Of a DNA stretch of 64,000 bases, positions 1 through 64,000 are shown one piece after another. Numbering within the stretch: the first letter of the stretch is position 1; the number at the start of each line of letters is the position of its first letter. The notes under the pieces were generated by a model. It saw nothing but the letters and a program-made list of their open reading frames with translations, searched no databases and was not told the DNA's origin. The translations under genes and the position numbers were made by a program. The stretch is taken from assembly GCA_963732805.1 (NCBI GenBank), contig CAVTAW010000001.1, positions 406,283 to 470,282 of the forward strand. The letters are read 5' to 3'. Origin of the DNA: an uncultured Chloroflexia bacterium. Its GTDB lineage: Bacteria > Chloroflexota > Limnocylindria > Limnocylindrales > CSP1-4.

Positions 1-92
1 TGATCGCGGCGCCCTGGTCCTGACCGGGATGTCGGCGACGGTTCCGGGGCCCGCGCTGGGGGCGACGACGTTCGCCGACACGCTGCGACGGG

Positions 93-1320
93 GTGAGCCT
101 GCGGGTCAAGCCCAAGCTGATCGGCGACGCGCATGGCCAAGATCCCCAAGGAACCAAGGTCGTGGCGGTAACGACCGTGCGCGGGGGATCGTGGAAGACG
201 CTGTGCGCCGGCAAGCACGCCAAGGGGAGCACGTGGTACCGGATCTCGATCGTGAACGGCAAGAGCGTCTCGAAGCGCTACGGCGTCAAGTACGTGTACG
301 CCGCGACGAGCCTGTTCAAGGCCGTGATCACGACGACCACGCTGACCACGGCCTGCGACGGCGCACGGCTGCGCACGGGCACGAGCACCACCTCGACAAC
401 CAAGGCGAAGCTGTCGGCCGGCACCAGGGTCACCTCCGTCGGCACGGTCGGCCGGTGGGAGCTGGAGCGCCGCCTGCAACGGGCCCACCGTCTCGAGCAG
501 CAAGTGGTACCGGATCACCGCCGTGAACGGTAAGAGCGTCTCGTCGCTGTACGGCGTCAGCTCCGTCTACGGCGCCACGGTCCTGTTCACCACGGGCGCG
601 CTGCCCGCCCCGGACCCCACGCCCACGCCGACGCCGACCCCCACGCCGACGCCAAGCCCGGGGTCGACCTACATCGAGGGCATCGACATCAGCCACTGGC
701 AGGGGACGATCAGCTGGGCCCAGGTCGCCGCGGCCGGCAAGCAGTTCGCGTTCATGAAGGCCTCGGACGGGCAGATCCAGACGGACGGCTCCATGTACGT
801 GGACCCGACGTACGCGACCAACCGCGCGCAGGCCAAGGCCAACGGCCTGTACATCGGCGCCTACCATTTCGCCCGGCCGGACGTCGACACCCGGCGACGC
901 CGGTGGCCGAGGCAGACCACTTCGTGGACACCGCGCGCTGGACCACCGGCGAGCTGTTCCCGGTGCTCGACCTCGAGGACCACGGGCGGCCTGTCCACCA
1001 CCGACCTGCAGGCCTGGGTCCAGGCATTCCTGGGCCGGGTCTTCGCGCGGACCGGCGTCCGGGCCCTGATCTACGTTTCGCCCAGCTTCTGGAGCTCGAA
1101 GATGGGCAACACGACGTGGTTCGCCGACAACGGCTACGGCACGCTCTGGATCGCGCACTGGACGACGGCGTCCGGCCCCACGGTTCCCGCCGCCAACTGG
1201 AGCGGCAGGAGCTGGACCTTCTGGCAGTACACGTCCAGCGGGTCGGTGCCCGGGATCAGCGGCAACGTCGACCTCGACCGGTACCGGCTGAGCGACTTCG
1301 ATCCCGTCCTGATCAAGTAG
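93..1320 (+). pseudogene. GH25 muramidase (lysozyme) with two N-terminal SH3b-like repeats and a PT-rich linker; reading frame broken three times
   Basis: Translation switches frame near 450, 892 and 987. Spliced together the pieces give two ~45-aa repeats ('GGSW..C.G....GS.WYRI.VNGKSV...YGV..VY.AT.LF'), a PTPTPTPTPTPTPSP linker and a GH25 catalytic domain ('GIDISHWQG', 'AYHFARP', 'LDLEDHGGLSTTDLQAW', 'IYVSPSFW'). Confidence 0.6.
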
Positions 1321-1380
1321 GCGCGCCGCACCCGCCCGGCAGGCTGGAACGCCCCGCGCATCGCCTAGACTGCTCGCCAC

Positions 1381-3135
1381 ATGGACAGCCGAGACACCGC
1401 CGCGTCAGCGGATCCGCGCGACCTGCCCCAGCCGGTCCCGAACCCCCTGGTCGACCTGGTGCGCGCATCGCTGATCGGCGATGACGAGGCCGTCGCCGGG
1501 CCCTACGGCATCCGTCGGGTGACCTACGCCGACTACACCGCCTCGGGCCGCAGCCTGTCGTTCATCGAGGACTACATCCGGGACGAGGTGCTGCCGCTCT
1601 ACGCCAACACCCACACCGAATCATCCGGCACCGGCCTCCAGACGACGCGCTTTCGCGAGGAGGCTCGCCGGCTGGTGCTCGCCGGCGTGGGCGGCGACCC
1701 GGAACGCCACGCCGTGATCTTCTGCGGGTCGGGCTCGACCGCCGCCATCAACCGCCTGGTGGACGTGCTGAACCTCCGCCTTCCGGCGGACCTCGATGAT
1801 CGGTGGGACCTGCGGTCGCGGATCCCGCCGGGGCAGCGTCCGGTGGTGTTCATCGGCCCGTACGAGCACCACAGCAACGAGCTGCCCTGGCGGGAATCGA
1901 TCGCGGACGTGGTGATGATCCGGGAGGACCAGGACGGCCACATCGACCTCGGCCAGCTGGCCGCCGAGCTGAGCCGCTACCGGGAGCGTCCGTTGCGGAT
2001 CGGCAGCTTCTCGGCCGCTTCCAACGTGACCGGGATCGTCTCGGACACGGCGGCGATCTCGCGGCTGCTCCACGAACATGGGGCCCTGTCGCTGTTCGAC
2101 TACGCGGCCGCGGCGCCGTACGTTGCGATCGAGATGGACCCGCCGGGCGACCCGCTCGCCGCCAAGGATGCGGTGTTCATCAGCCCCCACAAGTTCATCG
2201 GCGGGCCGGGCACCCCGGGCGTCCTGATCGCCCGGCGCGAGCTGTTCCACAACCGCGTGCCGGGGATGCCGGGCGGCGGCACGGTCGCCTACGTGAACCC
2301 GGTCGAGCACGTCTACCTCGCCGACATCGAGCACCGCGAGGAGGGCGGGACACCGGCCATCGTCGAATCGATCCGGGCCGGCCTGGTGTTCCAGCTCAAG
2401 GCCGCCGTCGGGGTCGAGGCGATCCGGGAACGCGAGCACTCGTTCATCCGCCGGGCCCTCGAGCGCTGGGAGGCCAATCCCGCGATCGAGATCCTGGGCA
2501 GCCACCAGGCCGAGCGGCTGTCGATCGTCTCGTTCGTGGTCCGGCACGAGGGCCGCTACCTGCACCACAACTTCGTGGTCGCCCTGCTCAACGACCTGTT
2601 CGGGATCCAGTCACGGGGCGGGTGCTCGTGCGCCGGGCCGTACGGCCACCGTCTGCTGGGGATCGATCTCGAGACCTCCCACGAGTTCGAGCGGGAGATC
2701 ACCCGCGGCTGCGAAGGGATCAAGCCCGGCTGGGTGCGCGTCAACTTCAACTACTTCATCAGCGAGGCGGTGTTCGAGTTCCTGCTCGAGGCGGTGGACC
2801 TGGTCGCCCGCGACGGCTGGCGCCTGCTGCCCGACTACGGGTTCGACCCGGCCACCGGCCTGTGGCACCACCGGGCGGGTCGGCCCGAGCCGCCGGCCAG
2901 CCTGCGCGACATCTCGTACGCCGGCGGCATGACCTGGCCGTCCCACCGCCACCACGAGCCGGAAGCCCGGCTGGCCTCATACCTGGACGAGGCGCGTCAG
3001 CGCATGGCCCGGCCACCGGGACCGGTCGCGACGCCATCAGTGGATCCGGCCTCCGTCGGTCCGGACTTCGAGACCCTGCGCTGGTTCTGGCTGCCCGAGG
3101 AGGTGGCGGCGCGGCCCGAGCCCTCGCGTGCCTGA
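1381..3135 (+). CDS. Aminotransferase class V-fold PLP-dependent enzyme (cysteine desulfurase/SufS-like family) with ~180-aa C-terminal extension
   Basis: 'YADYTASGR', 'YANTHTE', PLP-lysine context 'SPHKFIGGPGTPGVL'. The 584-aa ORF is continuous; ATG preceded by a GC-rich leader. Confidence 0.75.
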   Translation: MDSRDTAASADPRDLPQPVPNPLVDLVRASLIGDDEAVAGPYGIRRVTYADYTASGRSLSFIEDYIRDEVLPLYANTHTESSGTGLQTTRFREEARRLVLAGVGGDPERHAVIFCGSGSTAAINRLVDVLNLRLPADLDDRWDLRSRIPPGQRPVVFIGPYEHHSNELPWRESIADVVMIREDQDGHIDLGQLAAELSRYRERPLRIGSFSAASNVTGIVSDTAAISRLLHEHGALSLFDYAAAAPYVAIEMDPPGDPLAAKDAVFISPHKFIGGPGTPGVLIARRELFHNRVPGMPGGGTVAYVNPVEHVYLADIEHREEGGTPAIVESIRAGLVFQLKAAVGVEAIREREHSFIRRALERWEANPAIEILGSHQAERLSIVSFVVRHEGRYLHHNFVVALLNDLFGIQSRGGCSCAGPYGHRLLGIDLETSHEFEREITRGCEGIKPGWVRVNFNYFISEAVFEFLLEAVDLVARDGWRLLPDYGFDPATGLWHHRAGRPEPPASLRDISYAGGMTWPSHRHHEPEARLASYLDEARQRMARPPGPVATPSVDPASVGPDFETLRWFWLPEEVAARPEPSRA

Positions 3136-4549
3136 CCCCGTGCCCGCCGGGAGGCGGACCCCGGCTGTGCTGGGCCTGGACCTCGGCACGACCGAGGCCA
3201 AGGCGGCGGTCGTCGGGCTCGACGGACACCTGGTGGGAGTCGGGCGCGGGTCGTACCCGCTGGACCTGGGTCCGGATGGACGCGCGGAGCAGTCGCCGGC
3301 CGACTGGTGGGCCGCGATCACCGCCGCCTTCCGATCCATCGACACCACCGGGGTGGAGGTGCTGGCGGTCTGCGGCGTGGGCCAGGGACCCACGCTGGCG
3401 GTCGTGGACGCGTCCGCCGCCCCGGTGCGGCCGGCGATCACCTGGCAGGACCGGCGGGCCGGTACCGGCGGGTTCGGGCTGCTGCCTAAGATGGCCTGGC
3501 TGGCGCGTGCCGACCCGAACGCCGTTGCCGCAGCGACCTGGCTGATGGCGAGCTGGGACGCCCTGGGACTGTGGCTGTCGGACCAGGCTGCGACGACGCT
3601 CCAGGGCCACGAGACCGCGTTGGACGCGGCGACGCTCGAGGCCGCGGGGATCGTGGCCGCCCGGGTGCCGTCCGCGCTGCCGTTCGGGACCCGCCTGGGC
3701 GGGCTCTCTGCCCGCGCGTCGGGTGCCCTCGGGCTGCCCGCCGGGCTGCCGGTCATCGCCGGCGTCAACGACGGCACCGCGAGCATGCTCGGTGCCGGGC
3801 TGCTGGCGCCCGGCGACGGCGTGGACACGGGTGGGACGTCCGGCGGGATCGGGATCTACGCCGCCCGGCGGATCGAGCTGCCGGGAGTGTTCCTCGCGCC
3901 GGCCCCGCTGCCCGGCCGTTGGGTTGTTGGTGGCGCGATGGCGGCCACCGGCGCGGCCGTGGACTGGCTGCGCCTGACGGTGGGGCGCGGTGCGTGGGCT
4001 CCCGAGACGCTGTTTGCGGAGGCGGCCTCGGTCGGTCCGGGCGCCGACGGCCTGGTGTTCCTGCCGTACCTTGCGGGCGAGCGGGCGCCGGTGTTCGACG
4101 ACTCGGCGCGCGGGGCGTTCGTTGGCCTCACGCTGGCGCACGGGCGTCCCCAGCTCGCCCGGGCGGTGCTCGAGGGTGCCGCCCTCGCGCTCCGTGACGT
4201 CGCACAGCCGATCATCGACGCCGGCGCGCCGCTGCTCGAGCTGCGCCTGGCGGGCCGCCCCTCTGCGGGCGACGCGTGGGCCCGGATCAAGGCCGACGTG
4301 CTCGGCGTGCCGGTCGCGATCCCGGTGGTGGGCGACACGGCGGTCCTGGGCGCCGCGATCCTCGCTGCCGCCGGCTCCGGCCTGGTGGCGGATCTGGAGG
4401 CGGGGGTCGCGGCGATGACCGCGGTGGCGCGGCTGCTGGAGCCCGACCCGGTGGCGCACGCTCGCTACGACCAGGTGTTCGACATCTATCGCGGGCTGTA
4501 TCCGGCGCTGGCCGGGTCCATGCACCGGCTGGGCGCGCCCGCCGGCTGA
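3128..4549 (+). CDS. FGGY-family carbohydrate kinase (xylulokinase-like)
   Basis: N-terminal 'VLGLDLGTTEAKAAVV' and overall FGGY architecture. Start overlaps the upstream stop by 8 nt, implying translational coupling. Confidence 0.8.
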   Translation: MPDPVPAGRRTPAVLGLDLGTTEAKAAVVGLDGHLVGVGRGSYPLDLGPDGRAEQSPADWWAAITAAFRSIDTTGVEVLAVCGVGQGPTLAVVDASAAPVRPAITWQDRRAGTGGFGLLPKMAWLARADPNAVAAATWLMASWDALGLWLSDQAATTLQGHETALDAATLEAAGIVAARVPSALPFGTRLGGLSARASGALGLPAGLPVIAGVNDGTASMLGAGLLAPGDGVDTGGTSGGIGIYAARRIELPGVFLAPAPLPGRWVVGGAMAATGAAVDWLRLTVGRGAWAPETLFAEAASVGPGADGLVFLPYLAGERAPVFDDSARGAFVGLTLAHGRPQLARAVLEGAALALRDVAQPIIDAGAPLLELRLAGRPSAGDAWARIKADVLGVPVAIPVVGDTAVLGAAILAAAGSGLVADLEAGVAAMTAVARLLEPDPVAHARYDQVFDIYRGLYPALAGSMHRLGAPAG

Positions 4550-4563
4550 CCGCCGGCCGCTGA

Positions 4564-4587
4564 CCGCCGGCCGCTGCTCGCCGGCGG
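4564..4587 (+). terminator. GC hairpin (ccgccggc-N8-gccggcgg) just after the kinase stop, inside a short tandem repeat; weak U tract
   Basis: Perfect 8-bp inverted repeat seen in the sequence, embedded in the direct repeats ccggctgaccg/ccggccgctgaccg. Confidence 0.3.
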
Positions 4588-4842
4588 AGTGGTAGGATCG
4601 CGCCGAGCCTTCGGGGCAGGGTGCGATTCCCGACCGGTGGTATGGGTCCGCGATGGCGGACCGAGCCCACGAGCGACGCCACGGACGAACTCCGCGACGC
4701 CGCAGATCCGAGACGAGGCACGCCTCGCCGACCGGAGCCGACGGTACAGTCCGGATGGAAGAAGGCATCGGGCCGGCAGGTCCCGCGGGACCTGGCCGCG
4801 CGCCACCTGCCCCGTCGCGCCCGGATCCGTGCGACGGAGGTG
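4588..4842 (+). promoter_or_regulatory. Long GC-rich leader upstream of the ABC ATPase; candidate cis-regulatory RNA
   Basis: ~290 nt between the kinase stop and the first plausible ATPase start carry no convincing ORF. No TPP-riboswitch (THI element) core (CUGAGA / CCUGAUC..GG.UAAU) was found. Confidence 0.25.
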
Positions 4843-5865
4843 ATGGTGGCGATGCCCGGCGATCCAGCGACAGCATCCGGCATGTCCGCGCCTGCCGGCG
4901 TGACGCCGGGTCTGGTCACGCCGGGCGTGGTCGTGCCGGGCCCCGGCAGCCAGCCGGGTCCCCAGCCGGGCCCGGGGGCCGGGATCCGGGTGGACGATGT
5001 CTCGCTCACCTTCCGCGGGGTTCGGACGGTCCATGCGCTCGACCGCATCTCGATCGAGGTACGACCGCGCGAGGTCGTCGCGCTCATCGGTCCCAACGGC
5101 TGCGGCAAGAGCACGCTGCTGCGCGTCCTGGCCGGGCTGATCCCGCCCGAGGCGGGCACGGTTGCCCTCGACGGCAGCCCCGTCACGGGCCCGGATCCTC
5201 GCGTGGGGCTCGTGTTCCAGGAGTCGCGCCTGCTCACCTGGCGCTCGGCCGAGGGCAACGTGCGCTTCCCGATGGAGCTGGCCGGCTGGTCGAAGGCGCG
5301 CCAGGAGGCGCGAGCGAGCGACCTGCTCGGGCTGGTCGGGCTGCGCGAGTTCGCCCGGGCCCGGCCGTCCACCCTCTCGGGCGGCACCCGCCAGCGCGTG
5401 TCGATCGCCCGCGCCCTCGCGCTCGAGCCCACCGTGCTGCTGCTCGACGAGCCGTTCAGCGCGCTGGACGCGCTGACCCGGGAGCGCTTCAACGCCGAGC
5501 TGCTCAACCTGTGGCAGCGCACGGGGACCACGATCGTGGTGGTGACCCACAGCATCCCCGAGGCCGTGTTCCTGGCCGATCGGGTGATCGTGATGTCGCC
5601 CAGGCCGGGCCGGGTCGTGGCCGAGGTGCCCGTCGACATGCCCAGGCCGCGCCGGCTCGCGGATCTCGACTCGGCGGTCGTCACCTCGGTCGCCGCCCAG
5701 GTTCGGGCGCACCTGGTGGACACCACCGACGACCGGATCGCGATGGCCGAGGCGCGGGTCGCGATTCCCGCCGGCGGCCGACCCGGGATGCCGGTGCGCT
5801 ACGAGGACACGGCCCCGGGCACGCCGGCGTGGTTCGACCCGTTCCGCCAGGAGGACGAGTCGTGA
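4843..5865 (+). CDS. ABC transporter ATP-binding protein, NitT/TauT (SsuB/ThiZ-like) family
   Basis: Walker A 'GPNGCGKST', signature 'LSGGTRQRVSIARAL', Walker B 'LLLDEPFSALD'. Start uncertain (ATG 4843/4852 after GGAGG); N-terminus is proline-rich and low-complexity. Confidence 0.85.
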   Translation: MVAMPGDPATASGMSAPAGVTPGLVTPGVVVPGPGSQPGPQPGPGAGIRVDDVSLTFRGVRTVHALDRISIEVRPREVVALIGPNGCGKSTLLRVLAGLIPPEAGTVALDGSPVTGPDPRVGLVFQESRLLTWRSAEGNVRFPMELAGWSKARQEARASDLLGLVGLREFARARPSTLSGGTRQRVSIARALALEPTVLLLDEPFSALDALTRERFNAELLNLWQRTGTTIVVVTHSIPEAVFLADRVIVMSPRPGRVVAEVPVDMPRPRRLADLDSAVVTSVAAQVRAHLVDTTDDRIAMAEARVAIPAGGRPGMPVRYEDTAPGTPAWFDPFRQEDES

Positions 5866-6701
5866 GCGGCAGCGCCCCCGCCCGTCCGGCGAAGACGGCA
5901 CTCGACGCGGGCTCGGGGACCGCCGTCAGCCGGCCGGCGCCCCGCCGGCGGGCGCTCGCCTCCACGGCCGGGATCACGATCCTCAGCCTCGCCGTGTTCG
6001 TGCTCGGCTGGCAGGCGGTCGTGTTCGTCGGTGGCTATCCGTCGTTCATCCTGCCCGGTCCGCTGACCGTCGCCGAGCGGTTCGTCCGGGCCTGGGCCGA
6101 CGGCACGATGTGGCCGCACGCGGTCACGACGCTGTCGGAGATCCTGCTGGGCTTCGCGCTCGGCGCTTCGCTCGCCCTCGGGGTCGGCATCGTCCTCGCC
6201 CGCTCCCGTCTCGCCGAGCGCCTGCTGAGCCCGTATCTCGTCGCCGCCCAGGCGACGCCGATCCTCGCCCTGGCGCCGCTCATCGCGCTGTGGTTCGGGA
6301 CCGGGCTCCTGAGCAAGCTCGTGATCACCACCCTGATCGTGTTCTTTCCGGTCGCCATCGCGACCATGGTCGGGATCCGGTCCGTGGACCCGCGGCTGCT
6401 CGAGATGGCTCGCAGCTTCCGGGCAACCGGCTGGCAGACCATCGCCCGGGTCGAGATTCCGGGGGCCCTGCCGGCTATCCTCGGCGGCATGCGGGTGGGC
6501 GTGACGCTCGCGGTGATCGGCGCCATCGTCGGGGAGTGGGCCGGCGGCGACTCGGGGCTGGGCGTGCTGATCAACATCGCCCGCGGCAGCCTGTTCGACA
6601 TCCCGCTGATGTTCGCCGCCCTCGCGACGCTCGCACTGATCGGCGTGTCCCTGTACCTCGTGATGGTCGTCATCGAGCGCCGGCTGGTCGGCGACCGATG
6701 A
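5862..6701 (+). CDS. ABC transporter permease (NitT/TauT family)
   Basis: GTG start overlaps the ATPase stop (GTGA). Six predicted TM helices; EAA-like loop 'MARSFRATGWQTIARVEIPGALP'. Confidence 0.85.
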   Translation: MSGSAPARPAKTALDAGSGTAVSRPAPRRRALASTAGITILSLAVFVLGWQAVVFVGGYPSFILPGPLTVAERFVRAWADGTMWPHAVTTLSEILLGFALGASLALGVGIVLARSRLAERLLSPYLVAAQATPILALAPLIALWFGTGLLSKLVITTLIVFFPVAIATMVGIRSVDPRLLEMARSFRATGWQTIARVEIPGALPAILGGMRVGVTLAVIGAIVGEWAGGDSGLGVLINIARGSLFDIPLMFAALATLALIGVSLYLVMVVIERRLVGDR

Positions 6702-6754
6702 CCCGCGCCACCCTCCCTTGAGCCCGCCTGTGCATCCTGGAGGTCACCGCTCCC

Positions 6755-7765
6755 GTGTCGCCCATCCCGCATGTCGCCGTCCGTCGGCTGCTCGCCCTGG
6801 CGTCCGCGTTCGCGCTCGCCCTGGCCGCCTGCGGCGGAAACGCCGCCACGCCGTCCGCCTCGCCGGTCGCCCTCACGGTCGGCCTGGGCTACATCCCGAG
6901 CGTCCAGTTCGCCCAGTTTTATCTCGCTGACCAGGCGGGCTACTACCGCGATGCGGGGCTCGCTGTCACGCTCCAGAACAAGATCGACCCCGACCTCATC
7001 ACGCTCCTGGGGCAGGGTGCCGTGGACATCGGCAACGGCGACGGCACCTCGGTCATCCCGGCCGTGAGCCAGGGCATCCCGATCGTCTACACGGCAACGA
7101 TCTACGGCCAGTTCCCGTCGATCGTCGTGGCCAAAGCCGGCGCGGGGATCTCGACCGCGGCCGACCTGCGGGGCAAGAAGATCGGCATCCCCGGCAAGTA
7201 CGGCTCATCGTGGATCATGCTCCAGGCGCTGCTCCAGTCAGCCGGCCTGACCACGAACGACGTCACGATCGTGGAGTTCCCGGACTTCGGCCAGGCCACG
7301 GCGCTCCAGCAGGGAGCCGTCGACGCTGCGACGGGCTTCGCCAACAACGAGCCCATCCAGCTCAAGCGCGCCGGGATCGACCCGGTCGTGCTGACCGTGG
7401 ATGACATCACACCGCTGCCGGGACCGGGGCTCGTGACGGGGACGGCGACGCTGGCCGCCAAGCACGACGCGCTGGCGGCGTTCACGGCAGCCACCTTGCG
7501 GGCGATGAACGAGATCGCGGCCGATCCGCAGAAGGGCCTCGACGCGAGCCTCGCTGCGGTTCCCGACCTCGCGACCGATCCGGGTCTCCAGCGCGACATC
7601 CTCGCCGCCACGATCGCGACCTGGAAGAACACCCGGACCAACGCACCGTACGGCACGATCGATCGTGCGGGCTGGCAGCAGTCGCTGGACTTCATGACCA
7701 CCCTGGGCCTCGTCCCCAACGCGGTCACCGTGGACCAGCTGGTCGACGACTCGCTGCTGCCGTAG
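6755..7765 (+). CDS. NMT1/THI5-like ABC substrate-binding lipoprotein
   Basis: Lipobox 'LALAACGG'; 'GLGYIPSVQFAQFYLADQAGYYRDAGL' is typical of NMT1/ThiY/SsuA-type binding proteins. Confidence 0.85.
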   Translation: MSPIPHVAVRRLLALASAFALALAACGGNAATPSASPVALTVGLGYIPSVQFAQFYLADQAGYYRDAGLAVTLQNKIDPDLITLLGQGAVDIGNGDGTSVIPAVSQGIPIVYTATIYGQFPSIVVAKAGAGISTAADLRGKKIGIPGKYGSSWIMLQALLQSAGLTTNDVTIVEFPDFGQATALQQGAVDAATGFANNEPIQLKRAGIDPVVLTVDDITPLPGPGLVTGTATLAAKHDALAAFTAATLRAMNEIAADPQKGLDASLAAVPDLATDPGLQRDILAATIATWKNTRTNAPYGTIDRAGWQQSLDFMTTLGLVPNAVTVDQLVDDSLLP

Positions 7766-7796
7766 GCGCGGATCGGGACGTGATAGGGTCGCGGCC

Positions 7797-7871
7797 GAGC
7801 CCGTAGCTCAGCGGTAGAGCAGGGGACTTTTAATCCTCGTGTCGTGGGTTCGATCCCCACCGGGCTCACCA
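7797..7871 (+). tRNA. tRNA-Lys (anticodon UUU)
   Basis: Cloverleaf folded by hand: acceptor GAGCCCG/CGGGCTC, D-arm GCTC-AGCGGTA-GAGC, anticodon loop CTTTTAA, T-arm GTGGG-TTCGATC-CCCAC, A73, CCA encoded. Confidence 0.85.
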
Positions 7872-8147
7872 GCTTTTCAGGCGCACGTGGAGGAACTTGG
7901 GTTGGCGAAGCGCAAGCGGGCGCGACGAAGACGGGTGGACCTGGTAGCGGTCGGGTCGCCGAGGGTGTTCAACGGTGCCGCGATCGCCCGCGCGCTCGGT
8001 TCGGATCGCGAGCTCTACGCCCTCGACATCCCGTGCGTGGCCGAAGACGTTGACCGCGGTCGCATCGTGGAGCTGTCCGTCGTGGTCGATGGCGGGCTTC
8101 TCCGGCAGCTCGTCGCGAGCGCGCGCGCGGCGGGCTGGCGCAAGTGA
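7839..8147 (+). CDS. Hypothetical small protein downstream of tRNA-Lys (start probably internal, TTG/GTG near 7890-7900 after GGAGGA)
   Basis: Only non-garbage frame in this interval; no recognisable family motif. Confidence 0.3.
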   Translation: MSWVRSPPGSPAFQAHVEELGLAKRKRARRRRVDLVAVGSPRVFNGAAIARALGSDRELYALDIPCVAEDVDRGRIVELSVVVDGGLLRQLVASARAAGWRK

Positions 8148-8192
8148 GAGTCAGCACCACGGCGGCGGATCCCGCCCGGCGGTAGCTCGCCG

Positions 8193-9659
8193 TCAGTCGA
8201 GGCGGCGGATGACGCCCTCCGGTGCCGGGTGGGGGTGGTCGTGCTTGAGCTGGCCGATCGCGATGCCCAGCCGCTCGCGGGTCTCCCGGAGCGTGCCGGC
8301 CGGACGTCGGGCCAGGACGCCCCGCATCGGGACCACCGGGAGGTCCGGCAAGGCGCGCCTCGCGACCTCGGGCCAGGCCGCGAACACCGCACCGAGCGAG
8401 GCCTCCAGGCCGTCGGTCCCCGGCCGCCCGAGGACCAGGAACTCGTCGCCGCCGTCGCGGATGACGCGCTCGTCCTCGAGCGTGCCGAGATGGCCGGTGA
8501 GGATCGCCAGCAGCTCGTCGCCGGCAGCCTGTCCGTGCGCCGTGTTCCAGGTGCCGAAGCTGGCCAGGTCGACGAACGCGACCTCCACGGGGACCGCTGC
8601 GAGCGCTTCGACACCGGCGAACAGCCGGTCGAGCGCGAGGTACGCCTCATAGCGCGGCACGTTCACCCGGGCGTCCATCGCCCACGTCGCGACGCTCGGC
8701 CACGCGAACCGCTCCGGGAACGACCGGTCGGCCCAGGCGCGGAACTCGAGCAGCTCCACGGCCAGCCATGGCCAGTCGGGGCCGATCAGGGCAGGCGGCC
8801 GGTCCAGCTCGACGGTCGTCTCGATCCAGCTCACGACCGGGGACGGGTCGAAACCGGGGTCGATCGAGCCCAGGACCTCGGCCGCAGCGATCGTCGTCAG
8901 CAGGTCCGGCGGCTGGTGGGGATCGGCCCAGCCGCCGGCGTCCTGCTGGCCGGCGCGGAGGTACCTGATCGCCTCCTCCAGCCGCCCGGCGCCCTCGCCG
9001 AGCCTGACGCCGGCTGTCGCGAGGTGGGCGGTGGCGGATGTCATCGGCTGCTGGAAGAACGGGTATCGACGGCCGAGGACGACGCCCCCGTTGCGCCTGG
9101 CGCGCGCGGCGTATCGCGTCGCCAGCGCGACCACGAGATCGCGCACCAGGGCCAGCGATCGCGGTCGCCGGACGAGCGACCAGAGCAGGAACGTGTCTGC
9201 CCACGCATCGAGCCCGCCCACCTGCCTCGCCACCACGTCCTCGAGCAGCGGCGTCACCTCGTCCAGCATCGAGCGGGCCTGTCCGGCCAGCTGCGCGTCG
9301 GGATCCTCCGCAATCTCGGCGAGCCACTCCAGGTGCTCGACCATGACCACGGGAAGCCACAGGCGGCCCGCGTGCTCGTCGGGGTTCCGCTGGGCTTCCT
9401 CGGACTCGGCCGGCCGCCAGGCGGACAGTCGTTCCCGCGGGATCCAGCCGCCCACGGGCACACGCCAGCGGAAGCGGCGGTTGCCCACCCCGCTCGGCGG
9501 AATTCCCGAGAGCTGGTCCAGCAGCGGCCGTGGATCCGACGCGCGTCCGGAGCGGGCGGCCCAGCGCAGCACGGCCGGCCGGAACGGGGCGTCCGAACGG
9601 TCGTCGCGGAGCTCGGCCTCCAGCCAGTCCTCGAGCTGCTGCGCCCACCCGGGTCCCAT
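8193..9659 (-). CDS. GGDEF-domain protein (putative diguanylate cyclase) with a large N-terminal alpha-helical domain carrying a 'QxxDGGW' repeat-like motif
   Basis: C-terminus 'VAFVDLASFGTWNTAHGQAAGDELL...RDGGDEFLVLG' is a canonical GGDEF domain. N-terminal 'LRAGQQDAGGWAD' resembles prenyltransferase/terpene-cyclase alpha-alpha toroid repeats (inference). Confidence 0.7.
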   Translation of the reverse strand: MGPGWAQQLEDWLEAELRDDRSDAPFRPAVLRWAARSGRASDPRPLLDQLSGIPPSGVGNRRFRWRVPVGGWIPRERLSAWRPAESEEAQRNPDEHAGRLWLPVVMVEHLEWLAEIAEDPDAQLAGQARSMLDEVTPLLEDVVARQVGGLDAWADTFLLWSLVRRPRSLALVRDLVVALATRYAARARRNGGVVLGRRYPFFQQPMTSATAHLATAGVRLGEGAGRLEEAIRYLRAGQQDAGGWADPHQPPDLLTTIAAAEVLGSIDPGFDPSPVVSWIETTVELDRPPALIGPDWPWLAVELLEFRAWADRSFPERFAWPSVATWAMDARVNVPRYEAYLALDRLFAGVEALAAVPVEVAFVDLASFGTWNTAHGQAAGDELLAILTGHLGTLEDERVIRDGGDEFLVLGRPGTDGLEASLGAVFAAWPEVARRALPDLPVVPMRGVLARRPAGTLRETRERLGIAIGQLKHDHPHPAPEGVIRRLD

Positions 9660-9726
9660 GACCCGATGGTGCGCCGCGAGACACAGCCCGGGCAGTGACC
9701 CGTTCGGGCTATTGCGCGTCCCCGCT

Positions 9727-9774
9727 CGCGATCAGCGCGCCTCGATGGACCGCGATCAGCGCGCCTCGATGGAC
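9727..9774. repeat. Perfect 24-bp tandem duplication (cgcgatcagcgcgcctcgatggac x2) spanning the stop codon of the dioxygenase gene
   Basis: Seen directly in the sequence. Each copy encodes '...RSIEAR*' on the minus strand. Confidence 0.85.
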
Positions 9775-10616
9775 CGCTTCGAGAGCCCGACGAAGAAGCC
9801 GTCGATGGCGGTTCTCGGGGCATCGTCCGGCCGGGCCGCTGCCCCGAGCGTCACGAACAGCGGCGCCAGATGCTCGACGGTCGGATGCGCGTAGGGCATG
9901 CCCGGGGCCTTGTCCCGGAAGGCGAACAGCGTGTCCAGGTCACCGCGGGCCAGCGCCTCGGCGGCCCACCGGTCGAACTCGATCGACCACTGGGGCGCGC
10001 CGGGCTTGCCGGCGAAGTACTCGCCGATGAACGGCAGGCCGTGGGTCATGAACCCCGACCCGATGACCAGCACGCCCTCGTCTCGCAGCGGCGCGAGGCG
10101 TTGCCCCACCGCGAACAGGTGCCGGGGATCGAGGTCCGGCATGGACATCTGGAGCACCGGGATGTCCGCCTCCGGGTACATCGCCAGCAGCGGCACCCAG
10201 GCCCCGTGGTCGAGGCCACGGTTGGGCCGATCCAGGATCGGCTCGTTGGCCGGCATGCGCGCCTTGACGCTCGCCGCAAGCTCGGGTGCACCGGGCGCCG
10301 GGTAGTCGAGCACGTAATAGCGCTGCGGGAAGCCGTAGAAGTCATACACGAGCGGAACCGTCGTGGTCGCGCCGATGGCCATCGGCGCCGTCTGCCAGTG
10401 GGCGCTCACGATGAGGATCGCCCTCGGGCGGGGCAGGTCGCGCGCCCAGCCCGCGAGCTGTGCCATCCACAGCGGGTCGTCGAGCAGGGGCGGTGCACCG
10501 TGCCCCAGGTACAGGGCGGGCAGCGGTTCCGCGGCCGGGTCCGGTGCCGTGGTGCCGGGTCGGGGCCCGGGTCGGGGATCGTCGGGGATCGACGGCTGAT
10601 GGGTCACGGGGCGCAT
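9756..10616 (-). CDS. Class III extradiol dioxygenase, LigB/YgiD (4,5-DOPA-dioxygenase-like) family
   Basis: 'LYLGHGAP', 'ILIVSAHW', 'GSGFMTHG'. Start placed at ATG 10616 (RBS GGAGA). The 190-aa upstream extension of the track ORF is S/R/P-rich garbage. Confidence 0.8.
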   Translation of the reverse strand: MRPVTHQPSIPDDPRPGPRPGTTAPDPAAEPLPALYLGHGAPPLLDDPLWMAQLAGWARDLPRPRAILIVSAHWQTAPMAIGATTTVPLVYDFYGFPQRYYVLDYPAPGAPELAASVKARMPANEPILDRPNRGLDHGAWVPLLAMYPEADIPVLQMSMPDLDPRHLFAVGQRLAPLRDEGVLVIGSGFMTHGLPFIGEYFAGKPGAPQWSIEFDRWAAEALARGDLDTLFAFRDKAPGMPYAHPTVEHLAPLFVTLGAAARPDDAPRTAIDGFFVGLSKRSIEAR

Positions 10617-10704
10617 GGTCTCCAGCCTTGCGGGTACGGCAGAACGGTAGTGGCTCCGGCCGGACGGTGCCACGGACCGCCCGTCCCGCAAGCCACACCG
10701 ATCG

Positions 10705-11352
10705 TCAGGCGGCAATCGCCGTCGTCGGCGGTGCCACCAGCACGTAGGACGTCTGCCAGCTGCCTTCGTTGAGCATCTGGAGACGGATGTTGAGCCAGGC
10801 CATCGCCTCGAGCTCCCTGGCTGCAGCGAGCGGACCGACGCGCAGCGGCCGGAAGCCGATGGAGCCTGCCAGCTCCGCGAACACCGCCGCCGCGGCATCG
10901 TCGTCGGTCGCGTAGAGGGCATCGACCGTCGTGCCCAGCGCGGCCGGGTCTGCCTGGACACCGGCGAACAAGGTGTTGAAGGCCTTGACGACCGCGGCGC
11001 CCGGAATGAGCTCCGCGAGGCGCTCGGCGCCCGATGGCCCGCCGTCGGTGACCAGGCCCGAGTAGTCCGGCCTGAGCGGATTGGTGGCATCCACGACGAT
11101 CCTGCCAGTCGCGGCGTCGGCGACCTCCCGGGCGACGTCCTCCGCCGCCCCGAACGGGACCGCGAGGACGATGACGTCGGCACCCGCCGCCGCCGACGCG
11201 GGCGTCGGAGCCGCGTGCGCGCCCAGCTCGCCGGCGACCGCTCGGGTCCTGTCCGGGTCCTGCGCAGCGAACGTCACCTCGTGTCCGGCGCGGGCGAAGG
11301 ACCCTCCAAGGCCCTTGCCGACGTTCCCCGTCCCGATGATCGCGATCTTCAT
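10705..11352 (-). CDS. NADP oxidoreductase, coenzyme F420-dependent (Npd/FNO-like) family
   Basis: Rossmann N-terminus 'MKIAIIGTGNVGKGLG' and PF03807-like architecture. ATG at 11352 with an upstream GGAAAGGG. Confidence 0.75.
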   Translation of the reverse strand: MKIAIIGTGNVGKGLGGSFARAGHEVTFAAQDPDRTRAVAGELGAHAAPTPASAAAGADVIVLAVPFGAAEDVAREVADAATGRIVVDATNPLRPDYSGLVTDGGPSGAERLAELIPGAAVVKAFNTLFAGVQADPAALGTTVDALYATDDDAAAAVFAELAGSIGFRPLRVGPLAAARELEAMAWLNIRLQMLNEGSWQTSYVLVAPPTTAIAA

Positions 11353-11384
11353 TGGGTTCAACCCTTTCCGGTGGTCCACGGCAT

Positions 11385-11418
11385 GCGACTGCCGCTTGAC
11401 GTTTGCCATCAGCAAATC
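11385..11418 (+). promoter_or_regulatory. Sigma-70-like promoter (-35 TTGACG, 17-bp spacer, -10 TAGATT) overlapped by the palindrome TCAGCAA(A)TCTAGATTGCTGA; candidate operator in the divergent intergenic region
   Basis: Hexamers and spacing read directly from the sequence. Imperfect 21-bp palindrome centred on CTAG, ~55 nt upstream of the XRE-cupin gene start. Confidence 0.45.
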
Positions 11419-11470
11419 TAGATTGCTGACAGGATCACTCTGCCACGAATAGCACTGGGAGTCAACTGGG

Positions 11471-12046
11471 TTGTCTGTGGAACAACTTCAACCAACGCCG
11501 GCGTCGGTCAACGTCGGCAGGGAGATCCGCCGCTGGCGGCAGAGCCGGGGCCTGACGCTCGCCGGGGTGAGCGAGCGGAGCGGTCTCAACATCGGGTACC
11601 TGAGCCAGATCGAGAACGAGAAGGCCGTGCCGTCGCTCGACGCGCTGGCCACGATCGCGACCGCGCTGGACGTTCCTGCCGCGTGGCTGCTGCTCGACTC
11701 GTCGAGCCCGCCACGGGTGGTGCGCTCGTCGGAGCGGCCGCGCACCGACGGTCCGGGTGGCGTGCTGGTCACCGAGGTCGACGCGGGGACATCGCGAGAC
11801 GTGTGCATGCTCGAGGTGACCGCCCCGCCCGGCCACTCGACCGGGGTGCATGCTCACCACGGCGATGAGCATCACCTGGTCCTGGCCGGCCGCTGGCGGA
11901 TGACCCAGGGCGATCAGGTCGTCGAGCTCGGACCCGGCGACTATCTCGCCTGGGATCCGACGGTGCCCCACGACGTTGAGGTCGTCGGTGACGAGCCCGG
12001 TCGGATCCTGGTCGTCTATCCGCGCAAGGGCCGGCGCCCGGGCTGA
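11471..12046 (+). CDS. XRE-family HTH transcriptional regulator with C-terminal cupin domain
   Basis: 'VGREIRRWRQSRGLTLAGVSERSGLNIGYLSQIENEK' (HTH_3) followed by a cupin core 'GHSTGVHAHHGDEHHLVLAG...GDYLAWDPTVPH'. Confidence 0.8.
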   Translation: MSVEQLQPTPASVNVGREIRRWRQSRGLTLAGVSERSGLNIGYLSQIENEKAVPSLDALATIATALDVPAAWLLLDSSSPPRVVRSSERPRTDGPGGVLVTEVDAGTSRDVCMLEVTAPPGHSTGVHAHHGDEHHLVLAGRWRMTQGDQVVELGPGDYLAWDPTVPHDVEVVGDEPGRILVVYPRKGRRPG

Positions 12047-12068
12047 CCTCGGGCCCTGGCGCCCCGGC

Positions 12069-13337
12069 TCAGCTGCGGCGTAGCCGGCCCAGCAGGGCCC
12101 TCGGGGACGACCGCCCACGCAGCCGTCGCGCCAGGCTTTCGGCGAGCGCGACGTACTCCTCGGGCCGGTTGTAGCGCTGCGCCGACACCCGAACGAGCAG
12201 CGTCGCCGCGGCTTCCCCGGGGTCGAGCGCAGCCGGGACCGGGAAGGTCGTGACCGGGACCTCGATCCGGTCCTCGTCGTACAGGGCCGCCTGGAGGCGC
12301 TGGGCGGCCTCGCGCGTCGGCGCCAGTCCGGGCAGCGGGATGGCGGCCATCGACCCGAGCATCGCATCGGGCGCCGGCGGCGGGACGTCGAGCGCAGCGC
12401 ACAGCACGTCGCGCGCGCCGCGGGCGAGCGAGGCGTTCGTGCGCATGAACCCCGCCCACCCGTCGTCATCGAGCCCGCCCACGTAGCGGATCGCGGCCGA
12501 CAGCGCGAGGATCGCCGACGGGTCCTGCGTTCCCGTCCAGTCGAACGCGAGGCGGTAGCGCGACCGGTCGTGCCGGGGATCGTTCTCGGCGTGCGAGATC
12601 ACCAGCGGCCTGATCCGGGAGCGGACGTCGGCGCGGACGTGGAGGATCGCCGCGCCCTTGGGACCGCACAGCCACTTGTGGCCGTTGCCGGTCCAGTAGG
12701 CCGCACCGAGCATGCCCAGGTCGACGTCGATCATGCCCGGCGCGTGCGCCCCGTCGACCAGGGTGTCGACGCCCCGCCGGTCGAGCTCGCGCACGAGCAA
12801 ATCCACCGGCATCACCAGCGCCGTGGGCGACGTCACGTGACTGACCAGCACCAGCCGGGTCCGGGGCGTGACCGCCTCCAGGTACGCCTCCGCGGCCGCC
12901 GACGGGTCATGGATCGGGAACGGGATCCGGGCCATGACCAGGCGAGCACCATCGCGCTCGGCGGCGGCACGCATCGCGTTGAGGGTGGCGTTGTACTCGT
13001 GATCACCCGCCAGCAGCTCGTCGCCGGCGCGGAAGCGGAGCGATGCCAGCACGGTGGAGACCCCGGTCGTCGCATTGGGCACGAACGCGATGCCCTCCGG
13101 GTCGCCGTTCAGGAAGCGGGCAACCTCGCTGCGGACGCTGTCGAGATGGCCTTCCAGCTCACGGTCGAGGAACCGGACGGGCTCCGCCTCCATGCGCTCG
13201 CGCCATGCGCGCTGGGCTTCGAGCACGGGCGCCGGGCACGCGCCGAACGAGCCGTGGTTGAGGAACGAGATGCCGGGCTCGAGCAGCCACGGCGAGCGGT
13301 CGAACGTCCGGTTGGCCACCCGTCGACGATAGACCAC
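12069..13337 (-). CDS. Aminotransferase class V (isopenicillin-N-epimerase/cysteine-desulfurase-like)
   Basis: 'FLNHGSFGACP', 'GNGHKWLCGPKGAAIL' (PLP lysine). 422 aa continuous. Confidence 0.8.
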   Translation of the reverse strand: MVYRRRVANRTFDRSPWLLEPGISFLNHGSFGACPAPVLEAQRAWRERMEAEPVRFLDRELEGHLDSVRSEVARFLNGDPEGIAFVPNATTGVSTVLASLRFRAGDELLAGDHEYNATLNAMRAAAERDGARLVMARIPFPIHDPSAAAEAYLEAVTPRTRLVLVSHVTSPTALVMPVDLLVRELDRRGVDTLVDGAHAPGMIDVDLGMLGAAYWTGNGHKWLCGPKGAAILHVRADVRSRIRPLVISHAENDPRHDRSRYRLAFDWTGTQDPSAILALSAAIRYVGGLDDDGWAGFMRTNASLARGARDVLCAALDVPPPAPDAMLGSMAAIPLPGLAPTREAAQRLQAALYDEDRIEVPVTTFPVPAALDPGEAAATLLVRVSAQRYNRPEEYVALAESLARRLRGRSSPRALLGRLRRS

Positions 13338-13430
13338 CGGCCGGGACCCGTGGGTGCCGCGAGCGCTCCTGGAGCCGTGCCCGTGGGTGCCTCGACCGCG
13401 GTTCCTTCACCGTGGGCGCCGCCGCCGGCT

Positions 13431-13838
13431 TCAGGACCGTGGTCGCGTCCCGGCCTCGTCGGCCGCGTCCGGCGCGTCCGGCGCGTCCGGCTCCGGCTCG
13501 ATGACCTCGCCCTCGACGGTCCGGGGCGGCTCGGGCAGGCCCGTGGGCGCCCGCGGCGTCACGTTGATCACCACGCCCCGTGGCTCCCGCCTGGCGTTGA
13601 GCACGCGCGACAGCCGCTCCGGGCCGGCCACGAATGGCGCGACGTAGGCGAGCACCAGGATCGGGATCAGGTACCGGATGGGTCCCGGAAAGCGCACCGC
13701 CGCGAAGATGCCCACGGCGTACACGACCCACGCGGTGAACAGCGATCGTGCCGGCCACCCGGCCACGTGCAGGCGCCAGACCGGGATCAGGGCAAGCAGC
13801 CCGGCGATGAGGAACGCGAGCAGGATGACGGGGGACAT
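13431..13838 (-). CDS. Small membrane protein (two TM helices, acidic Pro-rich C-terminal tail)
   Basis: Start ATG 13838 ('MSPVILLAFLIAGLLALIPVW...'). The upstream part of the track ORF is garbage. Confidence 0.5.
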   Translation of the reverse strand: MSPVILLAFLIAGLLALIPVWRLHVAGWPARSLFTAWVVYAVGIFAAVRFPGPIRYLIPILVLAYVAPFVAGPERLSRVLNARREPRGVVINVTPRAPTGLPEPPRTVEGEVIEPEPDAPDAPDAADEAGTRPRS

Positions 13839-13999
13839 GGCCCCCCGATCATACGCACCCGGCGCTCTTGGGCTGGTGTGGATGGCGGAACGCCTGGCCG
13901 ACTTGCCTGACCGGTCCGTCCGGTCCCGGGCGCCGGTCCGATCCGCGGCGGCCGGCCGCCCCTCCGCTACGATGGCGCTCCAGTTCCACAGGACGATCC

Positions 14000-15283
14000 G
14001 TGACACAACGCGCCCGCCGCTGGCTCGCCACCTGGGGCCCGGTCCTCCCGCTGCTGATCGCGGAGGGAGCGATCTGGGTCGGCTTCGGCGCGCTCCTGCC
14101 GATCCTGCCGATCTACTTCACCGAGCACGGCGTTGACCTGCCGACGCTGGGCATCGTGGTCGCGGCGTGGCCGGCCGCGAGGCTGGTGGGGGAGCCCGTG
14201 TTCGGCTGGATCGCGGACCGGGCATCGCGCAAGGCGATGATGGTGATCGGGCTGGCCCTCACGTCCGTGTTCGCGGTCGGCCCCCTGTTCATGGTCGGAC
14301 CGATCGCGTTCATCGCGCTGCGCGGCCTCGCCGGGCTGTCGGCCGCGATCTACGATCCGGCTGCCCGCGGATACCTGGTCGACGCCAACTCCCCCGAGCG
14401 CCAGGGCGAGACGTTCGGCCTGTACGGGGCGGCCCAGATGGGTGGCCTCATGATCGGGCCCGCCATCGGTGGCATCGCGGCGGCACTGACCAACGAGCCC
14501 ACGATCGTGTTCTGGGTGGCGGGCGCATCCGTGGTCCTGTCGTGCCTCCTCGTCGTCGTCCGAGTCCCCGACCTCGCCCATCGCACGCACACGGCGGCGG
14601 AGGCCGCTCGCGAGGCCGAGGCGGACACCCGGCCCACGCGCCTGCTCAACCTGCTGCTCGTGTCCGCGATCGCGATCAACATCGGCAGCTACTTCGCCGG
14701 CGGGACGTACGAGGTGGTGTGGAGCCTGTACCTCACCTCGCTGGGGGCCGGGATGGCGGCCATCGGCGTCACGTTCTTCACGTTCGCCCTGCCGGTCATG
14801 GTCCTCTCGCCTGTGGTGGGACGGTTCGTGGACCGCGAGGGCGGCTTCCTCGCGATGACCGGCGGGATGGCCGGGATCGCGATCTGCGGGCTGCTGTATC
14901 CGCTGATCCCCGAGGTGTGGTTCGTGGCCGCCCTCGGGCTCGTGGAGGGGACGGCCTTCGCGTTCGCCTCGCCGGCCCTGTACCTGCTGGTGTCGCGCGC
15001 CTCGCCGCCGGGCCAAAGCTCCACCGCCCAGGGCCTGTTCGGTGCCGCGGGGACGATAGGTACCATCGTGGCCTCGCTTGCGGCGGGCGTGCTCGCGCAG
15101 ACCGACCTGCGCTATCCGTTCTACGCCACGGGGATCGCCGCCTCGGCGGCGCTGCTGATCGGGCTGGCCATCGGGCGGCGCCGCCTGTGGGACGCGATGC
15201 AGCCGCGCCATCCACGAGACGCCGGTACCGATGTCGCCGGACCCGAGCTCGCCACCCCGGAGCCCGGAGAGGCCGGAACGTGA
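14000..15283 (+). CDS. MFS transporter
   Basis: 12-TM pattern with MFS motifs ('GWIADRASRKAMM', 'GRFVDREGG'). Start at GTG 14000 (AGGA 6 nt upstream); upstream part of the track ORF rejected. Confidence 0.8.
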   Translation: MTQRARRWLATWGPVLPLLIAEGAIWVGFGALLPILPIYFTEHGVDLPTLGIVVAAWPAARLVGEPVFGWIADRASRKAMMVIGLALTSVFAVGPLFMVGPIAFIALRGLAGLSAAIYDPAARGYLVDANSPERQGETFGLYGAAQMGGLMIGPAIGGIAAALTNEPTIVFWVAGASVVLSCLLVVVRVPDLAHRTHTAAEAAREAEADTRPTRLLNLLLVSAIAINIGSYFAGGTYEVVWSLYLTSLGAGMAAIGVTFFTFALPVMVLSPVVGRFVDREGGFLAMTGGMAGIAICGLLYPLIPEVWFVAALGLVEGTAFAFASPALYLLVSRASPPGQSSTAQGLFGAAGTIGTIVASLAAGVLAQTDLRYPFYATGIAASAALLIGLAIGRRRLWDAMQPRHPRDAGTDVAGPELATPEPGEAGT

Positions 15284-16194
15284 CCCCGTCGATCCGGCCG
15301 CCCTGGGTGGACGCGGTCCTGGAGGGCCGCCCCCCGGCTCCCATCGCGCTGGTGCTGGGCGGCTTCCTGACCTCGCCGCCGGAGTACCGCCCGTTCGCGG
15401 GCCGGTTGCGGGCGCGGGGTGTCGCCGATGTCGTCGTTGCGCACGTCTGGACACCGGACTGGCTGCTGGCTGCGGCGCGCGGCGTGGGGCCGATCCTGAC
15501 GCGATCGGGGCGCGCGCTGCTGGAGGCCGCCGATCGAGCCTCCACGGTCGGCCTCGGCGCGCCGCTGCTGGTCATCGGCCACTCGGCGGGCGGGATCTCC
15601 GCGCGCCTGCTCACGTCACCGGTCCCGTTCGATGGCCGCCGCCTCAACGCCTCCGGCAGGATCGGCGCAATCGTGACGCTGGGTACACCTCACCTCGTCA
15701 CCGACACCGAGCTGCCGGGTCGCCGGCTGTCGGCCCGGGCGACTGCATTCGCCAACCGGGAGGTCCCGGGAGCCTGCTTCGCGCCGCGGACCGGCTACCT
15801 TGCCGTCGCCTCGCGACGGGTGATCGGCCGTCCCGACGGCAGCCCGCGCGAGCGTCGCGCGTGGCGCGTGTACCGCGGGCTGGTGGGGGATCCTGCGCCC
15901 GGCGCTCCGGCCCTGATCGAGGGAGACGGCCTGATCCCGGTGAGCTCGGCGCTGCTGCCGGGGGCGCCGTCGCTCGTGCTCGACGACGCCGATCACGGCC
16001 AGTGGCCGGGCCATGCGTGGTACGGGTCGGACCGGATGCTGGATCGATGGTGGCCGCAGGCCATCGAGGGCTGGCAGGCGGCCCTCAGGGTTCGTGCGGC
16101 GATGCTTGTCTACGGGTCGAACCGGAAGCCCTCGGCACTCGCTGCGCATGCTCCGGGGAGCGTGAATTTTGACGGAACGGCCGATCCCGGGTAG
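15280..16194 (+). CDS. Alpha/beta hydrolase (lipase/esterase-like)
   Basis: GTG start overlaps the MFS stop (GTGA). Nucleophile elbow 'GHSAGG'; 'ALVLGGFLTSPPEY'. Confidence 0.75.
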   Translation: MTPSIRPPWVDAVLEGRPPAPIALVLGGFLTSPPEYRPFAGRLRARGVADVVVAHVWTPDWLLAAARGVGPILTRSGRALLEAADRASTVGLGAPLLVIGHSAGGISARLLTSPVPFDGRRLNASGRIGAIVTLGTPHLVTDTELPGRRLSARATAFANREVPGACFAPRTGYLAVASRRVIGRPDGSPRERRAWRVYRGLVGDPAPGAPALIEGDGLIPVSSALLPGAPSLVLDDADHGQWPGHAWYGSDRMLDRWWPQAIEGWQAALRVRAAMLVYGSNRKPSALAAHAPGSVNFDGTADPG

Positions 16195-16207
16195 AGTCTT
16201 AAGCCTT

Positions 16208-16282
16208 CGCGGGGTGGAGCAGCGGCAGCTCGTCGGGCTCATAACCCGAAGGTCGGAGGTTCGAATCCTTCCCCCGCAACCA
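16208..16282 (+). tRNA. Initiator tRNA-fMet (anticodon CAU)
   Basis: Cloverleaf folded by hand: C1:A72 mismatch at the acceptor end, three consecutive G:C pairs in the anticodon stem (TCGGG/CCCGA), loop CTCATAA, T-arm GGAGG-TTCGAAT-CCTTC, CCA encoded. Confidence 0.8.
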
Positions 16283-16295
16283 GCTCGCTTCACCT

Positions 16296-16331
16296 GAACC
16301 CCGGGGCCCGACCACCCGGGGTTCTTCCTTG
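16296..16331 (+). terminator. Rho-independent terminator after tRNA-fMet
   Basis: 10-bp stem GAACCCCGGG/CCCGGGGTTC with a 10-nt loop, followed by TTCCTT. Confidence 0.55.
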
Positions 16332-16482
16332 TCCGGGGTCCGCGAGGCCGGACCGTCGTGTCGGCCTATGCGCGGAGCATGCACGCGGGGCATGCACGCT
16401 GGAGCGAGGCATGCGAGCATCGCGCCTGACGCCGGACCCGGGACCGTCACGCTCGCCGGGCCCACGGACGAGGGAGGTAGCG

Positions 16483-17229
16483 ATGCCGTATGCCGATCAG
16501 TTGCTGGCAGGCGGGGAGTCGATCATCCGCCGCGAGCGGCAGCACTGGTTCTTCCCGTTCCGGGTTGCGGGCCGCTGGGTGGCCATTGCCGCGCTCGTTG
16601 CGATTCTCGGCATCATCCTGACTCAGCTCGTGTTCCGGTCGGACGGCACCGGGCTGATCGGCGGGGCGATCGACCTCCTGGACACCCTGCTCGGCTGGAT
16701 CACGATCGCCGCCCTCGTGATCGCGGTGATCGGCTTCGTCTGGTCGGTGATCGGGTGGCAGTCGCAGGAGTACGTGCTCACCGATCATCGCGTGATGCAC
16801 GTGGCGGGCGTCATCACCAAGCGAGCGTCCGACAGCTCGCTCGAGAACATCACCGACGCCCGGATCGAGATCCCGTGGCTGGGCCGGATGCTCGGCTTCG
16901 GCGACCTCACCTTCATGACGGCATCCGAGGCGGGGATCGAGAGCCTGCTGGCGCTCCGCGATCCGATCGAGTTCAAGAAGGCGCTCATGGGCGCCAAGAC
17001 GGCGCGCATGATCCAGATCAACACCGGCCGGCTGCCGACCGAACCGGCGTCACCCGCACCCGCGGCACCCGCGCCGGCGCCGGTCGCCGCGCCGGCGCCC
17101 GCCCCTGCCCGGCCGGCCGCCGATGAGATCGCCCGGACCCTCGAATCGCTTGCGGCGCTGCGCGATTCCGGAACCATCACGCCCGAGGAGTTCGACGCGA
17201 AGAAGCAGGAGCTGCTCAGTCGGATCTGA
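16483..17229 (+). CDS. Membrane protein with bacterial PH (YdbT/DUF304-like) domain and C-terminal SHOCT domain
   Basis: ATG 16483 with GGAGG 6 nt upstream. Two TM helices, then 'YVLTDHRVMHVAGVITKR'. C-terminal 'LRDSGTITPEEFDAKKQELLSRI' is a SHOCT motif. Confidence 0.75.
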   Translation: MPYADQLLAGGESIIRRERQHWFFPFRVAGRWVAIAALVAILGIILTQLVFRSDGTGLIGGAIDLLDTLLGWITIAALVIAVIGFVWSVIGWQSQEYVLTDHRVMHVAGVITKRASDSSLENITDARIEIPWLGRMLGFGDLTFMTASEAGIESLLALRDPIEFKKALMGAKTARMIQINTGRLPTEPASPAPAAPAPAPVAAPAPAPARPAADEIARTLESLAALRDSGTITPEEFDAKKQELLSRI

Positions 17230-17271
17230 CCAGCGGACTCCCGGCGCAGGTTCGCTGCGGGGAGGTCCGAC

Positions 17272-17508
17272 CTACCTGTTCTGGTCGGACATCTGGCGCT
17301 GCACCTCGCGCTCGATCATGTTCGATCGCCGCCGACGCACGAACCACCAGCCCACGACCACCGGCCAGATCAGGGCACCGACCGCGCCCAGGATGGCGGC
17401 GACGGCATAGGCCGGGATGGGATCCATGAAGTTGGTGGCGTCCCAGATCACCAGGAACCCGAATGTCACCAGTGCGCCGATCGTGACGGCGATCAACCGC
17501 TGCAGCAC
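17272..17508 (-). CDS. Small two-TM membrane protein (78 aa), convergent with the PH/SHOCT gene
   Basis: GTG start preceded by GAGGAGCGAGG. Sequence 'VLQRLIAVTIGALVTFGFLVIWDATNFMDPIPAYAVAAILGAVGALIWPVVVGWWFVRRRR...'. The rest of the 405-aa track ORF is antisense garbage. Confidence 0.4.
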   Translation of the reverse strand: MLQRLIAVTIGALVTFGFLVIWDATNFMDPIPAYAVAAILGAVGALIWPVVVGWWFVRRRRSNMIEREVQRQMSDQNR

Positions 17509-17604
17509 CCCTCGCTCCTCCGGCTTCGGATTGGCCGCTGACAACTGTACGCGGTGCGGTTGCAGGGTTGCGGTGCCCGGCGTCGCTCGCCCTACACTCG
17601 GGGC

Positions 17605-18567
17605 ATGGCCCGGAAGGTGATCCTCGACGTCGATACCGGGACGGACGATGCGGTCGCCCTCATGCTGGCGGGCCTTCACCCCGACCTCGAGCTGGTCGGT
17701 GCGACCACGGTCAACGGCAACGTCGCGGTCGAGTCGTGCACCGAGAACTCGCTGCGCGTGTTCGACCACATCGGGATCCCGGTCCCCGTATACGAGGGCG
17801 TGACGCGACCGATCGCCCGTCACGACTTCCCGGTTCCACGACAGTCCATCCGCAGCTCGGGCGCGGTCCACGGACAGTACCTTGACATTCCCGTCGCCCG
17901 CTCGGCGAAGCAGGTACCCGGTGCCGTCGAGTTCCTGGTCGAGACGTACCGTGCCGCCACGGAGCCGATCATCCTGGTGCCGGTCGGTCCGCTGTCCAAC
18001 ATCGCCACCGCGTTCACCGTCGAGCCGCGGATGAGCGACCTCGTCACCGAGATCGTGATGATGGGTGGCGCGAACCGCCATGGGAACGTGACGCCGCGGG
18101 CCGAGTTCAACGTGTGGGCCGATCCGGAGGCGGCGCACATCGTGCTCACCAGCGGCGTGCGCAAGATCACGATGGTGTCGCTGGATGCGACCCACAGGGC
18201 CCTGGTCTCGCTCGACGACTGCGCGCGACTGCGCGCGCTCGGCACGCCGGCAGGCGAGGCGGCCGCGCGGTTCACGGAGCGGCGCATCGAGGGCTACGAC
18301 AGCACCCAGCCCATGGCCCGTCCGCACGCGGCCCCGGTGCACGACGCGCTGGCCGTCGCCGCGATCGTGGACCCGGCCGTGATCTCCACGCGCCTCCTGC
18401 ACGTGGACGTGGAGACCCAGGGCCCGCTGACGGTGGGCGAGACGGTGGTGGACACGGAGCGGCGGGGAGCCGGCGAGCCCAACGTGCACTTCGCGCTCGA
18501 CGCCGACGAGGCCCGCTTCGTGGCCATCCTGCTCGAGACGTTCGCCCGGAGCCCGGCCACGGGCTGA
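17605..18567 (+). CDS. Nucleoside hydrolase (IU-NH family)
   Basis: N-terminal 'KVILDVDTGTDDAVAL' (DXDXXXDD) and a conserved C-terminal half. Confidence 0.85.
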   Translation: MARKVILDVDTGTDDAVALMLAGLHPDLELVGATTVNGNVAVESCTENSLRVFDHIGIPVPVYEGVTRPIARHDFPVPRQSIRSSGAVHGQYLDIPVARSAKQVPGAVEFLVETYRAATEPIILVPVGPLSNIATAFTVEPRMSDLVTEIVMMGGANRHGNVTPRAEFNVWADPEAAHIVLTSGVRKITMVSLDATHRALVSLDDCARLRALGTPAGEAAARFTERRIEGYDSTQPMARPHAAPVHDALAVAAIVDPAVISTRLLHVDVETQGPLTVGETVVDTERRGAGEPNVHFALDADEARFVAILLETFARSPATG

Positions 18568-18595
18568 TCGGGTCGCGGGGAACCCGGCCCCGCGC

Positions 18596-19396
18596 TCAGT
18601 CCCAGCGGAAGCGGCGCGCCGCGAGGACGGCGAGCGCGACGGCCCAGCCGGCCAGCAGGATCAGCGGCTCGGTGACGTCCCCGGTCGCGTTGCCCAGGCC
18701 GACCGCGAGCGCCTGGGTGAGGGCCGCCGCGGGCAGCACCTCGGCGACGGTCGCCACCACGCCGGGCAGCCGGTCGAGCGGCACGACGATGCCGCCCAGC
18801 ACCAGGAACACCAGGAACAGCAGGTTGGCCAGCGCGAGCGTCGCCTCGGCGCGCAGCGTGCCGGCCATCAGGAGCCCGAGGCCCGCGAACGCGACCGTGC
18901 CCAGCACGAGCGCCAGCAGGGTCAGCGGTGCGGACGCGGTGGGCCCCGCCGTCCAGGCGAGCGCCACGGTCGCGATCCCCACCAGCAGGATCAGCTGGAC
19001 GATCTCCACGACGATGACCGACGCGGTCTTGGCGGCCACCACGACGGACGACCCTGCCGGGCTGCCCCCGAGCCGCTTGATCACGCCGTACTGGCGTTCG
19101 AACCCGGTCGAGATCGCGAGCGACACCAGCGCGGCAGCGATCACCGCGAGGCTCACCGAGCCCGGCAGCAGACGGTCCACCGGACGATCCGTCGCCGAAC
19201 CGCCGGTCATGTCGAACGCGCTGAACACGAGCAGCACCCCGACGGGGATCACGAACGTGATCAGCAGCCCCTCGCCCCGCCGAAGCACGAGGCGGAACTC
19301 GTACGTGGCGAGGGCCAGGGCCATCTGGAGCCACGAGGCCGGCCGGGCCGGCACGCCGGCACCAGCGGGCAGGCGCCCGTCCCCGATGGCGGTCAT
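18596..19396 (-). CDS. ABC-2 type transporter permease
   Basis: Six-TM ABC-2 permease; ATG overlaps the ATPase stop (ATGA). Confidence 0.8.
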   Translation of the reverse strand: MTAIGDGRLPAGAGVPARPASWLQMALALATYEFRLVLRRGEGLLITFVIPVGVLLVFSAFDMTGGSATDRPVDRLLPGSVSLAVIAAALVSLAISTGFERQYGVIKRLGGSPAGSSVVVAAKTASVIVVEIVQLILLVGIATVALAWTAGPTASAPLTLLALVLGTVAFAGLGLLMAGTLRAEATLALANLLFLVFLVLGGIVVPLDRLPGVVATVAEVLPAAALTQALAVGLGNATGDVTEPLILLAGWAVALAVLAARRFRWD

Positions 19397-20406
19397 GCCG
19401 CCCCCTCTGCCTCGGCGGCGACGTCGCTGCCGACCAGCTCCAGGTAGCGTTCCTCGAGGCTTGCAGCGCCGAGACGGAGCTCGGTGAGCAGCAGCCCGTG
19501 CTCGGCGCACCAGTCGGCCAGCCCGGCGATCAGCCCGGGATCGGGAGCCGCCGCCAGGTCCACGATCTCGTAGGCCGCCCCGGCTCCCGCGACCGTGACC
19601 CGCGGTGATCCGCCGGACAGGCGACCGGCCATGCCGGCGAGGTCTGCCGCATCGCCGTCGTCGAGTGCCCGCGACAGCCGGAACCGGATCCGGGGAGCGC
19701 CGGCGCCGGTCAGCTCCGCCGGCGTGCCGAGCGCCACCAGGCGGCCCCGATCGAGCACCGCCACGCGGTCCGCGAGCCGCTCGACGTCACCCAGCTCGTG
19801 GGTCGTGAGCAGGATCGTCGTGCCGGCGGCCCGCAGTGCGGCGATCCGGTCGCGGGTCGCCTGCTTGGCGGCGGGGTCCATGCCGGCCGTCGGCTCGTCG
19901 AGCACCAGCAGCTCTGGCCGGCCGAGCAACGCGATCGCGAGCCCCAGGCGCTGGCGTTCGCCGCCGGACAGTCGCCGGTAGCGCGTGTCGGCCGCGCGCT
20001 CGAGGTCGACCGTCTCCAGCAGCCGGTCTGGATCCTCGGGGTCGCGATAGAACCGCGCGTAGAGGTGGATCGCCTCGCGCGGGGTGGTGCGGTTGTCGAT
20101 GCCGCCCTCCTGGAGCATCAGCCCGATGCGCGGTCGGAGCCGCGTGCCATCGTGGATCGGATCCAGGCCCAGCACCCGGACCGTGCCGCCGTCGACGCGT
20201 CGGTAGCCCTCCAGGATCTCGACGGTCGTCGTCTTGCCCGCGCCGTTGGGGCCCAGGAGCGAGAACAGCTCGCCCCGCCTGACGTCGAACGAGACGCCGG
20301 TCAGGATCTCCCGCCGGCCGTACGCCTTGCGGACGTCCACGGCCCGGACGGCGATCTCGCGGTCCGGGCCGGCCGGCTCGCCGGGTGTGGCCGAGGTGGG
20401 CGTCAT
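19393..20406 (-). CDS. ABC transporter ATP-binding protein (ABC-2/DrrA/NosF-like)
   Basis: Walker A 'GPNGAGKTT', signature 'LSGGERQRLGLAIAL', Walker B 'LVLDEPTAGMD'. ATG overlaps the stop of the upstream tlpA-like gene (ATGA). Confidence 0.85.
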   Translation of the reverse strand: MTPTSATPGEPAGPDREIAVRAVDVRKAYGRREILTGVSFDVRRGELFSLLGPNGAGKTTTVEILEGYRRVDGGTVRVLGLDPIHDGTRLRPRIGLMLQEGGIDNRTTPREAIHLYARFYRDPEDPDRLLETVDLERAADTRYRRLSGGERQRLGLAIALLGRPELLVLDEPTAGMDPAAKQATRDRIAALRAAGTTILLTTHELGDVERLADRVAVLDRGRLVALGTPAELTGAGAPRIRFRLSRALDDGDAADLAGMAGRLSGGSPRVTVAGAGAAYEIVDLAAAPDPGLIAGLADWCAEHGLLLTELRLGAASLEERYLELVGSDVAAEAEGAA

Positions 20407-20909
20407 GGGGCGATCTTCGCGTACTGCGTGTCGAAGTCCTGGGGTTTGACCTGGCCGATCTGCATGCCGCGCAGGATGCCCTCGCTGTCGATGAAGTAGG
20501 TCTGGGGCGGCGCCACGACGCGGTACGCCTCGGCGATCGAGTCGTCCGGGTCGGTGACCGTTGGCCAGGTGGCCCCGAACTCGTCGAGGAACTGGCGGGC
20601 GAGCTCCGCCTGGTCCTTGTACAGCACGCCCAGGATCACGAGCCCGTCGGCTGGTCCGTGCGTGGCCAGGCGATCCCGGAACAGCGGGAACTCGTCACGG
20701 CACGGCGTGCACCACGACGCCCAGAAGCTGACCACCACCGGGTGGCCTCGATACGCGGACAGGTCGACGGAGGTGCCGTCGAGCGCGATGCCGGTGATGG
20801 CCGGGGCGGGCTGGCCGGTCCGCGCTCCGCTGGAGCCGCCGCAGGCCGCGACGAGCAGCAGGATCAGCGCCAGGCCGGCGGCCGGGATTCGAAGGTCGGT
20901 CTTGTGGAT
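20403..20909 (-). CDS. TlpA/ResA-like thiol:disulfide oxidoreductase lipoprotein (thioredoxin fold); no canonical start codon found
   Basis: 'WASWCTPC' active site. The same frame upstream encodes a lipoprotein signal peptide '..HKTDLRIPAAGLALILLLVAACGGSSG', but no ATG/GTG/TTG lies between the upstream in-frame TGA and the lipobox. The only plausible initiator is ATC at 20909. Confidence 0.6.
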   Translation of the reverse strand: MHKTDLRIPAAGLALILLLVAACGGSSGARTGQPAPAITGIALDGTSVDLSAYRGHPVVVSFWASWCTPCRDEFPLFRDRLATHGPADGLVILGVLYKDQAELARQFLDEFGATWPTVTDPDDSIAEAYRVVAPPQTYFIDSEGILRGMQIGQVKPQDFDTQYAKIAP

Positions 20910-20919
20910 GGTGGTGTGC

Positions 20920-22047
20920 CTACTGCGCGGTGACGGTTCCCGTCATGTTCGGGTGAACCGAGCACACGAAGGTGTACTGGCCGGCGGGGAGTGCCGGCAC
21001 ATCGTAGACCACGACCTTCGGTCCCGTGATGATCTCGCCCTTGAACAGCTCCTTCCCCGACGCGTCCTTGATCGCCACGTTGTGGGGCGTCCCGGGGTCC
21101 CGGTTGTCGAACGCCATGGTGAACGGTGTGCCCGCCGGCACGGTGATCGAGCTCTCGAGGTAGGTGATGTTCTGGGCGCTGACGCTGACGTCGGCCGCGG
21201 GTAGGCTGGCCGCCGGGGTGGCACCGCCGTCCGCACCGCCGCCGGACGCGCCTCCACCGGCGGGAGCCCCGCTGGCCGTTGCCGAGCCGCCGCCCGAGTT
21301 GGGCAGGATCCCGGAGCTCAGCAGCAGGGCGCTCGCGATGATCACGGCCAGCACGGCGAACGTGGTCACGGGCCACGAGGGGGCACCACCCAGGTCCAGG
21401 TGGCCGGTGCGGTCCGAGGCCTCGACCGCCACGTACTCGCGTCGCGCGTCGCGCAGCCAGCCGAGCAGGGTGAGGACGAGCGCGATCGCCCCCAGGGCCA
21501 TCGCCCATCCACCGACCACCATGCCGGCCACGAGCAATGTCATCGACACCGCGACCAGGATCGGCCGGAACGACGGCGGCGGGATGTGGACCCCTTCGGG
21601 CGGTGTCCCCATCGGCGCCGGGAGCGCGCCCGGCGACAGGGCGGCGACGGCGCCGCCCGTGACCGACTCGGTCATCGGGATGTGGTCGTAGTCGCGCAGC
21701 GCCTCGCGACCCCAGTACAGCAGCGTGACGATCAGCGTCAGCACGCCGACCAGGAGCCATGGGCCGCGATTGACCAGGCCGAACGCGAGCATGAACACGC
21801 CGAACGCGCCGAGGATCGGCGCGAACGACGGGCCGGGCATGTGGGTGCCGGACGGCGCCACGGGGGGCAGGCGGCGCTTCCCTCGCCGCGTCGGGCCCGC
21901 TGTGGCGAACCGGTAGATGGTCCAGGTCAGGTACAGGAAGACGAGGACCGCGAGCAGGATCGGGATCAGGTCGATCAGCGCGCCCCAATCGGGGATGACC
22001 AGCTTCGAGCTGAGCTCGATGAAGCTGTTCCAGAGGTCCTCGATCAT
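20920..22047 (-). CDS. Polytopic membrane protein with C-terminal type-1 copper (cupredoxin) domain
   Basis: N-terminal region has three related TM-hairpin modules ('P.F.PIL.A....'). C-terminus 'GTPHNVAIKDASGKELFKGEI...YTFVCSVHPNMTGTVTAQ' carries H...C..H..M copper ligands. Confidence 0.7.
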   Translation of the reverse strand: MIEDLWNSFIELSSKLVIPDWGALIDLIPILLAVLVFLYLTWTIYRFATAGPTRRGKRRLPPVAPSGTHMPGPSFAPILGAFGVFMLAFGLVNRGPWLLVGVLTLIVTLLYWGREALRDYDHIPMTESVTGGAVAALSPGALPAPMGTPPEGVHIPPPSFRPILVAVSMTLLVAGMVVGGWAMALGAIALVLTLLGWLRDARREYVAVEASDRTGHLDLGGAPSWPVTTFAVLAVIIASALLLSSGILPNSGGGSATASGAPAGGGASGGGADGGATPAASLPAADVSVSAQNITYLESSITVPAGTPFTMAFDNRDPGTPHNVAIKDASGKELFKGEIITGPKVVVYDVPALPAGQYTFVCSVHPNMTGTVTAQ

Positions 22048-22057
22048 CTGCCGCCCG

Positions 22058-22243
22058 TCAGCTGTGGCGCAGCCCGGCGAACAGGACGTAGGCCATGATC
22101 GACATGGCCGCGCCCAGCGCGATCAGGAGCACGAACCCTGCGTAGTCGACCTTGGTCGAGTCCACCGCCGCGGAGAAGGCGAGGTAGAACGCAGCGATCC
22201 CGACGAACAGGAGGCCGACGAGCGCGGCGCGGCGGGGGTTCAT
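22058..22243 (-). CDS. Small two-TM protein, cytochrome c oxidase subunit IV-like
   Basis: 61 aa, entirely hydrophobic, lying between coxC and the cupredoxin membrane protein. Assignment is by position only. Confidence 0.45.
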   Translation of the reverse strand: MNPRRAALVGLLFVGIAAFYLAFSAAVDSTKVDYAGFVLLIALGAAMSIMAYVLFAGLRHS

Positions 22244-22265
22244 GACGGTCGTCCCTTCTCCGGCG

Positions 22266-22940
22266 CTACAGCAGGTACAGGATCGAGAACAGCAGGATCC
22301 AGACCACGTCCACGAAGTGCCAGTACAGCGACATCGCCTCGACCATGTCGTGGTGCCGGGCCGAGAACTGGCCCGCCATGCCGCGGTACACCACGACCGC
22401 CAGCATCAGCACCCCGCCGAACACGTGGGCGCCATGGAAGCCGGTGAGCGTGAAGTACGTCGTGCCGAAGGTCGTGGACCCCATGGTCAGTCCCTCGTGC
22501 ATCAGGACGCTGTAGTCGAAGGCCTGGATCAGCAGGAACGTCACGCCCAGGACCAGCGTCGCCGAGATGTTGCGCACAAAGCCACGGTGATCGTCACGCC
22601 GGATCGCCCAGACGCCCATCTGGCAGGTGAAGGACGAGATCACGAGGATGATCGTCGCGGGCAGGATCAGGTTGAGCGCGCCGGACTCGGTGGTCAGCGT
22701 GAACGGGTTGAGCAGGTGCGCGAACTCCGAGGGCGGCCACACGTGCTGCGACGCGCCGTTGATCACCTCGGTGTAGCCGGCGCGGATGCTGAAGTACGCC
22801 GCGAACAGGCCGGCGAAGAACATCACCTCGGAGGTGATGAACAGGAGCATCCCCAGGACCGGGTTGCCGATCCCGCCGCTGCCGTGAGCCTCCACCGCGG
22901 CGTGGTCCCGGGGGGCGAGGGTCGTCGTGTCAGCCGTCAT
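22266..22940 (-). CDS. ctaE: Cytochrome c oxidase subunit III
   Basis: 'GMLLFITSEVMFFAGLFAAYF', 'YWHFVDVVWILLF'. Confidence 0.9.
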   Translation of the reverse strand: MTADTTTLAPRDHAAVEAHGSGGIGNPVLGMLLFITSEVMFFAGLFAAYFSIRAGYTEVINGASQHVWPPSEFAHLLNPFTLTTESGALNLILPATIILVISSFTCQMGVWAIRRDDHRGFVRNISATLVLGVTFLLIQAFDYSVLMHEGLTMGSTTFGTTYFTLTGFHGAHVFGGVLMLAVVVYRGMAGQFSARHHDMVEAMSLYWHFVDVVWILLFSILYLL

Positions 22941-22953
22941 CGTCCCGCCTCCC

Positions 22954-24576
<1,623 letters not shown>

Positions 24577-24591
24577 TCCCTGCGGGCTCCC

Positions 24592-25719
24592 TTACTGCAC
24601 CGTGATCGTGCCGGTCATGTTCGGATGGACCGTGCAGGCGAACGTGTAGGTGCCCGCCGCGAGCGCGGGCACGCTGTAGTTCGTCTCGGCCGGTCCGGTG
24701 ATGATGTCGCCCTTGAACACCTGCTTGCCACCGGCGTCGGTGATCGCCACGTCATGCGGCACGCTCGGGTCGTCGTTCTTGAAGTGGATCGTGAATGGCG
24801 TGTCGGCGGGTGCCTGGAGCGTCGACGTCGAGAAGGCGATGTTCTGCGCGCCGAGCTCCAGCACCGGGCCCTGGGCTGCCCCGGACGGTGCGGGCGTGGG
24901 CGTCGCGCTCGCCTTGGCCACCTGGTCCGCGAACCAGGTATCGAAGGTCGCCTTGTCCACCGCGTGGACGTCGAACACCATCGAGCCGTGGAACGGGCCA
25001 CACAGCTCGGCGCACTGTCCCCGGTACGTCCCGGCCTCGTCGACCGTGAAGTCGAAGGTGTTGACCTTGCCCGGGACCGCGTCCCGCTTGAACAGGAACT
25101 TGGGGACGTAGAACGCGTGGATCACGTCCTCGGCCCGCAGGTCCACCTGGATCGGCTCGCCGACCGGCAGGAACAGCCCGCCGTCGTCACCCACGGGCAG
25201 CGACTGCGTGAACAGCACCGGCGCGTCCGCGGCTGGTCCGTCGAGGTACTGGAACTGCCACTGGAACCGGGCGGCCACGGCGCGGACGTGGATGTCGGAC
25301 ACGGACTTCGCCTCGACCGTGTTGAGCGTCTGCCAGGACATCAGGAACAGGAAGGCCACGATCGCCGTCGGGATGACGGTCCAGATGATCTCGACCACGT
25401 TGTTGCCGTGGATCTGCGGCGGCAGCTCGTCGTCGCCCGGCTTGCGCCGGTAGCGGAACGCCGAGTACACGATCAGCCCTTCGACCAGGAAGAAGATCAC
25501 GACCGCGATGTAGAACACGATGTCGTACAGGGACTTCGTGCTGTGGGACCGGTCCGTGACCGGCGTTGCCCCGCCGACCGGGAAGAAGCTGTCCCAGGCG
25601 CGCTGGGGCGTGATCCCGGCGGCGAGCAGCACGATCACCGCAACGGCGGCGACCACGACGATGATCAGGCCTGCGAGCAGCGGGCCGGACCCGGTCCGTG
25701 ACCGGGAGGGCATCGACAT
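24592..25719 (-). CDS. ctaC: Cytochrome c oxidase subunit II fused to a C-terminal type-1 copper cupredoxin domain
   Basis: CuA region 'HAFYVPKF...CAELCGPFHGSM'. An extra ~115-aa domain follows, ending 'VPHDVAI...GTYTFACTVHPNMTGTITVQ' (H, C, H, M ligands). Start at ATG 25719 (AGGAA upstream); the upstream 85 aa of the track ORF rejected. Confidence 0.85.
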   Translation of the reverse strand: MSMPSRSRTGSGPLLAGLIIVVVAAVAVIVLLAAGITPQRAWDSFFPVGGATPVTDRSHSTKSLYDIVFYIAVVIFFLVEGLIVYSAFRYRRKPGDDELPPQIHGNNVVEIIWTVIPTAIVAFLFLMSWQTLNTVEAKSVSDIHVRAVAARFQWQFQYLDGPAADAPVLFTQSLPVGDDGGLFLPVGEPIQVDLRAEDVIHAFYVPKFLFKRDAVPGKVNTFDFTVDEAGTYRGQCAELCGPFHGSMVFDVHAVDKATFDTWFADQVAKASATPTPAPSGAAQGPVLELGAQNIAFSTSTLQAPADTPFTIHFKNDDPSVPHDVAITDAGGKQVFKGDIITGPAETNYSVPALAAGTYTFACTVHPNMTGTITVQ

Positions 25720-25882
25720 TGGGTTCCTCGACGGTTGTCGACCCGGCCGCATCGACGGCCGCATCAGCACTGAGGTGTCGCCGTCCGGGGGACACGCACC
25801 GCCTCGCGGGGGGCGCCGGACCCGCGCATCATAGCGAACAATCCGTGTCGCGGGGGCCGAACGGTCCATCTGGTGGTGCCAA

Positions 25883-26962
25883 ATGGCCCGTCGGGCTCCG
25901 TCTGCCGAAACGGGTGACAATGCGGAGGTGAACATCGCGCTCCGCCGCGCTGCCACGGGCGGGATCGCCGGCACGCTGCTGCTCGCCCTCGCGCCGACCG
26001 CCCTGGCTCACGGTGGGTCGGTGCCGCCCGAACCCGACGCGCTCACCTTCCTGCTCGGCTGGAGCTTCGACCCCCTGGTCTGGCTGCCGGCCATCGTCGC
26101 CCTGCTGGTGTGGCGGGCGGGGGTGCTCAAGGTCAACCGCGAGCACCCGTCCCACCCGGTGGCGCCCCGCCGGACCTGGTACTGGGTGGCCGGCGTGTTC
26201 ACGGTCGTGTTCGCGCTCGACTCCGGCTTCGCCCAGTACGACACCACGCTGTTCTCGCTGCACATGGTCCAGCATCTGCTGTTGACCCTGGTCGCGCCGC
26301 CGCTCCTGCTCCTGGCCGGCCCGATCACGCTGCTGCTCCAGGCGTCGTCGGCGGACACGCGCCGCCGCTGGATCCTGCCCGTCCTCCACGCCCGGATCGT
26401 CCGCGCGATCTCGTTCCCGGTCATCGCCTGGCTGCTGTTCGCCGCGGTGATGTGGGGCAGCCACTTCTCCCCGCTGTTCGACCTCGCCCTCGAGAACGAG
26501 TGGGTGCATCGCCTGGAGCACGCGCTGTACCTGGTGTCCGCGCTGCTGTTCTGGTGGCCGGCCGTGGGGCCGGATCCCTCGCCCTGGAAGCTCAAGCCGG
26601 CGGCACGGATCATGTACACGGGCCTCCAGATGCCCCAGAACACGTTCCTCGCCGTGGCCGTGTACATGGCCTCGGCGCCGCTGTATCACCACTACGCCAC
26701 CACGATCCGGACCTGGGGGCCGACGCCGCTCGAGGACCAGCAGATGGCCGGCGGGATCATGTGGATCGGCGGCGACTTCGTGTTCCTGGCCGTGCTGCTG
26801 CTGCTGGTCTGGCTGTGGATGCAGGACGACGAGCGGCGGGCGGTGGGCGAGGATCGGCGCCTGGAGGCCGAGCGCGCGGCGATCAGGGAGCGCGAGGTGG
26901 TCCTGGCCGCGCGCCGCGCGGCGGAGGATCAGGCCTCCGGCGGGATCGGCGCCTCCAGGTAG
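25883..26962 (+). CDS. ctaG: Cytochrome oxidase assembly factor, CtaG (caa3-type)/CopD-like membrane protein
   Basis: Divergent from the cox operon. N-terminal signal-like segment then 7 TM helices with conserved His ('HMVQHLLLTL', 'VHRLEHALYL'). Alternative GTG start at 25928. Confidence 0.65.
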   Translation: MARRAPSAETGDNAEVNIALRRAATGGIAGTLLLALAPTALAHGGSVPPEPDALTFLLGWSFDPLVWLPAIVALLVWRAGVLKVNREHPSHPVAPRRTWYWVAGVFTVVFALDSGFAQYDTTLFSLHMVQHLLLTLVAPPLLLLAGPITLLLQASSADTRRRWILPVLHARIVRAISFPVIAWLLFAAVMWGSHFSPLFDLALENEWVHRLEHALYLVSALLFWWPAVGPDPSPWKLKPAARIMYTGLQMPQNTFLAVAVYMASAPLYHHYATTIRTWGPTPLEDQQMAGGIMWIGGDFVFLAVLLLLVWLWMQDDERRAVGEDRRLEAERAAIREREVVLAARRAAEDQASGGIGASR

Positions 26963-27936
26963 CCGAGGTACCGGTCCGGGTCCACGTTGCCGCCGGACAC
27001 GACGCCCACGATCGGGCCATCGAGGTCCGCGATCCCGGCCTCGTGCGCGTGGAAGCGCATCGCGGCGATCGGCAGCCCGCCCGACGGCTCGACCACCAGC
27101 CGGGCCTCCTCCGCGGCCAGGCGGACGGCGGCGGCAATCTCCAGCTCCGACACGGCGATCACCGCGTCGAGCTGGGCGTGGAGGTGCGCGAAATTCAGCC
27201 GTCCGAGCGACTGCGTCCGGGTGCCGTCGGCGATCGTCCGGCTCACCAGCTCGGCCGGCCAGGCGACGATCCGGCCCGTCGCGAGGGACTCCCGGGCATC
27301 GGCCGCGAGCTCCGGCTCGACCCCGATGAGCCTGGCGCTCGGCACCAGGGCGGTCAGGGCCGCCGTCACGCCGGCCGCCAGGCCGCCGCCGCCGATCGGA
27401 ACCAGGACCGCGGCGACGTCCGGCAGGTCCTCCGCGATCTCGAGGCCGACCGTGCCCTGGCCGGCCACGATCCGGGGGTCGTCGTAGGGCGGGATGATCG
27501 CGAGCCCGCGGGCGGCCGCGATCTCCTCGGCCACCTGGCGTCGTTCGTCGGACGCCGTGCCCACGACCACGATCTGGGCGCCGTCCGCCTCCACCCGGGC
27601 CCGCTTGATGGCGGGTGCGTCCGAGGGCATCACGATCACGGCGGGGACGCCGAACAGCCGCGCGGCGCGAGCGACACCCTGGGCGTGGTTGCCTGACGAG
27701 TACGTGATCAGCCCGCGTGCCCGGACCTCGGGCGCCAGTGACGCGGCCGCGTTGTACGCCCCGCGGAGCTTGAACGCCCCGATCGGCTGGAGCGATTCGG
27801 CCTTGAGCCAGTGGCGGCGCTCGGGGCGCCCGAACGGGACCAGGGGCGTTCGCACGGCGACACCGCGCAGGATGTCCGCCGCCGCGCGGATGGCGGGCAG
27901 CTCGACGAGGGCGGGTTCGGGACGCGCGTCCGTCAT
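26929..27936 (-). CDS. Threonine/serine dehydratase (PLP-dependent, PALP family)
   Basis: 'HWLKAESLQPIGAFKLRGA' with PLP lysine, and 'SSGNHAQG'. ATG overlaps the upstream stop (ATGA). Confidence 0.8.
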   Translation of the reverse strand: MTDARPEPALVELPAIRAAADILRGVAVRTPLVPFGRPERRHWLKAESLQPIGAFKLRGAYNAAASLAPEVRARGLITYSSGNHAQGVARAARLFGVPAVIVMPSDAPAIKRARVEADGAQIVVVGTASDERRQVAEEIAAARGLAIIPPYDDPRIVAGQGTVGLEIAEDLPDVAAVLVPIGGGGLAAGVTAALTALVPSARLIGVEPELAADARESLATGRIVAWPAELVSRTIADGTRTQSLGRLNFAHLHAQLDAVIAVSELEIAAAVRLAAEEARLVVEPSGGLPIAAMRFHAHEAGIADLDGPIVGVVSGGNVDPDRYLGYLEAPIPPEA

Positions 27937-28277
27937 CGGTGGGGTGCGGCCCGCTGGCAGTCGATGCACAGGGCCGCCCAGGGGCGGGCCTCGAGGCGCT
28001 CGACGGGGATCTCCTGGCCGCAGGAGGTGCAGCGTCCGTAGCTGCCGTCGTCGACGCGGGCGAGCGCCGCGTCGATCGCGGCAAGGTGCTGCTCGTTGTG
28101 GTCGCGCAGCGCCAGGTCGCGCTGCTGCTCGAAGACATGCGCGGCGGCCGCGGCCTGCGAGCCATAGGTCATCGGCCCAGGGGCCTCGACCGCGGTCTCC
28201 TTGAGCTCGGCGAGCACCCGGGCGCGCTCCTCGAGCAGCGCGGAACGGGGATCCACCGGAGCGTTGGGCTCGTCCAT
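27933..28277 (-). CDS. TraR/DksA-family C4 zinc-finger protein
   Basis: C-terminal 'GRCTSCGQEI...ALCIDCQ' four-cysteine finger with an N-terminal coiled-coil-like region. Confidence 0.7.
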   Translation of the reverse strand: MDEPNAPVDPRSALLEERARVLAELKETAVEAPGPMTYGSQAAAAAHVFEQQRDLALRDHNEQHLAAIDAALARVDDGSYGRCTSCGQEIPVERLEARPWAALCIDCQRAAPHR

Positions 28278-28390
28278 CGCGCCATGCTAGCGCCCGGCCC
28301 CCTCGGACGGGATAGGGCCGTTCGGCCGATCCGCGGCGGCTGCGCTAGCCTCGGATCATCCGAATTGCAATCCGTCAGGAGCCCCGAAAC

Positions 28391-28564
28391 ATGGCGATCG
28401 AGAAGGACCCCGTCTGCGGCATGGACGTCGACACCGAGACGTCGCAGCTGTCCTGGGAGTACGAGGGCAAGACGTACTGGTTCTGCGGCAAGGGCTGCAT
28501 GCTCGAGTTCAAGGACGATCCCCGGAAGTACCTTGACCCGGCGTACGAGCCGCAAGGGATGTGA
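28391..28564 (+). CDS. YHS/TRASH-domain small metal (copper)-binding protein, 57 aa (absent from the supplied ORF track)
   Basis: Translated by hand: MAIEKDPVCGMDVDTETSQLSWEYEGKTYWFCGKGCMLEFKDDPRKYLDPAYEPQGM. 'DPVCGM...YEGKTYWFC..GC' is the YHS signature; AGGAG ~11 nt upstream. Confidence 0.6.
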   Translation: MAIEKDPVCGMDVDTETSQLSWEYEGKTYWFCGKGCMLEFKDDPRKYLDPAYEPQGM

Positions 28565-28759
28565 CCGCGGGCGACGCGCCGGGCACAGCCGCGCGTCCGC
28601 CCGCTTGCTCCCGATGACCGGCGAGCCCGGCAGGAGTCGATAAGCCGCAGATAAGGGGTCGCTGCGACACTGCGCGGCCCACCGCGTCGATCGGGCACTC
28701 CTCGGAGGGATCGGCTGCGGTGTCGAGACCCGGCCCGGCCGGGAGGGAGGCCGACCCCG

Positions 28760-28864
28760 ATGTCCGCACGTGTCCGTCGCCTGCTGGCGACGCTGGCGCC
28801 GCTCGTTCCGCCGGCGATGATGACGATCGCCGTGGTCGTGGAGGGAGCCAAGCGCTGGCGCTGA
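28760..28864 (+). CDS. Candidate micro-ORF (34 aa) with a strong RBS
   Basis: GGGAGGGAGG 9 nt upstream of the ATG. Translation MSARVRRLLATLAPLVPPAMMTIAVVVEGAKRWR; C-terminus resembles the micro-ORF at 38784..38882. Confidence 0.3.
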   Translation: MSARVRRLLATLAPLVPPAMMTIAVVVEGAKRWR

Positions 28865-28901
28865 CCGGCGTCAGCCAGGCGGGCGGCGCCCGGATCCGGG
28901 G

Positions 28902-29690
28902 TCAGGTCCGGCCCGCGGTCTCCCCGGTGTCGTTGGCCAGCCGCTGCGCCGCATAGACCGGGATCGCCGACAGGGCGATCAGCACGACCGCGACCACGTT
29001 CACCAGCGGGCGCTGGTTGGGCAACCGGAGGTTGGCCAGGATCCAGATGGGAAGCGTCTCCTGCGTGCCCGCCGTGAAGGTCGTCACGATCACCTCGTCG
29101 AACGACAGGGCGAAGGCGAGCATGCCACCCGCCAGCAGCGCCGTCCCGATGAGCGGCAGGGTCACATGGCGGAAGGTCTGTCCCGTGTCCGCGCCGAGAT
29201 CCATCGATGCCTCCTCCACCGATCGGGACGAGCGTCTCAGGCGGGCGACCACGTTGTTGTAGACGGTCACCACGCAGAAGGTCGCGTGGCCCACGATGAT
29301 CGTGAACATGCTGAACGGGACCCCGAACGTGTTGAACGTTGCGTTGAGGGCCATGCCGGTCACGATGCCGGGCAGCGCGATCGGCAGCAGCAGCACGAAC
29401 GAGACGACATCGCGGCCGAAGAACCGGAACCGGTGGACCGCGAAGGCCGCGAGGCTGCCGAGCAGGAGCGCGATCACCGTCGCGCCGACCGCCGTCTGGA
29501 GCGACAGCACCAGCGCGGCCCGGATCTCCTCGTTGGCGAATGCGTCGCCATACCAGTGGGTCGTGAACGACTGGATCGGCCAGGACTGCCCCCGGTCCGC
29601 ATTGAACGAGTACAGGACGATCGTGAAGATCGGCAGGTACAGGAACACGAGCACGCCCGCGGTCGCGATCCCGATCAGGCGACGGCCCAT
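28902..29690 (-). CDS. potC: Spermidine/putrescine ABC transporter permease PotC-like
   Basis: EAA loop 'EEASMDLGADTGQTFRHVTLPL'; six TM helices. Confidence 0.85.
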   Translation of the reverse strand: MGRRLIGIATAGVLVFLYLPIFTIVLYSFNADRGQSWPIQSFTTHWYGDAFANEEIRAALVLSLQTAVGATVIALLLGSLAAFAVHRFRFFGRDVVSFVLLLPIALPGIVTGMALNATFNTFGVPFSMFTIIVGHATFCVVTVYNNVVARLRRSSRSVEEASMDLGADTGQTFRHVTLPLIGTALLAGGMLAFALSFDEVIVTTFTAGTQETLPIWILANLRLPNQRPLVNVVAVVLIALSAIPVYAAQRLANDTGETAGRT

Positions 29691-29696
29691 TGCGGC

Positions 29697-30602
29697 CTAC
29701 AGCGCCTCGAACGCGCCGAGGCGGCGCGCGATCAGCAGATAGACGGCCATCACCAGCACCGGCACGGTCGCAAAGGCCGCGGCGAACGGCACGTTCCCGG
29801 CCACGCCCTGGCTGTCGTACACGACGTTGCCGATGAACTGGCTCTTGGACACGAGCCCGGGCGTGATGTAGTCGCCCAGGGTGAGCGAGAAGGTGAAGAT
29901 GGAGCCCGCCACCACCGCCGGGAAGGCGAGCGGCAGGATGACCCGGCGGAACGTCGTGGGCGGCCGGGCCCCAAGGTCGCCGGAGGCCTCGAACATCGAG
30001 GACGGGATCCGTTCCAGGCCCGCGTAGATGGGCAGGATCATGTACGGCAGCCAGATGTAGGTGAACACGATCACCATCGCGATGTCGCTCGGGTAGAGCG
30101 CGACACCGGGGATCCCCAGCTGCTGCAGGGTCCATTCCAGCGGTCCGCCCTGGGCGAGGATCACCCGCCACGCGTAGACCCGGACCAGGTAGCTGGACCA
30201 CAGCGGAAGCAGGACCAGCATGAACAGGATGGCGCGCGACCGGCGGCCCGCGTAGCGCGCCATGTACCACGCGATCGGGAACGCGAGCAGGGCGTCGAAC
30301 ACCGTGACCAGCGCCGCGACCCCGATCGTGCGCAGCGTGATCACCCGATACACGGGGTCCCGGATCAGCTGCTCGAAGTTGCGCAGCGTGAAGTCGTGCT
30401 TGATCGCGGACGTCAGCGGGTCGAGATACCAGAACGCGGTCACGAACAGGATCGCAAGCGACCCGAGGTAGACCACGCCGAACCAGCCGGTCGGCGGGGC
30501 GAGCAGCAGCAGGAGCTGCAGCGAACGATGCCGGTAGACGAACGCGAACAGGCGCCGCCGCAGGCTCTGCGGCGGCGTCGTCGGGAGCGCGCCGGTGGTC
30601 AT
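29697..30602 (-). CDS. potB: Spermidine/putrescine ABC transporter permease PotB-like
   Basis: 'FEASGDLGARPPTTFRRVILPLAFP'; six TM helices. Confidence 0.85.
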   Translation of the reverse strand: MTTGALPTTPPQSLRRRLFAFVYRHRSLQLLLLLAPPTGWFGVVYLGSLAILFVTAFWYLDPLTSAIKHDFTLRNFEQLIRDPVYRVITLRTIGVAALVTVFDALLAFPIAWYMARYAGRRSRAILFMLVLLPLWSSYLVRVYAWRVILAQGGPLEWTLQQLGIPGVALYPSDIAMVIVFTYIWLPYMILPIYAGLERIPSSMFEASGDLGARPPTTFRRVILPLAFPAVVAGSIFTFSLTLGDYITPGLVSKSQFIGNVVYDSQGVAGNVPFAAAFATVPVLVMAVYLLIARRLGAFEAL

Positions 30603-30660
30603 CGTCGCATCCGACCCGGGGACGCCCGGCAGGCGGTCGTCCCCGGGTCCGGCTTGTGGA

Positions 30661-31980
30661 TCAGCCCTTGATCTCGGTCCACTTCTGGGTCCAGACCGAG
30701 TAGTCCACGCAGGACTGGCCGCGGTCGTCGCCGCAGTCGGGGAGCGGGGTCTTCCAGAACGCGATGCTGTTGTAGAAGGCCGGGTCGTTGACGTTGTACG
30801 CGGTGCAGAACCCGGGCAGCGCGTACGAGCCGTAGCCCGCGTCCAGGTACTTGCACGCCTTGGGGTTGGCGGGCGCTTCGCCGAAGTACTCGGCGACCTG
30901 GGTCTGGACCTCGGGCGTGAGCATCCAGGTCATCCACTTGAGCATGCAGTTGGGATGCTGGGCGTTGGACGACATCATCCAGGTGTCGGCCCACCCGGTC
31001 ATGCCCTCGGTGGGGACCACCTGGGCGACGGGGACGTCCTCACCCTTGAGGGTGTTGTACTGGTACGGCCAGGTCGTCCCGACGACCGTGGTGCCGCTCT
31101 TGAAGTTGTCGATCTCGTCCGAGAACGCGGCCCAGTACTTGCCGACCAATGGCTGCTGCTGCTTGAGCAGATCCACCGCGGCATTGAGCTGATCCTGCGT
31201 CAGCTCGTACGGGTCGGTGATGCCCAGGTCGGGATTGTGGGCCTTAAGGTACAGCGCCGCGTCGGCGATGTAGATCGGGCTGTCGTAGTCCGTGATCTTG
31301 CCCGCATACGGCTGGGCCTTGGCGGCGTCGAACACCACGTCCCAGCTGGTCGGGGCCGGGGTGACCATGTCGGTCCGGTACAGCAGCGTGTTGCCGCCCC
31401 AGCCATGAGGCGTGCCGTAGTGCTTGCCGTCCACCACGTAGTGCGGTGCGTTCTGCAGGAACGGGGCAACGTCGGCGAAGCCCGGGATCGTCGCTGGGTC
31501 GATCGCCGCGACATCGCCGTTGGCGATCAGGCGCAGCGTCGCGTCACCGGACGCGCTGACACCATCGTAGGTCGAGCCGCCGCCCTGGCGGAGCAGCGTG
31601 ACCATCTCGTCCGACGTGTTGCCGACCTTGGTCGAGACCTTGCAGCCGGTCTCGTCCTCGAACGGTGTCACCCAGTCGTACTCGGGCACATTGGAGCCGT
31701 CCTCGGCGTACCCGCCCCAGATGATCAGGTTGAGGGCACCCTCGCCCTGGCCGCCGACCGTGCTCAGGTCGACCGCCGGCTTCAGGGGTGTGATCGTGCC
31801 GTAGTCGCTCGGGATCAGCGACGCCGCGACCGACGGGGCCACTGATTCGGCGGGAGCCGAGCCCGTGGGCGAGGCAGGCACCGTGGGCGCCACTGACGGT
31901 GCCGGGGTGGTCGTGCTGCCCGAGCACGCGCCCGCGACGAGCGCCGCCGCCGCCGCCAGGCTGAGGACCTGCTTGCGCAT
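30661..31980 (-). CDS. potD: Polyamine ABC transporter substrate-binding lipoprotein (PotD/PotF-like)
   Basis: Lipobox 'LVAGACSGS'. Large extracytoplasmic binding-protein fold with PotD-like aromatic-rich core. Confidence 0.8.
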   Translation of the reverse strand: MRKQVLSLAAAAALVAGACSGSTTTPAPSVAPTVPASPTGSAPAESVAPSVAASLIPSDYGTITPLKPAVDLSTVGGQGEGALNLIIWGGYAEDGSNVPEYDWVTPFEDETGCKVSTKVGNTSDEMVTLLRQGGGSTYDGVSASGDATLRLIANGDVAAIDPATIPGFADVAPFLQNAPHYVVDGKHYGTPHGWGGNTLLYRTDMVTPAPTSWDVVFDAAKAQPYAGKITDYDSPIYIADAALYLKAHNPDLGITDPYELTQDQLNAAVDLLKQQQPLVGKYWAAFSDEIDNFKSGTTVVGTTWPYQYNTLKGEDVPVAQVVPTEGMTGWADTWMMSSNAQHPNCMLKWMTWMLTPEVQTQVAEYFGEAPANPKACKYLDAGYGSYALPGFCTAYNVNDPAFYNSIAFWKTPLPDCGDDRGQSCVDYSVWTQKWTEIKG

Positions 31981-32016
31981 CCTCCTGTCTCCTCCTCTGG
32001 TTGGATCGTGCCGGGC

Positions 32017-33101
32017 CTAGGCCCCGGCGATCTCGCGATGGTGCTGTCGCTTCCAGATCAGGCGGACAGCGCGCCCCTGCTGCGCGAGCGCCTCGTTGGA
32101 GGTCGTCGCGAGGTTCTGCTGGGTGACCACGAGCTCCTCGCCCGTGTCGAGCGCGACGTGGTAGCGCGTGTCCGGACCCAGGTACACGACGCTCCGGATT
32201 CGGCCGGTTGCCGAGTACTCGTCGGGCTGGGCGACCGCGCCGGGATCGTCCATGCGGATCTTCTCCGGCCTTACCGTGAACAGCCCGGAGCGACCCGTGA
32301 TGGCGACGGCGGCGTCGCCGCCGATCAGGTTCGACGTGCCGACGAAGCCGGCGACGAAGGTCGTGGCAGGTTCCTCGTAGACGGACGCCGGCGCCCCGAC
32401 CTGCTCGATACGGCCGCGGTTGAACACCGCGATCCGGTCGCTCATCGTGAGCGCCTCTTCCTGGTCGTGGGTGACGTAGATGAACGTGATGCCCACCTCG
32501 TGCTGGATCTGGTGGAGCTCGAGCTGCATCTCCTGGCGGAGCTTGAGATCGAGCGCCCCGAGCGGCTCGTCCAGGAGCAGCACCCGTGGCCGGTTGATGA
32601 GCGCCCGGGCGAGCGCGACCCGCTGGCGCTGGCCGCCGGACAGCTGGCCGGGCTTGCGGCGCTCGTAGCCCTCGAGCCGGACCATCGCCAGCGCCTCGCC
32701 GACGCGGCGTTCGCGTTCGGACCTCGGTACCTTGCGCACCAGCAGGCCGTAGCCGACGTTCTCGCCCACGGTCATGTGCGGGAACAGGGCATAGTCCTGG
32801 AACACCGTGTTGACGTCGCGCTCGAACGGGGCGAGGTGGGTGACGTCCTGGCCGTGCAGCAGGATGCGACCCTCCGTCGGCAGCTCGAAGCCGGCGATCA
32901 TCCGGAGCGTGGTGGTCTTGCCAGAGCCGGACGGCCCGAGCATCGAGAAGAACTCGCCGTCGGCGATCTCGAGATCGATCCCGGCCACCGCGACCACGTC
33001 ACCGAAGCGCTTTCGGATGCCCTCGAGGCGCACCGCGGAGCCGGCGTCACCGCTGCGGTCGCGGGTCGCCGCGGCGACCGGGTCCACGGGGGCGGCAGTC
33101 A
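32017..33101 (-). CDS. potA: Polyamine ABC transporter ATP-binding protein PotA-like
   Basis: Walker A 'GPSGSGKTT', signature '[15 protein letters not shown]', Walker B '[11 protein letters not shown]', C-terminal TOBE-like domain. Start GTG 33101 is tentative. Confidence 0.85.
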
Positions 33102-33266
33102 CTCGGAATCGGGCTCCTGGTGGTGACGGACGGACCGTCGGCACGCGGACACCCTTGGGTGCGCCCGCTCCTCCGGCCGTCGGGTGGACGCACGCTATTC
33201 GCCGCCGCATCGCGGTGTCAAGCACGATCCGCCACGTGGTCTCCGGAAGTCCAGCATCATGGCGCC

Positions 33267-33848
33267 GTGCACGCCGCGCCCTGCCCTGCCGACCGTCGGC
33301 GCATCCCCGTCGCCCTCCTGGGCCTGGTTGGTGTGGCGCTGCTGCTGACTGCCTGCGATGCCGGGCCTGATCACACCCCGCCGATCACGCCCGGCACGGC
33401 GTCGACGCCGCGCGAGGTCAACATCGTTGCCCGGGACTACGGCTACGCCCCGTCGGTCGTCGATCTGGTCCCGGGCGAGACCGTGGTCCTCCACGTCATC
33501 AACGGGGGGCTCGAGACCCACGAGGCCGTGGTCGGCACCCTCGAGGACCAGCTGGCGTGGGAGAGCGCCGAGGCCGCCACCGTCGGCCTCCCGCCCGGGC
33601 CGACGCCGGTGATCCCGGATCCGCCCGGTTTCGAGGGCGCACGGACGGTGGTCGGATCCGGGCAGCGGATGGACATCACGTGGACCGTGCCGCTCGACGC
33701 CGCGGCCGCCGCGAATGGCTGGTTCGTGGGCTGCCACATCCCGGGTCACTGGGCTAAAGGCATGGTCGTGCCGGTCCGGCTGGTCGGGCCGGATGGCCGG
33801 CCGCTCGGCACCGTCCCGCCGCTTCCCGGTCCCTCGACCGCCCACTGA
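33267..33848 (+). CDS. Cupredoxin (plastocyanin/azurin-like blue copper) lipoprotein
   Basis: GTG start. Signal peptide plus lipobox 'ALLLTAC'. '[15 protein letters not shown]' and '[15 protein letters not shown]' provide H, C, H, M ligands. Confidence 0.7.
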
Positions 33849-34025
33849 TCCGGGCGGGCGCCCGCGGCGATCCGACCCCGCGGCGACCCGACCCCGGGGC
33901 GAGCCGACCTCGCCTCGCGCGGGCCTGCGCGCCGTCCGCGTGACCGCCGCGCGGTGGTACGCTCTTGGCGGTGCGCGGGCGCCCGGGCGCCCCCGGCTCA
34001 GGCCCTTCAGGAGACGTTTCAGACC

Positions 34026-34313
34026 ATGACCTACACCATTGCCGAGCCCTGCGTCGACGTGATGGACCAGTCCTGCGTGTCTGTCTGCCCGGTGGATTGC
34101 ATCCACTACGAGGAAGGCGTCGACCGCACGCTGTTCATCGACCCCAACGAGTGCATCGACTGCGGCGCATGCGAGCCTGAGTGCCCGGTCAACGCCATCT
34201 TCCCTGAGGAGAGCGTGCCCGCCGAGTGGGCGGAGTACACGCCCGTCAACGCGCTCTGGTTCACCGACAAGGCAGCCGCCCGGGCGGCGATCGACAGGCT
34301 CAAGCCCGCCTGA
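34026..34313 (+). CDS. fdxA: 7Fe ferredoxin (FdxA-type, 3Fe-4S + 4Fe-4S)
   Basis: 'MTYTIAEPCVDVMDQSCVSVCPVDCIHYEEG...IDPNECIDCGACEPECPVNAIF'. Confidence 0.85.
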   Translation: MTYTIAEPCVDVMDQSCVSVCPVDCIHYEEGVDRTLFIDPNECIDCGACEPECPVNAIFPEESVPAEWAEYTPVNALWFTDKAAARAAIDRLKPA

Positions 34314-34356
34314 CCCTCAAGGCGCCGCGGCGGGCGTATCGCCGTCGCCAGTCTTC

Positions 34357-34390
34357 GGCCCCGCACCTGGCTGCGGGGCCGTTCGATTCC
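34357..34390 (+). terminator. Hairpin terminator after fdxA
   Basis: 9-bp stem GGCCCCGCA/TGCGGGGCC with a 6-nt loop, followed by GTTCGATTCC. Confidence 0.45.
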
Positions 34391-34435
34391 GGGCGACCCC
34401 CGGGAGAACAGGGCCGGCAACCGTAGACTGGGCGG

Positions 34436-35284
34436 ATGCGCATCGTGTCCCTCCTGCCATCGGCCACGGAGATCGTGTTCGCGATCGGGCGGGGCGGCGA
34501 CCTGGTCGGCGTCGCCGAAGGGAGCGACCACCCTCCCGAAGCCCGTGGAATCCCGGTCGTGACCCGGTCCGGAGCACTCGTCCAGGAAGCGCTCGAGGCC
34601 GTCGAACCGGACCTCGTCATCGCCCCCGACACGGGACGCCGCCGTTCGCCCGGTCCGCCCGGCTTCTCCGACGCCGCGCTGCAGGCCGGCCGGGATGCGA
34701 CGGTGCTTCGGCTGAGCCCAACATCCGTGGAAGGGATCCTCAACTCGATCCAGGCCATCGGCGCGATGACCGAGTCCGAGGACGCCGCGATGTTCGTGGT
34801 CGAGGGGTTGCGCGAACGGCTCCAGGCCGTGGAGGAGATCGTGGTCGGTCGCCGTGATCACGGCTTCCAGCCACCGCGGGTCGCGGCGATCGGATCGTTG
34901 GAGCCGCTCATGACCACGGGGTTCTGGGTGCCCGAGCAGGTCCGCCTGGCCGGTGGCTGGGAGCTGCTGGGGACCGATGGGGGCGCACCGACCGAGACGA
35001 CCTGGGCCTCGATCGCCGAGGTGGATCCCGAGATCATCGTCCTCATGCCGCGTGGATTGGACCTCCTCGGGGCGATCGGAGCCTGGGCCCGGCTGGAACG
35101 GCCGGCCGGATGGCCGGAGCTGCGGGCCGTCCACGAGGGCCGCACATTCGCGGTCGACGGACGCGGCCTGTTCGAGCGGCCCGGGCCGCGCGTCATCGAC
35201 GGCATCGAGGTGCTCACGGAGCTGATCGACCCCGTGGCGTTCGACGGCATGTCCCCGCCCGGCAGCTGGGAGCGGGTCGACTGA
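34436..35284 (+). CDS. Periplasmic-binding-protein fold protein (BtuF/FecB/TroA-like) with no signal peptide
   Basis: 'MRIVSLLPSATEIVFAIG...DLVGV' is typical of the BtuF/FecB cluster. No N-terminal hydrophobic segment. Confidence 0.65.
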   Translation: MRIVSLLPSATEIVFAIGRGGDLVGVAEGSDHPPEARGIPVVTRSGALVQEALEAVEPDLVIAPDTGRRRSPGPPGFSDAALQAGRDATVLRLSPTSVEGILNSIQAIGAMTESEDAAMFVVEGLRERLQAVEEIVVGRRDHGFQPPRVAAIGSLEPLMTTGFWVPEQVRLAGGWELLGTDGGAPTETTWASIAEVDPEIIVLMPRGLDLLGAIGAWARLERPAGWPELRAVHEGRTFAVDGRGLFERPGPRVIDGIEVLTELIDPVAFDGMSPPGSWERVD

Positions 35285-35292
35285 GCGGCGCG

Positions 35293-36165
35293 GTGCCCGG
35301 GCCCGCGACGCCGTTTCGGGCTCACTTCGACTGCCTGTGGTGCGGGGCCACGTGGGTCACGCGCGGGTCCGGTGACCTCGAGGGGTGGGCACAGCTCTGC
35401 CCGACCTGCCTGGGCAAGGCCGGCTCGAACGCGTTCCTCCGGGGTCGGGTGCGGCAAGCGATCATCGCGCGCGCTGCCGGCGCCGCGCGCGAGGGAAGCC
35501 CGGCCGGCGCCGCGCGCGAGGGAAGCCCGGCCCGCGCCGCCTCCACGCGCCGGCCGCCGGCGCCGGCCGCCGTCCCGGTCGCGTTTCCCGACGAGTGGTT
35601 CCTCCGGCGAGGCCCGTACGAGCACGGCCCGGTCCACGATGCCGCCTGGGAGGCCGAGCTCGACGTCGTCACTCGCTGGCTGGACGATCTTCCGTTGGCC
35701 GGCCGGATCGACGAGCCGGCCGCGGGCGTCGGGTTCTTCTCCCCGTTGCTGGCCGGGAAGGGCGTGCTGCACGCGTCGGACCCGGACGGCCCGGCCCTGG
35801 ACCAGGCTCGCGCGCGCCTGGTCGCGCACGGGCTGCGTGCCCACCTCCACGTCGCCGATCCCCTCCGGCGCGATCCGGGCGATGCGCCCGCGGATGCCGT
35901 GCTGGCTGCGTTCCTGCTGGGCCGGGTCCGGGGTGCGGGCCTCGATGCGCTGGCGGCCTCGCTCCGTGCGCGACTGCGGCCAGGTGGGCGGCTCGCCCTC
36001 GTGGACCTCCGGCCGGATCCCGCCGGCGGACCGCCGGCGGGCATTCCCTGGACCTGGCACGCGCCGGAGCTCGTGGTCGCCGCCCTCCTGCGGGCCGGGT
36101 TCGCACGCCTGGAGAGCGGCTTCACGGGGCGCTACTTCCTGCTCGTGACCGCCGAGGCCGCCTGA
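35293..36165 (+). CDS. Putative class I SAM-dependent methyltransferase with N-terminal CxxC...CxxC zinc-ribbon
   Basis: 'FDCLWCG...CPTC', then MTase-like motifs ('DEPAAGVGFFS', 'VLHASDPDG', 'LRPGGRLALVD'). Contains a perfect 27-bp tandem repeat. Confidence 0.45.
   Translation: MPGPATPFRAHFDCLWCGATWVTRGSGDLEGWAQLCPTCLGKAGSNAFLRGRVRQAIIARAAGAAREGSPAGAAREGSPARAASTRRPPAPAAVPVAFPDEWFLRRGPYEHGPVHDAAWEAELDVVTRWLDDLPLAGRIDEPAAGVGFFSPLLAGKGVLHASDPDGPALDQARARLVAHGLRAHLHVADPLRRDPGDAPADAVLAAFLLGRVRGAGLDALAASLRARLRPGGRLALVDLRPDPAGGPPAGIPWTWHAPELVVAALLRAGFARLESGFTGRYFLLVTAEAA
35479..35532. repeat. Perfect 27-bp tandem repeat x2 (ggcgccgcgcgcgagggaagcccggcc) inside the MTase-like gene
   Basis: Seen directly in the sequence; encodes 'AGAAREGSP' twice. 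Confidence 0.85.
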
Positions 36166-36187
36166 CCCGGTGCTATCCTCCGGCCGC

Positions 36188-37078
36188 ATGTCTCCCCTCG
36201 CGGATCGAAGGATCGCCACCGTCGGGTCGGGCGTCATGGCCGAGGCCATGATCGCCGGCCTGCTGCGCGGCCGCCTCGTCGCGCCGTCGCAGGTGGTGGC
36301 CAGTCATCCGCGAGCGGAGCGGCGCGACGCCCTCGCGACGGCCCACGGGATCCACACGGTCGCCTCGAACGTCGAGGCGATCGACGGCGCGGACGTCGTG
36401 ATCCTGGCGGTCAAGCCGCAGATGCTTGCCCGCGTGGGGCGCGAGATCGGCCCCCACCTGCGCCAAGGGCAGCTGGTCCTGTCGGTGCTGGCCGGGCCCA
36501 CGACCCAGGCGCTGGTCGCCACGCTGGGGCACGACCAGGTCGTGCGCGCGATGCCCAACACGCCGGCTCGGATCGGCAACGGCATGACGGTCTGGTATGC
36601 GACGCCGGCGACCACGGAGGACCAGCGCGCCCAGGCCAAGGCGCTCCTGGGCACACTCGGCGCCGAGCTCGAGGTGGACGACGAAAAGTGGGTCGCGATG
36701 GCCACGGCCGTATCGGGCACGGGGCCCGCCTACGTGTTCCTGGTCATGGAGGCCCTGATCGACGCTGCAGTCCACCTGGGCTTCCCGCGCCACATCGCCC
36801 ATGACCTCGTGATCGAGACGCTCGAAGGCAGCACCCTGTTCGCGAAGCAGACCGGTGACCACCCGGCCGTCCTGCGCAACATGGTCACGTCGCCGGCGGG
36901 GACCAGCGCTGCCGCCCTCCACGAGCTGGAATCGGGTCGCCTGCGGACGGTGCTCAGCGAGGCGGTCTGGGCGGCCTTCCGCCGAACCGTGGAGCTGGGC
37001 GACCAGATGGAGGCCCAGGTGGACGCCGATCGGTCGGCGGGACCCGTGGGCGCCGGTCGTCGGAGCCGCCGCGCCTGA
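36188..37078 (+). CDS. proC: Pyrroline-5-carboxylate reductase
   Basis: 'RIATVGSGVMAEAMIAGL', 'VKPQ', 'AVSGTGPAYVFLVMEALIDAAV'. Confidence 0.85.
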   Translation: MSPLADRRIATVGSGVMAEAMIAGLLRGRLVAPSQVVASHPRAERRDALATAHGIHTVASNVEAIDGADVVILAVKPQMLARVGREIGPHLRQGQLVLSVLAGPTTQALVATLGHDQVVRAMPNTPARIGNGMTVWYATPATTEDQRAQAKALLGTLGAELEVDDEKWVAMATAVSGTGPAYVFLVMEALIDAAVHLGFPRHIAHDLVIETLEGSTLFAKQTGDHPAVLRNMVTSPAGTSAAALHELESGRLRTVLSEAVWAAFRRTVELGDQMEAQVDADRSAGPVGAGRRSRRA

Positions 37079-37101
37079 CCCCGGGTCGGCCCGTGTGCGG
37101 A

Positions 37102-37605
37102 TCAGCCGGCCGGGCTCGCGGGGTCGACCGGCGGGCCGTCGCCCGCGATGACGCTGATCGCACCACTCGTCTCGAGCACCGCGAGCTCGGCGCCGCCGAC
37201 GTTCGCGACGCCGTGCTGGCGCAGGGCCGCGAGCAGCTCGTCCTCCGAGATGCCCTCCTGCTCGAGCGCCCGGCTGAGCAGGATCCCGTGCCGGATCAGC
37301 AGCCGCGGCTCGCCCTCGACCGCGCGGCGGACCCTGGATGAGCGGCTCTCGATCCGCCCAAGCAGGCGGTCCAGCACGACCAGCGTGAGCGCCGCCGCGA
37401 TCCCGGCGACCACGCTGGTGTTCGTGCCCACCATCGCGTTCTGGACCCCGTTCGCGATGAGCAGCAGCAGCGCCAGGTCGAGAATCGACAGCTGGCCCAC
37501 CTGGCGCTTGCCGGCCGCGCGGAGGATCACCAGGATCGCGACGTAGATGATCGCCGTGCGCGCGACGACCTCGAGCAGGCTCGAGCCGAGATCGGGGATG
37601 GTCAC
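37102..37605 (-). CDS. DUF421 (YetF-like) membrane protein
   Basis: 'GKRQVGQLSILDLALLLLIANGVQNA' N-terminal TM region with a YetF-type C-terminal domain. Confidence 0.7.
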   Translation of the reverse strand: MTIPDLGSSLLEVVARTAIIYVAILVILRAAGKRQVGQLSILDLALLLLIANGVQNAMVGTNTSVVAGIAAALTLVVLDRLLGRIESRSSRVRRAVEGEPRLLIRHGILLSRALEQEGISEDELLAALRQHGVANVGGAELAVLETSGAISVIAGDGPPVDPASPAG

Positions 37606-37694
37606 TGTGACGTCTCCAGGCGGGACCGCATGGCCCGGAATCTAGCGGCCGAGCCTCCCTTTCGCGCGGGCCGACGGACGCTATCCTCGCCGGG

Positions 37695-38684
37695 ATGGAC
37701 CGATCCGCCGCGAGCGATGTCGCCGAGCGCGCCATGCGCTCGACGCTGCTGACCCTCTCGCATCGCCGCTCGATCGGCCGGCTGGCCACGCGTGTGCCGG
37801 TGACGCGGCCCATGGTGCGACGGTTCGTCGCCGGCCAGACGCTCGACGAGGTCCTTCCGGCCATCGAGCGCCTGCACGCGCAGGGCATGCGCACCACCGT
37901 GGACGTCCTGGGCGAATCCGTCACGCGGGCGGAGGACGCGCGCGCCGCGGCCGGACGATACCTCGAGACGCTCGCGGCGCTGGCCGACCATGGCCTGGAC
38001 CGCAACGTGTCGCTCAAGCCCAGCCAGATGGGCCTCGCGATCGACCCCGGCCTGGCCCGCGAGAACATCGGCGCGATCGTCGCAAAGGCAGCCGAGACGG
38101 GCGCCTTCGTGCGGATCGACATGGAGGATCACACGACCACCGATGCCACGCTGGCGCTGTGGCGCGAGGTCCGGCCCGGACGGGCCGACGATGATCCAGG
38201 GCCCGGCGATGGCTGCGACGTGGGGATCGTCATCCAGTCGGCCCTGCGCCGGAGCGCCGGGGACGTCGAAGCGGTGATCGAAGCCGGGGGCCGGATCAGG
38301 CTGTGCAAGGGGGCGTACAAGGAACCGGCCGCCGTCGCGTTCGGCGACAAGGCCGAGGTGGACACGTCGTACGAGGCGCTGATGCTCCGCCTGCTGCGCG
38401 CGGGGCGGTATCCGGCGATCGCCACGCACGACGTCCGGCTGATCAAGCGGGCGATCGAGGTCGCCTCGGCCGAGGGGATCGCCCGGGACTCGTTCGAGTT
38501 CCAGATGCTCTACGGCGTCCGGCGCGATCTCCAGGAGCAGCTGGTGGGCGCCGGCTGGACCGTGCGCGTCTACGTCCCGTTCGGGGACAAGTGGTACCCG
38601 TACTTCATGCGTCGGCTGGCGGAGCGGCCGGCCAACGTCTCGTTCCTGATCCGGAACCTGTGGCGGGAGCGGGGCCGAGGCTGA
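37695..38684 (+). CDS. Proline dehydrogenase (PRODH)
   Basis: 'RFVAGQTLDEVL', 'LCKGAY', 'YGVRRDLQEQL', 'FMRRLAERPANVSF'. Confidence 0.85.
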   Translation: MDRSAASDVAERAMRSTLLTLSHRRSIGRLATRVPVTRPMVRRFVAGQTLDEVLPAIERLHAQGMRTTVDVLGESVTRAEDARAAAGRYLETLAALADHGLDRNVSLKPSQMGLAIDPGLARENIGAIVAKAAETGAFVRIDMEDHTTTDATLALWREVRPGRADDDPGPGDGCDVGIVIQSALRRSAGDVEAVIEAGGRIRLCKGAYKEPAAVAFGDKAEVDTSYEALMLRLLRAGRYPAIATHDVRLIKRAIEVASAEGIARDSFEFQMLYGVRRDLQEQLVGAGWTVRVYVPFGDKWYPYFMRRLAERPANVSFLIRNLWRERGRG

Positions 38685-38783
38685 TCGGGATCATCGCCGG
38701 CGCAGGGACCCGGGAATCCAAGAGCCGCCGGGTGGGCCCCCGGCGGCTCAAGGCCTCGGCGGTGTCTCGTTGAGGTGCCGGTC

Positions 38784-38882
38784 GCTACCAGCGCTTGGCC
38801 CCGTCGATCACGAAGAAGGCGGCGGCGATCGTGCCGAGGAACATGGTGGCGCGGTATGCGTACCACTTGAGGGTCGACTTCA
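38784..38882 (-). CDS. Candidate micro-ORF (32 aa, hydrophobic)
   Basis: MKSTLKWYAYRATMFLGTIAAAFFVIDGAKRW. GGGAACCGGG precedes the ATG. Shares the C-terminal 'GAKRW' with the micro-ORF at 28760. Confidence 0.3.
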
Positions 38883-39079
38883 TCCCGGTTCCCTTCGTCG
38901 GTCCGGCGAGCTGGGTCTCTCGCCTGGCGGATCACGAACGTAGTCCCTGCCACCGCCTCGCAGGTATGACCCGTTGGTACTGGTACCCCGTCGCCTTAAG
39001 GTGGGGGTATCGCCCGGAACACGGCGGCTGGATGCACGGCGGCGGCGCACGGAACGGCGACGCGGCGCATCATCGCGCC

Positions 39080-39880
39080 ATGCACGCTAGCCAGCCCGCG
39101 CCCGCCCTGCCGCCCCGTCCCGAGCTCCGTCGGCGGGTGCTGGGCGGCGAGACGACGATCGGGGCCTTTGTCAACCTCGGATCCCTGGCCGCCGCGGAGC
39201 TCACCGCCCGCGCCGGCTTCGACTGGGTCATCGTGGACCTGGAGCACGGCATGGGCTGGGAGACCGATCTCCACGCCCAGCTGCTCGCCGTGCAGGGCAC
39301 CCCGACCGCTGCGGTGGTGCGGGTCGCGTCGGCCGAGCGACTGCGCGTCGGGCGGGCCCTCGACATGGGCGCCGACGGCCTGATGATCCCGCGCCTGGAG
39401 ACCGTCGCTGAGGTGAACCAGACACTGGACTGGATGCGCTTCCCTCCGTCCGGGATCCGCGGCGTCGCGCTGCCCAATCGCGGCGGTGGCTACGGCGAGA
39501 TCACCCACGCCGATCTGCATCACCACAACGAGCGCCTGACGGGCGTGTTCCAGGTGGAATCCCCGGCGGCGGTCGACGCCTCGTCCGACCTCGCCGCCAT
39601 CGACGGCGTGGACGTGCTGTTCGTGGGCCCGGCCGACCTGTCGCACGCGATGGGCATCCCCGGGCGCTTCGACGAGCCGCCGTTCGTCGCGGCGCTGGAT
39701 CGCGTCGTTGCCGCCTGCCGGGCACACGGCAAGGCCGCCGGGATCCTGCTCCGCGACGCGAGCGCGCTGCCGGCGGCGCTGGCGCAGGGCTTCACGTTTG
39801 TCGGGATCGGCTCCGATTCGTCGTTCCTCGTCGGCGGCGCGCGCAGGAACCTCGATCAGGCACGCGCCGCGCTCGGCTGA
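39080..39880 (+). CDS. HpcH/HpaI-family aldolase (2-keto-3-deoxy-acid aldolase)
   Basis: 'GGETTIGAFVNLGSLAAAELTARAGFDWVIVDLEHG', 'ESPAAVDASSDLAAIDGVDVLFVGPADLS'. Start is uncertain (ATG 39080 or 39032). Confidence 0.75.
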   Translation: MHASQPAPALPPRPELRRRVLGGETTIGAFVNLGSLAAAELTARAGFDWVIVDLEHGMGWETDLHAQLLAVQGTPTAAVVRVASAERLRVGRALDMGADGLMIPRLETVAEVNQTLDWMRFPPSGIRGVALPNRGGGYGEITHADLHHHNERLTGVFQVESPAAVDASSDLAAIDGVDVLFVGPADLSHAMGIPGRFDEPPFVAALDRVVAACRAHGKAAGILLRDASALPAALAQGFTFVGIGSDSSFLVGGARRNLDQARAALG

Positions 39881-39937
39881 TCGGCAACCCGCGCAGGCAG
39901 CGTCGCGCGGTTCGACCGCGGACCGGCGGCCGGCCCG

Positions 39938-40938
39938 TCACTCCTCGGCCAGGTGCACCAGCGGTTGCGGCAGGGTCGGGACCGCGTCCTGACCGTCACG
40001 AGCACCGGTGCCGCGCGCGCGTCCAGTCTGGGACAGGACGACTCCGGCCAGGATCAGGGTGCCGCCGACCAGCTGGACCGGCTGCAGGCGCTCGCCGTAG
40101 ATCACGGCTGCGGCCGCGATCGTCCACAGCGGCTCGACCGTGGATACCAGCGAAGCCTGCGCCGCCCCGATCCGCTGCGCGCCCGCGTAGAAGGCCTGCA
40201 CCGGGATGAACCCGGCGATCACGGCCACGCCCACGATCCCGGGCCACGCGTCGGGCGCCACCTCCGCGGGCAGGACGGGGTGGCCGACCGCGAGCGCCGC
40301 CAGCCAGTAGGCTCCCGCCGTGGAGCTGAGCATCACCGCCCCGATCGCGGACGCGTTGGCGCCGTCCGCCGCCTCGCGGCCCACCCGGTCGGTGCGCTCC
40401 CCGGAGTGACGAGCGGCGAGGATGATCCAGACCGCGTAGAGCAGGGGAGCCGCCACGATGAGCAGCAGCCCCTCGACGGGCGGCGCGGCCGACGGATCGA
40501 TGCCACCGACCGCGAGGCCGACGCCGAGCACCGCGATGCCCAGCGCCGTCCACGCCCGACGACCCTGCAGCGGCCGCCCCAGCCGGAGCGCCAGCACCGC
40601 GACCACCGGCGGGTACAGGTACACGATCAGCGCCGACAGGCCCAGCGGCACCGTCTGGATCGCCGCGTAGTAGGTGGCCGTGTTGCCGACGTACAGGACC
40701 CCCAGCCCGATCGTCGCCAGGAGCGTCCGCCGGGGAAGCGCGGCCAGGGCCCGGCGGGCCGCGGGCCGGAACGCGAGCACCACCCACGCGAGGCCGCCGG
40801 CGATCGCGAACCGCCAGGCCATCAGCGTCAGCCAGTCCACGCCCGCCGCATAGACCGGCTTGGCGAACAGGCCGCCCGAACCGAAGGCGATGGCGCTGAC
40901 CACGATCAGGCTGATGCCGGCGATGCGGGTGCGGTCCA
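39938..40938 (-). CDS. EamA/DMT-family transporter
   Basis: 10 TM helices with duplicated EamA halves. GTG start with GAGGAG 5 nt upstream; the upstream 137 aa of the track ORF rejected. Confidence 0.8.
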
Positions 40939-41066
40939 CCGGGTGCTCCTCTGTCGGGACGACCGCCGCGAGGGTATCCGAGGTTCCCGTCCACGTGCCG
41001 CGGGCGGATGCGCCCTCGCTATCGCCGCAACCGCCCGATCCCGCGCGTCCGCGTACACTGGGCGAC

Positions 41067-41579
41067 GTGACTGAACTCACCGAGCGCGCCATTGTCGCGC
41101 GCGTTCCAGACCTCGTCGCCCAACCCCTCATGGTCGTGGGTCGCCGGGAGCCCGTGACCGTCCTGCCGGGCACCACGCTCGGCGTGTGCCTGCGGGCGAT
41201 CCAGCGCACCGGTACCGGCGATTCGGTGTTCGTCACCGACGCGGACGGCTGTCTCGTGGGCGTGCTCACGGAGCGGGATGCCTTCGGTCGCCTGGTCGGC
41301 CCCGACGTTGCCGCGGGCGTCGACGTGGATGCCCCCGTCGAGACCTTCATGAATACCGAGCCACGGACGCTCAGGCTCGACCAGACGGTTCGCGACGCGA
41401 TCGAGCTGATGCAGTCGCCCCGTTACCGGAACCTGCCCGTGATCGACGAGGAGCGTCACCTCGTCGGCGTCGTCCGCCAGGTGGACATCCTCAAGTTCCT
41501 CGCTGAGTCGTTCCCCGAGGAGCTGCTCAATCTCCCACCCCGACCGCACCAGCGGATGGAGCAGGCCGAAGGCGGATGA
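41067..41579 (+). CDS. CBS-domain pair protein
   Basis: Two CBS motifs ('VTVLPGTTLGVCLRAIQRTG...VFVTDADGCLVGVLTERD', 'LRLDQTVRDAIELMQSPRYRNLPVIDEERHLVGVV'). Confidence 0.7.
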   Translation: MTELTERAIVARVPDLVAQPLMVVGRREPVTVLPGTTLGVCLRAIQRTGTGDSVFVTDADGCLVGVLTERDAFGRLVGPDVAAGVDVDAPVETFMNTEPRTLRLDQTVRDAIELMQSPRYRNLPVIDEERHLVGVVRQVDILKFLAESFPEELLNLPPRPHQRMEQAEGG

Positions 41580-43438
41580 CGACCACAGGCGAACGGGTCG
41601 AGCACGACGTCCAGGAGCTCGACCGGGTCACGATCCGGTTTGCCGGCGACTCCGGCGACGGGATGCAGCTGACCGGCACGCAGTTCACGCGCACCGCCGC
41701 GGTGTTCGGCAACGATGTCAGCACCTTCCCGGACTACCCGGCCGAGATCCGGGCGCCGGCAGGGTCGCTGCCGGGGGTGTCCGGGTTCCAGATCAGCTTC
41801 TCGGCATCGGACATCCACACGCCGGGTGATGCGCCGGATGTCCTCGTCGCCATGAACCCTGCCGCGCTCAAGACCAACGTCGGCGACCTCCCGGCAGGCG
41901 GAGCGTTGATCGTCAACAGCGACGCGTTCACGCCCGCCAACCTGAACAAGGCCGCCTACGCGACCAACCCGCTCACCGATGGCTCGCTCAAGCAGTACAC
42001 GGTGTTCCAGGTCCAGATCAGCACCCTCAACTCGCGAGCGCTCGAGGGGCTGGAGATGACCGGCAAGCAGATCGACCTGACCAAGAACTTCTTCGCCCTG
42101 GGCCTGATGTTCTGGCTGTACGAGCGGTCGATGGATCCGACGATCGAGTGGATCGACGAGAAGTTCTCGGCACGCCCCGTCATCGCCGAGGCCAACCGGC
42201 GCGCCCTCAAGGCCGGCTATGCCTACGGCGAGACCACCGAGATGTTCCACACCACCTACCGCGTGCCCAAGGCGCGTCTTGCGCCCGGCCTGTACCGGAA
42301 CATCACGGGCAACGAGGCGACCGGCCTCGGCTTCCTGGCGGCCGCGCTGCTCGCGAAGCGTCCGTTGTTCTACGGCTCGTACCCGATCACGCCGGCCTCG
42401 GACATCCTCCACCAGCTGTCGGGTTACAAGCACTTCGGGGTCAAGGCGTTCCAGGCCGAGGACGAGATCGCAGCCATGGGCGCCACGATCGGCGCGGCCT
42501 ATGGCGGCGCGCTGGCGCTCACCGGAACGTCCGGCCCGGGCGTCGCCCTCAAGACCGAGGCGATGGGCCTGGCCGTGATGACCGAGCTGCCCATGGTCGT
42601 CATCAACGTCCAGCGGGCCGGCCCGTCCACCGGCATGCCGACGAAGGTGGAGCAGGCCGACCTGTTCCAGGCGATGTTCGGCCGGAACGGGGAGTCGCCG
42701 ATGCCGATCGTCGCCCCGGCGACGCCGGGCGACTGCTTCTCGATGGCGATCGAGGCGTCGCGGATCGCGCTCAAGTACATGACCCCGGTGATGTACCTCT
42801 CGGACGCGTTCGTGGCCAACGGCGCCGAACCGTGGCACGTCCCGGCGCTCGACGAGCTGCCTGACATCTCGGTCCCCAACGCCGTCAGCGGGGAAGGCAC
42901 GTTCCTTCCCTACGCCCGAGACCCGGACACGCTGGCCCGCCCGTGGGCGGTGCCGGGCACGGCGGGGCTGGAGCACCGGATCGGCGGTCTCGAGAAGGCC
43001 GACGGCCTGGGCAACGTCAGCTACGACCCGGAGAACCACCAGCACATGTCGGAGCTCCGCGCCCGCAAGATCGCGGGCATCGCGGATGACATCCCGCCGC
43101 TCGAGACGTTCGGCTCCGACGAGGGCGACCTGCTGATCCTCGGCTGGGGCTCCACCTACGGCGTGCTGCGCAGCGCCGTGGAGCGGCTGCACCAGTCGGG
43201 CCGCTCGGTCGCGCACGCGCACCTGCGGTACCTCAACCCGTTCCCGGCCAACACCGCGGATGTCCTGGGGCGCTACCGCCGGATCCTGGTCCCGGAGATC
43301 AACCTGGGCCAGCTGTCGTTCATCCTCCGGGGCACCTATCTGGTCGATGCCATCAGCTACGGGCGCGTCCGGGGCAAGCCGTTCCGGATCTCCGAGATCA
43401 TCGAGGAAGCCGAGCGAATCCTCGGCGCAGGTGCATGA
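41576..43438 (+). CDS. korA: 2-oxoacid:ferredoxin oxidoreductase alpha subunit (KorA-type)
   Basis: Full-length KorA-like (620 aa); ATG overlaps the CBS stop (ATGA). Confidence 0.9.
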   Translation: MTTTGERVEHDVQELDRVTIRFAGDSGDGMQLTGTQFTRTAAVFGNDVSTFPDYPAEIRAPAGSLPGVSGFQISFSASDIHTPGDAPDVLVAMNPAALKTNVGDLPAGGALIVNSDAFTPANLNKAAYATNPLTDGSLKQYTVFQVQISTLNSRALEGLEMTGKQIDLTKNFFALGLMFWLYERSMDPTIEWIDEKFSARPVIAEANRRALKAGYAYGETTEMFHTTYRVPKARLAPGLYRNITGNEATGLGFLAAALLAKRPLFYGSYPITPASDILHQLSGYKHFGVKAFQAEDEIAAMGATIGAAYGGALALTGTSGPGVALKTEAMGLAVMTELPMVVINVQRAGPSTGMPTKVEQADLFQAMFGRNGESPMPIVAPATPGDCFSMAIEASRIALKYMTPVMYLSDAFVANGAEPWHVPALDELPDISVPNAVSGEGTFLPYARDPDTLARPWAVPGTAGLEHRIGGLEKADGLGNVSYDPENHQHMSELRARKIAGIADDIPPLETFGSDEGDLLILGWGSTYGVLRSAVERLHQSGRSVAHAHLRYLNPFPANTADVLGRYRRILVPEINLGQLSFILRGTYLVDAISYGRVRGKPFRISEIIEEAERILGAGA

Positions 43439-44484
43439 CCATGACCCAGCAGATGACCGGCCCGGCCGGGACCCAGCCCATCACCCTCACCCGGAAGGAC
43501 TTCGTGTCCGACCAGGAGGTGCGCTGGTGCCCGGGCTGTGGCGACTACTCGATCCTCGCCCAGACCCAGAAGGTCATGCCGGACTTCGGCGTCCCGCGCG
43601 AGAACATCGTGTTCATCTCCGGGATCGGCTGCTCCGGCCGCCTCCCGTACTACATGAACACGTACGGGTTCCACTCGATCCACGGCCGCGCCCCGACCCT
43701 GGCCACGGGCCTCAAGATTGCGCGGCCCGAGCTCATGGTGTGGGTGATCACGGGGGACGGGGACGCGCTGTCCATCGGGGGCAACCACTTCCTGCACTCC
43801 ATGCGCCGGAACGTGGACTTCACGATGGTCATGCACAACAATCGGATCTACGGCCTGACCAAGGGCCAGACCTCGCCCACGTCCGAGTTCGGCAAGCGCA
43901 CCAAGTCGACGCCGTTCGGCTCGGTGGACCGGCCCATGATGCCGCTCACGCTGGCGCTGGCCGCGGAGGCCACCCTCGTGGCGCGGACGGTCGACACCCA
44001 CACCGAGCACCTCCAGCACACCCTTGAGGCGGCGGGCCGCCACCGCGGTGCTTCCTACGTCGAGGTCCTCCAGAACTGCAACATCTTCAACGACGGGGCC
44101 TGGCGTGAGTTCACCGAGCGTGACGTCCGCGACGACCGGATGCTCCTGCTCGAGCATGGCCAGCCCATGATCTTCGGCAAGGAGCGGGACAAGGGCATCC
44201 GCCTGCGGGGCCTGCACCCCGAGGTCGTCACGATCGGCAAGGACGGGGTCAGCGAGGACGACCTGCTCGTGCACGACGCCCACGCCGAGGATCCCTATCT
44301 CGCGCTCATCCTGTCGCGCATGTTCTGGCCCGAGTTCCCGGTGCCGGTCGGCGTGCTGCGGGAGGTCAGCCGACCCACCCACTCCGACCTCGTCGACGCC
44401 CAGATCCAGCAGGCGATCGAGAAGTCGGGTGAGGGCAATCTCGCCGAGGTCCTCCTGGCCGGCGAGACCTGGACCGTCGAGTAG
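43435..44484 (+). CDS. korB: 2-oxoacid:ferredoxin oxidoreductase beta subunit (TPP-binding, KorB-type)
   Basis: 'RWCPGCGDYSI', 'ISGIGCSGR', TPP motif 'VITGDGDALSIGGNHF...HNN'. ATG overlaps the korA stop. Confidence 0.9.
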   Translation: MTMTQQMTGPAGTQPITLTRKDFVSDQEVRWCPGCGDYSILAQTQKVMPDFGVPRENIVFISGIGCSGRLPYYMNTYGFHSIHGRAPTLATGLKIARPELMVWVITGDGDALSIGGNHFLHSMRRNVDFTMVMHNNRIYGLTKGQTSPTSEFGKRTKSTPFGSVDRPMMPLTLALAAEATLVARTVDTHTEHLQHTLEAAGRHRGASYVEVLQNCNIFNDGAWREFTERDVRDDRMLLLEHGQPMIFGKERDKGIRLRGLHPEVVTIGKDGVSEDDLLVHDAHAEDPYLALILSRMFWPEFPVPVGVLREVSRPTHSDLVDAQIQQAIEKSGEGNLAEVLLAGETWTVE

Positions 44485-44497
44485 GCAGGTTCGAACG

Positions 44498-45001
44498 ATG
44501 CTCTGTCCCGTCTGTCACCACGACAACTTCGAGGGCGAGGACACCTGCGCCAACTGCGGCGCGGACCTGTCCACCTCCGACGTCCCCCAGCAGCTCGACG
44601 ACTACCACGACACGGTGCTGGGCGAGCACCTCGACGCGCTGGGCATCGGCTCCCCCCTGGTGATCGAACCGGGCATGGCGGTCGCCGATGCCATCCGGCA
44701 GATGCACGAGAGCGGGGTTGACTGCCTGCTGGTATGCGAGGACGAGCGCCTGGTCGGGGTGTTCACGGATCGCGACGCCTTCGTGAAGGCGGTCGACAAG
44801 CGCCTGGGCCTGTTCAAGGTCCGCGACTTCATGACCCCCGACCCCGTGGTCCTGCGGCGCGACGACACGCTCGCGGTCGCGATCCACAAGATGGCCGTCG
44901 GCGAGTTCCGCCACATCCCGATCGTGGACGACGAGCACCATCCGCTGGGCGTCGTGTCTGCCGCGGACGTGTTCCGGGACATCATCACGTCGCTGGGGTG
45001 A
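44498..45001 (+). CDS. Zinc-ribbon + CBS-pair protein
   Basis: 'MLCPVCHHDNFEGEDTCANCG' followed by two CBS motifs. Confidence 0.75.
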   Translation: MLCPVCHHDNFEGEDTCANCGADLSTSDVPQQLDDYHDTVLGEHLDALGIGSPLVIEPGMAVADAIRQMHESGVDCLLVCEDERLVGVFTDRDAFVKAVDKRLGLFKVRDFMTPDPVVLRRDDTLAVAIHKMAVGEFRHIPIVDDEHHPLGVVSAADVFRDIITSLG

Positions 45002-45396
45002 ACGCCGGCACCGATCGGCCCAGGCCCCGGGTCGCGATCCTCGCCGACGACCTGATCTGGGCAACCCGCTTGGCCGACGGCCTTCGGCGCGCCGGGGGCG
45101 AGCCGGTGTCCGTCCGCAGCATTCCGGCGCTCGTGGCGTCGCTGCCGTCCGTCGCGGGGTGCCTGGTCGACCTGACGGCCCGGGGCTACGACGGGATCGC
45201 GGCGATCGGGACCGCCGCGCGTGCCGGAGTCGCGGTGATCGCCGTGGGTCAGCACGATGATGCACCGGCCCGGCGTGCGGCACGGGCAGCCGGCGCCGGT
45301 CGCGTCCACGCCTACCGGACCCTGTTCGAGCACGGTGACCGGGAGCTGAGCAGCTGGATCGCCACGATCTCGGGATCGAGCGAGGTGGTCCGGTGA
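44998..45396 (+). CDS. Receiver-like (degenerate CheY-fold) domain protein
   Basis: GTG overlaps the upstream stop (GTGA). 'RVAILADDLIWATRLADGL...GCLVDLTARGYDG...VAVIAVGQHDD' has alternating beta/alpha periodicity, but the conserved Lys is not evident. Confidence 0.45.
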   Translation: MNAGTDRPRPRVAILADDLIWATRLADGLRRAGGEPVSVRSIPALVASLPSVAGCLVDLTARGYDGIAAIGTAARAGVAVIAVGQHDDAPARRAARAAGAGRVHAYRTLFEHGDRELSSWIATISGSSEVVR

Positions 45397-46568
45397 GCGA
45401 TCACCGGCGGATCCCGGCCGAGCGTCATGCGGCCCGGCTGGCCGCCGCCCGGGCCGCGGCGCTCGACGCCGGCCTCGACGCCCTGCTGGTGGGCGTGGGG
45501 GCCGACCTGCGCTACCTGGCCGGGTACGACGCGCTGCCGCTCGAGCGGCTCACGCTCTTGGTGCTGCCGGCGCATCCGACGGCGCCCGCGACCCTCATCG
45601 CACCACGGCTCGAGGCGACGCCGGCCCGGACCTGCCCGGCTGCGACCGTGCAGGCGGTCAGCGTGGCGACCTGGGAGGAGACCGGGGATCCGATGGCCCT
45701 GGTGCGGGAGCGCCTGACCGCGGCACTCGGGCGCGAGGCCGACGGGATCCGGGCCGTAGCCGTGTCCGACGGCCTGCGCGCCGCCTTCGTCCTGGGTCTC
45801 CAGCACGTGCTGCCGGCCGCGACGTTCTCGGTGTCATCCGCGGTGCTGCGGACGCTCAGGATGCGCAAGGACGACGATGAAGTGGCGCTGTTGCGCCAGG
45901 CTGCCCTGGCGGCCGACCGGGTGGTGGCAGCGATCGCCGCGGGTCCGCTGGTGGGCCGGACGGAGGCCGATGTCGCGCGAGAGGTCAGGGACCGGCTGAT
46001 CGCCGAAGGCCACGACCGCGCCGAGTTCTGGATCATCGCCTCCGGCCCCAACAGCGCGTCCCCGCACCACGAGCCGGGCGACCGGGTGATCCGGGCCGGC
46101 GAGCCGATCGTGATCGACATCGGCGGCACCCTGGGTGGCTATGGCAGCGACATCACGCGCACCGTGTGGGTGACGGGCGGCGACCCGGCGAACGGGCCCG
46201 ACGACCCGTACCGTCACCTCTACGGGGTGCTCCAGGGAGCACAGGAGGCGGCGACCGGGGCGGTCCGGCCGGGTGTCCCGGCCGAGCGCATCGACGCGGT
46301 CGCACGGGGGATGATCGCGGAGGCCGGCTACGGACCCGCCTTCCTCCACCGCACGGGCCATGGCATCGGCCTCGAGGGTCACGAGGACCCCTACCTGGTC
46401 GCCGGCAACGCCGAACCGCTCGCGCCCGGCATGGTGTTCAGCATCGAGCCCGGGATCTACCTCGAGGGTCGCTACGGGGCGAGGATCGAGGACATCGTCG
46501 TGTGCGGGGAGAGCGGCCCGATCGTGCTCAACGAGCTGCGTCGGGACCTGCTCGTGGTGGCCGGCTGA
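45393..46568 (+). CDS. M24-family Xaa-Pro aminopeptidase/dipeptidase
   Basis: Pita-bread metal ligands in 'IVIDIGGTLGGYGSDITRT', 'HRTGHGIGLEGHE', 'FSIEPGIY', 'ARIEDIVV'. GTG overlaps the upstream stop. Confidence 0.85.
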   Translation: MSDHRRIPAERHAARLAAARAAALDAGLDALLVGVGADLRYLAGYDALPLERLTLLVLPAHPTAPATLIAPRLEATPARTCPAATVQAVSVATWEETGDPMALVRERLTAALGREADGIRAVAVSDGLRAAFVLGLQHVLPAATFSVSSAVLRTLRMRKDDDEVALLRQAALAADRVVAAIAAGPLVGRTEADVAREVRDRLIAEGHDRAEFWIIASGPNSASPHHEPGDRVIRAGEPIVIDIGGTLGGYGSDITRTVWVTGGDPANGPDDPYRHLYGVLQGAQEAATGAVRPGVPAERIDAVARGMIAEAGYGPAFLHRTGHGIGLEGHEDPYLVAGNAEPLAPGMVFSIEPGIYLEGRYGARIEDIVVCGESGPIVLNELRRDLLVVAG

Positions 46569-46711
46569 CGGCTCGTGAGACGGGTGTCCGACGGCGGGGT
46601 CGGCACGCCGGAGGTATCATCCCCCGATCGGTCCAATGCGGGTGATCGGCCCACGGCCGGGCCGACGCCAGAGCCCATCATGTCCAACCGTCACGCGCGA
46701 GCCCCCCGCTC

Positions 46712-47389
46712 GTGCCGTCTCCGAACATGAGCCGACGCGGTCGGCACGGTCGGTATCCGCACGCCTCGCCCGCGCCACGGCAGGCGCGTCCGAGCGCGCC
46801 CCCGTCCGAGCGCGCAGCCCCGCCGATGAGCGATGTCGGCGCCCAGGCTGACGTCGAACCGCGGGAGGCGGCGGCGCTGCCATCCGTCAAGGTGCCGGTC
46901 ACCGTCGCACCCGATCCGGTCCAGGCGACGTCCGGCGCCGTCGCGGCGCCGGCGGATGCATCCGGGTGGACCGATGATCGCGAGCGCGAGCACCTGAGAC
47001 CGCACGGCTCGGCGCCACCCACGCCCTCCGCACCCGCGCGGGGCGGCGGACCGGCCACGATGGCGCCCCCGGCCACCACCGACGGCAGGCATGAGGAGCC
47101 ACCGGCGCGTCCGACGTGCACGGTCGCCCAGCTTCGGCGGTTCATCAAGAGCCGGCCGTGGGTGCCGATGCATGAGCTGCGGCGACGGTTCGGGATCAAC
47201 GGCGACGAGGACGACGTGACCCCGATCGTGGTCGGTGGCCAGCGCCTGTACATCGGGCTCCCCGGCGCCGAGGGCCGGCTCATCGCCGAGCTGCTGTCGG
47301 GCGGCGACGTGGGCTACGAGCTGTCGCTCGACCCGACCGTCCCGATCGTGGTGGGGGTCTACCCGATGCGCCCGGTGCCGCGCTCCTGA
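46712..47389 (+). CDS. Hypothetical protein (disordered Pro/Ala/Arg-rich N-terminus, ordered ~90-aa C-terminal domain)
   Basis: Only the C-terminal 'CTVAQLRRFIKSRPWVPMHELRRRFGI...VGVYPMRP' looks like a structured domain. Start is uncertain. Confidence 0.35.
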   Translation: MPSPNMSRRGRHGRYPHASPAPRQARPSAPPSERAAPPMSDVGAQADVEPREAAALPSVKVPVTVAPDPVQATSGAVAAPADASGWTDDREREHLRPHGSAPPTPSAPARGGGPATMAPPATTDGRHEEPPARPTCTVAQLRRFIKSRPWVPMHELRRRFGINGDEDDVTPIVVGGQRLYIGLPGAEGRLIAELLSGGDVGYELSLDPTVPIVVGVYPMRPVPRS

Positions 47390-47398
47390 CCGCCGACC

Positions 47399-49228
47399 TC
47401 AGCCCTCCGCGTGTGCCTTCGGCAGCACCTCGAGAGAGGGTGCCGGCGTGCGCAACCCGCGCAGCGCCGAGCGATCCATGGAGGCGAGGCGCGGCAGGTC
47501 CGGCTTGTTCGTCCGAAGCAGGCGCTCGGTCAGCGTCGAGAGCAGCAGCTTGCTCACCTCCGGGACCTCCATCACCGAGCGCAGCGCCGGCGAGGGCACC
47601 TCCAGCAGGGTGCTGGGCTCGGTCACGACCACGTCTGCCGTCCGGGCGCTCCCGGTCAGCGCTGCGATCTCGCCGAAGAAGTCGCCCGCCCCCATCGTGG
47701 ACAGGCCCCGGTACCCGCCGTCGGGCTCGGGAATGCCCGCCGCGGCCTCGCCATCCAGGATGAAGTAGGCGGCGCTGGCCAGCTCCCCGCTGGTCACGAC
47801 GCGGGCACCCTCGGGCACGTCGCGCACCAGCGCGTCGTGGATGAACGCCGCCCGCTGGCGCTCATCGAGCCTGCTGAACGTCGCGAGCCTGCCGACCAGG
47901 AGCTCGAAGTCGGCCATCGTCGCCGCCCGGACAGTGCCGGGCATGACGGCCGGCGCCGTGGCGGGCGCGGCCCGCAGGGCGGACAGGCCGCGCCGCCATT
48001 CGGCAGCCGGCCGCCCGATCCCGGGCGCGAACAGCGAGACCAGGCCCGCGACGACCAGGATCGAGGAGGAGAAGATCAGGAGCGCACGGACGTCGAACAC
48101 GTCGGCCAGGCCGGCGCCTGCCATGCCGGCCAGGAAGATGATGTCGCGCATCACGAACATCGATGAGAACACGCGCCCCCGGAGCTCGCGCGGCGTGTTG
48201 CGCTGGAGCAGCGTCTGGCGCGCGACCGACGACGGCGAGTTGAAGAAGCCGCTGACGATGACCCACAGGATCGCGATCAGGATCGTCGGCGACAGGCCGT
48301 AGAAGATCCCGGCAACGCCCATCCCGAAGTAGCCGATGAACACCCACAGGCCCGTCTGGAGCCGGTCGGCGTAGCGGGCCATGAACAGGCTCCCGGCGAC
48401 GAAGCCGACCGAGGTCAGGCCCTCCTGGATCCCGTATTCGAACTCGGTCGCGCCCAGGACCTTGATGGCCATCGGCAGCAGCAGCACGTTCCACAGGCCG
48501 AACGCGAAGAACGTCGGGGCCCCGAGCAGGAACAGCGAGCGGAGCATCGGCGTCTCCGCGATCGTCCGCACGCCGGTCCTGACGTTCGTGATCACGACCC
48601 CGACGGAGGTGGCCTCCTCGACCTCGATCTTCGAGCGGACCTTGAGCAGGAACACGCAGCCCGCCGAGAAAAGGAAGGTCAGGGCATCGATCCAGAACGC
48701 GAACCGGATATCGATCGCCGCGAGCAGCCCGGCACCCGCAAACCCGATCGCCGTGGACCCGAACGAGGCGATCGAGAGGAAGGCGTTCGCCGCGGTCAGC
48801 TCCTCGTCGCTGGCGATCTCGGGAATGAGGCTCTCGTACGCCGGGTCGAAGAACTGCTTGACGCCGGCGTTGACCAGGATCGCCACGAACAGCAGCGACA
48901 CGTCGACGCCGATGAGGAACGGGATCGCGGCCACCACCACGGCCTGCGCGAGGTTGCTCGCGATCATCACCATCCGCCGGTCGTAGCGATCGACGAACAC
49001 GCCCGCGATGAGGCCCACGATCAGGCTCGGCACGGCGGTGGCCATCAGCGTCACGCCGACCAGGAACGCGGACCCGGTCTTGTCGAACACGAAGATCGCG
49101 GCGGCGAGATCGGTCAGCGACGATCCTGCCGTGGACACGAGCTGGGCGACCCACATCAGCACGAAGTCGCGCCTGCGGAACACCGCGGTCGGGGAAACCT
49201 TCGCGCCCACCTGTGCGACGCCGCTCAC
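47399..49228 (-). CDS. MFS transporter fused to a C-terminal cyclic-nucleotide-binding (cNMP) domain
   Basis: 12-TM MFS core followed by 'FILDGEAAAG...MGAGDFFGEIALLTGSARTADVV'. GTG start with GGGAGG 4 nt upstream. Confidence 0.8.
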   Translation of the reverse strand: MSGVAQVGAKVSPTAVFRRRDFVLMWVAQLVSTAGSSLTDLAAAIFVFDKTGSAFLVGVTLMATAVPSLIVGLIAGVFVDRYDRRMVMIASNLAQAVVVAAIPFLIGVDVSLLFVAILVNAGVKQFFDPAYESLIPEIASDEELTAANAFLSIASFGSTAIGFAGAGLLAAIDIRFAFWIDALTFLFSAGCVFLLKVRSKIEVEEATSVGVVITNVRTGVRTIAETPMLRSLFLLGAPTFFAFGLWNVLLLPMAIKVLGATEFEYGIQEGLTSVGFVAGSLFMARYADRLQTGLWVFIGYFGMGVAGIFYGLSPTILIAILWVIVSGFFNSPSSVARQTLLQRNTPRELRGRVFSSMFVMRDIIFLAGMAGAGLADVFDVRALLIFSSSILVVAGLVSLFAPGIGRPAAEWRRGLSALRAAPATAPAVMPGTVRAATMADFELLVGRLATFSRLDERQRAAFIHDALVRDVPEGARVVTSGELASAAYFILDGEAAAGIPEPDGGYRGLSTMGAGDFFGEIAALTGSARTADVVVTEPSTLLEVPSPALRSVMEVPEVSKLLLSTLTERLLRTNKPDLPRLASMDRSALRGLRTPAPSLEVLPKAHAEG

Positions 49229-49417
49229 CCTGCCTCCCTCGCGGTTGCCGAGGCTCCGCTGCGGCCCCGCCCGTTGTGCCCCGGTGTGCCCAGGGCCCAC
49301 GCTGCCGCGATGGCAATCGTCCTGGGCGCAGGGACTGGCGCGAAGTGTACGGCCGCCGACCGCTAGGATTCGGGCCTCGTCGCGTGGGCCGCGGCGACCG
49401 GCAGGTGGAGGCCAGCG

Positions 49418-50197
49418 GTGGACGATCCCGAACCGTCGATCCGCGATGTGCTCGCGGCCGTGGCCGCGCGCGCGGCGGCCGCCGGGCGGATCGAGCCGTC
49501 AGGGGGCGAAGCGCTGCTGCGCTCGGTGGTCGAGGCGACCGTCGTGCTGTTCGATGCCGAAGCCGCCTCGATCGCGCTCCACGATCCCGTCTCGGACCGC
49601 CTGGTCGTCCGGATCGCTGCGGGGACGGCGGGCGCCGGCGCGGTCGGCCTCAGCTTCCCGGCGACGAGCGGCATCGCCGGCTACGCGTTCGCGACCGGTC
49701 AACCGCTCGCCGTCAGCGACGTGACGGCCGACCCGCGCTTCGACCGGTCCGCAGCAGAGGCGACGGGCTACGTCCCTCGCTCGATCCTGGCCGTCCCGCT
49801 CCTGGACGACGACGGCACGCTGGGCGTGCTCGAGATTCTCGACCGGCGTGGCGCCGGCGGGTTCGACCTGCGTGACCTGGAGCTGGCGTCCGTGTTCGCC
49901 CGGCAGGCGACCGTGGCCATCCGGGCGAGCCGGGTCGAGCGCGACACCGCCGAGCTCCTGCGGGCGGTGCTGGCACGGATCGCCGCGGACCCCGTCAGCG
50001 ACGATGGGGCGATCGACGCGGCGGTGCACGAGGCCGTCGGCCGGCTCGACGATGACGATGACCGCCTGTGGAGGCTGGCCGACGCGGTCGCGAGGGCGCG
50101 CCATGCCGCCCCCGAGCTGGTCGGGCTGGTGATCGAGATCCTGGACGCGCTCGCCCGCCGGACCGGACGCCCCACGCCCCGGTCGTTCCGCCGATGA
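49418..50197 (+). CDS. GAF-domain protein
   Basis: 'GIAGYAFATGQPLAVSDVTADPRF', 'SILAVPLLDDDGTLGVLEILD'. Confidence 0.7.
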   Translation: MDDPEPSIRDVLAAVAARAAAAGRIEPSGGEALLRSVVEATVVLFDAEAASIALHDPVSDRLVVRIAAGTAGAGAVGLSFPATSGIAGYAFATGQPLAVSDVTADPRFDRSAAEATGYVPRSILAVPLLDDDGTLGVLEILDRRGAGGFDLRDLELASVFARQATVAIRASRVERDTAELLRAVLARIAADPVSDDGAIDAAVHEAVGRLDDDDDRLWRLADAVARARHAAPELVGLVIEILDALARRTGRPTPRSFRR

Positions 50198-51009
50198 CGT
50201 CGGGGCTGCCCGCCTGGAGCGAGCCGTTCTCTGCATCCCGCCGCGACGGCATCGCCCGGCACGGTCCCTGGGGCCGGGTCGAGCGGTCGTGGGCCTTCGG
50301 CGACGGGACCGGGCGCGGCGTGCGGGTCGCGATCGTCGATTCCGGCGTGGAGGGCGATCACCCGGCGGTCGGCGGCCGGCTGTCGGACAGCGTGGCGGTC
50401 GAGCGCGACGGGGACGGATGGCGCGTGGTGCCGGCCGCTCCAGATGACCCCGTCGGGCACGGGACCGCATGCGCCGGGATCGTCCACGCGATCGCCCCCG
50501 AGGCGGAGCTGGTGTCCGTTCGGGTCCTGGGCCCCGACAACCGCGGCAACGGCGGTGCGTTCGCCACCGGACTGGCCTGGGCGATCGAATCGTCGGGGGC
50601 GGCGATCGTCAACCTGTCGCTGTCGTCGCGCAGCGAGGCGTATCGCGCGCCGCTGCACGAGCTTGCCGACGCGGCCTACTTCGCGGGCGTGCTGCTGGTT
50701 GCCGCCGCGAACAACCTGGCGGTGGCGAGCTATCCGTCGCTGGATGCGGCAGTCGTGTCGGTGGCCGCGCACGACCTGCCGGACGCGGACGCGTGGTTCT
50801 ACAACCCGGCGCCGCCGGTCGAGTTCGGTGCACGCGGGCTGGACGTGGACGTGGCGTGGCGGGCCCGCTCGCGCATGACCGTCACGGGCAACAGCTTCGC
50901 GGCCCCGCACGTCGCCGGGCTCGCGGCGCGCATCCGGTCCGCGCACCCGGGCATCACGCCGTTCGAGACCAAGGCACTCCTCGCCGCCACCGCGAACAAC
51001 GCGCGGTAG
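50194..51009 (+). CDS. Subtilisin-like serine peptidase (S8), no signal peptide
   Basis: Catalytic triad contexts 'VAIVDSGV', 'HGTACAGI', 'GNSFAAPHVAG'. ATG overlaps the GAF stop (ATGA). Confidence 0.8.
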   Translation: MTSGLPAWSEPFSASRRDGIARHGPWGRVERSWAFGDGTGRGVRVAIVDSGVEGDHPAVGGRLSDSVAVERDGDGWRVVPAAPDDPVGHGTACAGIVHAIAPEAELVSVRVLGPDNRGNGGAFATGLAWAIESSGAAIVNLSLSSRSEAYRAPLHELADAAYFAGVLLVAAANNLAVASYPSLDAAVVSVAAHDLPDADAWFYNPAPPVEFGARGLDVDVAWRARSRMTVTGNSFAAPHVAGLAARIRSAHPGITPFETKALLAATANNAR

Positions 51010-51015
51010 CCGCGG

Positions 51016-51238
51016 TCAGCGCTCGCCGTGCGGGTTCTCGCCCGGACCGCGCCGGGTGAACTCGCCCTGCGTCTTCGGGCCGCCCGTGTACAGGCCGGTG
51101 CGGGTGTCCGGCTCGTCGCGCTTGAGCTGATGACCTTCGACGTCGAGCTCGCTCTCATCGGGAACGGCGTCGCCGCCGGTGCCGGGGAAGCCCCGCGTGA
51201 AGATGCCGTCCGTGCCTGGCTCGTCGCGCCTGGGTGCC
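51016..51238 (-). CDS. Small hydrophilic repeat protein (74 aa)
   Basis: ATG with GGAGA 6 nt upstream. Two ~30-aa internal repeats ('RRDEPGTDGIFTRGFPGTGG' / 'KRDEPDTRTGLYTGGPKTQG'). Confidence 0.45.
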
Positions 51239-51390
51239 ATCGTCGCTCTCCTCGGGCCGGGTGACCTGGTTGCAGCCTCGACTCTAGGGGGCGTGTCCAG
51301 CCCTGGCGATCCCGGGCTTGACAGCGGGCGTGTCATCTTGCCGACACGGCCAGCCGGGCGCTCGATCGTGATCCGCGCGGCCTCGAGGCC

Positions 51391-51948
51391 TCAGGGGAGG
51401 GTGACGCCCTCGAGCGCGAGCAGGTCCCGTTTGACCGAGAGCGCCGCCTCACGCCCGCCCCACGCGGCGACACCGTAGCCGCCGAGGGTGCCATCGCCGG
51501 CGATGACCCGGTGACACGGGATCAGCAGCCCGACCGGGTTCCGGCCCACCGCGCCGCCCACGGCCCGCGCCGCCCCGGTGCGGCCGATCCGGCGAGCCAC
51601 CTCGCCGTACCCGGCCACCTGGCCGCGCGGGATCGCGCGCACGGCGTCCAGCACCAGGCGATCCCAGGCGGAGCGATAGCCGATGTCCACGGGCAGACGG
51701 TCGAGCGCCACATCCCGACCGGCCAGGTACGTGTCGACGAGGTCCGCGGTGCGGGCGGCCAGCTCGCGCGCGGGTCCGGACGGCGCATCCGCCAGTGGTA
51801 CCGGCGCGCCCAGCCGGCGCCGCGCCAGGCCGGCCTCGAACGCCTCGGCCGAGGACATCAGCTCCAGCGCCAGCACGCCCCGAGGGCCGACCGCGATCCG
51901 CACCGGGCCCCACGGTCCCCCCGCGATCGCGAGCACCACCTCGTTCAT
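51391..51948 (-). CDS. ogt: Methylated-DNA--protein-cysteine methyltransferase (Ogt/MGMT)
   Basis: 'IPCHRVIAGDGTLGGY' active-site motif with an HTH-like segment upstream. Confidence 0.85.
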   Translation of the reverse strand: MNEVVLAIAGGPWGPVRIAVGPRGVLALELMSSAEAFEAGLARRRLGAPVPLADAPSGPARELAARTADLVDTYLAGRDVALDRLPVDIGYRSAWDRLVLDAVRAIPRGQVAGYGEVARRIGRTGAARAVGGAVGRNPVGLLIPCHRVIAGDGTLGGYGVAAWGGREAALSVKRDLLALEGVTLP

Positions 51949-51996
51949 GCGTCGATGGTTGCATGCCCGGCCGCATCGCGGCCCACGCCGCCGGGA

Positions 51997-52941
51997 TCAG
52001 CCCGGGCGCACCCAGGGCTCCGAGAGGTCGTGCTCCGGGCCCATCACCGATCCGTACAGGGCGTTCGCCTCGTCCGAGTAGCCGCCGACGAACACGGTGA
52101 GGCAGCCCATGCGTCGCAGCCGGTGCAGCGCCTCGAGGATCGCGGCCCTGGCCAGCCCGCGGCGGCGATGGGCGGCCACGGTCGCCACGGGCTCGAGGTA
52201 GGCGGTCCGCGACACGTCGTCGAACCAGGCGGTGCAGAACGCGGCGATCGAGCCATCGGTGGCCGCCGCCACGATGTCCAGGTCGCGGCGATACAGGGGC
52301 GCGGCCTGGATGTGGTGATACCACCCGGGGTGATCCCGGTTGTCGCGGGCGACGGCGATGTCGTCGTCGTGGAAGGCGAGGCCCGACGCATAGCATCGCT
52401 CGAGCAGCTCGAGGCCGTCCGCCATGGGGCGGATCGCGTATCCGGCGATCGACGGCACCGGCGGCAATGGCGCCTCGAGCGAGCGGCGATGCTGCCATTC
52501 CGAGACCCCCGGCCGCCCGAGGCGCACGAACCCGCGGCGCGCCAGGATCTCCTGCAGCCCGTGATCCCCGGCATCGGCGAACACCCTCAGCCGCCGATCC
52601 CCGTCGGCACCGGCGACCGCCAGCCGATCCTCCGCGACCGCCACCATCTCCTCGGCCAGGTCGGCAGAGCCCAGGGCCGGGTGGACCTGGAGGAACGCCT
52701 GGCCGGGCCCTTCCGGGGTGAGCGCCGCGACCAGCTCGCCCGCGTCCGTCTCCCACAGGAACACGTGCTTGCCGGGCTCCAGGTGCTCGAGATCCGGGTT
52801 GCAGAACCACCACCAGTAATCCAGCCGCGCGACGTGCCACGATCGCTCCCGGCGACCGTTGAGCACCATGGCCTCGCGCAGGAGCGTGCGAATCCGCCAG
52901 TAGTCGTCATCGTCCCGGAATGCGCGCATGACCAGCCGCAT
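51997..52941 (-). CDS. GNAT-family N-acetyltransferase
   Basis: Acetyl-CoA motif A 'VATVAAHRRRGLARAAILEALHRLRRMG'. Start at ATG 52941; the upstream 56 aa of the track ORF rejected. Confidence 0.7.
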   Translation of the reverse strand: MRLVMRAFRDDDDYWRIRTLLREAMVLNGRRERSWHVARLDYWWWFCNPDLEHLEPGKHVFLWETDAGELVAALTPEGPGQAFLQVHPALGSADLAEEMVAVAEDRLAVAGADGDRRLRVFADAGDHGLQEILARRGFVRLGRPGVSEWQHRRSLEAPLPPVPSIAGYAIRPMADGLELLERCYASGLAFHDDDIAVARDNRDHPGWYHHIQAAPLYRRDLDIVAAATDGSIAAFCTAWFDDVSRTAYLEPVATVAAHRRRGLARAAILEALHRLRRMGCLTVFVGGYSDEANALYGSVMGPEHDLSEPWVRPG

Positions 52942-53036
52942 CGATCTCTCCCCGGTCGAGCCCGTGGACGCGAGCCGAGGGTACCCGTTTGGGCGGGATC
53001 GCCGGGGCCGGGGCAGGGCACAATCGATCCGCCACC

Positions 53037-53981
53037 ATGTCGCCTCGCTACGTTGGCCGCCTTCGCCGCCCGCGGTTCCGGGGGATCCGCACCCCTGTCG
53101 TGACCGCACGCCAGAGCGCCGGGCGGTTGGCCGTGATCGGCCTCGTGTCGGCGGCGCTCGTCCTTCCGGTCTGGGCCCTGACCACGCAGACCGAGGTCGG
53201 GCAGCGGGTCGCGGACCTCATCCTCTACGGGCGGACCAGTGCCGCCCCGGGTGTCCTCGGGGCGGCCCGGGAGACGCTTGCCTCGATCAGCCTGGCCATG
53301 GCCGTGATCACCGCCCTGGGTCTCGCCACGCTCGCGCTCGCTCGCGGGGGACCCGCGCTGGCCGGTGCCGTCGTCGTGCTGCTCGCCGGCGCGAACGGCA
53401 CGACGCAGCTGCTGCAGGACGTCCTGGGCCGCCCGAACCTCCTGGGCGATGCGGCCTATGCCACCGGGAACAGCTTCCCCAGCGGTCACGTGACGCTCGT
53501 GGCGTCGCTCGCCCTGGCGGGCCTGGTGGTCGCCCCCAGGGGGATGCGCACGGTCGTGGCCATCGCGGTTGCCATCCTCGTCGCCGCGGTCGGCACGAGC
53601 ACCATCTCCGCCGGGTGGCATCGCCTTGCCGACGTCGTCGGCGCGATCCTGATCTCGCTCTCGTGGGCCGCCCTCGCAACCGCAGGCCTGGTGGTCGCCC
53701 AGGGCTGGATGCCCCGCCGGACGTGGCGGCGCGGCGTGAGCGGCGGAGTGGCGACAGCTGCCGCGTTCGTGGGTGCGGCGGCGCTGCTGGCCGGCGGTGT
53801 GGGGCTGGGAGTCGCGATCGTCAATGATGCGCCGCCCGCGGACCTGCTCGCGTCCGGATCCCCGGCGGCGAGAACGTTCGTGGCGGCGGTCACGATCTCG
53901 GCCGGGTCGGCGTTCCTGGCCGTCTCCGCGTTCGTGTGGGCGATGCGCGGGGTCGCGCTGGAGCCTCCGCCCGGGGCCTGA
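53037..53981 (+). CDS. PAP2-family membrane phosphatase
   Basis: 'SFPSGH' and 'GWHRLADVVGA' PAP2 motifs; multiple TM helices. Confidence 0.75.
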   Translation: MSPRYVGRLRRPRFRGIRTPVVTARQSAGRLAVIGLVSAALVLPVWALTTQTEVGQRVADLILYGRTSAAPGVLGAARETLASISLAMAVITALGLATLALARGGPALAGAVVVLLAGANGTTQLLQDVLGRPNLLGDAAYATGNSFPSGHVTLVASLALAGLVVAPRGMRTVVAIAVAILVAAVGTSTISAGWHRLADVVGAILISLSWAALATAGLVVAQGWMPRRTWRRGVSGGVATAAAFVGAAALLAGGVGLGVAIVNDAPPADLLASGSPAARTFVAAVTISAGSAFLAVSAFVWAMRGVALEPPPGA

Positions 53982-54052
53982 CAGCCCGCGTGCGCATGAC
54001 CAGCGGCCCGGCTGCTTCGGGACGGGCGGCATCCCGGGGGTCGGGCACCCAT

Positions 54053-54076
54053 GCTGGTATACTCCCCTAGAGTATG
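54053..54076 (+). promoter_or_regulatory. Extended -10 promoter (TGgTATACT) overlapped by the inverted repeat ATACTC-N5-GAGTAT that runs into the copA ATG; candidate metalloregulator operator and leaderless start
   Basis: Read directly from the sequence: TG 54055-54056, TATACT 54058-54063, IR arms 54059-54064 and 54070-54075, ATG 54074. Confidence 0.45.
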
Positions 54077-56767
54077 ACAAGCGTTCCCGACACCACCCAT
54101 CCCATCGAGATCGTCCTGCCCATCGAGGGCATGACGTGCGCGTCGTGCGTCAACCGCATCGAGCGCTTCCTCAGCAAGACGCCGGGCGTCGAGCAGGCGG
54201 CCGTCAACCTCGCGACCGAGCGGGCGACGATCGTCGTCGATCCGGCACGGGCGGGCCGGGACGAGCTGGTCCGCGCCGTCGAGGCGGCGGGCTACGAGGT
54301 CAAGGCCGAGCCGGCCACCACCGGCGCAGATGCGGCGGTGTCGCTCGAGGCGGAGATCACCGCCGACGATCTCGAGCGGGAACGTGCCCAGCGCCAGACC
54401 CTGGTGCAGTCGCTGGTCGCGATCGCCGCCGCGGCCGTGTTCATGGTCCTGATGTTCGCGCCCCAGACCGCCGTCGCGATGGAGGACCTCAACAAGCTGA
54501 TCCTGTGGCCGGCGACGATCATCCAGTTCTGGGCAGGCGGCCGCTTCTACCGGGCGGCGTGGCGTGCCGCGAAGCACGGCGGGGTCACCATGGACACGCT
54601 GGTCGCGGTCGGGACGAGCGCGGCGTGGGGCTACTCCGTGTTCGTCACCATGTGGCCCGACGACGTTCACGCGGCCGGCCTGCGACCTGAGACGTACTTC
54701 GACTCGGCCACGATCATCATCGGCCTGATCCTGATGGGCAAGTGGCTCGAGGCGCGCGCAAAGGGTCGCACCACCGGCGCGATCCGCCGGCTGGTCGGGC
54801 TCCAGGCAACCACGGCGCGCCGACTTCGCAACGGCGTCGAGGAGGACGTGGATCTCGCGGTGGTCGTGCCGGGCGATCTGCTGCGCGTCCGCCCGGGCGA
54901 CAAGGTGCCGGTGGACGGCGTCGTGGTCGAGGGGACGTCGGCCATCGACGAGTCGATGCTCACGGGCGAGCCGATCCCGGGCACGAAGTCGGCGGGCGAC
55001 GAGGTCATCGGGGCCACGCTGAACACGACAGGCTCGTTCGTCATGCGTACGACCCGGGTCGGACGGGACACGGCGCTGGCCCGGATCGTGGACCTCGTCC
55101 AGCGGGCCCAGGGCTCCAAGGCGCCCATCCAGCGCCTCGCGGACCAGATCAGCGCCATCTTCGTTCCTGCGGTGCTCGCGGTGGCAGCCGTCACGTTCGT
55201 CGCGTGGTTCGTGCTCGGCCCCGAGCCGCGCGTGACGCTCGCGCTGACCGCGTTCATCGGCGTCGTCGTCATCGCGTGTCCATGCGCGATGGGCCTGGCC
55301 ACCCCGACCGCGATCATGGTCGGGACGGGCAAGGGGGCCGAGGCGGGCATCCTGGTGCGTGGCGGCGAGGCGCTCGAGACCGCGGGCCGGATCGACACCG
55401 TGGTCATGGACAAGACCGGCACCCTCACGGTCGGACGGCCCGCGGTCACCGCGATCGTGGCGGCGCCCGGCTTCGCCCAGGAGCAGGTGCTCGACCTCGC
55501 GGCGTCGCTTGAGACCGGCTCGGAGCACCCCCTGGGCGAGGCGATCGTGCGCAGGGCCCGCGAGACGGAGCTCGGCTTCGCGAAGGTGTCGGGATTCGAC
55601 GCCATCGTCGGGCGCGGGGTGCGGGGCACGATCGATGGGGCGGACATCGTGGTCGGCAGCCGGCGCCTGATGGACGAGCTGGATGTGGACCTCGCCGCGC
55701 TGGTCGCGCCCGCCAGGACGGCCGCGGCGGACGGTGCCACGGTCGCGTTCGTGACGATCGGCGCTGCCGCGGCCGGGCTGATCGCGATCTCGGACCCGGT
55801 GAAGCCGGAATCGCGCCGGGCGGTCTCCGAGCTGCGCGACGCGGGGCTCGAGGTGTGGCTGCTCACGGGCGACGCGCGGGTAACCGCGGACGCCGTCGCA
55901 CGCCAGGTGGGCATCCCATCCGACCGGGTGATCGCGGAGGTCCTGCCGGCCGACAAGGACGCGACGATCTCGCGCCTCCAGGGCGAGGGTCGGCGGGTCG
56001 CCATGGTGGGCGACGGCATCAACGACGCGCCGGCGCTCGCCCGGGCCGATCTCGGGGTGGCGATCGGGACGGGGGCCGATGTCGCCATCGAGGCCTCGGA
56101 CGTCACCCTCGTGGGCGGGGATCCGCGGCTCGTCGCATCGGCCATCGGGCTGTCGCGGGCAACGGTCCGGGTGATCCGCCAGAACCTGTTCTGGGCGTTC
56201 GCCTACAACGTGCTGCTGATCCCGATCGCGATGGGCGCGCTGTACCCGTCGCTCGGGATCACGCTCAACCCGGCCATGGCCGCCGGCGCCATGGCCCTCT
56301 CGTCGGTCAGCGTGGTCACCAACTCGCTGCGCCTGCGGGGGATCGATGTCCGACCGGGCGTCACCACCCAGTTGCGGCGAGGTCCGCTGGGGTTGGTGCG
56401 GGACGGGGCCTTCCTGGTCGTCGTGGCGGGCCTGGGGCTTGTCCTGGCGGGCGGCGTCCTCGCCGCGGACCGGGCCGTGGATGCCGCGCTGCCCCACGTC
56501 GTGATCACGGCACGCGCCGGGCAGGTATCGCCGGCCGACGTCACGGTCCGGGCAGGGCAATGGACGGTGATTGAGCTCGTGAACAGCGGGTCGGACGTCC
56601 GCGACTGGATGGTCGCGGGCGTCGCCAACCTGGACATCGTGGCCCGGCCGGGCGAGACCGCACAGCTGCGCTTCGTGCTCGACGCACCGGGGCGCCATCC
56701 GATCCTGAGCGGCGTGGCCGGCCAGTCCGGCCTGCAGGTCGGCACGCTCGTCGTGGCGTCGCCCTGA
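54074..56767 (+). CDS. copA: Cu(I)-translocating P1B-type ATPase (CopA-like) with ~140-aa C-terminal extension
   Basis: HMA 'GMTCASCV', 'CPC' in TM6 ('[12 protein letters not shown]'), 'DKTGTLT', '[10 protein letters not shown]'. After the last canonical TM come an extra TM helix and a beta-rich domain ('[31 protein letters not shown]...'). Confidence 0.9.
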
Positions 56768-56786
56768 GCGTGGGTACACTCGGCGC

Positions 56787-57323
56787 GTGACCGACTCCCC
56801 GCTCGATCCGTTCGCCGCCGTCGCCCCACCCGCCCGCAGCCGGATCGCGGTCCCGGACGATGCCCGCGACCTGCCCGGCGACTTCGGCCACCGGATGGCC
56901 GTCGAGATCCGGTTCGGCGACACGGATGCGATGGGCCACGCCAACAACGCACGATTCCTGACCTACTGCGAGTCGGCCCGGCTTGCCTACTGGGAGGAGG
57001 CGACGGGCGAGCCGGTGGGGCTGCCGACGCACGGCGCGGAGGAATCCATGATCCTGGCCGACATCCAGGTTGCGTTCCGGACGCCCGCGTTCTTCGGCGA
57101 GGTGCTCATGGTGGAGACGCGGATGGGCCGGATCGGGCGGACCTCGTTCACGCTCGAGCACCGGATCACCGCGAGCGAATCACCGCGGGGCCACGCGCGC
57201 CTGGTCGCCACGGCCCACGCCGTCCAGGTCCTGTACGACTACGCGACCGCCCGCCCTCGAGCCGTGCCCGACGAGATCGCCGCCCGCCTCGAAGCCTACG
57301 AGGGCCGGCCGCTCCGAGCCTGA
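56787..57323 (+). CDS. Hotdog-fold acyl-CoA thioesterase (YbgC/4HBT-like)
   Basis: 'FGDTDAMGHANNARFLTYCE'. An alternative start at ATG 56895 is possible. Confidence 0.75.
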   Translation: MTDSPLDPFAAVAPPARSRIAVPDDARDLPGDFGHRMAVEIRFGDTDAMGHANNARFLTYCESARLAYWEEATGEPVGLPTHGAEESMILADIQVAFRTPAFFGEVLMVETRMGRIGRTSFTLEHRITASESPRGHARLVATAHAVQVLYDYATARPRAVPDEIAARLEAYEGRPLRA

Positions 57324-57341
57324 TCGCCCCGGGAGCGACGC

Positions 57342-58613
57342 CTACGCCTCGAACCGGCGGAAGATCGCGACCGCGTTCTGGCCGCCGAAGCCGAAGCCGT
57401 TGACGGCGACCGTGTCCACCTTCGCCCGGCGGGCGACCAGCGGCACGTAGTCCAGGTCGCACTCGGGATCCGGCTGGTGGAGGTTGGCCGTGGGCGAGAT
57501 CACGCCGTCGCGAATGCCGCCGAGCGCCGCGAGCGCCGACGCGATGCCGGCCGCTCCGACCAGGTGCCCGATCATCGACTTGGGGGAGCTGATCGCACGG
57601 GTGGCCGCGGCCGACCCGTAGGCGGCCTTGATCGCGCGCGTCTCGGTCGAGTCGTTGAGCGACGTGGACGTGCCGTGGGCAACGATCCAGTCAACTTCGT
57701 CGGGGGCGACACCCGCGTTGCGCAGCGCGTTGGTCATGGCCCGCGCCTGGCCGCGCCCCGAAGGATCGGGAGCCGAGATGTGGAACGCGTCGGCGGTCAG
57801 GGCGCCGCCGATGATCTCCGCGATCGGCGTCGCGCCCCGGGCGAGGGCATGCTCCGCGGACTCCACGACCACCACCCCGGCCCCCTCGCCGAGCACGAAG
57901 CCATCGCGGGTCGCGTCGAACGGGCGGGAGGCCGTCTCCGGCGTGTCGTTGCGCTTCGAGAGCGCCCCCATGTTGGCCAGCGCGGCGACGCCCATCGGCA
58001 CGACCGGTGCCTCGGACCCGCCCGTCAGCACGACGTCGCACTCGCCGGTCGCGATCAGGCGCAGCGCGTCGTGGAACGCGATCACGGAGGTGGCGCACGC
58101 CGCGACCTGTGTCATGACCGGCCCGGTGAGCTTGTACTCAATGGAGATCATGCAGCTGGCCATCGAGCCGGACAGCGCGGGGACGGCGAACGCGGACACG
58201 AACCGCGGCCCCTTCTGGTCGTGGACGTGGGTCCCCTCGATGATGGCCTCGATCCCGCCGCCGCCGGTATTGATGACCACGCCGACCCGGTCGCGCTCCT
58301 CGGGGGTCATGGCCGCGAAGTCGATGCCCGACGATGTCACCGCCTCCTTGCCGGCGCCCGTTGCCAGGTGGATGAACCGGCTCATGCGACGGGCCATCTT
58401 GGGGTCCATGACGGTGCCCGGATCGAAATCGAGCACCTCGGCCGCGATCCTCACCTCGAACCCGGATGCGTCGAACGACCGGATCAGGCGGGTGCCGGTC
58501 ACCGCGTTCTGGAGGTTCGACCAGTAGGTCTCGAAGTCGTTGCCGTTGGGCATCACCGCGCCGAGGCCGGTGACGACGGCACGGCGTGCGAGGTCAGCGG
58601 AGGGCACGGTCAC
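57342..58613 (-). CDS. fabF: 3-oxoacyl-ACP synthase II (KAS II)
   Basis: 'RRAVVTGLGAV', active-site Cys in 'AACATS', 'VAHGTSTSLND', 'SMIGHLVGAAG', 'GFGFGGQNA'. Confidence 0.9.
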   Translation of the reverse strand: MTVPSADLARRAVVTGLGAVMPNGNDFETYWSNLQNAVTGTRLIRSFDASGFEVRIAAEVLDFDPGTVMDPKMARRMSRFIHLATGAGKEAVTSSGIDFAAMTPEERDRVGVVINTGGGGIEAIIEGTHVHDQKGPRFVSAFAVPALSGSMASCMISIEYKLTGPVMTQVAACATSVIAFHDALRLIATGECDVVLTGGSEAPVVPMGVAALANMGALSKRNDTPETASRPFDATRDGFVLGEGAGVVVVESAEHALARGATPIAEIIGGALTADAFHISAPDPSGRGQARAMTNALRNAGVAPDEVDWIVAHGTSTSLNDSTETRAIKAAYGSAAATRAISSPKSMIGHLVGAAGIASALAALGGIRDGVISPTANLHQPDPECDLDYVPLVARRAKVDTVAVNGFGFGGQNAVAIFRRFEA

Positions 58614-58712
58614 ACCTCTCGAAGCGGGCCGGGTGGCGAGCCGGGCCTGGGCCGACCCGGAAGCGGGTCCGGGATCGTCCGGATTGTAGCGAAGTGCCGT
58701 GCGTCGACGATC

Positions 58713-59988
58713 TCAGCGGCCGTCCCAGCGCTTGAAGATCACGGCTGCGTTGTGCCCGCCGAGCCCGATGTTGTTGGACAGCGCATAGCGCACCGGCATC
58801 GGCATCGCCTCGGGGGAGATCCACAGGTCGGCCTCGGGGTCGAACTCGCGGTAGTTGAGCGTCGGGGGCACGCACTGCTCGGCGACGGTCATCACCGTGG
58901 CGAACGCCTCGAACGCGCCGGCCGCGCCCATCATGTGACCGGTCATCGACTTGGTGCCGCTGATGGCGAGCGACTGTCGGCCACTGGCCGCCCGGTCGCC
59001 GAACACCGTCCAGATCGCCTCGGCCTCGCGCTTGTCGCCCACGGGCGTGGACGTGCCGTGGGGGTTGATGACATCCACCTCGTCGGCCGGCACGCCCCGG
59101 CGCTCGAGTGCGGCCTTCATGGCCCGCGCCGAGCCCGTGCCGCGGTCGATCGGCTGGATCATGTCCCAGCCGTCGGCTGCGGACCCGTAGCCCACGACCT
59201 CCGCGTAGATCCGGGCACCGCGCGCCGTGGCGTACTCCAGGTCCTCGAGGATGAGCGCGCCGGCCCCTTCGCCGAGCACGAACCCGTCACGCGATCGATC
59301 GAACGGGCGGCTGACGTCGGTCAGCGGCTGGCCGGGCCGGGGAGAGCCGAGCCCGCGCATGTTGCCGAAGCCGGCGTGCGCAACCTCGAGCAGCGGCATC
59401 TCGGTCGAGCCGGCGATCACGGTGTGGACGTCGCCGCGACGGATGATCTCCGCGCCTTCGCCCACGGAGTTCGTCCCGGTCGAGCAGGCGGTGACCACGC
59501 AGATGTTGTGCCCGATGGCGCCGGTCTCGATGGCGATCATCCCGGACGTCGAATCCACCAGGCCGTTGGCGATGAAGGTGGGCGCGACGCGTGCCGGGCC
59601 GCGCTCGGCGAGGATCTTCCAGTTGTCGATCATGAGGTGCTGCCCGCCGGCGCCCGACCCGAACACCACGCCGATGTCCTCGCGGTTGTCGTCGGTGATC
59701 TCGAGGCCGGCGTCCGCGATCGCCTGCTTCGCCGCCGAGACGCCGAACCACATCGACGACTCGCTGCGGCGGATCGCCTTGGCGTCCATCCACTGCGCGG
59801 CGGTCGAAGTCATGCACCTCTCCGCCCCACCGGTGGTCGTATGGGGTGAGGTCGAACTTGGTGATCTCGCCCAGGCCCGAGACCCCGTTGACCAGGTTGG
59901 ACCACGCGGTCTGCTTGTCGTTGCCCACGGGGCTGACGACGCCGAGGCCGGTGACGACGACGCGGCGGCTGAAATCGGGTTGGCGCAC
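58713..59988 (-). pseudogene. Second 3-oxoacyl-ACP synthase II paralogue, interrupted by a single-nucleotide frameshift near 59805
   Basis: N-terminus ('RRVVVTGLGVVSPVGNDKQTAWSNLVNGVSGLGEITKFD...GGEVHDFD') is in one frame. The rest ('...AAQWMDAKAIRRSESSMWFGVSAA...TACSTG...HGTSTPVGD...GHMMGAAG...') is in the adjacent frame. Break lies within 'gacttcgaccgccgcgcagtgg'. Confidence 0.7.
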
Positions 59989-60020
59989 GGGTTCCTCTCG
60001 ATGTCCTTCGCTGGTGCCGG

Positions 60021-61016
60021 CTACGCGGTCGGCTCGGAAGCGGCGTCCATCGCCGCGGTGTCCGCGAACGGAATGGCCAGACGGTCGGCCGAGGCCGCGT
60101 CGTCGAGCGCGAGCGCGACCGCGTCGGGCGCGATCCGCTTGATCAGGCCGGTGAGGACGCGCCCCGGTCCGATCTCGATGAAGGTCGTGACCCCCGCAGC
60201 CTGCATCGCCTGGATCGCGCCGACCCAATCGACGCCCGTGGTCAGGTGTTCGACCAGCTCCGCGCGGCAGCCCTCGGCGGTCGTGATCGGGCGCGCGTCG
60301 GCGTTGGCGAGCAGCGGCGGGTCGGGATCCTGGAACGAGATCCCGGTGAGCACCTCGCGCATGCCGTCGGCGGCCCGGGCCATGAGCGGCGAATGGGCAG
60401 CAACCGAGACCGGCAGCTCGACGGCTCGCCTGGCGCCCAGCGACCTCGCGATGTCCAGCGCGGCCTCGACGGCAGGACGCTCCCCGGAGACGACGACCTG
60501 GCCGGGCGAGTTGCGGTTCGCGATGCCGAAGATGCCGTGTGCCGCGGCCTGCTGGACGAGCTCCGGCAGGCGCGCGTCGTCGAGGCCGATGATGGCCGCC
60601 ATCCGGCCCTCCCGGTCGGTGGCCGACGCCTGCATCAGCTCGCCCCGGGTCCGCACCAGCCTGACCGCGTCGGCGAGCCCGAGGGCCCCGGCGGCCACGA
60701 GCGCCGTGTACTGGCCCATCGAGTGGCCGGCGGCGAACGCGGGCTCGGGGATGTCGACCTGGAGCTCGGCCCACCGGCGGCGCACGGCCTCGAGATAGGC
60801 GAGAGACGCGGCAAGGAGCGCCGGCTGGGCGTTCTCGGTCCGGTTCAGGGCATCCTCGGGACCATCCCAGGCCAGTCGGGACAACGGCTCGCCGAGCGCC
60901 TCGTCGGCTGCCCGGAACACGTCGGCGGCGACGGGCGATGACTCGGCCAGGGCACGGCCCATGCCGACGAACTGGCTGCCCTGCCCCGGGAACACGAACG
61001 CGATCTGGCTCATCAC
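60021..61016 (-). CDS. fabD: Malonyl CoA-ACP transacylase
   Basis: 'IAFVFPGQGSQ', 'GHSMGQY' nucleophile elbow. Confidence 0.9.
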   Translation of the reverse strand: MMSQIAFVFPGQGSQFVGMGRALAESSPVAADVFRAADEALGEPLSRLAWDGPEDALNRTENAQPALLAASLAYLEAVRRRWAELQVDIPEPAFAAGHSMGQYTALVAAGALGLADAVRLVRTRGELMQASATDREGRMAAIIGLDDARLPELVQQAAAHGIFGIANRNSPGQVVVSGERPAVEAALDIARSLGARRAVELPVSVAAHSPLMARAADGMREVLTGISFQDPDPPLLANADARPITTAEGCRAELVEHLTTGVDWVGAIQAMQAAGVTTFIEIGPGRVLTGLIKRIAPDAVALALDDAASADRLAIPFADTAAMDAASEPTA

Positions 61017-61101
61017 CCCTCAGCCTAGCCTCGGACAGGCGATAACCACCCCAGATCCATGCACGGTTGCAGGAAGTCGGGGACGGTCCTACGCTCGTGG
61101 C

Positions 61102-61767
61102 ATGGAGGACCAGCCCGCGACCCCGCCCGATCGGCCGACATCATCGCGCCCCAGGGCGCGCCACCGGAGGCAGAGCGACCCGGCGGCCGGACCGTCCCTG
61201 CCGGAATCGCTCGTCGTCCGCCGCCGGCGCGGTGCGCCCAGTCGCGTCATCGCCCGCATGTTCGAGGCCGACCTGTCCGCCCCGGTGGTGGCGGCGGGGA
61301 CCCGGATCCAGAACGTCCGCCAGATCTCCGAGCGCGTGGCCATGGGCCGGGCCCTGTGGCGTGAGCTGGTCGTGGGCTTCGCGTCGCAGCTCGGCGAGCT
61401 CAACCTCGGGTTCACGCAGCTGGCTGCCCTGTACGTGCTGGCCGAGGGGTCCACCACGACCGTCGCCGACCTCGCCGACGCCATCGGCCGATCGCCGTCG
61501 GCGACCTCGCGCCTGATCGACGGCCTGGTCAAGCGGCGGCTGGTCGAGCGGCGCCGCGAGGAGGACGACGGGCGCTTGCGATCGGTATGGCTGACGCCGC
61601 GAGGGCACGCGATCCTGCGGATCGTGGATCGCGCGCGTGCCGAGCAGTTCCTGGCCACCATGCGGCCGATGCCGCGCGGCGAGCGTGCGCTGATCGCGAT
61701 GGGTGTCGCGGCGTTGGCGACGCACGCGATCAGCCGCCGCGGGCGCCTGGTGCGTGGGAGCACCTGA
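61102..61767 (+). CDS. MarR-family transcriptional regulator, divergent from fabD
   Basis: Winged HTH 'LTFTQLAALYVLAEGSTTTVADLADAIGRSPSATSRLIDGLVKRRLVERR'. Start uncertain (ATG 61102 gives a long disordered N-terminus; later starts are possible). Confidence 0.7.
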   Translation: MEDQPATPPDRPTSSRPRARHRRQSDPAAGPSLPESLVVRRRRGAPSRVIARMFEADLSAPVVAAGTRIQNVRQISERVAMGRALWRELVVGFASQLGELNLGFTQLAALYVLAEGSTTTVADLADAIGRSPSATSRLIDGLVKRRLVERRREEDDGRLRSVWLTPRGHAILRIVDRARAEQFLATMRPMPRGERALIAMGVAALATHAISRRGRLVRGST

Positions 61768-61788
61768 TCGCCCGCCGCCGTAACCCGT

Positions 61789-63258
61789 CTAGCCGCAATA
61801 GGTCGCGACCACGTCGTACAGGACCGGCAGGCCCCAGCGGAGCGCCTCGAGGCCAACCCGCTCGTCCACGCCGTGGAACCGCTCGAGGAAGCGCTCGTCG
61901 GCCTCCAGGCGGAGGGGGGAGAACCCGTAGCTCGGGACGCCCAGCCGGATGATGTGCTTGGCGTCGGTGGCAAACGGCGCGACCACCGGGACCGGGATGC
62001 CGTCCGGGTCGTGGGCCACGATCGTCGCCGCGAGCAGGTCGTACAGCTCCCCCCCGGCCGGCGCCTCGACCGGGGCAGCGCCGAGCGAGTGCACGATGGT
62101 GCAGCGTGGTGCGAGATCGCCCAGCCGCGCGAGGATCTCCTCGCGGACATCCCCCTCGGCGGTGCCCGGGAGCGTCCGGCAGTCGATCTCGATGACCGCC
62201 TCCCCCGGGATCACGTTGTACTTGATCCCGGCGTGGATCACGTCGGGGCTGATCGTGTCCCGGATGAGGGCGCGCAGCGCTCGCGCATACATCGGGTCAC
62301 ACAGCGTCCGGAGCGCGGCCTCGGCGCGCCTGGGGTCATCGTCGCCGATCGCGGTCACCAGCTTGCCCTGCTCGGGAGGCAGGTGTGCGGCGACCTCGTC
62401 CAGCAGGCGTCGCACGGCGCCGGTCACGTTGGGCTCCCCCGGCTTCGCCAGCCGCGTCACGACCTCCGCGGCGAGCACGGCCGCGTTGTCCTCGCGGGGC
62501 ATCGACCCATGGCCCCACGTGCCGTGGACCGTGATCCGGTAGACTTCGAAGCCCTTCTCCGCGACCTGGATCGGGTAGAACCGCCGCCCGGCCAGCTGCA
62601 CGCTCACCCCGCCAGCCTCGTTGAGCGCTCCAGCGGCCCGGACGGCGTCCGGCCGGTGGTCGACGAGCCAGCCGGCACCCTGCCAGCCGCCAGCCTCCTC
62701 ATCCGAGGTGCACGCGAACAGGACGTCCCGGCGCAGGCCGGGGACCGGGTCGGTGACGGGATCGATGCCCGCCGTGCGGGCGCGCGCCGCGAGCAGCCCG
62801 ATGACGGCCACCTCCATGGCCACCATGGACTTCATGTCGACGGCGCCGCGACCCCACAGGTAGCCGTCCGCGATCTCGGCGGAGAACGGCGGATGCGTCC
62901 AGCCGGCCGGATCGGCCGGAACGACGTCGTGATGCGACAGGAGCAGCAGCGGCGCGCCGCCGGTCCCGTCGCCGCGCAGCCGGGCGATGACCGTGCCGCG
63001 GCCCGGGAAGGGCTCCAGCACCTCGGGCACCAGGCCGAAGCCACGAAGCTCGTCGGCGATCCGGTTCGCCGCGTCCAGCTCCGGCCCGGGCGGATCGGGC
63101 GGGTTGATGGAAGGGATCCTGATCAGGTCGCACAGGAATGCCAGCAGCTGGTCATGGGCCGCATTCCAGGCATCGGCAGGGAGCGCGAGGGAAGGGAGCC
63201 ATGGGTCCTGATCTGCCCGGCGACCGTGCTGGAGTCCCGGCGCGGGCTCGGAGACCAC
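61789..63258 (-). CDS. M20-family metallopeptidase (ArgE/DapE/dipeptidase-like)
   Basis: 'LLLSHHDVVP', 'GRGAVDMKSM', 'TSDEEAGG', dimerisation domain, C-terminal 'GFSP...ERFHGVDE'. GTG start 5 nt after the upstream stop; the upstream part of the 734-aa track ORF rejected. Confidence 0.8.
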   Translation of the reverse strand: MVSEPAPGLQHGRRADQDPWLPSLALPADAWNAAHDQLLAFLCDLIRIPSINPPDPPGPELDAANRIADELRGFGLVPEVLEPFPGRGTVIARLRGDGTGGAPLLLLSHHDVVPADPAGWTHPPFSAEIADGYLWGRGAVDMKSMVAMEVAVIGLLAARARTAGIDPVTDPVPGLRRDVLFACTSDEEAGGWQGAGWLVDHRPDAVRAAGALNEAGGVSVQLAGRRFYPIQVAEKGFEVYRITVHGTWGHGSMPREDNAAVLAAEVVTRLAKPGEPNVTGAVRRLLDEVAAHLPPEQGKLVTAIGDDDPRRAEAALRTLCDPMYARALRALIRDTISPDVIHAGIKYNVIPGEAVIEIDCRTLPGTAEGDVREEILARLGDLAPRCTIVHSLGAAPVEAPAGGELYDLLAATIVAHDPDGIPVPVVAPFATDAKHIIRLGVPSYGFSPLRLEADERFLERFHGVDERVGLEALRWGLPVLYDVVATYCG

Positions 63259-63260
63259 GC

Positions 63261-63518
63261 TCAGGCCGGCGGGTTGACGATCAGCGCCTCGATGATCCCG
63301 AGGGCAAACCCGACCACGATGATCCCGATGACCATCGCGACCAGGATGCGCACGTACGGGCGCTCGCGGCGGAGGGTGTCGGGCAGCTCGGGGTCGTCGC
63401 CGCCCGCGATGTACGGCTGCTGCAGGCCACGGCGTCGCGCGTGCTCGTTGCGGACGGCGTCGTACTGGACGGGATCCGGGGGGAGCGGCGAGCCCTGGCT
63501 CCGGGTTGGTTCGGTCAC
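63261..63518 (-). CDS. Hypothetical small protein with a single C-terminal TM helix, immediately upstream of the M20 peptidase
   Basis: C-terminal 'YVRILVAMVIGIIVVGFALGIIEALIVNPPA'; stop is 5 nt before the peptidase GTG. Weak. Confidence 0.25.
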   Translation of the reverse strand: MTEPTRSQGSPLPPDPVQYDAVRNEHARRRGLQQPYIAGGDDPELPDTLRRERPYVRILVAMVIGIIVVGFALGIIEALIVNPPA

Positions 63519-63703
63519 GCGACCATGATGCCCCAGCGGCTCCGACGACGACTGGCCACGACGGCAGGGCGGTCGTGGGCGCCCTGCCAGCCGATGGGAA
63601 GCATTCCGCACCGCGGAATGATTTCGCGTGCAACCGCCCGCCGCGCTCATCGCGCAGATACGCTTCCCTGCGCCAACACATGCCGAGGGAGGGATCTGAG
63701 GGT

Positions 63704-64000
63704 ATGGCTGAAGGCAGCCTGGCGTCGGGGGAGAGCACTGACCACCGGCCACGATTGGCGACCGGGGGCGCGACGGCGGCGGTCGGTCTGCTCGTCGGCT
63801 GGATGCTGCTGGGAACGGTGACATCGCTTGTCACCCGGGCCCTGGCCCCCGACATCGAGACCCGGTGGCTGGGCCTCGCCGCGCTCATCCCGGTCGCGGT
63901 GACGGCGGCCGTCATCCTCACGGTCCGCGGGTGGTGGGAGCCCATCGGCTTCCGCCGGGGCGTTCGCCCTGGGCGCTGGTGGGTGCTGCTCATCCCGGCG
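63704..64000 (+). CDS. Membrane protein, 5-prime partial (runs off the window); possibly CPBP/CAAX-protease family
   Basis: ATG 63704 with GGAGGG ~12 nt upstream. 'LLVGWMLLGTV...WLGLAALIPVAVTAAVILTVRGWWEPIGFRR' resembles the N-terminal TM segments of CPBP proteins. Confidence 0.35.
   Translation, partial: MAEGSLASGESTDHRPRLATGGATAAVGLLVGWMLLGTVTSLVTRALAPDIETRWLGLAALIPVAVTAAVILTVRGWWEPIGFRRGVRPGRWWVLLIPA

Follow-up and report, generated by a model that had tools for sequence, protein, structure and literature searches.

The window analysed here, a stretch of 64,000 nucleotides of DNA, originates from an uncultured Limnocylindria (Chloroflexota) bacterium whose habitat is soil and freshwater. 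Genes were called by third-position GC, and domains by means of Pfam and NCBIfam. On the minus strand, an operon extending from 18596 to 25719 encodes CoxB, CoxI, CoxIII, a 61-residue protein, a 375-residue subunit IV-like protein, a TlpA/ResA-like lipoprotein and a DrrAB-like ABC-2 exporter (Table 1). A preliminary description of this DNA had assigned CoxB, CoxI, CoxIII and a small subunit to one minus-strand operon, with ctaG in the opposite orientation, and the gene calls and both profile libraries agreed with it. Its coordinates, however, had to be revised: the start of CoxB, previously placed at 25882, lies at 25719, the stretch between being 5' untranslated or intergenic, and the ABC genes fall outside the interval 20403-25882 in which they had been included. 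Of the close spacing and ATGA overlaps also described, overlaps were observed only at the two ABC-side junctions, where the ATG of the ATPase overlaps the TlpA stop codon and that of the permease overlaps the ATPase stop codon; the remaining junctions are gaps of 10-22 nt. The divergence of ctaG from coxB is kept in those related loci that are long enough to show it. The YHS protein lies 1.4 kb past ctaG, with two unrelated genes between, and was found in several syntenic loci; its tie to the oxidase is weak.

Table 1. Genes and domains of the oxidase locus, with their positions in the window.
Feature	Coordinates	Strand	Evidence
coxB, subunit II, 375 aa	24592..25719	-	Pfam COX2_TM, COX2, Cupredoxin_1, Copper-bind; TIGR02866
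CoxB cupredoxin domain, aa 285-375	24595..24867	-	amicyanin 1id2 alignment
coxI, catalytic subunit I, 540 aa	22954..24576	-	Pfam COX1, E 1e-166
coxIII, short subunit III, 224 aa	22266..22940	-	Pfam COX3
61-aa two-TM protein	22058..22243	-	tblastn conservation, no family
Subunit IV-like membrane protein with cupredoxin, 375 aa	20920..22047	-	partial Cyt_c_ox_IV, Cupredoxin_1
Cupredoxin domain of subunit IV-like protein, aa 285-375	20923..21195	-	amicyanin profile match
TlpA/ResA/DsbE-like thioredoxin lipoprotein	20403..~20909	-	Pfam AhpC-TSA, Redoxin
ABC ATPase, DrrA-like	19393..20406	-	Pfam ABC_tran
ABC-2 permease, DrrB-like	18596..19396	-	Pfam ABC2_membrane; TIGR00025 DrrB family
ctaG, Bacillus/caa3-type copper insertion factor	25883..26962	+	Pfam Caa3_CtaG, E 8e-74
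YHS-domain protein, 57 aa, putative metal-binding	28391..28564	+	Pfam YHS, E 8e-18

CoxB has three predicted transmembrane (TM) helices and a CuA domain, which an Ala/Pro-rich linker of about 20 residues joins to a C-terminal type-1 copper cupredoxin. Its score with the NCBIfam CoxB model TIGR02866 was above the cutoff, its top PDB match in both sequence and fold was subunit II of the Thermus caa3 oxidase (2yev_B), and its AF2 model had a pLDDT of 78.5. All the CuA ligands are present (H201, C236, C240, H244 and M247). In the cupredoxin, the four ligands H322, C362, H365 and M368, the last three in a C-T-V-H-P-N-M loop, matched those of amicyanin 1id2 residue for residue. The copper ligands of CoxB were invariant in an alignment of 48 homologues and in every intact related locus. 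The extra C-terminal cupredoxin with a complete H/C/H/M set, as first noticed in the preliminary description, is therefore borne out by Pfam and by the amicyanin alignment. Furthermore, the alignment of CoxB with 2yev_B spans a shared 'AKAS..P' linker and ends where the Thermus cytochrome c begins. This domain thus occupies the exact place of the cytochrome c domain of the Thermus subunit, as had been proposed.

The subunit IV-like protein is built of TM1, two tandem modules (H-x-P-x-P-S-x-x-P followed by a TM hairpin), TM6, a Gly/Ala/Ser linker of about 40 residues predicted to be disordered, and a second C-terminal type-1 copper cupredoxin. The tandem repeat was detected with an E-value of 1e-14, and both hairpins resemble helices 1 and 2 of canonical COX3, the very pair absent from the adjacent CoxIII. 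A weak match to CtaF/Cyt_c_ox_IV (PF12270) covered 45 of 132 positions. Since the COX3 and CtaF profile matches are weak (E 0.0013-0.06), a place of the protein in the complex can only be proposed; most likely, it belongs to the oxidase as an integral accessory subunit. Its cupredoxin matched the amicyanin profile at 5e-10 and is about 55% identical to that of CoxB. The ligands (H322, C362, H365 and M368) were invariant in 51 homologues and in all intact loci of relatives and, together with the Cupredoxin_1 match, corroborate the earlier view of a polytopic membrane protein with a C-terminal type-1 copper domain.

All canonical metal-ligand motifs were found in CoxI. The sequences YSHPAVY (A2-type), HHMF and AHLHYV and the D-channel Asp and K-channel Lys motifs are present, and by motif the subunit is A2-type; its nearest solved chains are actinobacterial CtaD (5e-205). 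CoxIII covers positions 78-255 of the 258 of the Pfam COX3 model, that is, the C-terminal part only, and lacks the two helices with which the canonical protein begins; its top NCBIfam match, aa3_CtaE_Actin, was below cutoff. The 61-residue protein had no match in Pfam, NCBIfam or the PDB. It was found by tblastn at the same operon position in 16 related loci (the alignment contains 15 sequences, including that of the window), and is a candidate small oxidase subunit.

The thioredoxin lipoprotein carries a lipobox (LVAAC) and a WCTPC active site. The Pfam matches upheld the assignment of a TlpA-like lipoprotein to the operon, and the NCBIfam models ResA, DsbE and TlpA all matched below their cutoffs; its start codon is uncertain, as no ATG, GTG or TTG was found upstream of the signal peptide. 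The top NCBIfam match of the ABC ATPase was TIGR01188 (drrA), below cutoff. This gene is syntenic in related loci; the exporter is of a generic type and is tied to the oxidase by conserved position only. The 'CuA-maturation kit' previously proposed thus finds support for one half: a role of TlpA is plausible, whereas the exporter is a generic DrrAB-type one. Two other genes had been included in the module and are too remote to be retained: CopA (54071-56767), whose domain has no remaining copper ligands, lies 28 kb away, and the 'cupredoxin lipoprotein' (33120-33848), which is weakly cupredoxin-like or CopI-like, lies 7 kb off, beyond a polyamine ABC transporter.

Domain searches identified both extra domains as cupredoxins with complete, conserved type-1 copper ligands. 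CoxB and the subunit IV-like protein both end in an amicyanin-like domain in which H/C/H/M is invariant (about 50 homologues each), and both domains are predicted on the outer face of the membrane. The operon order is syntenic in about 20 species-level Limnocylindria genomes, down to 45% CoxB identity, and this blue-copper-fused oxidase design is conserved across the lineage. We consider it probable that the operon encodes the bacterium's main oxygen reductase, an A2-type aa3 haem-copper enzyme and copper analogue of caa3, with tethered blue-copper electron entry to CuA. Copper binding by the cupredoxins, their redox potential and electron transfer through them are what we infer from their sequences. 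The usual haem c entry domain would be swapped for a blue-copper one, with a second copy on a small membrane subunit; no description of a bacterial arrangement like the present one was found in the literature searched.

In this oxidase, the cupredoxins on the outer face would be reduced, one electron at a time, by a quinol-oxidising complex upstream or by its carrier, and the path would then lead from cupredoxin to CuA, haem a, haem a3-CuB and O2. Chloroflexota cells have no outer membrane, and a tethered carrier would suit a cell without such a membrane to retain soluble carriers. During assembly, the TlpA/ResA-like lipoprotein would most likely keep the copper-ligand cysteines reduced, and CtaG would insert copper.

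No c-type cytochrome was found in any gene-like frame of the window, the sole CxxCH in a high-GC3 frame belonging to a CBS-domain protein, and no Rieske or cytochrome b gene was found among the window ORFs scanned with Pfam. Within these frames and ORFs, the reported lack of c-type cytochrome and bcc genes holds. The accompanying hint of a chain free of cytochrome c fared less well: in Rieske/b6 operons of MAGs labelled Chloroflexota, a membrane cytochrome c carries a fused cupredoxin of the very subfamily found here, and a respiratory chain without cytochrome c need not be postulated. Because of this fusion, a Rieske/b6 complex with its cupredoxin-cytochrome c is a candidate donor to the oxidase. 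Alternatively, the cupredoxins could be the entry for a periplasmic or lithotrophic dehydrogenase instead of complex III, the oxidase being a dedicated branch; amicyanin with methylamine dehydrogenase, or rusticyanin and AcoP in iron oxidation, provide models. This appears unlikely, as none of the approximately 20 syntenic loci has a dehydrogenase linked to the operon, the near-universal occurrence of the operon in the lineage suggests housekeeping respiration, and the Rieske/b6 fusion speaks for a connection of complex III with complex IV.

The cupredoxin domains of CoxB and of the subunit IV-like protein form separate orthologous clades, and both copies have therefore been retained since an old duplication. 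This retention in most species would be consistent with an obligatory two-centre wire, in which electrons pass from the donor to the subunit IV copy, the CoxB copy and CuA, as along the two QcrC haems of actinobacteria. The kinship of CoxI with CtaD, which comes from enzymes with a built-in two-centre wire, and the difference in length between the two linkers, which are of low complexity and variable length, point in the same direction. However, the CoxB cupredoxin is absent from the related loci L012, L013 and L020 (in L013, CoxB terminates within a linker remnant), and in L021 subunit IV has 115 residues, a single hairpin and no cupredoxin, the operons being otherwise intact. Moreover, the two cupredoxins of L016 and of L017 are more alike than either is to its orthologues, as for interchangeable domains. 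A relay in series seems, for these reasons, rather improbable. Every examined operon of this type has at least one cupredoxin. Since some species have lost one copy or the other and none has lost both, the two domains of the proposed oxidase would more likely act as entry points in parallel, or redundantly, than as a two-step relay that needs both.

The cupredoxins could also be devoted to copper handling, either binding and delivering Cu(I) for CuA and CuB, as PCuAC and CupA do, or buffering copper at the membrane surface. We regard this as quite improbable: the short amicyanin C-x2-H-x2-M loop with its full H/C/H/M set is invariant, a signature of electron transfer unlike known chaperone sites; both domains are built permanently into structural subunits, one of them at the very position of the caa3 cytochrome c; and the CopA domain, by contrast, has lost every ligand. 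That the domains are decorative or decaying fusions without present function is suggested by the loss of one copy or the other in some species, and is scarcely credible given that all the ligands, like many residues of the framework, do not vary among hundreds of sequences and that no examined operon has lost both copies.

The preferred reading, a blue-copper counterpart of caa3, can be compared with several known systems. As in the caa3 oxidases of Thermus thermophilus and Rhodothermus marinus (2YEV), subunit II carries TM helices, a CuA domain and a C-terminal donor domain attached through an Ala/Pro linker, and a YS motif replaces the gating Glu of subunit I (A2). Unlike these enzymes, the present oxidase has a type-1 copper cupredoxin where they have a CxxCH cytochrome c, keeps subunits I and III unfused, and bears a second donor domain on a separate membrane subunit.

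The auracyanins of Chloroflexus and Roseiflexus, which act together with alternative complex III, are membrane-anchored blue-copper carriers of respiration and photosynthesis from the same phylum and were among the top fold matches of the cupredoxin, the sequence being closer to amicyanin. Each stands alone as an anchored protein, and their copper loop is longer; no alternative complex III gene was found in the window. AcoP, the partner of the Acidithiobacillus ferrooxidans aa3 oxidase, differs in being separate and unfused; its copper site is green, and it belongs to an acidophilic chain of iron oxidation. In the SoxM supercomplex of Sulfolobus, membrane-bound sulfocyanin (SoxE) is a separate subunit that connects an aa3-type oxidase to a Rieske/b module; among the 150 nearest cupredoxin relatives, 28 also matched the SoxE model, but the SoxM system is archaeal, its sulfocyanin is not fused and its operon content differs.

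The likeness to archaeal blue-copper systems drawn in the preliminary description is apt. In haloarchaea, halocyanin is a blue-copper one-electron donor to a haem-copper oxidase, and an uncharacterised halocyanin/CbaD fusion to this small non-catalytic subunit (OE_4073R) is recorded in Halobacterium salinarum (PMC8305020), on the same principle as the subunit IV-like protein with its cupredoxin; there, however, the oxidase is an archaeal ba3 (B-family) enzyme, the small subunit is different, and subunit II is not reported to be fused.

Finally, the bcc-aa3 supercomplex of M. smegmatis (6ADQ/6HWH) shares a CtaE-like short subunit III and a CtaC-like subunit II (the top NCBIfam models), the CtaD to which CoxI is nearest and the CtaF family matched by the subunit IV-like protein, although the NCBIfam scores are under the actinobacterial cutoffs and subunit I is A2-type by motif. 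In both systems the electron carrier would be built in and not soluble; the actinobacterial wire consists of two haem c on complex III, whereas here copper domains are carried by complex IV.

As the G+C content of the window is about 72%, raw lists of open reading frames were crowded with spurious frames, and genes were therefore chosen by third-position G+C and then confirmed with Pfam and NCBIfam. The structural oxidase genes are separated by intergenic gaps of 10 to 22 nucleotides. The preliminary description had tied the operon together by ATGA overlaps; these exist at the junctions of the TlpA-like gene with the ATPase gene and of the ATPase gene with the permease gene, but not between the structural genes. 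It had also ended the operon at 25882, which is the edge of ctaG, whereas coxB starts at 25719 and is preceded by a GAGGAA motif.

Coordinates of the oxidase operon and its neighbours in the window, and of two Rieske/b6 operons on other contigs
Feature	Position	Strand	Remark
coxB	24592-25719	-	375 aa
coxI	22954-24576	-	catalytic subunit I
coxIII	22266-22940	-	short subunit III
61-aa two-helix protein gene	22058-22243	-	
375-aa membrane protein gene	20920-22047	-	
Thioredoxin-fold lipoprotein (TlpA-like) gene	20403 to ~20909	-	
ABC ATPase gene	19393-20406	-	
ABC-2 permease gene	18596-19396	-	
ctaG	25883-26962	+ (divergent)	Caa3_CtaG, E 8e-74
Spermidine/putrescine-type ABC transporter	28902-33225		
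Lipoprotein with weak CopI match	33120-33848	+	
MFS transporter with cyclic-nucleotide-binding domain	47399-49498	-	
CopA P1B-ATPase	54071-56767	+	
Rieske/cytochrome b6-type operon	L040:5968-11101		
Rieske/cytochrome b6-type operon	L041:5961-11089		

In order to establish the type of the oxidase, the catalytic subunit was examined. CoxI matches Pfam COX1 with an E-value of 1e-166 and contains the metal-ligand motifs YSHPAVY (251), HHMF (302) and AHLHYV (385), together with the D-channel aspartate (in APDMAFPR) and the K-channel lysine (in PTGVK). The YS-HPAVY segment presents a Tyr-Ser pair and an alanine instead of the helix VI gating glutamate; we take YSHPAVY to be the A2 signature of the published A1/A2 classification, in which A1 enzymes read GHPEVY. 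By its motifs, the enzyme is thus an A-family haem-copper oxygen reductase of the A2 subtype. The closest solved relatives of CoxI are the CtaD chains of the actinobacterial bcc-aa3 supercomplex (5e-205), followed by Thermus caa3 (8e-156). For CoxB, whose score exceeds the cutoff of TIGR02866, this order is reversed, and the Thermus caa3 subunit II (2yev_B) is the best match both in sequence (2.3e-38) and in fold. The ctaA and ctaB genes of haem a synthesis were not found within the 64-kb window.

The alignment of CoxB with 2yev_B passes a common 'AKAS..P' segment, and its last residues are 276 in CoxB and 235 in 2yev_B. Past this point, a cytochrome c domain follows in Thermus and a cupredoxin in CoxB. 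The proposal that the CoxB cupredoxin stands where caa3 enzymes carry their cytochrome c was therefore correct, since the homology stops just before the Thermus cytochrome c domain. The extra domain is covered by no solved subunit II (at most 287 aligned columns, query TM-score at most 0.50). As CoxB contains no CxxCH motif, the enzyme lacks the defining trait of a caa3 oxidase, namely a c-type haem domain fused to the C-terminus of subunit II. It is neither a caa3 oxidase in the strict sense nor a member of the archaeal systems.

Pfam searches returned COX2_TM, COX2 and a C-terminal Cupredoxin_1 domain for CoxB, and a C-terminal Cupredoxin_1 domain with a partial Cyt_c_ox_IV match for the 375-aa membrane protein encoded downstream, which agrees with the domains announced in the preliminary description. 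The complete H/C/H/M ligand set was likewise recovered, as H322, C362, H365 and M368 in both cupredoxins, with the loop C-x-V-H-P-N-M. All four ligands of the CoxB domain were matched in amicyanin by phmmer (PHDV/CTVHPNM here, PHNV/CTPHPFM in amicyanin), and the profile of the 375-aa family matches amicyanin at 5e-10. These ligands are invariant among the aligned homologues, 48 for CoxB and 51 for the subunit IV-like protein, and also in all intact copies of the related genomes. Both domains were modelled by AF2 with pLDDT values mostly of 90-98 (range 86-98) and display the Greek-key beta-sandwich fold of the cupredoxin class. By fold and ligand set, both are type-1 (blue) copper cupredoxins of the amicyanin/plastocyanin/auracyanin class. 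The CuA ligands of CoxB (H201, C236, E238 in C-x-E-x-C, C240, H244 and M247) are intact and invariant as well. The linkers are of low complexity and variable length; that of CoxB (A/P/G) has a median of 20 residues, and that of the subunit IV-like protein (A/G/P/S) one of 40.

In the AF2 prediction, the 375-aa protein comprises six transmembrane helices, a disordered linker (residues 250-279) and then the cupredoxin. Its C-terminus, by the positive-inside rule, and that of CoxB are both predicted to lie outside. The membrane part contains the same module twice, H-x-P-x-P-S-x-x-P followed by a hairpin ending in W-x-R-D/E-x-x-R-E/D-Y, the two copies being 45% identical across 56 residues (E 1e-14). 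Its profile matches residues 9-66 of R. sphaeroides subunit III at a modest E-value of 0.0013, and also residues 8-64 of mouse COX3 and a second mammalian COX3 from residue 6 (E 0.054 and 0.063, respectively). The match falls on helices 1 and 2 of canonical subunit III, so that the N-terminal two-helix module of this subunit, defined by an H-x-x-x-P-S-x-W-P motif before a hairpin with a W-x-R-D/E end, is recognizable in the 375-aa protein with modest statistical support. The short CoxIII encoded next door is without these two helices, its Pfam match being to positions 78-255 of 258. Furthermore, PF12270 (actinobacterial CtaF) scores 31.9 bits against a cutoff of 26.9, over model positions 80-124 of 132 only, CtaF itself being a four-helix protein of about 130-140 aa, and about 60% of the listed 375-aa homologues bear a precomputed PF12270 match; CtaF was supported neither by NCBIfam nor by profile comparison with the PDB CtaF chains. 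Fold searches with the model of this protein returned cupredoxins only, with no match for the transmembrane part. From the COX3-like hairpins, the adjacent CoxIII devoid of those helices and the PF12270 match, all of modest score, the 375-aa protein is most likely an integral accessory subunit of the oxidase. It is labelled 'plastocyanin', 'cupredoxin domain-containing protein' or 'cytochrome c oxidase subunit 4' in databases, and would be better named oxidase subunit IV-like protein with cupredoxin domain than 'plastocyanin'.

The 61-aa protein encoded between coxIII and the subunit IV-like gene has no Pfam, NCBIfam or PDB match. Its gene occupies the same position in 16 related loci, and its invariant residues are R4, G10, F13, Y20 and G36, plus an S-x-M-x-x-V-L motif. 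It is a candidate for an extra oxidase subunit.

The distribution of this arrangement was followed by homology searches. Among the candidates scored, CoxB has 2606 significant homologues; all 120 of those listed combine COX2 with a cupredoxin, and the named ones among them are from Candidatus Limnocylindrales MAGs. For the 375-aa protein there are 1303 homologues; one with 100% identity is encoded on a 2.23-Mb contig from which the window presumably derives. When a single genome was scanned for each GTDB species, 38 loci were obtained, and about 23 of these belong to MAGs of Limnocylindria or Chloroflexota that have the fusion or its near relatives. By tblastn, the conserved order is a divergent ctaG, then coxB-cupredoxin, coxI, coxIII, the 61-aa gene, subunit IV-cupredoxin, TlpA, ABC ATPase and ABC-2 permease, and it is kept down to about 45% CoxB identity. 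In four loci (L014, L018, L019 and L023), single genes appeared split over several frames in tblastn (CoxI of L023, for example, in four pieces). This looks like assembly indel errors, and the apparent pseudogenes of these loci are thus not trustworthy.

When the cupredoxins were placed in a neighbour-joining tree, those of CoxB type and those of subunit IV type fell into two distinct clades, a pattern that indicates an old duplication with retention of both copies. The exceptions are two divergent genomes (L016 and L017), in which the two copies group within the genome, being 66% and 55% alike, closer to each other than to their orthologues, and share an 'HPIPxM' loop insertion. This pattern suggests gene conversion or re-duplication.

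A second aa3-type oxidase was observed at L025:132-3225, on a 4-kb contig of a Candidatus Limnocylindrales MAG. Its subunit I is of A1 type (GHPEVY) and 58% identical, and the tail of its subunit II is rich in Pro, Ser and Thr, with neither a cupredoxin nor a CxxCH motif. The Limnocylindrales lineage may thus possess two A-family oxidases. An ORF upstream of this second oxidase was considered as the C-terminus of a QcrB-like cytochrome b, for which Pfam gave no support.

On sequence grounds, we consider it probable that the tethered cupredoxins act as built-in electron entry domains, whose type-1 copper would reduce CuA. This reading is based on the conserved type-1 sites, the outward topology, the flexible tethers, the insertion point equivalent to that of caa3 and the second copy on a probable subunit. 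Since Chloroflexota are single-membrane cells, tethering would suit a cell that is unable to retain a soluble carrier. It is unlikely that the domains serve instead as the entry point of a dedicated dehydrogenase. Slightly less credible is an obligatory wire, in which electrons would have to pass through both coppers in two steps, because natural variants carrying just one copy exist. In three loci (L012, L013 and L020), CoxB is without its cupredoxin and the subunit IV copy is kept; the L013 CoxB ends '...AAAAPTPAPSASANP', within the former linker. Conversely, L021 keeps the CoxB copy, and its subunit IV, 115 aa long, has a single hairpin module and is devoid of a cupredoxin. All operons of this type that were examined retain at least one of the two copies. 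These single-copy variants favour parallel or redundant entry over an obligatory relay. A role of the cupredoxins as copper chaperones is improbable, and we give hardly any credence to domains without function.

Which complex could deliver electrons to these domains was then considered. The statement that the window holds no c-type cytochrome was borne out, as no gene-like frame encodes one. Genes for Rieske, cytochrome b and ACIII (ActABCDEF) proteins were also absent among the window ORFs scanned with Pfam, a scan that excluded nine frames, namely ORF 60021-61019 and eight of twelve additional gene-like frames (2933-4546, 10708-11487, 43090-44481, 46646-47386, 51019-51390, 52932-53978, 60799-61764 and 61792-63999).

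An exhaustive search with the CoxB cupredoxin in a 50%-identity library gave 3056 cluster representatives, many of which contain two to four cupredoxins in tandem; COX2 fusions represent 6 of the 150 best matches. The nearest relatives (proteins P0241-P0253 and others) mostly consist of two to four tandem cupredoxins in 300-650 aa, one of them being named, from an Actinomycetota MAG. Others combine the cupredoxin with TPR/CcmH-like repeats that follow a membrane anchor (P0317 and P0341), or with PPC or multicopper-oxidase domains.

One representative, P0318, is a membrane-anchored monohaem cytochrome c (CARCH) whose C-terminal cupredoxin is 58% identical to the CoxB domain; its family has 2471 significant matches. 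On two long contigs (L040 and L041), the gene of this family is the last of a Rieske/cytochrome b6-type operon, after genes for a 611-aa flavo-iron-sulfur protein, a cytochrome b6-like protein, a subunit IV-like protein and a Rieske protein. The first of these is a GltD-like flavoprotein with 4Fe-4S domains, whose gene overlaps the start of the cytochrome b gene. On a third contig (L039), a Rieske gene precedes the cytochrome c-cupredoxin gene. Three members carry an NCBI name and organism, two being Chloroflexi/Chloroflexota and one Acidimicrobiales MAG proteins. In a neighbour-joining tree computed without branch support, the P0318-type domains group together as a single clade within the CoxB-type domains of Limnocylindria.

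The Rieske/b6 complex with its cytochrome c-cupredoxin is thus a candidate donor to the oxidase. Given such a fusion, the chain need not lack cytochrome c; the hint of a cytochrome c-free chain in the preliminary description was not supported, as the same cupredoxin subfamily is fused to cytochrome c in a Rieske/b6 operon. The electron path would run from Rieske through haem c, type-1 copper and type-1 copper to CuA, with the P0318-type cupredoxin passing electrons to one or two oxidase-tethered cupredoxins. It is conceivable, and we propose it tentatively, that complexes III and IV of these Chloroflexota are joined in this way by a protein-bound copper wire with no diffusible carrier, possibly within a supercomplex.

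Three ways of linking L040 and L041 to Limnocylindria or to the cox loci were tried and rejected. Tetranucleotide correlation was non-discriminating (r about 0.75, and 0.80 for an Actinomycetes locus), the flanking genes in common are not orthologous (Pro_dh 38% identical), and the ENA ERZ accessions are sample-level assemblies, one of which contains two different coxB contigs. Between the best 120 cytochrome c-cupredoxin matches and the listed CoxB and subunit IV matches, no two contigs are of equal length.

The core of the earlier interpretation, tethered blue-copper donors, was thus kept, and its CuA-maturation kit and list of nearby genes proved overstated. The TlpA part of the kit is plausible. 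The lipoprotein has a lipobox (LVAAC), a WCTPC active site and, as foreseen, AhpC-TSA and Redoxin domains in Pfam; as the ResA, DsbE and TlpA models of NCBIfam all remain under their curated cutoffs, its membership of the TlpA/ResA/DsbE extracytoplasmic thiol-disulfide oxidoreductases is at family level only. By analogy with Bradyrhizobium TlpA, and given its fixed position in the operon, it could plausibly keep the copper-ligand cysteines of CoxB or Sco reduced during CuA assembly. The exporter part was not sustained, since the ABC-2 pair is generic and DrrA/DrrB-like and nothing was found tying such exporters to CuA maturation; it is linked to the oxidase solely by synteny and translational coupling. 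A Ccm role for the TlpA-like protein with this exporter was rejected as well, the permease being of DrrB type (TIGR00025) and matching no other transporter family.

The start of the TlpA-like gene is unusual. At 20880-20942 (minus strand) of the window, a conserved lipoprotein signal peptide is encoded with no ATG, GTG or TTG upstream. The same was observed at the subunit IV-cupredoxin/TlpA junction of L002, L004, L007-L013, L018, L020 and L023. Near-cognate codons precede the signal peptide, ACG in about ten loci and elsewhere ATC, ATA or ATT; the exceptions are L019, where an ATG directly precedes the signal peptide, and L021, a divergent locus that starts with ATG. These codons suggest that initiation is non-canonical and probably weak, or that it is coupled to the preceding gene.

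Of the neighbours that had been counted with the module, the YHS protein is found beyond two unrelated genes, at 1.4 kb from ctaG, the cupredoxin lipoprotein resembles CopI weakly and is 7 kb distant, and CopA, described as nearby, is 28 kb away. The lipoprotein, which matches CopI/Cupredoxin_1 weakly and has a C-H-x3-H-x4-M motif, adjoins a spermidine/putrescine-type ABC transporter, a position kept in many related genomes, and is probably a copper-resistance protein, not a part of the oxidase. After its last transmembrane helix, CopA bears a Cupredoxin_1-like domain (E 2.7e-06) of about 100 aa, at about 56465-56764, with no Cys and no recognizable copper-ligand pattern; judged by these residues, it is a ligand-less cupredoxin fold. 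The window also encodes an MFS transporter with a fused C-terminal cyclic-nucleotide-binding domain, an unusual pairing unrelated to the oxidase.

Haem-copper oxidases accept electrons from soluble or tethered carriers, and the only bacterial carrier known to us to be fused to the enzyme is the cytochrome c domain of the caa3 type. In the present oxidase, subunit II is fused to a blue-copper domain as carrier, with a second one tethered to an accessory subunit, and this design is fixed throughout a class of Chloroflexota that are abundant in soil and freshwater and uncultured. In the literature searched, neither a fusion of a bacterial subunit II with a cupredoxin nor the respiration of Limnocylindria was found described; an earlier description is possible. 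Two recent genomic papers on Limnocylindria are silent on cupredoxin and plastocyanin; one contains none of six respiratory terms, and the other mentions a cytochrome d oxidase only. Thousands of database sequences are labelled merely 'cytochrome c oxidase subunit II' or 'plastocyanin'. The operon represents a natural experiment in which copper takes the place of iron at the end of the respiratory chain, and a compact system to study intramolecular electron transfer from type-1 copper to CuA, in which the natural single-copy variants hint at redundancy between the two cupredoxins. If the Rieske/b6 partner were confirmed in the same genomes, it would constitute a new wiring of complex III to IV. 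Known links between these complexes are a soluble carrier, cytochrome c or plastocyanin, and, in actinobacteria, the di-haem QcrC; the copper wire, if true, would be a third solution.

Compared with known systems, caa3 oxidases have the same fusion point as CoxB, but their donor domain is a haem c where copper is found here. In working principle, several systems are near: the haloarchaeal halocyanin systems with their blue-copper donors, among which a halocyanin/CbaD fusion is uncharacterised (PMC8305020), SoxM with sulfocyanin, auracyanin of Chloroflexus, AcoP of Acidithiobacillus and the actinobacterial supercomplex with its built-in di-haem wire.

What the first reader, a model, noticed from the sequence alone, without database searches (positions are those of the whole stretch)
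54053..56767. CopA-type Cu(I) ATPase with extra C-terminal TM plus beta-domain, and a palindromic operator overlapping an extended -10 and the start codon
The ATPase has all P1B-1 hallmarks. It continues ~140 aa beyond the usual end with another TM helix and a beta-rich, cupredoxin-like extracytoplasmic domain, which is not a standard CopA feature. Upstream, TGgTATACT is overlapped by ATACTC-N5-GAGTAT, whose right arm contains the ATG. That implies a leaderless transcript repressed by a small metalloregulator that is not encoded adjacent.
Basis: partly seen in the sequence, partly recalled or inferred. Interest (0 to 1): 0.55.

Follow-up and report, generated by a model that had tools for sequence, protein, structure and literature searches.

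The report
Copper pump with external cupredoxin tail
This is a real copper-export pump from an uncultured soil Chloroflexota lineage that carries an extra membrane helix and an outward-facing cupredoxin domain (here stripped of its copper-binding residues), switched on through a conserved CsoR-type copper-repressor site that covers its promoter and start codon.

Summary
ORF 54074-56767 (+) encodes an 897-aa P1B-1 Cu(I) ATPase with every hallmark motif. After TM6 it continues with a ninth helix and a 92-aa cupredoxin fold (Pfam PF13473; domain model pLDDT 92.5; Foldseek E 4e-8).

The extension is not a linker and not an artefact. All 120 closest homologues carry it, and the named ones are Candidatus Limnocylindrales (Chloroflexota). 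CopA from other lineages ends near residue 755.

Half of the family (60 of 121) keeps an azurin-like His-Cys-His-Met copper site. The window protein has Arg, Ser, a deletion and Gln at those positions, so it is a copper-site-less cupredoxin. It is under relaxed but not absent constraint (dN/dS 0.44 against 0.14 for the core).

The palindrome is real and conserved upstream of the orthologues examined, with the ATG inside its right arm in all but one. It fits the published CsoR operator rule TAC-N9-GTA. Its perfect form sits at copA and csoR genes in metagenomes. A Limnocylindrales csoR gene carries a near-identical site. No regulator lies in the window.

Promoter geometry predicts a 0-4 nt, Shine-Dalgarno-less leader.

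Verdict: ordinary regulation, and a lineage-specific new variant of CopA architecture. The function of the domain is untested.

The parts
54055..54063 (+). Extended -10 promoter element TGgTATACT
   Evidence: Read directly from the sequence. In 35 independent copA loci, found through the palindrome alone, the bases outside the searched pattern are T at -1 in 32 of 35, G at -3 in 27 of 35 and T at -4 in 24 of 35. A TTGCCN -35-like hexamer lies 17 nt upstream in about ten of them. The same TG(g/c)TATACT appears in the fused-clade loci L001, L004 and L204-L207.
54059..54075 (.). CsoR-type operator ATACTCCCCTAGAGTAT: TAC (54060-62), N9, GTA (54072-74), with a C-tract
   Evidence: It is an exact palindrome of 6-5-6. 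It fits the TAC-X9-GTA rule and the G/C-tract architecture of CsoR type-2 operators (Tan et al. 2013, PMC3902906). It is conserved upstream of the fused-clade orthologues examined. The perfect form ATACTCCC-N-GGGAGTAT lies next to 43 copA and 9 csoR genes among 120 metagenome loci.
54070..54074 (+). Predicted transcription start zone (0-4 nt leader, no Shine-Dalgarno sequence)
   Evidence: This is an inference from -10 geometry. The hexamer ends at 54063, and a start 7-8 nt downstream falls at G54070 or A54071. The register of the -10 to the ATG is identical in 35 of 43 copA sites. There is no GGAG-type motif at 5-13 nt, although most neighbouring genes in related loci have one. No experimental TSS is available.
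54074..56767 (+). copA: 897-aa P1B-1 Cu(I)-exporting ATPase with a C-terminal extension (stop codon included)
   Evidence: Supported. Foldseek matches the full model to Legionella CopA 4bbj/3rfu (E 1e-46, 46% identity, TM-score on target 0.72).
54107..54301 (+). N-terminal HMA metal-binding domain (residues ~12-76, GMTCASC)
   Evidence: Pfam PF00403 scores 61 bits over residues 15-75. tblastn with CopZ also hits this region.
56339..56488 (+). Arg-rich cytoplasmic linker (residues 756-777) and ninth transmembrane helix (~778-800; model helix 771-805)
   Evidence: The hydropathy peak is at 779-797, score 2.55. AlphaFold helices span 771-805 in both models. Four Arg residues precede the helix, while the sequence after it is acidic, so the positive-inside rule places the tail outside. 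There are no nonsynonymous changes against the 96% relative.
56489..56764 (+). Extracytoplasmic cupredoxin-fold domain (residues 806-897) lacking type-1 Cu ligands
   Evidence: PF13473 matches. The domain model has pLDDT 92.5. Foldseek matches the ba3 oxidase CuA domain 2cua (E 3.6e-8), Brucella FtrB 8vuk (TM-score 0.86) and B. anthracis Cupredoxin_1 4hcf (TM-score 0.86). The ligand columns read R/S/gap/Q here against H/C/H/M in 60 of 121 family members.
56787..57323 (+). 4HBT-family thioesterase gene, probably co-transcribed with copA
   Evidence: It starts 20 nt after the copA stop. The same gene follows copA in L204-L207, and in L207 its start overlaps the copA stop. Co-transcription is inferred, not shown.

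Best explanation
The locus is the copper-detoxification copA gene of a Candidatus Limnocylindria (Chloroflexota) genome.

**Regulation (inferred).**
- A CsoR-family repressor encoded elsewhere in the genome binds the TAC-N9-GTA operator when it is copper-free.
- The operator spans the -10 hexamer, the predicted transcription start and the ATG, so the bound repressor blocks RNA polymerase.
- Cu(I) binding to the Cys-His-Cys site of CsoR releases it.
- The extended -10 promoter then fires, producing an mRNA with a 0-4 nt leader that is translated without a Shine-Dalgarno sequence.

**Product (shown by sequence and model).**
- It is a canonical eight-helix P1B-1 Cu(I) pump.
- A lineage-specific module is fused to it: a cytoplasmic Arg-rich linker, a ninth transmembrane helix and a cupredoxin domain on the outer face of the membrane.

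**Origin and state of the module (inferred).**
- It descends from membrane- or lipid-anchored type-1 copper cupredoxins. In other lineages these are separate genes in CsoR-box copper loci, and they probably handle copper after export.
- In this genome the His-Cys-His-Met site is gone.
- The domain is therefore most likely a copper-free scaffold kept for a structural or docking role at the exit side of the pump. It is not a redox or copper-binding centre.
For: **Pump identity.** Motifs, family scores and structural matches agree.

**The fusion is real and clade-wide.**
- All 120 best homologues (73-96% identity) are 844-920 aa long. Most carry a precomputed PF13473 hit.
- The named sources are Candidatus Limnocylindrales or Chloroflexi.
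- Apparent short 'stand-alone' hits are fragments that still contain ATPase TM5-TM6, or that start at contig ends.

**Fold and topology** are supported.

**Ligand loss.**
- Alignment columns give H/C/H/M in 60 of 121 members and R/S/gap/Q in the window.
- A neighbour-joining tree with parsimony puts HCHM at the root, with at least 7 losses.
- Ligand-less domains are about 50% identical to each other, against 66% for intact ones at equal core divergence. They still keep the AG-W, N, W-M, N, ARPGQT-LR, PG-Y and G-L-V framework.
- dN/dS against the 96% relative is 0.44 for the domain, 0.14 for the core and 0 for the linker plus TM9.

**Operator.**
- It is conserved in WIN, L001-L008 and L204-L207 while the flanks diverge.
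- It fits the CsoR TAC-X9-GTA rule and the Streptomyces consensus ATATACCCCTNAGGGGTATAT.
- The perfect palindrome is adjacent to 43 copA genes, 35 of them with the ATG in the same register, and to 9 CsoR-family genes.
- The Limnocylindrales CsoR P0284 has the RLRR DNA-binding motif and the C-H-C Cu(I) fingerprint.
- Its gene is preceded by ATACTCCCCGGGGGTAT in L201. Its relative in L202 is preceded by ATACTCCCTGGGGGTAT.

**Separate cupredoxin genes in CsoR-box loci elsewhere.** L144 has a lipoprotein cupredoxin downstream of an unfused copA. L084 has a TM-anchored cupredoxin with a Met-rich linker.
Against: - No experiment exists. There is no TSS mapping, no repressor binding assay and no metal analysis.
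- The csoR gene of this particular genome was not seen; only 64 kb is available.
- In the window the right half of the operator is degenerate (TAGAG instead of GGGAG), so affinity may be lower than at the perfect sites.
- The -10 lies 4 nt further from the ATG than in typical leaderless genes, so 'leaderless' in the strict sense is doubtful.
- The 'structural scaffold' role of the ligand-less domain is the weakest step. A dN/dS of 0.44 rests on 22 substitutions and is only marginally below neutrality by rough estimate.
- His808, Met846 and His875 could form a non-canonical site.
- The full-length model (pLDDT 71.6, pTM 0.52) is too uncertain to place the domain relative to the copper exit.
Confidence: 0.72

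Rival explanations
1. The ligand-less cupredoxin domain still binds exported Cu(I) through a non-canonical site, for example Met846, His875 or His808. It would then act as a low-affinity exit-side acceptor, as Met-rich periplasmic copper proteins do.
For: Many ligand-less orthologues replace the His-Cys-His-Met loop with Met-rich loops such as IMSGMAGEGEMAG. This suggests a shift to thioether Cu(I) coordination rather than simple decay. W845-M846 is nearly invariant in both classes. The domain is retained at essentially full length in most of the 61 ligand-less sequences.
Against: The window protein has no Met-rich loop: [16 protein letters not shown]. It has only one Met and two His in residues 800-897 and no Cys. 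His875 is specific to the window and its 96% relative, while the others have Tyr there.
Confidence: 0.2
2. The domain is a decaying relic in this sub-lineage. It was once a functional type-1 copper centre and is now functionless, kept only because truncation would disturb TM9 or the pump.
For: All four ligands are lost. The domain evolves about three times faster than the core at the amino-acid level, with dN/dS 0.44 against 0.14. Domain identity among ligand-less members is 0.50 against 0.66. There were at least 7 independent ligand losses.
Against: None of the 61 ligand-less proteins has a frameshift or premature stop. A framework of about 25 positions is conserved at 80% or more in that class. 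dN/dS remains below 1. The fold is predicted with pLDDT 92.5.
Confidence: 0.2
3. The palindrome acts at the RNA level. Transcription would start upstream, and a hairpin would sequester the AUG as a translational or attenuation switch, rather than the sequence serving as a DNA operator.
For: RNA 54050-54100 folds to -11.3 kcal/mol with z = -2.4 against shuffles, and the AUG lies in the stem.
Against: - Any DNA palindrome folds as RNA.
- Changes in the arms among orthologues are not compensatory. L003, L004 and L207 have TAGTAT opposite ATACTC, whereas TAC/GTA and the C-tract stay fixed.
- The left arm doubles as a conserved extended -10, with a -35 at 17 nt in several lineages. Transcription therefore most likely starts inside the palindrome, and the hairpin could not form.
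- The same sequence marks csoR genes.
Confidence: 0.05
4. The operator is bound by a repressor of another family, such as ArsR/SmtB, CopY or TetR-like, and not by CsoR.
For: No regulator is adjacent in the window or in any of the 13 fused-clade loci, so the assignment is indirect. The same 17-mer also occurs at dnaA-rpmH and trxB-like loci, which are not classical CsoR targets.
Against: There is no CopY box (TACANNTGTA). The position at -10 to +1 is that of a repressor, not of a MerR/CueR-type activator, which binds between -35 and -10. The site matches TAC-X9-GTA exactly. The palindrome sits at the start of 9 CsoR-family genes, and a near-identical site precedes the Limnocylindrales csoR.
Confidence: 0.08

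Closest known systems
CopA1-type P1B-1 Cu(I) ATPases (Legionella pneumophila CopA, PDB 3rfu/4bbj; Archaeoglobus fulgidus CopA, 3j09)
   Same: Same core: an HMA domain, eight TM helices, CPC, YN and MxxSS copper-site motifs, and the A, P and N domains. It is 46% identical to LpCopA, with TM-score 0.72 on the target.
   Different: The known structures end after TM6. This protein adds a linker, a ninth helix and an outward-facing 92-aa beta domain.
CsoR-controlled copZA/csoR promoters of Streptomyces lividans (type-2 operator ATATACCCCTNAGGGGTATAT; Tan et al. 2013, PMC3902906)
   Same: A 17-bp pseudo-palindrome with TAC-N9-GTA flanking C/G tracts, at the promoter of a copper-efflux gene. The regulator's own gene carries a similar site.
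   Different: The half-site is ATACTCCC rather than ATACCCCT. The -10 hexamer is the left arm, and the ATG is built into the right arm at a fixed register. csoR is unlinked from copA, and there is no copZ gene.
Streptococcus pneumoniae CopA N-terminal cupredoxin-like metal-binding domain and its partner CupA
   Same: In the literature searched, this is the only described cupredoxin fold attached to a P1B ATPase. It is also membrane-tethered.
   Different: That domain is N-terminal, faces the cytoplasm and binds a binuclear Cu(I) cluster through Cys and Met. The domain here is C-terminal, follows an extra TM helix, faces outward and has no Cys.
Cupredoxin_1 / EfeO-type cupredoxin domains (Brucella FtrB 8vuk; E. 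coli EfeO 7wgu; B. anthracis 4hcf) and the CuA domain of ba3 oxidase subunit II (2cua)
   Same: Best structural matches: E 4e-8 to 2e-6, TM-score up to 0.86 on the target. Subunit II shares the 'one TM helix then an external cupredoxin' layout.
   Different: Sequence identity is only 12-26%. Those proteins bind copper. The window domain lacks every canonical ligand.
CopI, a periplasmic cupredoxin-like copper-tolerance protein
   Same: It is an extracytoplasmic cupredoxin implicated in copper tolerance alongside CopA-type export (abstract of PMC13308877). This is the same functional context as the intact orthologues and as the separate cupredoxin genes in L144 and L084.
   Different: CopI is a soluble, separate protein with His/Met-rich regions. 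No sequence comparison with CopI was made here.

Membership tests
P1B-1 (CopA1) Cu(I)-exporting P-type ATPase | P-type catalytic motifs DKTGT, TGE and GDGxND | tested here: met
   DKTGT is at 446-450, TGE at 297-299 and GDGIND at 646-651.
P1B-1 (CopA1) Cu(I)-exporting P-type ATPase | Transmembrane Cu(I) site signature: CPC in TM4, N-x6-YN-x4-P in TM5 and M-x2-SS-x5-[NS] in TM6 | tested here: met
   CPC is at 402-404, [14 protein letters not shown] at 704-717 and [11 protein letters not shown] at 740-750.
P1B-1 (CopA1) Cu(I)-exporting P-type ATPase | Curated family model above its cut-off | tested here: met
   TIGR01511 scores 599.9 bits against a cut-off of 397. The E. coli CopA equivalog NF007952 scores 683 against 1316, so the protein is not an equivalog of that model.
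P1B-1 (CopA1) Cu(I)-exporting P-type ATPase | ATP-driven Cu(I) export conferring copper tolerance | not testable with these tools
   Needs transport or complementation assays.
Cupredoxin (Pfam Cupredoxin_1, PF13473) | Greek-key beta-sandwich fold matching solved cupredoxins | tested here: met
   The domain model has pLDDT 92.5 with nine strands. Foldseek probability is 1.00 to 2cua, 8vuk, 7wgu and 4hcf.
Cupredoxin (Pfam Cupredoxin_1, PF13473) | Profile score above the gathering threshold | tested here: met
   27.8 bits in the full protein and 32.1 bits on the tail alone, against a cut-off of 27. The margin is narrow.
Type-1 (blue) copper protein | His, Cys, His and Met copper ligands | tested here: not met
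   The window has Arg843, Ser878, a gap and Gln at these columns. 60 of 121 family members have H/C/H/M. There is no Cys beyond residue 404.
CsoR type-2 operator | 5'-TAC-X9-GTA-3' inverted repeat | tested here: met
   TAC is at 54060-62 and GTA at 54072-74, with exactly 9 nt between them. The feature is invariant in the 13 fused-clade sites.
CsoR type-2 operator | G/C tracts between the TAC and GTA dyads | tested here: inconclusive
   The left tract CCCC is present. The right tract is degenerate in the window (TAGAG) but complete (GGGAG) in L005-L008 and in the metagenome sites.
CsoR type-2 operator | Association with copper-efflux and csoR genes (regulon and autoregulation) | tested here: met
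   43 copA and 9 CsoR-family genes lie next to the perfect palindrome in 120 loci. Near-identical sites precede the Limnocylindrales csoR in L201 and its relative in L202.
CsoR type-2 operator | Binding by apo-CsoR and release by Cu(I) | not testable with these tools
   Needs EMSA or ITC with the cognate protein. The csoR gene of this genome lies outside the window.
Leaderless mRNA | Transcription start at the first base of the start codon | not testable with these tools
   No transcriptome data are available. Geometry predicts a start at 54070-54071.
Leaderless mRNA | -10 (TANNNT) about 12 nt upstream of the start codon and no Shine-Dalgarno sequence | tested here: inconclusive
   No Shine-Dalgarno sequence lies at a usable distance. 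The hexamer begins 16 nt upstream, not about 12 nt. The register is fixed in 35 of 43 copA sites.
S. pneumoniae-type cupredoxin metal-binding domain (CopA N-MBD / CupA) | N-terminal, cytoplasm-facing, Cys/Met binuclear Cu(I) site | tested here: not met
   The domain is C-terminal, follows an extra TM helix and contains no Cys.

The most novel reading that the evidence does not exclude
The Limnocylindria CopA family is a natural 'Rosetta-stone' fusion of a Cu(I) pump with its extracytoplasmic copper acceptor. In the intact members, the tethered type-1 cupredoxin would take Cu directly from the pump's exit site and oxidise it or pass it on. The repeated loss of the ligands, as in this window, would mark a switch of the domain to a copper-independent gating or docking role on the outer face of the pump. 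That would be the first P1B ATPase with a functional trans-side soluble domain.
Probability: 0.15. Interest if true: 0.7.

Novelty: new variant of a known kind. Interest (0 to 1): 0.45.

Why it matters
How Cu(I) leaves a P1B pump, and who receives it on the outside, is still poorly defined.

- **A usable natural series.** A clade in which the presumed acceptor is covalently tethered next to the exit offers a direct handle on that step. About half of its members have an intact blue-copper site. The rest have Met-rich or empty sites.
- **A functional link.** The fusion also connects the large, mostly uncharacterised Cupredoxin_1 family to copper efflux.
- **An uncultured lineage.** For Limnocylindria, an abundant soil and freshwater group, it defines the copper regulon signature (TATACTCCC-N-GGGAGTATG) and shows that copA is one of their rare genes without a Shine-Dalgarno sequence.

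The regulatory part is textbook CsoR logic and is not surprising. The window's own copy has lost the copper site, so it is the least informative member of the family for the copper-acceptor question.

Tried and rejected
- **Gene-call or assembly artefact.** I considered that the tail was a separate downstream gene fused by error. The first homologue search returned many 116-254 aa 'stand-alone' proteins. Their sequences contain ATPase TM5-TM6, or they begin at contig ends, and all 120 full-length relatives are fused. Rejected.
- **Actinobacterial origin.** GC content of 70-75% suggested this. Named homologues and MAG titles are Limnocylindrales/Chloroflexota. Rejected.
- **Regulator in the window or near orthologous copA genes.** tblastn with CsoR, CopY, CueR and a Limnocylindrales CsoR core found nothing. 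The same CsoR queries did find CsoR in L010, L011, L201 and L202, so the queries work.
- **Promoter and terminator scan.** The simple sigma-70 and terminator scan of 53600-57200 found nothing. The promoter has no -35 match in the window and relies on the extended -10.
- **Representative-library search with the tail.** Only 75 hits at E up to 1e-3, mostly fragments. This was useful mainly to show that further ATPase-fused copies exist.
- **PDB sequence search.** Only weak CuA and EfeO hits (E 0.04-0.6). The fold search was needed.
- **Literature searches for an ATPase-cupredoxin C-terminal fusion, or for Limnocylindria copper biology.** These found no description. That is absence within the held library only.
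- **Strictly leaderless reading.** Not adopted, because the -10 is 4 nt too far from the ATG.
Full report
**1. What is in the sequence**

The ORF runs from 54074 to 56767 on the + strand and encodes 897 aa. An in-frame TAG at 54068-54070 excludes any earlier start. No in-frame ATG, GTG or TTG follows before Met20, which lies inside the HMA fold, so the ATG at 54074 is the only plausible start.

The upstream sequence reads ...catgcTGgTATACTCCCCTAGAGTATGaca...:
- TGgTATACT occupies 54055-54063.
- The palindrome ATACTC-N5-GAGTAT occupies 54059-54075.
- Its last two bases are the A and T of the start codon.

The palindrome is unique in the window. Within-window statistics are modest:
- At up to 2 mismatches, 14 of 100 shuffles give a match.
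- For ATAC-N9-GTAT, 3 of 100 shuffles give a match.

**2. The pump**

All P1B-1 signatures are present: GMTCASC, TGE, CPC, DKTGT, SEHPL, GDGIND, N-x6-YN-x4-P and M-x2-SS-x5-N.
- Pfam finds HMA, E1-E2_ATPase and Hydrolase.
- NCBIfam TIGR01511 (copper-translocating P-type ATPase) scores 600 bits against a cut-off of 397.
- The full-length AlphaFold model has pLDDT 71.6. Its best match is Legionella CopA 4bbj/3rfu, with E 1e-46, 46% identity and TM-score 0.72 on the target.

**3. The C-terminal extension**

After TM6, which ends near residue 755, the protein continues as follows:
- An Arg-rich linker.
- A strongly hydrophobic segment, [19 protein letters not shown] (779-797), modelled as a helix from 771 to 805.
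- Nine beta strands.

The evidence for a cupredoxin fold:
- Pfam Cupredoxin_1 is just above threshold, at 27.8 and 32.1 bits against 27.
- A domain-level model built on 22 homologous fragments reaches pLDDT 92.5.
- Foldseek matches it to the CuA domain of ba3 oxidase subunit II (2cua, E 3.6e-8). It also matches Brucella FtrB (8vuk), E. coli EfeO, B. anthracis Cupredoxin_1 (4hcf) and the NosZ CuA domain, with TM-scores up to 0.86 on the target.

TM6 of a P1B pump ends in the cytoplasm. The linker carries four Arg residues, and the sequence after the helix is acidic. The positive-inside rule therefore puts the cupredoxin domain outside the cell. This is an inference.

**4. How common is it?**

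- All 120 best homologues (73-96% identity) are 844-920 aa long. Most carry a precomputed PF13473 hit.
- The sources that give a name say Candidatus Limnocylindrales or Chloroflexi, which is class Limnocylindria in phylum Chloroflexota.
- Across one genome per species, only L001-L006 and L008 match beyond residue ~800 and through residue ~873-897, and all are Chloroflexota MAGs. The other 73 loci, from many phyla, end at residue ~743-796, mostly near 755.
- The short 'stand-alone' hits of the first search are fragments of fused proteins.
- More distant representatives again include ATPase-cupredoxin fragments.

The extension is therefore a lineage-specific, stable fusion. It is neither a common linker nor an artefact.

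**5. The copper site**

Half of the family (60 of 121) has an azurin-like type-1 set: VVHDWMV ... MCSIPGHAEAGMVG, that is His, Cys, His and Met. These members also hit PF00127.

The window protein has Arg, Ser, a deletion and Gln at those columns. It has no Cys after residue 404, and only His808, Met846 and His875 in the tail. Other ligand-less members carry Met-rich loops such as IMSGMAGEGEMAG.

On the history and constraint of the domain:
- A neighbour-joining tree of the ATPase core with parsimony places H/C/H/M at the root, with at least 7 losses. This is a rough estimate.
- At equal core divergence (~0.81 identity), ligand-less domains are 0.50 identical to each other, against 0.66 for intact ones.
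- A framework is still kept at 80% or more: AG-W, N, W-M, N, ARPGQT-LR, PG-Y, G-L-V.
- Against the 96% relative L204, dN/dS is 0.14 for the core, 0 for the linker plus TM9, and 0.44 for the domain (12 nonsynonymous and 10 synonymous changes).

Constraint is therefore relaxed but not neutral.

**6. Where the module came from**

Two metagenome loci carry the same operator together with a separate cupredoxin gene.
- In L144, an unfused copA is followed by a lipoprotein cupredoxin with intact ligands.
- In L084, a TM-anchored cupredoxin with a Met-rich linker lies 450 nt from the operator.

This supports an origin by fusion of an operon partner. It also links extracytoplasmic Cupredoxin_1 proteins to copper efflux. 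Both points are inferences.

The literature I could search describes only one cupredoxin on a P1B pump, the N-terminal cytosolic one of S. pneumoniae CopA. CopI is described as a separate periplasmic cupredoxin for copper tolerance. I found no description of this fusion.

**7. The operator**

Upstream regions of the orthologues diverge freely, except for one block:

| Locus | Sequence |
|---|---|
| WIN, L204 | TATACTCCCCTAGAGTATG |
| L001 | TATACTCCCCCCGAGTATG |
| L205, L206 | TATACTCCCCAGGAGTATG |
| L207, L004 | TATACTCCCCCCTAGTATG |
| L005, L007 | TATACTCCCTGGGAGTATG |
| L008 | TATACTCCCAGGGAGTATG |
| L006 | TATACTCCGGGGGAGTATG |

In all of these except L002, the ATG is the end of the right arm.

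Tan et al. 2013 (PMC3902906) define CsoR type-2 operators as TAC-X9-GTA dyads flanking G/C tracts. The Streptomyces consensus is ATATACCCCTNAGGGGTATAT. The window site has TAC at 54060-62 and GTA at 54072-74, with exactly nine bases between them.

- 43 lie next to copA, and 35 of those have the ATG in the identical register.
- 9 lie next to CsoR-family genes. There is some redundancy among contigs.

The homologues of one such CsoR include P0284, annotated as from Candidatus Limnocylindrales.
- P0284 has the RLRR motif and the Cys-His-Cys Cu(I) fingerprint.
- Its gene is preceded by ATACTCCCCGGGGGTAT in L201. A syntenic relative in L202 is preceded by ATACTCCCTGGGGGTAT.

No CsoR lies in the window or within 8-10 kb of any fused-clade copA.

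The best reading is an unlinked, probably autoregulated CsoR that represses copA.

**8. Promoter and leader**

Positions outside the searched palindrome are conserved in the 35 copA sites: T at -1 in 32 of 35, G at -3 in 27 of 35 and T at -4 in 24 of 35. This gives TGnTATACT. About ten sites also have TTGCCN 17 nt upstream. The left arm of the operator is therefore the -10 element.

The hexamer ends 10 nt before the ATG, and its first T is at -16. Leaderless genes typically show it at about -12 (Zheng et al. 2011, PMC3160421).

A start 7-8 nt after the hexamer falls on G54070 or A54071, giving a 3-4 nt leader. There is no room for a Shine-Dalgarno sequence.

In 73 called genes of related loci, most have GGAG-type motifs 8-13 nt upstream. 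copA is the exception.

I therefore call the transcript Shine-Dalgarno-less and leaderless-like. Strict leaderlessness is unproven.

**9. RNA-hairpin alternative**

The region folds to -11.3 kcal/mol with z = -2.4. Three points argue against an RNA element:
- Arm changes among orthologues are not compensatory.
- The promoter lies inside the palindrome.
- The same sequence marks csoR genes.

**10. Context**

The gene order PAP2 - copA - 4HBT thioesterase - two ketoacyl synthases - FabD - MarR is conserved in L204-L207. This is a stable chromosomal gene, not an island. The thioesterase gene starts 20 nt after the copA stop and is probably co-transcribed.

**11. Verdict**

- The regulator is of the CsoR type.
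- The leader is probably 0-4 nt.
- The cupredoxin domain has lost its copper site in this genome.

The regulation is an ordinary member of a known kind. The architecture is a new, clade-wide variant of CopA whose function is untested. Interest is moderate.

Noticed in passing
L083, L109, L124, L128 and others (metagenome loci): The same 17-mer ATACTCCC-N-GGGAGTAT lies in the intergenic region between dnaA-like and rpmH/rnpA-like genes in a set of high-GC contigs. In L109 it is the core of a 16-1-16 palindrome, gaatagcgATACTCCCAGGGAGTATcgctattc. The gene identities were judged from motifs by eye, not by a family scan.
   Followed up: partly
L087, L099, L111, L118, L129, L148, L152, L159, L189, L200: Twelve loci have the palindrome 17-29 nt upstream of thioredoxin-reductase-like genes (CATC motif). 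This may be a second regulon member, or the target of a related CsoR-family sensor such as a persulfide sensor.
   Followed up: no
L103, L117, L123: Cys-rich proteins with a YHS/TRASH-like C-terminus (VCGM...FCGKGC) sit next to the palindrome. They are candidate additional copper-regulon members.
   Followed up: no
window 51391-51948 (-); L125, L132, L136, L164 and 13 other loci: An MGMT/Ogt-like gene (PCHRV motif; PF01035 in L204-L207) is divergently transcribed from copA and shares the operator region in 17 metagenome loci. In the window the same gene lies 2 kb upstream, separated from copA by GNAT and PAP2 genes.
   Followed up: partly
window 56787-57323 (+); L207 10685-11203: A 4HBT-family thioesterase gene always follows copA in the fused clade. 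In L207 its start overlaps the copA stop (ATGA), which suggests co-transcription and translational coupling with a copper pump. This pairing is unexplained.
   Followed up: partly
L144 470-1039 (-) and 3475-4068 (-); L084 2570-3121 (+): Separate extracytoplasmic cupredoxin genes with intact His/Cys/His/Met lie in CsoR-box copper loci: a lipoprotein one downstream of an unfused copA, and one that is TM-anchored with a GGSGMM Met-rich linker. L144 also has an upstream gene with two YxCxMGMY repeats.
   Followed up: partly
L089 1564-1580: One locus has csoR and copA divergently transcribed from a single copy of the palindrome. This is the linked arrangement that the Limnocylindria fused clade lacks.
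   Followed up: no
window 49418-51009 (+): A GAF-domain protein gene is followed by a subtilisin-type (S8) peptidase gene. The same pair is conserved upstream of the copA neighbourhood in L204 and L207.
   Followed up: no
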